A stretch of DNA of 17,539 nucleotides from an uncultured archaeon (lineage in GTDB: Archaea > Asgardarchaeota > Lokiarchaeia > Sigyniarchaeales > SOKP01), in assembly GCA_964493715.1 (NCBI GenBank), contig CAZBPC010000069.1, forward strand, positions 1 through 17,539. Reading direction: 5' to 3'. Shown one piece after another: positions 1 through 17,539 of the stretch; within the stretch, counting starts at the first letter, position 1; every line of letters begins with the position of its first letter. The translations under genes were made by a program, and so were the position numbers. Below the pieces are notes generated by a model that saw only the letters and a list, made by a program, of their open reading frames with translations, made no database searches and had not been told where the DNA came from.

Positions 1-129
1 TCATCAATCGCGGGAAAAATTCATTGTCCAAAATGTCGCAAATCTATCGATGAAGGTTTGACCTTTTGCCCCGAATGTGGTGAGAGAATACCTGAATTTT
101 TGCGCTATAATGCTCCATCAGGAATATAA
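1..129 (+). CDS. C-terminal fragment of a double-zinc-ribbon (DZR) domain protein, 5'-truncated by the window edge
   Basis: Not in the ORF track. Frame +1 reads SSIAGKIHCPKCRKSIDEGLTFCPECGERIPEFLRYNAPSGI* with TAA at 127-129. CPKC...FCPECG is a typical zinc-ribbon pair. Confidence 0.85.
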   Translation, partial: SSIAGKIHCPKCRKSIDEGLTFCPECGERIPEFLRYNAPSGI

Positions 130-349
130 GATATATAAGAAAAAAATTATTTTTTAATTTGCCGTCATTTCAGTGATCTCTGAACTTTATTCTAATAATT
201 GCTGTTTAGACCGTGTCTCATATATAAATTCAACAAAATAATTTTATTTAATAATAAAATTTATGAAAAAACAGTATTATATGAGAAAGAAATATAAGAT
301 ATCTCCTAGTAAATAATCAAAGCTAAAATCGAATTGAGACCATTCAGAA

Positions 350-1372
350 ATGATAAGGAAGAAACACAACATTAACATAGGATTAATAGGTAAAGGAAAA
401 GTTGGGACTTCTTTCCTCCAAATTCTAAATAAAAAAAATCCAATTATTATAAACTCAATTGAGTTTAATATTAAAGTTGTAGGAATTTTTGAACATGATG
501 GTGCGATTTTAAATGAAAAAGGAATAAATATAGAAAATTTGTTAAGTTTAGGAAAAAATTATCAAGCTCATGATAAGTGGAAATCGGGATATAGAGCATT
601 AGATTACATTGATAAAATTGGCCTTAATATAATGATCGAGACTACTCCAACAACTCCAGAAAACGGAGAACCAGCAATATCTCACATTATGAACGCTCTA
701 AATAATAATATAGATGTAATATCCTCTAATAAAGCCCCATTCTATCTTGAATATGAAAAAATTAAAAAAATAGCAGAGGATAGAATGCGATTAATTAGAT
801 ATGAAGCTACAGTAGCAAGTTGTGTTCCAATATTATCTATAAAAAGATATTTGCAAGGAAATGAAATAATTGGAATACGTGCTATCTTGAACGGAACTTC
901 AAATTATATCCTTAGTAAAATGTATGATGATGGTACTAGTTTTGGACAAGCTTTAAAAGAAGCTCAAGATTTGGGTTATGCTGAATCTGATCCTAATCTT
1001 GATATTAGGGGTTATGATGCCGCAGGGAAATTAGTCATTCTTGCAAATGAATTACTAGGCTATAATAGGACAATAAAAGATGTTGAAATTAAAGGAATTG
1101 AAAATATCAATGAAAAAGATATTGAAACAGCGAAATTAAATAATCAGGTTATCAAACATGTGTCATTTGCTAAGAATGAACATTTATATGTAAAACCACA
1201 ACATGTTGATAAATGTTCATATTTTAATATTAATGGCTCTTTAAATGTCATCGAACTAGAAACTAAAAATGCGGGTAAAATTGTATTATTAGGGCGAGGT
1301 GCAGGAGGTATCGAGGCAGCATTAGCAATACTGAATGATTTGATATCTATATTACAAGAAAGAGCAAAATAA
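350..1372 (+). CDS. hom: Homoserine dehydrogenase (monofunctional, no ACT domain)
   Basis: Rossmann GLIGKGKVG, then ETTPT, SSNKAP, YEATV, ILNGTSNYIL, EAQDLGYAESDP, DAAGKLVILAN (catalytic Asp/Lys) and GRGAGG. Confidence 0.95.
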   Translation: MIRKKHNINIGLIGKGKVGTSFLQILNKKNPIIINSIEFNIKVVGIFEHDGAILNEKGINIENLLSLGKNYQAHDKWKSGYRALDYIDKIGLNIMIETTPTTPENGEPAISHIMNALNNNIDVISSNKAPFYLEYEKIKKIAEDRMRLIRYEATVASCVPILSIKRYLQGNEIIGIRAILNGTSNYILSKMYDDGTSFGQALKEAQDLGYAESDPNLDIRGYDAAGKLVILANELLGYNRTIKDVEIKGIENINEKDIETAKLNNQVIKHVSFAKNEHLYVKPQHVDKCSYFNINGSLNVIELETKNAGKIVLLGRGAGGIEAALAILNDLISILQERAK

Positions 1373-1450
1373 GTATGGCATAATGATAAGAAGTAAGCTA
1401 ATAAAAACGCAATGTCTCCCCCATTAGGCAATAATTCTCATTATTAACTT

Positions 1451-1648
1451 TTATTTAAGATCTGAAAGTCCATAAACATGTTCCGGAATAAAAGTATTAC
1501 ATCTAGAACACTGATAAAATTGGTTTTTCACTTTTGGGATATGAAGCACTTTTTCCATGATATGCCCACAATCTGGACAGTAAATGGGAATATTGTCTTG
1601 TGGAGGGGATATAAAAATACTTGGTTTCAATCGATGTTTTGTTTCCAT
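1451..1648 (-). CDS. Small zinc-ribbon protein (65 aa)
   Basis: ATG start, two CxxC knuckles (CPDC...CSRC), fills an otherwise empty gap. Confidence 0.7.
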   Translation of the reverse strand: METKHRLKPSIFISPPQDNIPIYCPDCGHIMEKVLHIPKVKNQFYQCSRCNTFIPEHVYGLSDLK

Positions 1649-1821
1649 ATATCACATTAATAATAACTAGCATATAACTTTTTGCTTTCGATCATTCGGT
1701 GACCATTTTGCAACATTCCATAATCAATAAGATTCATCATAAAATAAGTTATTGGATTCTAAACAAATAAAAAGATTCGAGGAATATTAGGAATTATAAA
1801 GAAAGATGATATTGAACTATA

Positions 1822-2370
1822 ATGAGTTTTAATTTCAAAAATAAATTTAAGGGAACAGTATCTATCATTGGAGCAAGTGAAATTGACGAAAAAACAAGGC
1901 AAATTTCGATCGAATTAGGACGTTTACTTGCTCGAAATAATTATGCGGTGTCATGCGGAGGTCTTTCAGGTGTAATGGAAGCCGTTTGTCAAGGAGTAAA
2001 AGAAGAGGGAGGTCTTACAATTGGAATCATCCCATTTAAAGAAAAAGCCAAAGCAAATGAATATGTAGATATTGCTATTCCAGTTCCATTTTCTCAAGCA
2101 CGTAATGTTGTGGTCGTTTTGAGCGGAGATGTGTGCGTGGCAGTGGCTGGAAAGGCAGGAACATTATCAGAGATTTGTTTTGCTTGGATCTACGAAAAAC
2201 CGATAATAGGGCTTACTTGCGTGGAAGGATGGTCATCAAAAATAGCGGGACAACAACTAGATGACAGAAGAACTGATAAGATTCACGGTGCTGATACTCC
2301 TCAAGCGGTTATTGATAAATTAAATGAAATATTTACCCAAAATAAATTCAATCCTATAAAAAATATTTAA
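1822..2370 (+). CDS. TIGR00725-family / LOG (SLOG) Rossmann-fold nucleotide-binding protein
   Basis: IIGAS, CGGLSGVMEAV, GGLTIGIIP, ARNVVVV and GKAGTLSE (LOG GGxGTxxE-like motif). Confidence 0.9.
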   Translation: MSFNFKNKFKGTVSIIGASEIDEKTRQISIELGRLLARNNYAVSCGGLSGVMEAVCQGVKEEGGLTIGIIPFKEKAKANEYVDIAIPVPFSQARNVVVVLSGDVCVAVAGKAGTLSEICFAWIYEKPIIGLTCVEGWSSKIAGQQLDDRRTDKIHGADTPQAVIDKLNEIFTQNKFNPIKNI

Positions 2371-2380
2371 TTTCCTAATC

Positions 2381-3730
2381 ATGTTATACTCAACAAATAA
2401 ACGTTCTTCTAACGTGAACTTTAGAGAAGCTGTATTGAAAGGACAAGCTTCAGATATGGGGCTTTACATGTTTGAAAAGATCCCTTTCATTTCTCAAGAT
2501 GATATTTTTGAATTTAAGTCGTTAAATCTTAAAGAAATTGCATTTAAAATTCTCAACCCGTTTTTAAAGAATGATATTAAAGAAAAAACCTTAAAAGCCA
2601 TTATTAATAATGCACTTGACTTTCCAATTCCCACACACCCTATAACGGATAAAAATTTCTTATGTTATTTAGATAAGGGTCCAACTTGTAGTTTTAAAGA
2701 TGTTGGAGCAAGAATGTTAGCAAGCTTCATGGAACATTTTCTTATTGAAGAAGAAATAAATATTATTATTTTAACAGCAACTTCAGGAGATACAGGGGGT
2801 GCTGTAGCTCAAGCATTCCATAATAAGAAAAATGTTGAGGTAGTAGTCCTCTACCCAAAAAATGAAATTAGCCCTTTACAACGCAAGCAAATGACCACAT
2901 TAGGAAACAATATCACTGCTATTGGTATCAATGGAAAATTTGATGATTGTCAACAATTTGCAAAAAGTGCATTTGCTGATTCAGATTTATCACATTTAAA
3001 TCTAACTTCTGCTAATTCAATAAATATTGGTCGCTTATTACCGCAAGCAATATATTATTTTAAAAGTTATTCTGATATCGTCGAACAAAAAAATGAGGAT
3101 GTAATTTTTTCAGTACCTTCAGGAAATTTTGGAAACCTTACAGGAGGGCTAATCGCGAAGAAGATGGGATTGCCCGTAAAGAGATTTATTTCTGCAGTGA
3201 ATGAAAATGATGAATTTCCTACATTTTTAGAGACAGGGTTTTATAAAAAAGTAAACCCTTCGAGAGTATGTATTTCAAATGCCATGAATGTTGGTCATCC
3301 TTCAAACCTAGCTCGTTTAATTGATCTATACAATGGACAACTTGATGAGGAAGGGAATATGAGCATAAATCCAGACATTGATAAAATTAGAGATGAAATT
3401 TTATCGTATTCAATTACTGACAAAATTACTAAAGAGACCATTATTGAATTCAATAACAATTTTAATATTTTGATTGATCCCCATGGAGCTGTTGGATGGG
3501 CTGCTTTATTGAGATATCAGAAAGAATTTCCATCAGAAAAAGCGATTAAATCAATTAGTTTTGAAACAGCAGATCCAGCAAAATTCCCCGAGGAAATCAT
3601 AAAATTAACACATAAACATCCAAAAATTCCCAATTCATTGGAAATTATTCACCAAAAAAAAGAAGTCATCAATTCATTTGAAATAGGGGATTATCGTGAT
3701 TTTAAGACCTACTTACAAAAGAATTTTTAA
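2381..3730 (+). CDS. thrC: Threonine synthase, long bacterial/fungal-type (PLP-dependent)
   Basis: N-terminal YSTN...AVLKGQASDMGLY, GPTCSFKDVG (PLP Lys), ATSGDTGGA, SANSINIGRLLPQ, VPSGNFGNL, SNAMNVGHPSN, DPHGAV and TADPAKF. Confidence 0.96.
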   Translation: MLYSTNKRSSNVNFREAVLKGQASDMGLYMFEKIPFISQDDIFEFKSLNLKEIAFKILNPFLKNDIKEKTLKAIINNALDFPIPTHPITDKNFLCYLDKGPTCSFKDVGARMLASFMEHFLIEEEINIIILTATSGDTGGAVAQAFHNKKNVEVVVLYPKNEISPLQRKQMTTLGNNITAIGINGKFDDCQQFAKSAFADSDLSHLNLTSANSINIGRLLPQAIYYFKSYSDIVEQKNEDVIFSVPSGNFGNLTGGLIAKKMGLPVKRFISAVNENDEFPTFLETGFYKKVNPSRVCISNAMNVGHPSNLARLIDLYNGQLDEEGNMSINPDIDKIRDEILSYSITDKITKETIIEFNNNFNILIDPHGAVGWAALLRYQKEFPSEKAIKSISFETADPAKFPEEIIKLTHKHPKIPNSLEIIHQKKEVINSFEIGDYRDFKTYLQKNF

Positions 3731-3791
3731 ACAATCGAATAATCTTTAAATTTACTAAAGAATATATTGGATAATTTTTTTGATTTAACCT

Positions 3792-3797
3792 AGGTGA
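3792..3797 (+). promoter_or_regulatory. Possible Shine-Dalgarno site (AGGTGA) for an in-frame TTG start at 3806
   Basis: AGGTGA matches part of the archaeal GGAGGTGA consensus and lies 8 nt before an in-frame TTG. Confidence 0.35.
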
Positions 3798-4780
3798 AAT
3801 TATTTTTGGAAATTCAATATTTATCAAAAGGAAAACAGCCAGAAAGACAAGATAAAGAAGAACCACATAAAATTCTCTTTACTGGTTTAGATACAGCAGG
3901 TAAAAGTACAATCATACTTGCAATTCAAAGAGAATTCTCAAAAATCGCGCTACTTAAACCCACTCGAGGTGCTCAACGCAGAATTTTTGAGTTTTTAGGA
4001 AAAGATATAGCAGAATGGGATCTAGGGGGTCAAATTTCATATAGAATTTCTTATCTTAAAAATCCAGGTAAATATTTTGATGGTACGGAAATTTTAATTT
4101 ACGTTGTTGACATACAAAACCAAGCAAGGATTCCTGAGGCAATAAGCTATTTAGAAGATGTTATAACGCAATTTAATAACCTTGAAATTAAACCACCTAT
4201 CTATGTCTTTTTCCATAAATGTGATCCCGCTCTCTTAAGGAATGCCATCAATGAAATGCAAACGATGAGAGTAGAATTAAAAGAGAAAATCAAGAATGCA
4301 GCTAACTATAAACAGCTCTATTTCTATGATACGTCAATATATAATCTTCCTAGTATAATTAAAGCAATGTCCGAAATTTTACTAAATTTATATCCTAAAT
4401 CTGAATTAATTGAGAAAACAATTAATGAGTTTGCTAGAAAAGTAGATTCTGAAGGAGTTGTCATGATTGATGATAATTCTTTAATCGTGGGAAGTTTCTA
4501 TAAGAATGAAGAAGTCAAAAATCTATTATCTGCATCTACTCCCTATTTTCTCACATTAAATGATAGCTTCCAATTCACTCAAATCCCCTTACCAGGGAAG
4601 GAACAAGAAGAAAATAACATGGTAGTTCAAAGATTTGGCCGAAACTTTGTATTTAAGCAAATTAAGCTAAAAGAAGGCAGTCCACCTTATTATTTAATAA
4701 TGTTAAAACAAGATCCTACCTTAAACGAGGAAGATTTTGATTCATTCGCTAATCTTCTCAAAGAAATTTTAAAGAATTAA
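3794..4780 (+). CDS. Rag/Gtr-like (Arf-related) small GTPase with C-terminal roadblock domain
   Basis: G1 GLDTAGKS, G2 PTRG, G3 WDLGGQ, G4 HKCD (His as in Rag HKxD), G5 TSIY. Followed by a helix-P-helix-strand segment (KAMSEILLNLYPKSELIEKTINEFARKVDSEGVVMID) resembling the start of the Rag C-terminal domain. The true start may be TTG at 3806 behind an AGGTGA SD-like site. Confidence 0.85.
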   Translation: MKLFLEIQYLSKGKQPERQDKEEPHKILFTGLDTAGKSTIILAIQREFSKIALLKPTRGAQRRIFEFLGKDIAEWDLGGQISYRISYLKNPGKYFDGTEILIYVVDIQNQARIPEAISYLEDVITQFNNLEIKPPIYVFFHKCDPALLRNAINEMQTMRVELKEKIKNAANYKQLYFYDTSIYNLPSIIKAMSEILLNLYPKSELIEKTINEFARKVDSEGVVMIDDNSLIVGSFYKNEEVKNLLSASTPYFLTLNDSFQFTQIPLPGKEQEENNMVVQRFGRNFVFKQIKLKEGSPPYYLIMLKQDPTLNEEDFDSFANLLKEILKN

Positions 4781-4929
4781 TAGGATTTTAGGATTAAAGA
4801 TTTTTTATATTTCTGATTTTTCTTATTAATTAAAATTAATAAATCAAGAGTTTTATTAATATTATACATAAAAACATGTATTTTAATACCAATTCGAATC
4901 AGAGAAGAAAAAATTAAAGAGAGATCTCA

Positions 4930-5931
4930 TTGATTATATGTAGTAATTGTGGCGCAACAAACAATGAAGCTAAAGGTCATATCTGTCGTAAATGTGGTGC
5001 CTTGTTACCAGTTACGACTAAACCTCCTCGTGTTAGAATTGAAACGAAAAAGCAACCAGTAAAAAAAGTTAGACAAACTCCATCGAAACCTCAAATTAAA
5101 CCTCAAGAGAAATCCATAAAACAACCAAAATCATTTGAGCTTCAAGAAATACCCAAAGTGAAGGTATTGCCAAGTAATGAACCCAAAGTCGAAGATAATT
5201 CAAGTGAAACTGAATCAGAAGAGTATTTCGATGATTTTAGTAAAGAAGAGGAAGAAGAGGAAATTGAAAGAGTAACATTAAAAGAAATCACTCCTGGCCC
5301 TTTCAAAGGCTCAATTATAGCACAAAAAAATGTGTATGGGGGAAATATAAAATCAAAAATAGAAAAACCAGACCATTCAATGAAATCAGCTAAATTGGAT
5401 GAAAATACTCTAAGTAAAGATTCTTTCATCCGTCAAAAACAGTTAGAACAAGATATGTCGAAAGTTTTGAAATTCCTCTCTGAAAAAATTAGCGTTAAAG
5501 GATTACCAAGGGATAAACCAGAAGAAAAAAGAGAAGTCAAGAAAGAAAAAGAATCGATACCACCAGCGAGCATGAACGAGATTCTAAGAAATCTCTTAAA
5601 AATTGATTTAAATATTGAAGCATCAGCAATTATTAAATCAGAAGGAACAATTCTTGCATCTGCGATCTCATCGCGCATATCTGATACACTTTTTGGTGTA
5701 ATCGGTCAAAATTTATATATGATTGGAAAAGATATTATAGAAGGATTAAATGCAGGTAAATTACAGAATATATCTGTTAGAGGGAGTGGAGGAGTATTAG
5801 ATTTAGCCCCTATTTCTCAAGATATGCTTTTAATTTTATTTTCTAACCCTCGAATAAAAAGTGGCATTATTTATTTTGCCGCTAGTATCGTAAAGAAACA
5901 AGTAAAACAATATTTGGGATTAAACGATTAA
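4930..5931 (+). CDS. Zinc-ribbon + low-complexity linker + roadblock/LAMTOR/MglB domain protein
   Basis: N-terminal CSNC...CRKCG, then a Pro/Lys-rich and Glu-rich linker. The last ~120 aa follow the roadblock pattern: ILRNLL..NIEASAIIKSEGTILAS, a helix, LNAGKLQNISVRGSGG, MLLILFS..IKSGIIYF. TTG start. Confidence 0.85.
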   Translation: MIICSNCGATNNEAKGHICRKCGALLPVTTKPPRVRIETKKQPVKKVRQTPSKPQIKPQEKSIKQPKSFELQEIPKVKVLPSNEPKVEDNSSETESEEYFDDFSKEEEEEEIERVTLKEITPGPFKGSIIAQKNVYGGNIKSKIEKPDHSMKSAKLDENTLSKDSFIRQKQLEQDMSKVLKFLSEKISVKGLPRDKPEEKREVKKEKESIPPASMNEILRNLLKIDLNIEASAIIKSEGTILASAISSRISDTLFGVIGQNLYMIGKDIIEGLNAGKLQNISVRGSGGVLDLAPISQDMLLILFSNPRIKSGIIYFAASIVKKQVKQYLGLND

Positions 5932-6738
5932 TGAATAAAAGTCTGACAATTGTTTTTGTATGAATAATTTATTAATTTTAATTGTTTTAAAATATGACAA
6001 GTTTGTTGTTAATTCTTGTAAAAACGAATTAAGTTGATAAATAGAAACCAGAGGTATGTTATTTTCATTAAATTTAATATGATTTTGTTCAAGACTTACC
6101 ATTACAGGGACTAAAACAAATGGAAACCTTTTTTCAATACTTTCTGAAGTTCCTAAAATATTTTGAACCATATCAGAAAAAATTTCTGGATTTAACTGTA
6201 ATGCAAGTGCCCGTTGATATTGATGATTTGCAGCTTTATTCATCGCGGAAAAAGAATCTTTATTCACCCACTGTTTGGCATCAAGTATTAAAATATAATG
6301 TTTAGATATTCCAACTACATCAATTTCGTATCTTTTTTGAGATGTTTTTATTTTATAATTCGAGCGATCAGAGAATCTAAAGTTTTTAGTTGTTTTGTAA
6401 TTATTCCTATTAAGAATTTCCTCAACTAATGCTTCAAATCCATTAAAATCAACCAATATTGACAATTTTACAATATCTTCTTCTAAATATCGAATACTTT
6501 CAACAATAAATTTGATTTTGTCTATTACTATGTAATTTTTATAATTCCCTTTTTGAATACAAATGGATTTAAAATTGAGTAAATATCCTCTAATCTCGGA
6601 TTCATCATTACCTTTAAAAAAATGTACCTCTGAAATTCCAACCCATACTTCCGTCACTTTAGTATCCGTTCCTTTCAAGATTTTATATATTTCTGAAAAA
6701 AATTGTTTTATGGTCTTTATAGATAACGATAGTTTCAT
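5920..6738 (-). CDS. PD-(D/E)XK restriction-endonuclease-like protein (Mrr/NERD-like)
   Basis: FEALVEEIL...YEIDVVG...LILDAKQW gives the E..D..(D/E)xK catalytic pattern. Its 3' end overlaps the convergent roadblock gene by 12 nt. Confidence 0.75.
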   Translation of the reverse strand: MKLSLSIKTIKQFFSEIYKILKGTDTKVTEVWVGISEVHFFKGNDESEIRGYLLNFKSICIQKGNYKNYIVIDKIKFIVESIRYLEEDIVKLSILVDFNGFEALVEEILNRNNYKTTKNFRFSDRSNYKIKTSQKRYEIDVVGISKHYILILDAKQWVNKDSFSAMNKAANHQYQRALALQLNPEIFSDMVQNILGTSESIEKRFPFVLVPVMVSLEQNHIKFNENNIPLVSIYQLNSFLQELTTNLSYFKTIKINKLFIQKQLSDFYSLIV

Positions 6739-6949
6739 AGTATTTATTCTATCATTACCATAAAATAAGAAAGGGAGGGTAAAAATTAAATGAAAAATCG
6801 AGGAAATTTACTATTATTCTCAATAAATTAGATGAAAATCTACATATCATCATATTCTAAACACTAACTAGTTCATTAATAATTTTCTTTTTTAATGTAG
6901 ATAAATATAATACTTCAGAAATAAATGAATTAAAGAGAATTATTATAAA

Positions 6950-8740
6950 ATGAATCTTCTACCAAGAGTATTCAAGAAGGGGGATGTTGAAGAATTTGAA
7001 CCCTCTAAAATAATGGACAGCATTATTCAAGAAACAGGTGTGGATGAAGAAAATGCTAGAAAAATCACGGAACTTGTTGTTAGAAGAATCATTAGCTCTA
7101 ACATGAAATTTTTATCCGGACCTCATATTAGAGAAATTGTCTGTTCAATACTTTCAGAAAATCAATACGAGCAAGAACGAAAACTTTACACTCGTATTGG
7201 AATGCCTTTAATGGACTATGAAAAAATCCTTGAAGTCAGTCAAAATAATTCATCAGAGAGAATTATTAATCCAGAAAAGATCCATCATTGGGCTGCCAAT
7301 CAACTAGCGGAAGAGTATACCCTTCTCCGAATACTTAATGATGAAGAATCAAAAGCACACTTGTTTGGTGATTTATATATTCATCAGCTTAAATATTTCG
7401 ACTTACGACCTTATAATCAGTATTGGGATCCTCGATTAATTCTAGTACATGGATTACCACCAATTAAAAACTATAATTTGACTTGTAAGTCAAAACCAGC
7501 AAAAAATTTAAGAGAAGCCGTTGATCAGCTTGCTAATTGGTTAGGAATGGTACAGACAGAATTCAGTGGTAATCAAGGACTTGAATTTATCACAGTATTT
7601 CTTGCCCCCTATATTCAAGGATTAAGTGACTACGAAATAAAAGAAATAATGAAACGATTTATTTTCAGCATAAATTATTTATCGACTTCTTCAGGGAAAA
7701 ATTATTTAAAGTCTTCTCTTTCATGTTCGACTGGAATTATACCTGCATTGTTAGATGAACCCGCAATTGGTCCGGGTGGGAGTAAACTAGGTAATTATGA
7801 TTCTTATAAAAAAGAAAACACAAAATTATTTGATATAATAACGCAAATTTACACTGAGGGTGATGATAATAATTGTTATTTCCCTTATCCTGAGCATCTA
7901 ATTTATTTTAACGAGAAATGGTTAGCTGAGTTTAAAGAACAATATGAATCAATCTGTAAAGAAGTGTTAAAATATCAAACTCCTAGTTTTATTAATATCA
8001 ATCGGCATAAAATACTTAATAAAATGATGCAGACGTTGCCAAATTCCTATCTCAATCATGGGGTTCTTCAAAAGATATCGTTAAATTTACCTCGATATGC
8101 CTTTTCCAATCAAGACGAAACTAAATTTCTTGAATTTCTAAAAACCAAATTAGAGACTTGTTTTGAAATTTTAGATAAGAAGTATACTATTATAGGACAA
8201 CGATTAAAAACGGGTCATTTACCATTATGTAGTGGTTGGTTAGAGAATCATCAATTATTTAATCTTGAAAACCAAGAATTATGTATTGGATTTGTCGGAT
8301 TAAATGAAGCTGTTAAAATCTTGACAAATTCTGAATTACAAGAAACAGACACGGCATTAAAATTAGGAGAAAAAATAGTGAAACAAATGTATGATTATTG
8401 TGAAGAGCGATCCAAGAATAATGGAAAACATTATTCTTTAATTAACTCTTCATCTAAAGGAGCAATTATGCGATTTTTACGTCTGGATTCAAAACACTTT
8501 CCCAAATTAGCTCAAGAAAATTATCAAAAATCTTCCCATTTTAGAGATATAGATACTCTTGAATTAATCGACAGGATTAAAAAACAAGGTAGATTTCATC
8601 CATGGATTTTAAATGATGCAATAGTGGAAATTTCGTTGAGGCATCATAAAGAAAATCTACAAAATCCAGAAGATTTAATGAAAATTTTATCCTATAGTTG
8701 TACAAGCACTGAAATCTTTAGCCTAAAATTTCTCTCTTGA
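6950..8740 (+). CDS. Class III (anaerobic) ribonucleotide reductase NrdD-like protein with ATP cone; predicted catalytically inactive and C-terminally truncated
   Basis: ATP cone (RVFKKGDVEEFEPSKI...LSGPHIREIV), YTRIGMP, AHLFGDLYIH, KPAKN, FSGNQG, FLAPY, SLNLPR, IGFVGLNEAV and GRFHP all match NrdD. No Cys at the RPxC/NC site, no xCR finger loop, and no C-terminal CxxC or RxxGY. Confidence 0.85.
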   Translation: MNLLPRVFKKGDVEEFEPSKIMDSIIQETGVDEENARKITELVVRRIISSNMKFLSGPHIREIVCSILSENQYEQERKLYTRIGMPLMDYEKILEVSQNNSSERIINPEKIHHWAANQLAEEYTLLRILNDEESKAHLFGDLYIHQLKYFDLRPYNQYWDPRLILVHGLPPIKNYNLTCKSKPAKNLREAVDQLANWLGMVQTEFSGNQGLEFITVFLAPYIQGLSDYEIKEIMKRFIFSINYLSTSSGKNYLKSSLSCSTGIIPALLDEPAIGPGGSKLGNYDSYKKENTKLFDIITQIYTEGDDNNCYFPYPEHLIYFNEKWLAEFKEQYESICKEVLKYQTPSFININRHKILNKMMQTLPNSYLNHGVLQKISLNLPRYAFSNQDETKFLEFLKTKLETCFEILDKKYTIIGQRLKTGHLPLCSGWLENHQLFNLENQELCIGFVGLNEAVKILTNSELQETDTALKLGEKIVKQMYDYCEERSKNNGKHYSLINSSSKGAIMRFLRLDSKHFPKLAQENYQKSSHFRDIDTLELIDRIKKQGRFHPWILNDAIVEISLRHHKENLQNPEDLMKILSYSCTSTEIFSLKFLS

Positions 8741-8960
8741 ATTTGAATGAATAATTAACCATTTCAAAATATATTCAATAAATTAAGCTTAACAAATATT
8801 TAATAATAGGTTCTGCTATTATAAATAAAAAGTTAACACATACTTTTATAGGATTACTGAGAGAATCATTAGATAATTTGGCACGAGATTTAAGGAGTCT
8901 TTCTAATCACTATATCTTAATTGCACTCATCTCTTACATTTATGCTAAGGTTTAGATAAT

Positions 8961-10373
8961 ATGATCGACCAAAAACCGGAAATTATAAAGGCAGTTGTAT
9001 TCAGTATTTTTGATGAAGATGGTCCAACACCAAAAATCTATTGGCCTAGAGACATGGAAGAATCAGCCAGATTGCTTATTGCCATGAAGACTATATCAAT
9101 TTTAATGGGAGATGCAATTTACCAAGATGGCTCATCTACCAGTGAAATTAACTATTTTGGAATTTTACCTTTCCCAGATCTGAAATTAAATGGTCTAACA
9201 TACTTTTTTTTAATACCTGATTCTCAAGCACGTGGTAATGCCAAAGCTTCTACAATAACAATATTGATTGATGAATCTAATCGAGTATTTTTCTATGAAA
9301 ATATGAAATATCTCCGAATAATTGTAGATAAGGCTGCATCTAAAATCCAGGTAACAAAGGATTTTAATGAAATAGAGAAAATTGTTGAAAGTTTGAAGGA
9401 AGAACTTATAGAATTTACAAAAGATTTAGGAGATATTTTATCAACTAAACGCCAACTAAAGATTCTATTCACGGGGATTGATGGAGCAGGAAAAACTAGC
9501 TTTCTTTTGGGAGTTAAAAAAAGATATTCGGAAATTATTAAGGTTTTACCAACAAAGGGTGTTTCTAGATCACAAGAACACATATTTGAGCAGCAGAACT
9601 CACAGATTTCAATATGGGATTTGGCAGGTCAGAAATCATATCGTGATAAATTTATCGAAGAAAGCAAATTTTATTTATATAATATTGATTTAATGTTTTA
9701 TTTTATTGATATTCAAGATGAAGAAAGGATTGAGGAATCTCTTAAATTATATAAAGAAATAATTTATAACTTAAAGGAGTTAAATGAGTTTCCCTCAATA
9801 ATTATTTGCTTAAATAAACATGATCCTGACTTAAAAGACACCAAACCAATGAGAAAAAGAATAAAAAACGTTACTATTGATATAGAAAAACAATCTGAGG
9901 GATTTTTCTTCAAGATTTTTTACACATCTATATTTGATCACTGGTCCTTGATTTCAGCATATAGTTTTGGTCTTAGTCAACTGAGTCCAAATCGTGAATT
10001 ATTTGTAAACCAATTAAAGCAGTTTGCAATGAATACAAATTCGGAAGCAATTTTGCTACTCAATGATAATGGCATTATATTATCCAGTTATTCAAAATCT
10101 GAGATTTCCGATACAGTGTTTGAAATATCCGCTCCACATTATCAAACATTATTTAAGACGTTTAAAGAGTTTAAGTTATTGAAAAAAGATTATCTCATAT
10201 CATCTGGAATTACTGAGGATTCAAAAAGCATGATTTTTAAGCGGATAATTGTCGATCAATATAATCTTTATCTCCTATTATACGTAGAAGAAGAACAAGG
10301 GATAAAAAAAGTAGAAAAAAATTTATCTGATTTTGTTAAAAATATAAAAGATTTGATTAAAAACTATATTTGA
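8961..10373 (+). CDS. Fusion: uDENN/longin (folliculin/SMCR8-like) + Rag-like small GTPase + roadblock-like C-terminal domain
   Basis: N-terminus has VVFSIFDEDGPTP..YWP and YFFLIPDSQARGNAKASTITILID. GTPase motifs: G1 GIDGAGKT (aa 172-179), PTKG, WDLAGQ, NKHD, TSIFD. C-terminal SAYSFGLSQLSPNRELFVNQLKQFA...EAILLLNDNGIILSSY. Confidence 0.85.
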   Translation: MIDQKPEIIKAVVFSIFDEDGPTPKIYWPRDMEESARLLIAMKTISILMGDAIYQDGSSTSEINYFGILPFPDLKLNGLTYFFLIPDSQARGNAKASTITILIDESNRVFFYENMKYLRIIVDKAASKIQVTKDFNEIEKIVESLKEELIEFTKDLGDILSTKRQLKILFTGIDGAGKTSFLLGVKKRYSEIIKVLPTKGVSRSQEHIFEQQNSQISIWDLAGQKSYRDKFIEESKFYLYNIDLMFYFIDIQDEERIEESLKLYKEIIYNLKELNEFPSIIICLNKHDPDLKDTKPMRKRIKNVTIDIEKQSEGFFFKIFYTSIFDHWSLISAYSFGLSQLSPNRELFVNQLKQFAMNTNSEAILLLNDNGIILSSYSKSEISDTVFEISAPHYQTLFKTFKEFKLLKKDYLISSGITEDSKSMIFKRIIVDQYNLYLLLYVEEEQGIKKVEKNLSDFVKNIKDLIKNYI

Positions 10374-10418
10374 TTCATTTTTTATTAAGATTTAGAAATA
10401 AAAAACAAAAAAAAGGAC

Positions 10419-11672
10419 TTAATAAATCCATTTAATTCGTTTCTTTCTTCTCCTTGAAATCACGATATAAGTTACAACGAAGATGACACCCACTATGGAA
10501 CTTAAAGCAATAATCCAGATTAATTGATAATCAGGAAGTAGATTAGTTCCAAGTACAGTAACTTTGAGAGAATATTGATAACTTTTATCTGAAGTACTTT
10601 GATATACAATGCAAGGATGGGGGAACTCACTTTCGTCAGGTAACATAGGAATGTGAAACCAAGCACCAACATTTAAATTTAATCGTAGATAATCAACTTT
10701 ATTGGCGTAATTTCCTCCTGAATTCCAAGTAGGGTCACAAGCTATCCAACCCATATTTGGCACATAATATTCGACCCACGCATGACCTAAAAACGTGCTT
10801 TCTGATTGATCAGTTAGATGATAATTCCATTGCTGTCCAATATATGGCCTCAATGATGGATTTGCTGATATTACATATCCCGTAACTTTTCTTGCGGGAA
10901 TACCTTGACATCTAAGAAGCGTTATCATTAAAGTAGAATATTCACTGCAATCTCCTCGGGAATGATTAAGTGCCCAAGAAGCTCCCATTTCTTGAGGTGG
11001 AAGTGTATCATCATATGTCAAATAGTCTGAAACCCAATTACAAATTTTTGTGGCTTTTGTGATAGGGTTATCTTCTAGATTAACTATACTATTTGAAGCG
11101 GCTATTATACTTGGATCGGTTGTATTATAATATGTTTCTGAATGATTACAGTATAAATCAAACATCTCATCTGAAGTATCATATAGACCAATTTGACTCA
11201 TATTTGCATTAACAAATGAAATTTCATTTAATTTTACATGATATTTTTGGCTTACGATGATTGACTCAGTTGGTGCTAACGTATTATTAAAAACGTCGTA
11301 AGTATTATTAAATCGATCCTGTAAAGTAAAAGGAGCTTCGCTTGTCCCGATTATTTTACTAAAAAGTAAGGTACTCTCTTGATATGGTGGAACAAAGTGA
11401 GTCAACCTATCATTTGGTTGGCGATCATCTAATCGAGAGAATTGGAACCAATATTGACCACTTGCTGGTGAATTATGTGTCAAAGTGAAGTTAATCTCTA
11501 TTTCATAAGTTACACTTTGAACAATTTCATAATTAGATACTCCATTTTCAGAAGATAAGTCAATTCTGCCATTATTTGGCAAATTTCCATTATAATCTTG
11601 ATAAAAAAACGGAACTAAGATTGACATTAATAGCAACGTTAATAATAGGAAAGATTTTTGCGAACTTTTCAT
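10419..11672 (-). CDS. Membrane-anchored extracellular transglutaminase-like (papain-fold) protein
   Basis: Catalytic triad motifs GDCSEYS, GHAWVE and CDPTW, plus LRCQGIPARKVTGY. Hydrophobic N-terminal signal/TM. C-terminal TM followed by RRRKKR. Many N-x-S/T sequons. Confidence 0.9.
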   Translation of the reverse strand: MKSSQKSFLLLTLLLMSILVPFFYQDYNGNLPNNGRIDLSSENGVSNYEIVQSVTYEIEINFTLTHNSPASGQYWFQFSRLDDRQPNDRLTHFVPPYQESTLLFSKIIGTSEAPFTLQDRFNNTYDVFNNTLAPTESIIVSQKYHVKLNEISFVNANMSQIGLYDTSDEMFDLYCNHSETYYNTTDPSIIAASNSIVNLEDNPITKATKICNWVSDYLTYDDTLPPQEMGASWALNHSRGDCSEYSTLMITLLRCQGIPARKVTGYVISANPSLRPYIGQQWNYHLTDQSESTFLGHAWVEYYVPNMGWIACDPTWNSGGNYANKVDYLRLNLNVGAWFHIPMLPDESEFPHPCIVYQSTSDKSYQYSLKVTVLGTNLLPDYQLIWIIALSSIVGVIFVVTYIVISRRRKKRIKWIY

Positions 11673-11832
11673 CGTTAAGAAAGCTAATTTATTTTATTAA
11701 TGTTATAAAAATTAATATTTTTATCTTTATTCATTATTGAAATAAACTTGACTTGATTTATTGAGATTCCGGATTTTTCTTTTTTGTCATTTTAACAATA
11801 GAAAACATTCTTAAGGGCATGGTCTTATTATC

Positions 11833-12507
11833 TTGATAAGATTTGAAATTTTTCTGATTAGGACTTTGATTTATAAAATTTATTTAATTGATGGAGATAA
11901 CGGCATTTCTATACTTGATACAAGTTTTAAAGAGTTTCAGAAAGATAAAATAGATGATAATTTAATTCCTGGTTTCTTTAATGAAATTAATAAAATTATT
12001 GATAACATTCAAGATGCAATGGCCAAAGGAAAAAAAGAAACTGAATTTGTAAGGATGTTAGAATCAGAATATTCTGTTATATTGATTTATTATCACGCTG
12101 CTTCTAGAATTCTATTTTGCAGTATATCAGATGCAGATGATGATACTGAAAAATTAGTTGAAGTAATTCACAAAATTGCGAATAGGTTTTGGAAAAAACA
12201 CAAATCAGATATCACGAATTTTCGAACCACTACTGAAAAAAGTGCGTTTAAAACTATCGTCGCAGATATTGAAAATTTATGCCACGGGGGGCATATTGCC
12301 GAGGTTTTCCCAAAATTGATGATTGGAAAAGGCGTGTTAGAGAAAATCTTGTCAATGGGCATGATAAATGATTTTGAATATTATGTTGCGTTGAAATGTA
12401 CGGGTGATAATTCGCCTTTAAATATCTCTAGGATAATGCAAAGACCTAAAACTAAAATCATGGATTCATTAAAAAATCTACATCAATTAGATATTATCAC
12501 CATGTGA
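11833..12507 (+). CDS. Longin domain + C-terminal winged-helix protein (NPRL2-like architecture)
   Basis: IYKIYLIDGDNGISIL...DDNLIPGFFNEI...LFCSISDADDD..KLVEVIHKIANRF follows the longin pattern. The tail YVALKCTGDNSPLNISRIM...IMDSLKNLHQLDII looks like a wHTH. The in-frame TTG at 11866 may be the real start. Confidence 0.7.
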   Translation: MIRFEIFLIRTLIYKIYLIDGDNGISILDTSFKEFQKDKIDDNLIPGFFNEINKIIDNIQDAMAKGKKETEFVRMLESEYSVILIYYHAASRILFCSISDADDDTEKLVEVIHKIANRFWKKHKSDITNFRTTTEKSAFKTIVADIENLCHGGHIAEVFPKLMIGKGVLEKILSMGMINDFEYYVALKCTGDNSPLNISRIMQRPKTKIMDSLKNLHQLDIITM

Positions 12508-12627
12508 GATATAGTACCTCTTTTAATAAAAGAATTCTCCCGATTTTTTCAGATTTAAATCGAAAAAAATAAAAGCTTTAAAGGCTTATTTTAAATACTT
12601 TAAAATAAAATCGAAGAGTGCTTGAAT

Positions 12628-13236
12628 ATGGAAAGTAAAGATGCCTTAAAATCTGTTGTAAAGTCACCCGCAAGAGATGCTCACTTAAAGGCAGGGAAAG
12701 GTTTTTCATTATCAGAAATAGAAGCATCAGGACATTCTCTAGAAGTGATCAAAAAACTAAATGTTAAAATAGATTACTTTCGAAAATCCTCTCATGATAA
12801 TAATGTTAATGTGCTTAAATCTATTAAGATAACTACTTCTAAAGATAAAAAGCGGGAACCATTTGTAAAGAAAGAAAAGAAAAGGACCCCATTTAAACCA
12901 AAAACTAAGAAAACTAAGAAAAAACCTACTCCGGCAACTGTGGTAACAGAACAAAAGGCAGAAGTGATATCAAAGGAAAAAGATAAAAAGGAAACCAAGA
13001 AGGAAATTAAAAAGCAACCATCTGAAATAAAACCCGTTGAAACTGGTAATACGCCACTTGTCAAGTTATCTAAACTTGGTCCAACCACTTCATCAAAATT
13101 TAATGAGATTGGAGTTACTTGTGTGGAAGATCTTCTTAAAGAAAACCCCGAAGAATTAGCTTCATTAATCAAGGGATGTTCTGCAGAAAAAATATCAAAA
13201 TGGATTGAAGAAGGAAAGGAACTTATTTCGAAATAG
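12628..13236 (+). CDS. rpl13e: Ribosomal protein eL13 (L13e) fused via a Lys-rich linker to a helix-hairpin-helix domain
   Basis: VKSP...KAGKGFSLSEIEASG...LNVKIDYFRKSSHDNNVNVLK matches the L13e RxGRGFSxxEL...VDxRR.S...NV..LK pattern. C-terminal LSKLGPTTSSKFNEIGV..VEDL...IKGCSAEK..KWIEEG is HhH/DUF4332-like. ATG at 12628 is preferred over TTG at 12622. Confidence 0.85.
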   Translation: MESKDALKSVVKSPARDAHLKAGKGFSLSEIEASGHSLEVIKKLNVKIDYFRKSSHDNNVNVLKSIKITTSKDKKREPFVKKEKKRTPFKPKTKKTKKKPTPATVVTEQKAEVISKEKDKKETKKEIKKQPSEIKPVETGNTPLVKLSKLGPTTSSKFNEIGVTCVEDLLKENPEELASLIKGCSAEKISKWIEEGKELISK

Positions 13237-13340
13237 TTTTATTTTTCTTACTCGATATCCTTAAGAACCTATTATCATTAAGAAGATCTATTTATTCTTT
13301 TACTCTAATAGAAATTTAGCTTACAATTTGAGGGAAAATT

Positions 13341-13838
13341 TTGGAATATAATTATTATGTGTATGAAAAATCTGAAGCTAATATAAAAATTAACAGCATG
13401 CCTAAATGGTTTCAGGAGATTACGTTCGAAGGAAATGAGAATGAAGGAAGTTTGATCCTGCATTCTAATAATGCTTATGATGAATATTGGGGAGCAAATG
13501 CAAAAATGGATATTTCCTGGGAAAAAAAAATACGGGGATCATTTTTCTTCTCAAAAGAAGTACAGCGTTCAATCGATACATATAATGCTATCGGTTTGGT
13601 GGTATTGAATAAAGAGAATACATGGCATTTATCTCATGAATTCACATATTGGTATGGGAGACGCGTGAAAATGTTGCATAAACGACACTACCCTGCCAAA
13701 AGTGTTCACGGAATTTTTTATTGTGATATGACTGAGCGATTATTCAATATTCATACGGAGATCATTGACAAATTTTATGAGAATTTCAAATCTTTCATAG
13801 AAAAAAGCTATGTTTCTTTCATATGTCATGGGGAATAA
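13341..13838 (+). CDS. Hypothetical protein (165 aa)
   Basis: Uninterrupted ORF with a globular, aromatic-rich composition. GAGGG SD-like site before a TTG start. Confidence 0.75.
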   Translation: MEYNYYVYEKSEANIKINSMPKWFQEITFEGNENEGSLILHSNNAYDEYWGANAKMDISWEKKIRGSFFFSKEVQRSIDTYNAIGLVVLNKENTWHLSHEFTYWYGRRVKMLHKRHYPAKSVHGIFYCDMTERLFNIHTEIIDKFYENFKSFIEKSYVSFICHGE

Positions 13839-14563
13839 AATTCATTATTTTTTTCTGCTAAAATGAAATAATTGTCTTTTCCATTGGGTCCTCCTAATTT
13901 GCTCAATCGTAAAATTTTAAATCCAACTAATAATCTTTTAAGTTCATTTTTTGAGAATAGATGATAATAGCGATTAAATGTAATTTGTTTACTTGAAACA
14001 GTCCACGGAATTAAAATATCTCCAAATTCATGCAGACCAAATGATTCTTGCCTCTTCTTATATTTGAATGATAACTTTTGTTTCATGAATTCAAAAAAAA
14101 AATAATTTCTATACTTCTTTTGGAATTTTCTCCATACTGAAATGATAATATATCCATTTTTTCTAAGCATTAAGTTAGAAAACTCCATTATAAGACTCCG
14201 TTCTGTAATATTCATAACATGATGAATAGAAGCGATTGAAAATATAGAATTGATAGAGCTAGGTCTTATAGGAAGTGCTAACATGTCACTCAATAAAAAA
14301 TGGATATTACGTTCTCGTAAATCTTTCCTCTCCCTAGCTAAATGTAAGAAATTTAGTGATTTATCTATTCCAATTACGGAATTGTTAGTTTTTTTTAATA
14401 ATGGCAAATTTCTTCCATTTCCACATCCTAAATCAATAATTATTCCGTTAAATTTATAATCTTGATTGTCCAAATCTTCCAAAAAGATCTTTAATGGAAT
14501 CCAAGGATTCTTTCTTTTATTATCATAGTCCTTGGCAAAACCGTCATAACAAGATTGCTTCAT
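13826..14563 (-). CDS. Class I SAM-dependent methyltransferase, Trm9/ALKBH8-like (putative tRNA U34 carboxymethyl methyltransferase)
   Basis: YDGFAKDYDNKRKNPW, DLGCGNGR, SIASIHH, ISVW, DILIPW and RYYHLFSKNEL parallel the Trm9/ALKBH8 motifs (Y..IA.HF..TR..PW, SIAVIHH, RYYHVF..GEL). Confidence 0.85.
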   Translation of the reverse strand: MKQSCYDGFAKDYDNKRKNPWIPLKIFLEDLDNQDYKFNGIIIDLGCGNGRNLPLLKKTNNSVIGIDKSLNFLHLARERKDLRERNIHFLLSDMLALPIRPSSINSIFSIASIHHVMNITERSLIMEFSNLMLRKNGYIIISVWRKFQKKYRNYFFFEFMKQKLSFKYKKRQESFGLHEFGDILIPWTVSSKQITFNRYYHLFSKNELKRLLVGFKILRLSKLGGPNGKDNYFILAEKNNEFYSP

Positions 14564-14718
14564 ATCTTATTAATAGGGACATATTTTAAAATGGATTTGA
14601 TATATGATTGAAATCTTTTTTAAACATTTTTTTTTAATTGTTACTAACATAAAAAAGTAAATATTATACTTCTAATTTATTGATATAACCTACTAAGTTT
14701 AATTAACAAAGATTTATA

Positions 14719-16350
14719 ATGGAACTATTCAATGAGTTATTGACAGCACTATCTCAATCATTACGAATAGAGATTTTAGATTATTATCAGCGATTTTACT
14801 CCTATACTTTAAATTTGCTTGAGCACAAAAATATTGATATTGGTAATTCAATCGTTCGAAATGACGAAAAAAAAAATATAGGAATAATTAATAGTATTGT
14901 TGAAACTATTGCTTCTGCTTTAAATTCAATTGGTATCACATCTAAATCAATTGATTTTAAAGAAAACCTAACTAAGGAATTTTTATTAAGAAGTAATAAT
15001 GAAATAAAGGATTATAAAGAACTTTTTGATATTATTGGAAAAAAATTTATTAATATACACCTTTTCAATATTATCTTCGAGTATATCATTGATATTGATA
15101 CAGAAAAATTGGATAATTTAGATCTCTTTGATTTGCTTCCTGATAATTTTAAAACAAAGTTAAATGAATTTAAAAAAAACTTACATTTTCAAGATAGAGA
15201 TAAATTTAAAGTTAAATCTTTATACCCGAGTATAGGGAAATTATTTGACTCAACTAGCTTGAAAATTATGGATGAAATAAATTCTAATAATGATTTAGAT
15301 ATAGATATACTTAAAAAACTGCACGATGCCAAGGAAAAGAATATTGAAGCATTAAAGAATCCAATTTTACAAGATACTCGACAATATTCTTTGGAAGAAG
15401 GGCAAAAAAATTCTGTCATAACACCCGATCTAAGTTGCAGATCGTTAAATGGAGATTATTATTATGATCTTTTTGGTAATCTTCCATTACTTAAAAGTGA
15501 AATTATAAAATTAGTGAAAATCGACTTTGATAATTTAATATCCATAGCAAAAAACCCTGAATTCCTGGATTTGGAAAGTCTATTTTATTATGTAAGCATA
15601 CATCAGATATTTGGTTTACAAATACCCTTTAGTACAGGAGAAATTATTAATATTTTAACTCGTTATATAAGTGGAAAGATCTTTAGCACTGGTATGTATC
15701 ATATCTCAAATCCTTTAAGCAACTTTTTCGGTCTTTCAATTATATCTGAATTAAAATTAATAAACGATATTGAGATTGTCGATTTACTGGATATTGAGAT
15801 GTTCCTCGAAAACGAACTTAAATTATATTTACCTCAGAAATTATTTCTAAATTATTTCACCTTAATGAGCCTTAGAATTCTTGAGAAGTGGGGAGTAATT
15901 CTAATGGAAAAAAAGCACTTAGTATCAGAGCAGATCAATTATAAACAAATAAATAAGGATGAAAACAACCTTCCACTAGATTTGTTATGTCAATTGAGTT
16001 TAATTAAATTGCTAGATGATAAAACCGATTTAACATTGCTTAAAGAGTTATATAAAGATGACTTAAAACTATTAATTTCTAAAAAAGGGTTAGTTAATGA
16101 TAACTTAACTGATTCAGCTAGAGTTTTATTAATATTTAAAATACTAGGCATAAATTCTAAAGATGATTTATCAATTTCTATTCTCTTAAATTCAATATTA
16201 ACTAATTCTGAAGTTTTTCATAACTCAAATAAGATGAATAAATTCCATTGGAGTAATGATATTTGTGCATTAAAAGTAGAATTGAGAATGACTTTTTGGA
16301 TGCTCATCGCCCTTTTAGAGTATGAAGACATGCTTGAAACTACAAATTAA
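14719..16350 (+). CDS. Hypothetical protein; C-terminal half resembles degenerate alpha/alpha-barrel (prenyltransferase-like) helical repeats
   Basis: 543-aa ORF with recurring helices LESLFYYVSIHQIFG, PLSNFFGLSIISEL, LNYFTLMSLRIL, LTDSARVLLIFKILG and LRMTFWMLIALL. Confidence 0.6.
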   Translation: MELFNELLTALSQSLRIEILDYYQRFYSYTLNLLEHKNIDIGNSIVRNDEKKNIGIINSIVETIASALNSIGITSKSIDFKENLTKEFLLRSNNEIKDYKELFDIIGKKFINIHLFNIIFEYIIDIDTEKLDNLDLFDLLPDNFKTKLNEFKKNLHFQDRDKFKVKSLYPSIGKLFDSTSLKIMDEINSNNDLDIDILKKLHDAKEKNIEALKNPILQDTRQYSLEEGQKNSVITPDLSCRSLNGDYYYDLFGNLPLLKSEIIKLVKIDFDNLISIAKNPEFLDLESLFYYVSIHQIFGLQIPFSTGEIINILTRYISGKIFSTGMYHISNPLSNFFGLSIISELKLINDIEIVDLLDIEMFLENELKLYLPQKLFLNYFTLMSLRILEKWGVILMEKKHLVSEQINYKQINKDENNLPLDLLCQLSLIKLLDDKTDLTLLKELYKDDLKLLISKKGLVNDNLTDSARVLLIFKILGINSKDDLSISILLNSILTNSEVFHNSNKMNKFHWSNDICALKVELRMTFWMLIALLEYEDMLETTN

Positions 16351-16939
16351 GGATTTCTTTTAAATATCCTTTTGCTTTAGGCTTAGTTTTAGTTTTTTTT
16401 AATTTTTGACTCCAAGATTGTACAAACTTCTCATTTTCTACTAAATTCTCGAGCACACTTTTTCCCAAATGAATCCATTTCTCGATATCAATGTAAGGAT
16501 ATTTTTGATCTAATCCCTGACAATATTCATTTCCTTTAATAGTAATATTAATTTTAACACGTTTCTGGTTGTCATCAACATATTCAAATGTAAAAGGGAA
16601 TGTCCTGCAAAAATTAGGCCTTATCTTATAAATCCTACATTTACTTTCATTAGTATTATAGAAATAGCAAATTCCTTCTGGATTCTTCTTAAGTCCTGGA
16701 AATGATAATCCTCTTTCAGTCATAATTGGGGTTATTACCATCTTGGATATATCTGACTCGGTGATTTTATTCTCAAATATATAAAAACTGATAACTTCAA
16801 GTAATTCATCTAAAGTTAATTTTAATCCTTTAGATAAGCGAAATATGTCAGTATGAGTTACATTTACAAATGTATTTTTATCTGTACAACAAGATCCACA
16901 TCTAATGCAAGAAAATCTAAATTTTGGTAAATTGCTCAT
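16340..16939 (-). CDS. YkgJ-family CxxCxxCC cysteine-cluster (putative Zn/Fe-S) protein
   Basis: FSCIRCGSCC, then ICYFY...CRIY..RP..CRTFPF and YCQG. Confidence 0.9.
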   Translation of the reverse strand: MSNLPKFRFSCIRCGSCCTDKNTFVNVTHTDIFRLSKGLKLTLDELLEVISFYIFENKITESDISKMVITPIMTERGLSFPGLKKNPEGICYFYNTNESKCRIYKIRPNFCRTFPFTFEYVDDNQKRVKINITIKGNEYCQGLDQKYPYIDIEKWIHLGKSVLENLVENEKFVQSWSQKLKKTKTKPKAKGYLKEILNL

Positions 16940-16978
16940 ATAAGCAATAAATGGAATTAAAACAAATAAATCTTGAAC

Positions 16979-17539
16979 TTAATTTATATTAGGAATTATT
17001 ATTTTTTTATCAAGTAATGTTTCAATAGAATCAATGATCAAATCTTTATTATCTTCATGAACCGTTAATATTATATCTTCCAGGAAGAACTCCGATTTAT
17101 TTTTTGCTATTGAATAAATGGTATTTAAAATCCTTGTCTCCATTTTACTAAATTCAGTTTCCTTCCTTATAGTAGCAATGTATTTTGGATTATTAAGAAT
17201 AAACCCTTCCTTATAGAAGAAATCGAAATATTGATCAATAATAGAGGGGATTACTTTTTCAAACGATTCAATTGATCCATCCCAATCTTCAAGTATATCA
17301 GAATGGTTTAAGATAATACTGGTTGCAAGATTCGTTATAATCCCTTTTAAACGATCTGATGCCCTTTCTTGTAGAACTAGCACAATTCGTATTTGTTCAC
17401 GATCACAAATGAGACAATAGAAATATTTGAAATCTAATTCTATTAACCTTTCTATTCCCCCTGCGGTTTTTTTCACATTATTATCATCAATAATTCTTTT
17501 ACCTGCAATTTCTTCCCCTATAGTTGTAATAGCTTGAAT
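16979..17539 (-). CDS. C-terminal part of a longin + winged-helix protein, 5'-truncated by the window edge
   Basis: The frame stays open upstream of the track's GTG to the window end (IQAITTIGEEIAGKRIIDDNNVKKTAG...). Longin-like IELDFKYFYCLICDREQIRIVLVL...LEDWDGSIESF, then a wHTH-like tail ETRILNTI...IIDSIETLLDKKII. Confidence 0.75.
   Translation of the reverse strand: MQAITTIGEEIAGKRIIDDNNVKKTAGGIERLIELDFKYFYCLICDREQIRIVLVLQERASDRLKGIITNLATSIILNHSDILEDWDGSIESFEKVIPSIIDQYFDFFYKEGFILNNPKYIATIRKETEFSKMETRILNTIYSIAKNKSEFFLEDIILTVHEDNKDLIIDSIETLLDKKIIIPNIN

Follow-up and report, generated by a model that had tools for sequence, protein, structure and literature searches.

The DNA analysed here, a stretch of 17,539 nucleotides from an uncultured lokiarchaeon (hereafter the window), contains Rag/Gtr-family GTPase genes that form two co-oriented pairs with the genes of their likely regulators, within an old and slowly rearranging syntenic block of Lokiarchaeia, a reading to which we assign a probability of about one half. 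An initial annotation had singled out five forward-strand genes as a possible forerunner of the eukaryotic Rag/Ragulator/FLCN/GATOR1 platform, and their open reading frames and coordinates match those that we find (Table 1). The gene cluster itself is confirmed, and the interpretation attached to it is partly supported. The expected domain inventory is present in the form of Rag GTPases with roadblock-type halves, a roadblock-like protein, a longin with a GAP signature and a second longin protein. A link of this gene set to nutrient signalling is unsupported, and nothing in our analysis points to amino-acid sensing.

Table 1. Genes of the cluster and those lying between them (positions in the window).
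Feature	Position	Strand	Evidence
RagS, Rag/Gtr-family GTPase, G domain and C-terminal roadblock-type half, 328 aa	3794..4780	+	Pfam Gtr1_RagA E 3.7e-27
ZnRB, Zn-ribbon, long charged linker and C-terminal roadblock-like domain (about 5554-5928)	4930..5931	+	CxxC...CxxC, sub-threshold Robl_LC7
NERD/DUF234-like protein, lasting opposite-strand neighbour	5920..6738	-	Pfam NERD E 4e-4, DUF234 E 1.3e-3, both under cut-off
NrdD-like paralogue without C-terminal glycyl-radical region, variable passenger	6950..8740	+	PF13597 E 1.7e-68
LngRag, GAP-signature longin (8961-9410), Rag/Gtr G domain (about 9459-10106) and roadblock-type C-terminal half	8961..10373	+	Pfam, fold model
Membrane-anchored transglutaminase-like protein, variable insert	10419..11672	-	Transglut_core E 9.5e-26
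LngHTH, longin-superfamily N-domain and TrmB/MarR-type winged helix	11866..12507	+	Model topology, distant-relative Pfam matches

The RagS-ZnRB pair

RagS had been recognized as a Rag-like GTPase, and this identity holds. Its closest solved chain is PDB 8yl2 (E 8.4e-88, residues 19-325), while RagA and Gtr1 chains are matched at E about 1e-9. Across 36 orthologues, the P-loop (G31-K37), the DxxGQ segment (W75-Q80) and H141-K142-x-D144 are invariant; the HKxD form of the G4 motif, which is typical of Rags, also occurs in the more distant LngRag orthologues. RagS is present in 108 of the 119 genomes of the order by best match at E<=1e-55, a threshold that also gathers paralogues.

The gene that follows it encodes a protein with an N-terminal CxxC...CxxC sequence and was previously called a roadblock protein. 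Its C-terminal domain is probably roadblock-like, an assignment that rests on a sub-threshold match to Pfam Robl_LC7 (17.2 bits, below the 23-bit cut-off). Twelve of 13 orthologues match the same family at E<=5 (best 1.4e-4), the PDB roadblock chains 7f8m and 7yh1 are matched at E 0.005-0.012, and the domain has a mean column identity of 81%. ZnRB orthologues occur in 95/119 genomes of the order, mostly as one per genome, and in 79 of 81 loci they come after RagS in the same orientation, with a median gap of 188 bp between tblastn hits.

LngRag and its sister LngRag2

The proposed fusion of an FLCN-type longin to a Rag GTPase is borne out by LngRag, which matches Gtr1_RagA (E 2.5e-23) and, weakly, Folliculin (E 7.3e-4) in Pfam. 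Compared with the PDB, its profile matches 8yl2 (7.7e-58), RagA over G domain and CTD (2e-23, with the alignment spanning RagA residues 29-301) and Arl3 (6e-16), and Gtr1 is also aligned. The N-terminal 150 aa are predicted to adopt a longin fold (pLDDT 86.7). Among eukaryotic structures, Foldseek matches it best to chains of GATOR1, Lst4, FLCN-FNIP2 and SMCR8-C9orf72. Foldseek E values are 6e-8 for 8yqg, 1e-4 for GATOR1 and 1.5e-3 for Lst4. A sequence search with this longin gave no PDB hit.

Two dipeptides, G21-P22 and R91-G92, are invariant in all 47 LngRag orthologues compared. In the model, G21-P22 lies at the start of beta-strand 2 (strand E21-28), which is where the accessible text of PMC12290439 places the GP motif of GAP longins. 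Judged by its sequence, the LngRag longin appears to carry the GP motif and invariant Arg typical of the FLCN/NPRL2/SMCR8 GAP longins, with R91 as candidate arginine finger.

LngRag is present in 103/119 genomes of the order, as a single match in all but 3 of them, and its longin type was found in only 3 of 118 genomes outside the order (profile, E<=1e-6). In our tree, LngRag and a second such protein, LngRag2, are sister paralogues (support 99/96). The GP motif is invariant in 21/21 sequences of the two, and the Arg at the R91 position is absent from the LngRag2 rows of genus g1 in the alignment. In relatives, LngRag2 is encoded a few kb upstream in the opposite orientation; in this assembly it is on a separate contig (C47). 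Family f4 has an Arg-less stand-alone longin of the LngRag-longin family 1.4-1.9 kb from LngRag.

LngHTH

For LngHTH, the open reading frame opens at 11833 and orthologues begin at the probable start given in Table 1. Its predicted topology, beta-beta-alpha-beta-beta-beta-alpha-alpha followed by four C-terminal helices, is longin-like, in a model of low confidence overall (pLDDT 65.5) that exceeds 90 in the winged helix. The best Foldseek matches are SEA/GATOR1 chains (E 1e-3, TM only 0.3), and the protein itself has a weak TrmB match in Pfam. Distant relatives match Clat_adaptor_s (25.2 bits, over the cut-off), Longin and Fuz_longin_1 (both weakly) and winged-helix families of the TrmB/MarR type, and one of them has the N-domain fused to a Ras-family GTPase. 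LngHTH occurs in 97/119 genomes of the order, mostly once per genome.

The earlier description as a longin-winged helix protein can be kept, with the model's low confidence in mind, while the label "NPRL2-like" is unsupported by sequence: no GP motif was found in LngHTH, and neither the protein of the window nor the 10 scanned of its 73 relatives matches Pfam NPR2. Its profile does not match that of the LngRag longin either (hhalign probability 0.8%).

Gene order across relatives

Within the family the gene order is conserved, and in the wider order it is partly so. RagS lies no more than 8 kb upstream of LngRag in 67/74 loci, and LngHTH follows LngRag within 3 kb on the same strand in 83/89, with a gap of 93-299 bp (median 123) in the 17 loci that lack the transglutaminase-like gene. 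The genes in between vary, and RagS, ZnRB, LngRag and LngHTH stay together. Even a locus from a second family (L131) retains the order RagS-ZnRB-LngRag, transglutaminase-like gene on the opposite strand, LngHTH, with a LngRag that is only 31% identical. These counts come mostly from one family, with some contigs counted twice and related genomes that are not independent. The idea that the cluster would dissolve in related genomes fails because the order is conserved there. The initial annotation had also allowed that some clustering could be chance; the recurrence of the orthologous arrangement in relatives shows that it goes beyond a coincidence of a single genome.

Retention specific to these genes is not supported. 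Genes for an L13e-like protein, o165, a methyltransferase, o543 and a CxxC protein show the same degree of synteny as the GTPase genes, and synteny specific to the latter is not supported. In three family-f2 loci (L045, L046 and L143), transglutaminase-like and methyltransferase genes lie near LngRag, but RagS and LngHTH do not. In genus g2, RagS accompanies LngRag2, either on a different contig from LngRag or at a distance of about 87 kb, and LngHTH was not found; in family f4, LngRag, RagS and LngHTH are unlinked, with LngRag and LngHTH 2.27 Mb apart in one genome (G033).

These observations also bear on a possible though doubtful alternative, that the clustering is historical and not functional: Rag-like and longin paralogues would have arisen by local duplication in a slowly rearranging block, the genes would work in separate pathways, and their co-location would say nothing about partnership. 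The equal synteny of unrelated flanking genes and the lost linkage in g2 and f4 fit this account, as does the sister relationship of LngRag and LngRag2. Moreover, all four A2-type longin genes lie on one contig in several relatives (G018, G019, G053, G012, G061 and G055), a further adjacent pair on contig C79 falls within one well-supported three-member clade, and the genome is rich in paralogues with 39 PF04670 and 19 Robl_LC7 matches. According to the accessible text of Tran et al. 2024 (PMC10933270), MK-D1 does not, as a rule, have its GTPase genes in one operon with genes for roadblock or longin proteins. Local paralogue duplication can account for part of the clustering. However, ZnRB and LngHTH are not GTPase paralogues, yet each adjoins a GTPase gene in the same orientation at short distance in 12 genera of family f1 and in genus g5 of f2, and intervening genes have been gained and lost without splitting the set.

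Proposed roles of the gene set

Under our preferred reading, a probable Rag-type GTPase switch module in which GTPases are paired with regulators, the first pair is RagS, with its G domain and roadblock-type half, and after it ZnRB, in which a disordered linker joins Zn-ribbon and roadblock-like domain. The second is LngRag, a Rag-type GTPase with a GAP-class longin at its N-terminus, and after it LngHTH, a longin-superfamily domain with a prokaryote-type winged helix. The Rag-type proteins may dimerise via their roadblock halves like eukaryotic Rags. The Arg-bearing longin of LngRag could be a GAP element, built-in or acting in trans, and might pair with an Arg-less longin, i.e., LngRag2 or the stand-alone longin of family f4. 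ZnRB and LngHTH would be platform or effector proteins, and the NrdD-like, NERD-like and transglutaminase-like genes as well as hom, LOG and thrC probably passengers.

A system of the MglA/MglB type, in which RagS would have ZnRB as its GAP or GEF and LngRag would have LngHTH, and which would serve membrane or cytoskeletal polarity or protrusions and not metabolism, seems unlikely to us. Gene pairs of a GTPase and a roadblock protein represent the classical arrangement in prokaryotes, and MglB and MglC are among the Foldseek matches of LngHTH (E 0.03-0.09). Roles in protrusions or vesicles are proposed in the accessible text of Tran et al. (PMC10933270). However, RagS and LngRag score as Gtr1_RagA and not MglA and have roadblock-type halves of their own, and the window shows no genes for cytoskeleton or motility.

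Intervening and flanking genes

The two opposite-strand genes said to interrupt the cluster are real open reading frames with Pfam hits. In 93/96 loci, the NERD-like gene precedes LngRag in the opposite orientation; it is absent from the compact L131 locus of genus g5 in family f2. The transglutaminase-like protein has hydrophobic N- and C-terminal segments by sequence, and its gene separates LngRag from LngHTH in 66 of 83 loci.

The "pseudo-NrdD" holds up as a truncated NrdD paralogue: the match to PF13597 (NRDD) covers only profile positions 7-495 of 562, and TIGR02487 scores 212.9 bits (profile 2-517 of 581), under its cut-off of 326. A canonical full NrdD is encoded elsewhere in the genome (contig C34). 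A Cys of the NrdD-like protein aligns with the CC pair of T. maritima NrdD, one Cys of which we take to be the radical-site Cys. Membership of this gene in the set is not supported, with a full copy directly upstream of LngRag in 55/96 loci and none detected in the family-f2 loci mapped.

Of the translation genes reported nearby, "eL13" falls just under the Pfam cut-off (23.7 against 24.9 bits) and is called L13e-like here, and "Trm9-like" has only a generic class-I methyltransferase match. The amino-acid link drawn from hom and thrC, which with LOG precede RagS in the window, is not supported by the comparison: they lie upstream in only some relatives, and elsewhere LOG is directly 5' of RagS. 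An amino-acid-sensing platform tied to hom/thrC and translation genes, with the pseudo-NrdD as member, is very improbable, even though the domains present are parallel to those of the eukaryotic system, RagS does have hom, LOG and thrC before it here, and the accessible text of Liu et al. (bioRxiv 10.1101/2020.10.19.343400) discusses NPRL2-like and FLCN-like Asgard components in this way: hom/thrC adjacency varies among close relatives, the NrdD-like gene is inconstant, LngHTH lacks the NPRL2 GP motif and an NPR2 match in Pfam and has a winged helix like prokaryotic DNA-binding types, and the window shows neither a LAMTOR1-like anchor nor a TOR kinase or transporter.

Comparison with known systems

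The NrdD-like protein shares a homologous core barrel and the aligned Cys with class III ribonucleotide reductase NrdD but has no C-terminal glycyl-radical and Zn region, and its scores stay under equivalog cut-offs. ZnRB resembles roadblock proteins of Ragulator/LAMTOR and MglB in its C-terminal domain and in adjoining a GTPase gene; it differs in its sub-threshold roadblock match, its Zn-ribbon and a charged linker of roughly 200 residues, and, from Ragulator, in the lack of a LAMTOR1-like lipid anchor.

RagS and LngRag share with eukaryotic Rag/Gtr proteins (RagA-D, Gtr1/2) and Asgard "RagGtr" the order of G domain and roadblock-type half, and Gtr1_RagA is the top Pfam family for both. Unlike LngRag, eukaryotic Rags have no N-terminal longin, and the archaeal side has at least 14 strong paralogues per genome.

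With the GAP longins of FLCN, NPRL2 and SMCR8 and the Asgard "FLCN/SMCR8-type" proteins, as far as the accessible text of PMC12290439 describes them, LngRag shares the longin fold, the strand-2 GP and the conserved Arg. Next to its Arg-less sister LngRag2, it is reminiscent of three asymmetric pairs, FLCN-FNIP, NPRL2-NPRL3 and SMCR8-C9orf72. However, LngRag has neither a DENN nor the NPRL2 C-terminal domain, it resembles the eukaryotic proteins only marginally in sequence (the Folliculin match), and its longin is fused directly to the GTPase on which it might act.

This domain architecture has been described before, as far as the accessible texts go, in the longin-GTPase-roadblock architectures that Tran et al. 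2024 (PMC10933270) report for MK-D1 and in longin-Rag fusions (Liu et al., bioRxiv 10.1101/2020.10.19.343400). The same portions of these two sources model an operonic Rag-like pair as a heterodimer via roadblock domains, describe ESP or GTPase genes as mostly without conserved neighbourhoods and do not mention the present gene block; in the conserved operon that Liu et al. describe, the GTPase is Rab-like and does not belong to the Rag family. The components are already known from Asgard archaea, and what is modestly new is their conserved neighbourhood and the longin-Rag fusion with a GAP signature.

Gene content and conservation of gene order

The 3.68 Mb assembly is split into 160 contigs, one of which (C69) is covered in full by the window, with a G+C content of 26-34%. 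The gene map confirms the coordinates and strands of the initial annotation. Near relatives are titled "Promethearchaeota" or "Promethearchaeia" in their records, names now in use for Lokiarchaeota.

Genes mapped on the window, with the short names used in the text
Gene	Position	Strand	Remark
hom	350-1372	+	
SLOG/LOG-like gene	1822-2370	+	
thrC	2381-3730	+	
RagS	3794-4780	+	Rag/Gtr-family GTPase
ZnRB	4930-5931	+	Zn-ribbon and roadblock-like protein
NERD/DUF234-like gene	5920-6738	-	
NrdD-like gene	6950-8740	+	
LngRag	8961-10373	+	longin and Rag GTPase fusion
Transglutaminase-like gene	10419-11672	-	membrane protein
LngHTH	11833/11866-12507	+	longin-superfamily and winged-helix protein
L13e-like gene	12622-13236	+	HhH domain; Pfam score slightly below cut-off
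o165	13341-13838	+	165-aa unknown
Methyltransferase gene	13826-14563	-	class I
o543	14719-16350	+	543-aa unknown
CxxC gene	16340-16939	-	CxxCxxCC protein

Some co-location of GTPase, roadblock and longin genes is to be expected because this genome carries many paralogues of each (39 PF04670 matches, 14 of them reaching at least 58 bits, along with 19 Robl_LC7 matches and four LngRag-type longins). Conservation among relatives is a better test of clustering than co-location itself. Among 119 sampled genomes of the order, matches were found for LngRag in 103, for RagS in 108 (at a threshold that also takes in paralogues), for LngHTH in 97 and for ZnRB in 95. Most genomes with LngRag, LngHTH or ZnRB have one copy of each.

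The gene order itself proved to be largely conserved among the 114 loci on which the window proteins were mapped, most of them from one family and with some contigs counted twice. ZnRB follows RagS at 79 of 81 loci with a median hit-to-hit gap of 188 bp, LngHTH lies on the same strand within 3 kb downstream of LngRag at 83 of 89, and RagS is found no more than 8 kb upstream of LngRag at 67 of 74. The opposite-strand NERD-like gene sits between RagS and LngRag almost throughout (93/96 loci), a full NrdD-like gene precedes LngRag at 55 of 96, and the transglutaminase-like gene separates LngRag from LngHTH at 66 of 83, while the spacing between these two is 93-299 bp in the 17 loci that lack it. 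A locus from a second family (L131) has the compact order RagS-ZnRB-LngRag-transglutaminase(-)-LngHTH with a LngRag only 31% identical to ours, and one genus (g9) has RagS-NERD(-)-LngRag-transglutaminase(-)-LngHTH with ZnRB missing. A search for related loci returned only loci with LngRag at 60-92% identity and left the breadth of the sample as it was.

Several contigs with the same gene order (L052, L071, L073, L076 and others) are titled as different phyla (Hodarchaeota, Hermodarchaeota or Thorarchaeota), and one even "Nanopelagicaceae bacterium"; their LngRag proteins are 65-69% identical to ours, and the taxon names given to these MAGs seem unreliable. The conserved proteins o165 and o543 match no Pfam or NCBIfam model; throughout the family they occupy the same position in the block, as o165 also does in a further family (f2).

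Only some of the relatives carry the genes hom and thrC. This variation speaks against a meaningful adjacency to the GTPase genes and leaves the nutrient or amino-acid link of the initial annotation unsupported.

Two Rag-type GTPases

The top Pfam family is Gtr1_RagA for both RagS (3.7e-27) and LngRag (2.5e-23), with Arf behind. P-loop, DxxGQ and [NH]KxD motifs are invariant or nearly so among 36 RagS and 47 LngRag orthologues, with HKxD as the G4 motif of RagS. A joint profile of LngRag and its sister paralogue LngRag2 first retrieved two PDB chains named "GTP-binding protein", 8yl2 (7.7e-58) and 8zla (1.8e-39), followed by RagA (2e-23) and Gtr1 (ca. 1e-20) and only then by Arl3 and Arf (ca. 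1e-16). The RagA alignment extends over the C-terminal roadblock half (query 165-439, chain 29-301), as does that of Gtr1, and RagS aligns with 8yl2 from end to end (8.4e-88, residues 19-325). Judged by sequence, intact nucleotide-binding motifs and a C-terminal roadblock domain thus argue for placing both RagS and LngRag in PF04670.

Further GTPase genes lie on other contigs of the same genome. C47 holds a 351-aa longin and GTPase protein (11228-12136) and a small GTPase (12980-13504), and C79 encodes a second adjacent Rag-like pair (4522-4932 and 5217-5867, both on the minus strand) that groups in one well-supported clade of three members in the paralogue tree (98/93). The two may have arisen by tandem duplication and represent a candidate heterodimer comparable to the pair described from MK-D1 by Tran et al.

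The longin domain of LngRag

The N-terminal 150 residues of LngRag are modelled as a longin domain with beta-beta-alpha-beta-beta-beta-alpha-alpha topology (pLDDT 86.7). The top Foldseek match is a Lokiarchaeal longin crystal structure (8yqg, 6e-8, TM 0.74), followed by GATOR1, Lst4 longin, DENND1B, FLCN-FNIP2 and C9orf72-SMCR8 chains, with a probability of 1.00 against longin chains. The longin sequence profile alone retrieved nothing significant from the PDB (best E 0.16; 0.91 for 8yqg).

According to the sections of PMC12290439 consulted, a GP motif located at the start of strand 2 is restricted to the GAP longins C9orf72, SMCR8, FLCN and NPRL2; the same sections describe Asgard longins with GP and Arg and leave their target GTPase family open. 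In LngRag, G21-P22 lies at the start of model strand 2 (residue 21) and is invariant in 47/47 orthologues. R91-G92 is equally invariant, and R91, a candidate arginine finger, is placed by the model in the loop connecting strands E76-86 and E94-104. The predicted fold and the GP motif are those of GAP longins of the FLCN/NPRL2/SMCR8 type.

Neighboring proteins

ZnRB combines an N-terminal CxxC...CxxC ribbon and a long charged linker with a C-terminal stretch of ca. 120 residues whose mean column identity of 81% is far above the remainder. Among genus-level relatives, the whole protein is ca. 50-57% identical, and the linker varies in length (ORFs of 309-356 aa). The window protein scores below threshold against Robl_LC7 (17.2 bits under a 23-bit cut-off, profile 3-88 of 91), and the family is matched by 12 of 13 orthologues (best E 1.4e-4); the ZnRB profile retrieved PDB roadblock chains at E 0.005-0.012. 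Its top "Cake" matches were discarded as repeat artefacts of ca. 3 bits per domain.

The model of LngHTH is of low confidence overall (pLDDT 65.5), with a topology resembling that of longins and a C-terminal winged helix that is predicted confidently. The best Foldseek matches are SEA/GATOR1 chains, subunit not given, over ca. 260 columns at E 1e-3 but with a TM of only ca. 0.3. The family is small (73 representative clusters in a search of 1.84 billion proteins), and all its named members in the protein atlas and homologue search are annotated as "hypothetical protein". In the N-domain, distant members show similarity to Clat_adaptor_s (over cut-off), Longin and Fuz_longin_1, and in the C-domain to TrmB, MarR and HTH_24. 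One distant relative (P0194, 336 aa) carries, instead of a winged helix, a Ras-family GTPase (Ras E 2e-44) fused to its longin-like N-domain. The initial annotation had called LngHTH an NPRL2-like longin-wHTH protein; longin and winged helix seem to hold, and the NPRL2-like part fails because NPR2 matches neither LngHTH nor the 10 of 73 relatives scanned, the GP motif is absent (the sequence reads "DGDNG") and hhalign sees no relation to the LngRag longin (probability 0.8%). In addition, the representative search with LngHTH gave no full-coverage match of eukaryotic NPRL2 size.

The NrdD-like protein scores 231.8 bits against the Pfam profile (7-495 of 562), and its TIGR02487 match ends at 517 of 581, below the NCBIfam equivalog cut-offs. 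The profile matches stop short of the C-terminal glycyl-radical end, which is missing. In the alignment, a retained Cys matches the CC pair in NrdD of T. maritima. The same genome encodes a full canonical NrdD (C34:13489-15234, 722-aa frame). A decayed pseudogene can be dismissed as orthologues retain open frames of 596-606 aa, and the gene reads as a stable truncated NrdD paralogue. In five of the first 12 genus-level loci mapped and in others, a short opposite-strand ORF of 129-141 aa replaces it that resembles only its N-terminal ATP-cone region.

Duplication and slow rearrangement as a rival explanation

The main rival to a functional link, which we consider possible though less probable, is that the genes lie together as a remnant of duplications in a slowly rearranging region. 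It draws on the synteny of the L13e-like, o165, methyltransferase, o543 and CxxC genes, which is as faithful as that of the GTPase genes. In genus g2 and at one locus of genus g8 (L143), the transglutaminase-like, methyltransferase and CxxC genes stay with LngRag but RagS and LngHTH do not, and in g2 RagS sits with LngRag2 elsewhere; in family f4, the block genes are dispersed. LngRag and LngRag2 are sister paralogues (99/96), and in several relatives all four LngRag-type longins are found on one contig within ca. 25-35 kb, so that local duplication accounts for part of the pattern. This arrangement also suggests that a larger island of GTPase genes precedes the window. On the other side stand the close spacing and shared orientation of neighbors counted across the mapped loci. 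A complex prediction for full-length LngRag and LngHTH from separate alignments, run without controls, gave ipSAE values of 0.01, 0.47 and 0.01 against a mark of 0.32, which speak neither for binding nor against it.

In relatives, the gene for LngRag2 (a protein of ca. 500 aa) precedes LOG/RagS by a few kb and lies on the opposite strand; in our genome it is found at the start of contig C47 (1703-3205). Judging from these relatives, C47 probably abuts C69. LngRag2 has the GP motif and, in genus g1, no Arg at the R91 position. Family f4 has a stand-alone Arg-less LngRag-type longin of 169-174 aa, encoded on the strand opposite to LngRag at a distance of 1.4-1.9 kb. The copies at L047:10380-10904 and L048:10349-10858 (both +) lack the ARG motif and have GP in one case and GA in the other.

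A candidate GTPase switch module

We favor, with a probability of about one half, that the two gene pairs RagS-ZnRB and LngRag-LngHTH, together with the sister paralogue LngRag2, make up a Rag-type GTPase switch module inside an old syntenic block. The proto-Rag/Ragulator/FLCN/GATOR1 label of the initial annotation is fair for the domain types and goes too far as the name of a demonstrated system.

A more specific and rather improbable version is that Lokiarchaeia prefigure the principle of a longin GAP acting on a Rag within one polypeptide. LngRag with its GP motif and Arg would pair with the Arg-less LngRag2 via their longin and roadblock halves as an all-in-one switch akin to FLCN-FNIP and a Rag heterodimer. 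ZnRB and LngHTH would read the state of this switch, and the prokaryote-type winged helix of LngHTH would carry the signal straight to DNA, i.e., the output would be that of a transcription factor.

Components of this kind are already known. Liu et al. report longin-fused Rag-family GTPases as well as NPRL2-like proteins from Thor and a small number of Loki MAGs, and a conserved operon (LAMTOR1-like/Rab-like/DENN) with a GTPase other than a Rag, with conserved neighborhoods missing for most ESP genes in the part of that study consulted. For MK-D1, the consulted part of Tran et al. 2024 describes longin-GTPase-roadblock architectures and an operonic Rag-like pair, with GTPase genes generally outside operons with roadblock or longin genes. 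The Asgard RagGtr group was defined in a preprint by Vargova et al. in which neither "neighbo" nor "synten" occurs. The new part would be the conserved neighborhood and the GAP-signature longin on this Rag, neither of which was found in the literature searched (papers without their supplements). The same literature mentions 8YL2, 8ZLA and 8YQG in no paper, and on Asgard longin, winged helix and GTPase together it yielded only an ESCRT paper.

The block offers a small and concrete set of proteins for a biochemical test of the GTPase-partner question of PMC12290439: a longin-Rag fusion with GP and Arg, conserved throughout an order as what is essentially a single gene in each genome, and its neighbors, namely another Rag-like GTPase, a protein with a roadblock-like domain and one with longin and wHTH. 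A structure (8yl2) has been solved for a close relative of RagS. If these proteins cooperate, the pairing of Rag and longin GAP would be older than eukaryotes with an output other than TORC1; if they do not, the block would urge caution in inferring function from shared gene order in Asgard genomes that rearrange slowly. FLCN proper has a C-terminal DENN domain after its longin, whereas LngRag has a Rag G domain in this place. The pairing of an Arg-bearing with an Arg-less longin that recurs here recalls FLCN-FNIP, NPRL2-NPRL3 and SMCR8-C9orf72.

Follow-up and report, generated by a model that had tools for sequence, protein, structure and literature searches.

The stretch of DNA analyzed here, referred to as the window, comprises 17,539 nucleotides of a contig (C69) from an uncultured Lokiarchaeial archaeon. 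On its forward strand, at positions 6950–8740, lies a pseudo-NrdD gene, P0001, which encodes 596 aa between an ATG start codon and a TGA stop codon. A previous annotation made from the letters alone (the sequence-only reading) had described this open reading frame as intact, and it is indeed open throughout. Contigs from four other salt-marsh DNA runs span the frame with substitutions only, and the sole indel among them is found at position 8757, past the stop codon, which an independent run's contig spans unchanged. Of 24 runs listed for the locus none was an RNA run, which has no bearing on expression.

Downstream on the same strand is the gene for P0002 (8961–10373), a longin/folliculin-like and Gtr1/RagA GTPase of 470 aa that is included here as context. 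Its Pfam matches are Gtr1_RagA (83.2 bits) and Folliculin (19.8 bits, under the cut-off). A second RagA-like GTPase is encoded at 3794–4780. Upstream of the pseudo-NrdD gene, at 6872–6913 on the forward strand, there is a putative AT-rich promoter-like element that is conserved in ∼19 of the 25 loci read and consists of (G/A)TTAATAAT, a T-run and a AAGTCTCTT...ATATTATAAT-like block. A sigma-70 and terminator scan of 6650–9050, which is unsuited to archaea, gave a chance-level 15 promoter hits (13.8 expected) and no terminators. TTAATAA-like boxes are seen upstream of both the pseudo-nrdD and the canonical nrdD; they may be TATA boxes in this genome of 30% G+C.

The Pfam family NRDD (PF13597) matches P0001 with 232.1 bits over model positions 7–495 of 562, leaving positions 496–562 unmatched, and a weak secondary match to the YjjI-like family PF11230 (26.6 bits) covers aa 373–491. 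With the NCBIfam NrdD equivalog TIGR02487, P0001 scores 212.9 bits, under the cut-off of 326.35. The AlphaFold model has a pLDDT of 86, exceeding 90 across most of the barrel, and Foldseek returned NrdD structures as top matches (E 1e-24 to 1e-16, TM 0.63–0.71). P0001 is thus homologous to NrdD and has the NrdD-type alpha/beta barrel fold. The search for a full-length nrdD elsewhere in the genome, proposed earlier, led to P0003 (447.6 bits with TIGR02487), which is encoded unlinked on another contig (C34). P0003 is 50% identical to P0001 in alignment and, as its closest full-length relative, served as the reference for all motif comparisons. These analyses identify P0001 as a paralogue, predicted to be non-catalytic, of the class III ribonucleotide reductase encoded by the same genome.

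The catalytic motifs that the sequence-only reading had listed as lost are indeed missing from the alignments. The segment RPYNQYWD (aa 153–160, nt 7406–7429) is free of Cys, and N156 (7415–7417, forward strand, as for all features below) stands opposite the beta-A active-site Cys in RPFCQEW of P0003. All 20 canonical proteins have Cys at this position and, according to the available text of PMC9669993, the Cys is 92.6% conserved across class III. In the 95 short (∼600 aa) relatives of P0001 it is instead S (48), N (21), E (16), T (4) or another residue, with Cys in three. SGGQ has become SGNQ (aa 206–209; 7565–7576), and the reported change from RGGQ to SSGKN is seen as TSSGKNY (aa 246–252; 7685–7705) in place of AARGGQV of P0003. 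The latter probably corresponds to loop 2, which couples the two NrdD monomers (parts of PMC11226230). Where P0003 has EQPSES, a form of the (T/Q)P(A/S)ES triphosphate-binding loop given earlier as TPAES, P0001 has NSSSK (aa 499–503; 8444–8458). Translation and alignments place the stop codon (8738–8740) after the last barrel strand, at the point where P0003 continues to CPSC...CPKC and RVTGYY, and both the four-Cys Zn ribbon and the C-terminal glycyl-radical domain (R-x-x-G-Y) are gone. All 95 short relatives end at the same point.

The finger loop had been described as short and devoid of Cys, which is correct, but its position, given as about 7982–8060, had to be revised to 7997–8059. Between TPSFIN (aa 344–349) and GVLQKISLNLPR (aa 371–382) there are 21 residues (aa 350–370) and no Cys, and the model shows a short helix at 354–362 in this replacement. 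The same region of P0003 is 25–26 residues longer and contains SQCCRKF. More generally, the segment corresponding to T344–I376 has 33–34 residues in 88 of the 95 short relatives and 59, always with CC, in 20 of 20 canonical proteins; the thiyl-radical Cys is absent from all 95. A phmmer alignment placed C336 of P0001 on the radical Cys330 of the T. maritima NrdD. We regard this as a misalignment because the alignment to the 50% identical P0003 disagrees, and C336 is not conserved among the relatives. Mapping of the specificity-site residues Gln161 and Gln218 of T. maritima onto P0001 was likewise abandoned, since the phmmer alignment is too weak and the canonical enzyme of this lineage differs there as well.

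One loss goes beyond those listed earlier. The N-x-N motif, which forms the active-site flap of NrdD (parts of PMC11226230 and PMC12662201), is found in 20 of 20 canonical proteins but in only one of the 95 short ones. At its site P0001 has a degenerate connector, VSQNNSSERII (aa 96–106; 7235–7267), where members of the short clade share a pairwise identity of 0.26, as compared to 0.86 among the canonical enzymes. Some active-site residues are nevertheless nearly invariant in the short clade: H145 of the HxHD triphosphate motif (92/95), N379 (95/95), E453 (94/95) and also R382. Even so, the alignments show that the elements predicted to generate, hold and use the radical and to position the substrate are all lost. 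The known reductase mechanism is not available to a protein of this sequence, and P0001 probably no longer carries out nucleotide reduction.

The genome encodes several PflA-like glycyl-radical activases, and P0001 could in principle still be a reductase whose radical domain is supplied in trans by a separate gene. Such an enzyme would, however, have neither a thiyl-radical Cys as acceptor nor a beta-A Cys or NxN flap; no conserved Cys occupies either catalytic position. Furthermore, tblastn of the genome with the C-terminal domain and finger loop of P0003 detected no separate NrdD-type glycyl-radical peptide or finger loop, only the self match of the canonical gene on C34. We therefore consider this explanation extremely improbable. 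Radical-SAM/NrdG matches were found in none of the 16 larger open reading frames of the window, in line with the earlier statement that it holds no nrdG, and the search for NrdG in the genome gave nothing above the cut-offs (TIGR02495, best score 44.8 vs 131.15; TIGR02491, 35.7 vs 126.1).

The 95 short relatives form one clade that is sister to the canonical enzymes (FastTree SH-like support 100; IQ-TREE LG+C20 SH-aLRT 100 for a 55-row subset). Counted from the listed rows of the phylum genome sample, the short form is present in ∼37 of the 66 sampled genomes of one Lokiarchaeial family (f1) and was seen in none of the other 233 genomes of that sample. A canonical-type NrdD is present in all 37 short-form genomes, although it is intein-bearing or a contig-end fragment in six. 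In some 21 other f1 genomes of the sample the canonical enzyme occurs without the short paralogue, which is therefore dispensable. The tree and the identities show that P0001 arose from the NrdD of its own Lokiarchaeial lineage.

As judged from the tree and from regional identities, the short forms evolve faster than the canonical enzyme; dN/dS of P0001 against two congeners is 0.21 overall, as compared to 0.11 when the canonical NrdD is taken from the same pair of genomes. Together with the ∼21 genomes without a copy, this could point to a recent nrdD duplicate under neutral decay. Yet the reading frames are intact in 29 of 29 short-form loci read, members with as little as ∼45% identity keep a common length and end, dN/dS is far below 1, and the short forms constitute one old clade. 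Neutral decay is for these reasons scarcely credible, and the proposed check of the relatives indeed shows a shared truncation under selection. That P0001 is a repurposed pseudoenzyme rather than a decaying copy is well supported by this pattern and by the presence of a full-length nrdD elsewhere in the genome.

Selection is not evenly distributed along P0001. By region, dN/dS is 0.035 for aa 1–95, 0.05–0.08 for aa 96–135 and 0.2–0.4 for the barrel, and the comparisons show selection to be strongest on the N-terminal cone, on TRIGMPLMDYE (the connector motif) and on the first core helices, all of them conserved to the degree seen in the working enzyme, whose sequence they nearly match. The ATP cone (aa 1–95; 6950–7234) had been singled out as the best preserved region, and both the low dN/dS and the regional identities agree with this. 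Cone identity is 0.80 within the short clade, 0.83 within the canonical enzymes and 0.75 between them (∼75% for P0001 and P0003, whose cones are orthologous), and H59, R61, E62, R77, K78, Y80, T81, and R82 are invariant in all 95 short and all 20 canonical proteins. The first core helices and strand (aa 107–155; 7268–7414), which are near-identical to those of canonical NrdD and probably include the dimer-interface helices, give 0.83, 0.92, and 0.70 for the same comparisons, as against 0.39–0.50, 0.80–0.87, and 0.34–0.46 for the barrel. Gene conversion between the paralogues was looked for in the cone and can be excluded because the synonymous sites there are saturated (pS 0.83).

Assignment of the cone itself is based on PF03477, the model, dN/dS and the invariant residues. 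PF03477 gives P0001 19.9 bits over its full length and 25.1 bits (E 2.7e-5) when the first 135 aa are searched alone, slightly less than the gathering cut-off of 25.8, and it matches 19 of 21 N-termini of the family at E ≤ 0.01. A profile of the cone module reaches the StNrdD cone only at E 0.24. In the model the region folds into a beta-hairpin (E6–9, E12–15) and four helices (H19–29, H33–50, H57–70, H74–80), and Foldseek aligned the entire model to StNrdD and PcNrdD, both of which carry a cone, and the N-terminus to NrdR. Putative ligand contacts were mapped from descriptions of StNrdD and E. coli NrdA, with part of the mapping being our own. A basic hairpin residue, the Ile of helix 1 (I21, 93/95), the His of helix 3 (H59) and the R/K/Y of helix 4 (R77, K78, and Y80, like H59 in 95/95) are kept in the short clade. 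Classical cones have a second basic hairpin residue, which this lineage, its working NrdD included, has replaced with Thr or lost. Going by the conserved likely contacts, the cone of P0001 may bind ATP/dATP.

Two further observations in relatives bear on what the cone and the barrel might do separately. In four genomes (G259, G071, G109, and G144) the slot of P0001 is filled by a protein of 145–160 aa consisting of cone, connector and one helix, and the cone module can thus stand alone. The gene for this bare cone is divergent to the adjacent GTPase gene in three of the genomes and tandem in one. Bare cone proteins are found at other places in these genomes too, and in company with the pseudo-NrdD, while a fifth genome (G132) keeps the GTPase with the slot empty. 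Moreover, the only NrdD of three genomes of another lineage (g6) and of two genomes of a second family (f2) is dead within the canonical locus, and in these five genomes, whose only NrdD-like gene is dead, we found no class I or class II RNR gene. These dead forms are under purifying selection (dN/dS 0.16–0.24; pN/pS 0.20), and since they persist without a catalytic partner, this archaeal order has a function of the scaffold that needs no such partner. The g6 proteins have the same truncation point and finger-loop deletion as P0001. Placing them as sisters of the short clade was rejected, as tree support is weak (SH-aLRT 80) and synteny puts them in the canonical locus; their loss is accordingly read as a separate, convergent death in which the same changes arose again.

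The closest known systems are class III NrdDs of the double-cysteine (SCCR) type from T. maritima (4COI), P. copri (8P23), and S. thermophilus (9D3X). P0001 shares with them the barrel fold, the N-terminal cone, the connector and the first helices, but unlike them it has lost the glycyl-radical domain, the Zn ribbon, the finger-loop and beta-A Cys residues, the NxN flap, loop 2 and the triphosphate loop. Loss of catalytic residues with retention for a partner-binding or signaling role is also known from yeast Rnr4, the catalytically dead class I partner of Rnr2, and from the dead R1 homologues of beta-herpesviruses. These are class I proteins (R2 and R1 subunits, respectively), whereas P0001 belongs to class III, and to our knowledge no dead subunit of this kind is class III or has been kept for its ATP cone. 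The resemblance to YjjI is limited to the secondary Pfam match, far under that to NRDD, and YjjI proteins retain the glycyl-radical domain that P0001 is without.

A different parallel is NrdR, the repressor of RNR genes that consists of a Zn ribbon and an ATP cone. Like NrdR, P0001 would be non-enzymatic with the cone as its working part, as proposed here from sequence, but it carries a whole NrdD barrel in addition. The model cone matches NrdR chains weakly in Foldseek (E 0.0045–0.013). Pfam found no Zn_ribbon_NrdR or other DNA-binding domain in P0001, the sequence of which starts at the cone hairpin. As the NrdD-specific connector and helix are present, the cone is derived from NrdD and not from NrdR, whose own cone reads ATP/dATP (parts of PMC9110341 and PMC12176259). 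Full-text literature searches turned up no account of a family of catalytically dead NrdDs, although supplements of RNR surveys may list such sequences; the available text of PMC9669993 does not mention one, and keyword look-ups in PMC3019208 gave nothing.

We propose, with a probability of roughly 0.6, that P0001 is a regulator without catalytic activity, based on an NrdD scaffold, which senses ATP/dATP and has been retained for the allosteric half of NrdD. The cone would bind ATP or dATP, the adenine-nucleotide state would change the conformation or oligomeric state of P0001, and the cone or the conserved helices of the dimer interface would let a partner, either the canonical NrdD or the Rag-like GTPases, read this change. 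The cone being the most constrained part, and the bare cone in the same slot of some relatives, lend this proposal indirect support. Against it stand the PF03477 score just under the cut-off, the altered second basic hairpin residue and the dispensability of the paralogue. Conservation of the interface helices may also reflect folding constraints alone, and a function of the cone only would leave ∼440 barrel residues, with their dN/dS of 0.2–0.4 and the kept H145, N379, and E453, unexplained. This last point would fit a new function in the emptied barrel, such as a new ligand or non-radical chemistry, with the cone merely regulatory. The near-invariant residues (R382 among them), the high pLDDT of the barrel and the repetition of truncation point and finger-loop deletion in g6 would all agree. 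We nevertheless find such a function doubtful, given that identity of the barrel within the clade is low with few clade-specific invariant residues, that a cone-only protein can occupy the slot, and that we recognized no new motif.

A more specific version of the sensor proposal is that P0001 is a regulatory or structural subunit of the canonical P0003, associating through the dimer-interface helices or cone to cone. The asymmetric heterodimer, or larger oligomer, formed in this way would adjust activity or its inhibition by dATP. We hold this to be possible, though clearly less probable than the sensor function as such. Both paralogue clades share the same consensus of cone and first core helices family-wide, and Rnr4 with Rnr2 offers a precedent. 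So does the P. copri NrdD, whose dimers function while one monomer is active and the other inactive, and whose dATP-loaded cones associate (parts of PMC11226230 and PMC12662201). The presence of a canonical-type NrdD in every short-form genome is uninformative, because this enzyme is the sole RNR found in most genomes of this set. In addition, the two genes are unlinked, loop 2 is degenerate in P0001, and the g6 and f2 proteins remain under selection in genomes that offer them no catalytic partner.

The cone might instead report ATP/dATP to P0002 and/or to the RagA-like GTPase at 3794–4780. In all 27 loci where this can be assessed (29 read, two of which end at a contig edge), a P0002-type gene follows directly on the same strand, as the proposed adjacency check had asked, and the bare cone gene lies beside the same GTPase where the pseudo-NrdD is missing. 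However, the whole block of ∼17 kb, in which threonine synthase, a methyltransferase and an L13e-like protein are also encoded, has kept its synteny in the family, and adjacency alone therefore says little, as it may be inherited order only. The pseudo-NrdD gene also has its own conserved upstream element and is separated from the GTPase gene by a spacer of 62–220 nt, the genome with the empty slot has kept the GTPase, and bare cones are not confined to this locus. We accordingly judge a GTPase input unlikely; complex prediction for the cone module (135 aa) with P0002 (470 aa) scored 0.00, with no bearing either way. Equally speculative is a joint reading across the Lokiarchaeia, in which the NrdD scaffold would be a dATP/ATP signaler that outlived the reductase chemistry in four forms (the paralogue, the in-place dead NrdD, fusions to winged-helix DNA-binding domains in other Asgard families and the bare cone) and that, at this locus, would feed the flanking longin/Rag GTPases. 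If true, this would be a forerunner, in archaea, of the nutrient sensing that acts upstream of Rag GTPases.

DNA precursors can be made de novo only through RNR, whose ATP cone is the classic sensor of dATP and ATP. A family that discards the chemistry while guarding the sensor would imply that the allosteric half of RNR is reusable by itself, in a regulatory form that is new and distinct from both NrdR and the dead class I subunits. Asgard archaea are the archaeal group closest to eukaryotes, and with Rag/longin-type GTPases clustered around P0001, it can be tested directly whether nucleotide status and Rag-like signaling are connected. The five genomes with dead NrdD only would, if real, suggest dependence on imported deoxynucleosides, which bears on the syntrophic lifestyle.

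The truncation of P0001 was also considered in relation to Tn7-like elements, which use nrdD as an attachment site (available part of bioRxiv 10.1101/2025.07.27.667033). This origin was rejected, since there are no transposition genes in the window and, in the same part of that preprint, the insertions lie outside nrdD. Finally, most of the listed family members carry the source name 'anaerobic ribonucleoside-triphosphate reductase', and because dead copies are so named, metabolic reconstructions of Asgard archaea can count a false RNR.

P0001 is encoded by an uninterrupted 596 aa open reading frame (window 6950–8740, + strand), running from an ATG start to a TGA stop in a window of ~30% G+C. 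It matches the Pfam NRDD model with 232.1 bits (E 1.7e-68) over model positions 7–495 of 562 only, and scores 212.9 bits with the NCBI NrdD equivalog model, under the cut-off of 326.35. The coding sequence is not continued in any frame of the 220 bases that separate the stop from the following gene. Contigs of four further salt-marsh DNA runs span the open reading frame with point substitutions as the only differences, and their sole indel lies 3′ of the stop.

The assembly of this genome (G000; 3.68 Mb, 160 contigs, completeness rating 100%) has three NRDD-family matches, and these include the second, full-length nrdD that the sequence-only reading had proposed to look for: P0003 on contig C34 (711 aa, 472 bits, model 1–560). 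The others are P0001 on contig C69 (232 bits) and the very divergent P0004 on contig C3 (658 aa, 54 bits). As the class I/II RNR large subunit (PF02867) gave 0 matches in the genome, P0003 is its sole recognisable working RNR. No NrdG match exceeded the cut-off in the genome. Several PflA-like glycyl-radical activases are present (contigs C7, C82, and C33; loci L064, L068, and L062), one of which adjoins a gene for a PFL-like glycyl-radical enzyme.

P0001 is incapable of radical nucleotide reduction as known. It shares 50% identity with P0003, and alignment of the two bears out the catalytic losses claimed from the sequence alone. The first active-site Cys is replaced by Asn (RPFCQEW to RPYNQYW), SGGQ has become SGNQ, AARGGQV is TSSGKNY, and the TPAES-type motif EQPSES is NSSSK. 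A deletion of ~26 residues removes the finger loop with SQCCRKF, and the protein ends before the CPSC...CPKC and RVTGYY of P0003. A further loss concerns the Asn-x-Asn flap (NENANQD to NNSSERI), which PMC11226230 and PMC12662201 describe as a highly conserved, substrate-contacting NrdD element. Alignment with the T. maritima NrdD had offered C336 as radical cysteine, which is a misalignment according to the P0003 and family alignments. With the C-terminal domain and finger loop of P0003 as tblastn queries, only P0003's own gene was matched in the genome, so no radical domain is provided in trans by a separately encoded glycyl-radical peptide, an arrangement that was one part of the refuting condition set in the sequence-only reading.

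The closest families to P0001 are canonical NrdD and NrdR. P0001 is homologous to canonical NrdD but fails six of its defining catalytic features, while NrdR uses an ATP cone analogously but carries a Zn ribbon that P0001 lacks. Dead class I RNR subunits, such as yeast Rnr4 and the herpesvirus R1 homologues, are conceptual precedents. Full-text literature searches (supplements outside scope) gave nothing on class III RNRs that are catalytically dead or on RNR genes beside Asgard Rag GTPases, and keyword searches in PMC3019208 found nothing.

An AlphaFold2 model of P0001, with 64 family members as input, has a mean pLDDT of 86 and a pTM of 0.79, with most of the barrel >90, the cone at 63–88 and the connector at about 50–60. 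Its top Foldseek matches in the PDB are the NrdDs of S. thermophilus, P. copri, T. maritima, and T4 (E 1e-24 to 1e-16, TM 0.63–0.71), and its N-terminus gives a weak match to NrdR. PF03477 (ATP-cone) reaches 25.1 bits for aa 1–135, slightly short of its cut-off of 25.8, and is found at E ≤ 0.01 in 19 of 21 aligned N-terminal modules.

A word-indexed search with P0001 returned 619 proteins at E ≤ 1e-20, and the best 120 were listed and aligned together with P0003 and P0001 (121 sequences). Among these best 120 of 619, 95 are short forms of 549–625 aa. None of the 95 has the finger-loop CC, a Zn ribbon or the glycyl motif, and the truncation is therefore shared by relatives, as the earlier reading had suggested examining; the beta-A Cys is absent in 92. 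Source names, where given, are mostly 'anaerobic ribonucleoside-triphosphate reductase' and belong to Promethearchaeota, Lokiarchaeota, Hodarchaeota or Hermodarchaeota MAGs; P0027 is a 'hypothetical protein' and the majority of the listed members are nameless. A FastTree phylogeny with 129 rows, eight of them outgroup NrdDs of other families, places the short forms in one clade (SH-like support 100), sister to a canonical clade of ~705–715 aa proteins. IQ-TREE with LG+C20 on 55 rows agreed (SH-aLRT 100). Branches are far longer in the short clade.

Whole-query frames of ~596–640 aa occur only in family f1, to which the genome of the window belongs, among 299 sampled genomes of the phylum, in 37 of the 66 f1 genomes (15 of genus g1, 19 of g2, 2 of g6, and 1 of g8). 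These tallies were read by hand from listed rows, and as all genomes are of MAG quality, a gene called absent is one that the searched assemblies did not reveal. All 37 genomes have a canonical-type NrdD match as well, which in G298, G217, G153, G241, G274, and G104 is a fragment with an intein or at a contig end, and about 21 f1 genomes have the canonical gene and no short form. Some canonical nrdD open frames reach 859–1687 aa (e.g., G165:C45, G241:C207, G265:C211, G274:C35, and G153:C44); the match in them is interrupted after about residue 156–168, in the region of the beta-A Cys, a pattern that inteins would produce.

Selection maintains P0001 and bears most heavily on its cone, its connector and the first helices of the core. 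Against two congeners (83–85% aa identity) the dN/dS, calculated with our own Nei-Gojobori script, is 0.21 and so below 1, another check proposed earlier; nine neighbouring genes give 0.07–0.27 and the canonical NrdD of the same genome pair 0.11. Along P0001 the values are 0.035 for aa 1–95, 0.05–0.08 for aa 96–135, 0.21–0.22 for aa 136–350, 0.28–0.30 for aa 351–480, and 0.39–0.41 for aa 481–596. Mean pairwise identities within short forms, within canonical proteins and between the clades are 0.80, 0.83, and 0.75 for the cone, 0.83, 0.92, and 0.70 for aa 107–155, 0.39–0.50, 0.80–0.87, and 0.34–0.46 for the barrel, and 0.26, 0.86, and 0.10 for the flap remnant. Synonymous sites between the P0001 and P0003 cones are saturated (pS 0.83), and their likeness is therefore due to constraint and not to gene conversion. 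H59, R61, E62, R77, K78, Y80, T81, and R82 are found in 95/95 short forms (best 120 of 619) and 20/20 canonical proteins. Together with a hairpin K/R and I21 they appear, in a mapping that is partly our own, to correspond to ligand-contact positions of the ATP cones of S. thermophilus NrdD and E. coli NrdA described in PMC12662201. In the barrel, H145 (HxHD motif), N379, R382, and E453 are near-invariant among short forms.

Most likely, we infer, P0001 owes its retention to the allosteric half of NrdD. Its cone would bind ATP/dATP, and the nucleotide state might be passed on via cone movements or oligomerisation, both described for real NrdDs in PMC11226230 and PMC12662201. A link to the neighbouring Rag-like GTPases is improbable. 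The pseudo-nrdD is embedded in a group of Rag-type GTPase genes. Upstream are a divergent NERD-like gene, a gene for an unassigned 333 aa protein (window 4930–5931, +) and a RagA-like GTPase gene (328 aa; window 3794–4780, +). Downstream is P0002 (470 aa; window 8961–10373, +), whose N-terminus is weakly folliculin/longin-like and precedes a Gtr1/RagA GTPase domain; a ~500 aa paralogue of this fusion lies a few kb off in relatives. The adjacency, which the sequence-only reading had wanted traced in relatives, recurs there: a P0002 orthologue is directly downstream on the same strand in 27 of 29 short-form loci (28 genomes), the other 2 reaching the contig edge. The entire 17-kb block is collinear throughout f1, however, so that this adjacency alone is weak evidence. 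More telling for such a link are genomes without a short form (G259, G071, and G109 of g1, G144 of g4), where the slot between the NERD-like and GTPase genes holds a 145–160 aa ORF (L092:3864–4346, −; L093:2829–3302, +; L094:3893–4339, −; L096:3980–4417, +). It encodes a stand-alone ATP cone, an NrdD-type connector (TR[IL]GFP...) and one helix after, with 36–45% identity to P0001 residues 2–126. Relative to the GTPase gene it is divergently oriented in three of the genomes and in tandem in the fourth. That the slot beside the GTPase gene persists where only a bare cone is left speaks for such a link; in G132 the slot is empty. Mini-cone genes (135–173 aa frames) are scattered over many f1 genomes and occur together with a pseudo-NrdD in G187, G214, and G049, so the two are not strict alternatives.

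A pairing of P0001 with canonical NrdD is a better, if still doubtful, candidate. The interface-helix consensus is common to both paralogues and NrdD dimers show half-of-sites working, but as a sole role it is at odds with the persistence of dead NrdDs in genomes without a live partner. In other lineages NrdD was inactivated anew. In G141 (98% complete), G135 (99%), and G256 (82%), all of g6, a 624 aa NrdD keeps the beta-A Cys, has SGSLG, lacks the finger loop and is truncated at the same point as P0001 (loci L052, L029, and L026). Its gene occupies the canonical locus of nrdD, where it adjoins MazG-like, decarboxylase and cupin genes, and has a dN/dS of 0.16–0.24; no canonical NrdD or PF02867 match was found in these genomes. 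In G162 (91%) and G232 (76%) of the sister family f2, the canonical locus (L097 and L098) encodes a full-length NrdD without beta-A Cys and CC, with Asp or Asn for the radical Gly and a pN/pS of 0.20, and no further RNR was found. These dead sole NrdDs are under purifying selection, and the five genomes (76–99% complete) may lack de novo dNTP synthesis.

Within the canonical clade, some metagenome proteins show a partial loss of the catalytic parts. P0078, P0079, and P0081 are missing the finger loop and carry RETSYY for RVTGYY (Gly to Ser), P0088 is likewise missing the finger loop and has Tyr for the beta-A Cys (RPFYQEW) with RVTGYY kept, and in P0108 CC is WY. A 103–126 aa gene, MazG-like by eye, always adjoins nrdD, alive or dead (L001:1007–1387, −; orthologues in L052, L026, L029, L090, L030, L027, L097, and L098). 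Upstream of the pseudo-nrdD start, an AT-rich promoter-like element (window 6872–6913) is conserved in ~19/25 loci across genera and may be no more than a TATA box. TTAATAA-containing blocks are also found at canonical nrdD genes.

P0004 (L003:1420–3396, −) combines a DUF7347/ArsR-like winged helix and a weak ATP cone with a degenerate NrdD barrel lacking the catalytic residues. Similar proteins of ~770 aa occur in 16 sampled genomes from six other families of the phylum (P0172 and P0179 have 766 aa), and the architecture suggests a putative archaeal NrdR-like nucleotide-sensing transcription factor. Among the best 150 representatives of 50%-identity clusters (P0124–P0273), 85 have 480–900 aa. 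Of these, 32 lack the beta-A Cys, finger Cys and Gly and 30 have all three, according to an automatic MAFFT alignment at ~30% identity that needs checking. Architectures among the 150 include two cones with a truncated barrel (P0150 and P0163). In an 806 aa protein of G236, from another family of the phylum (L078:977–3397, −), an NrdR-type Zn ribbon and two ATP cones are combined with an NrdD barrel. This barrel retains the beta-A Cys, a finger loop with CC and an N-x-N flap. The frame stops past the first CxxC and before any glycyl motif, and relatives of G236 have frames of 809–850 aa.
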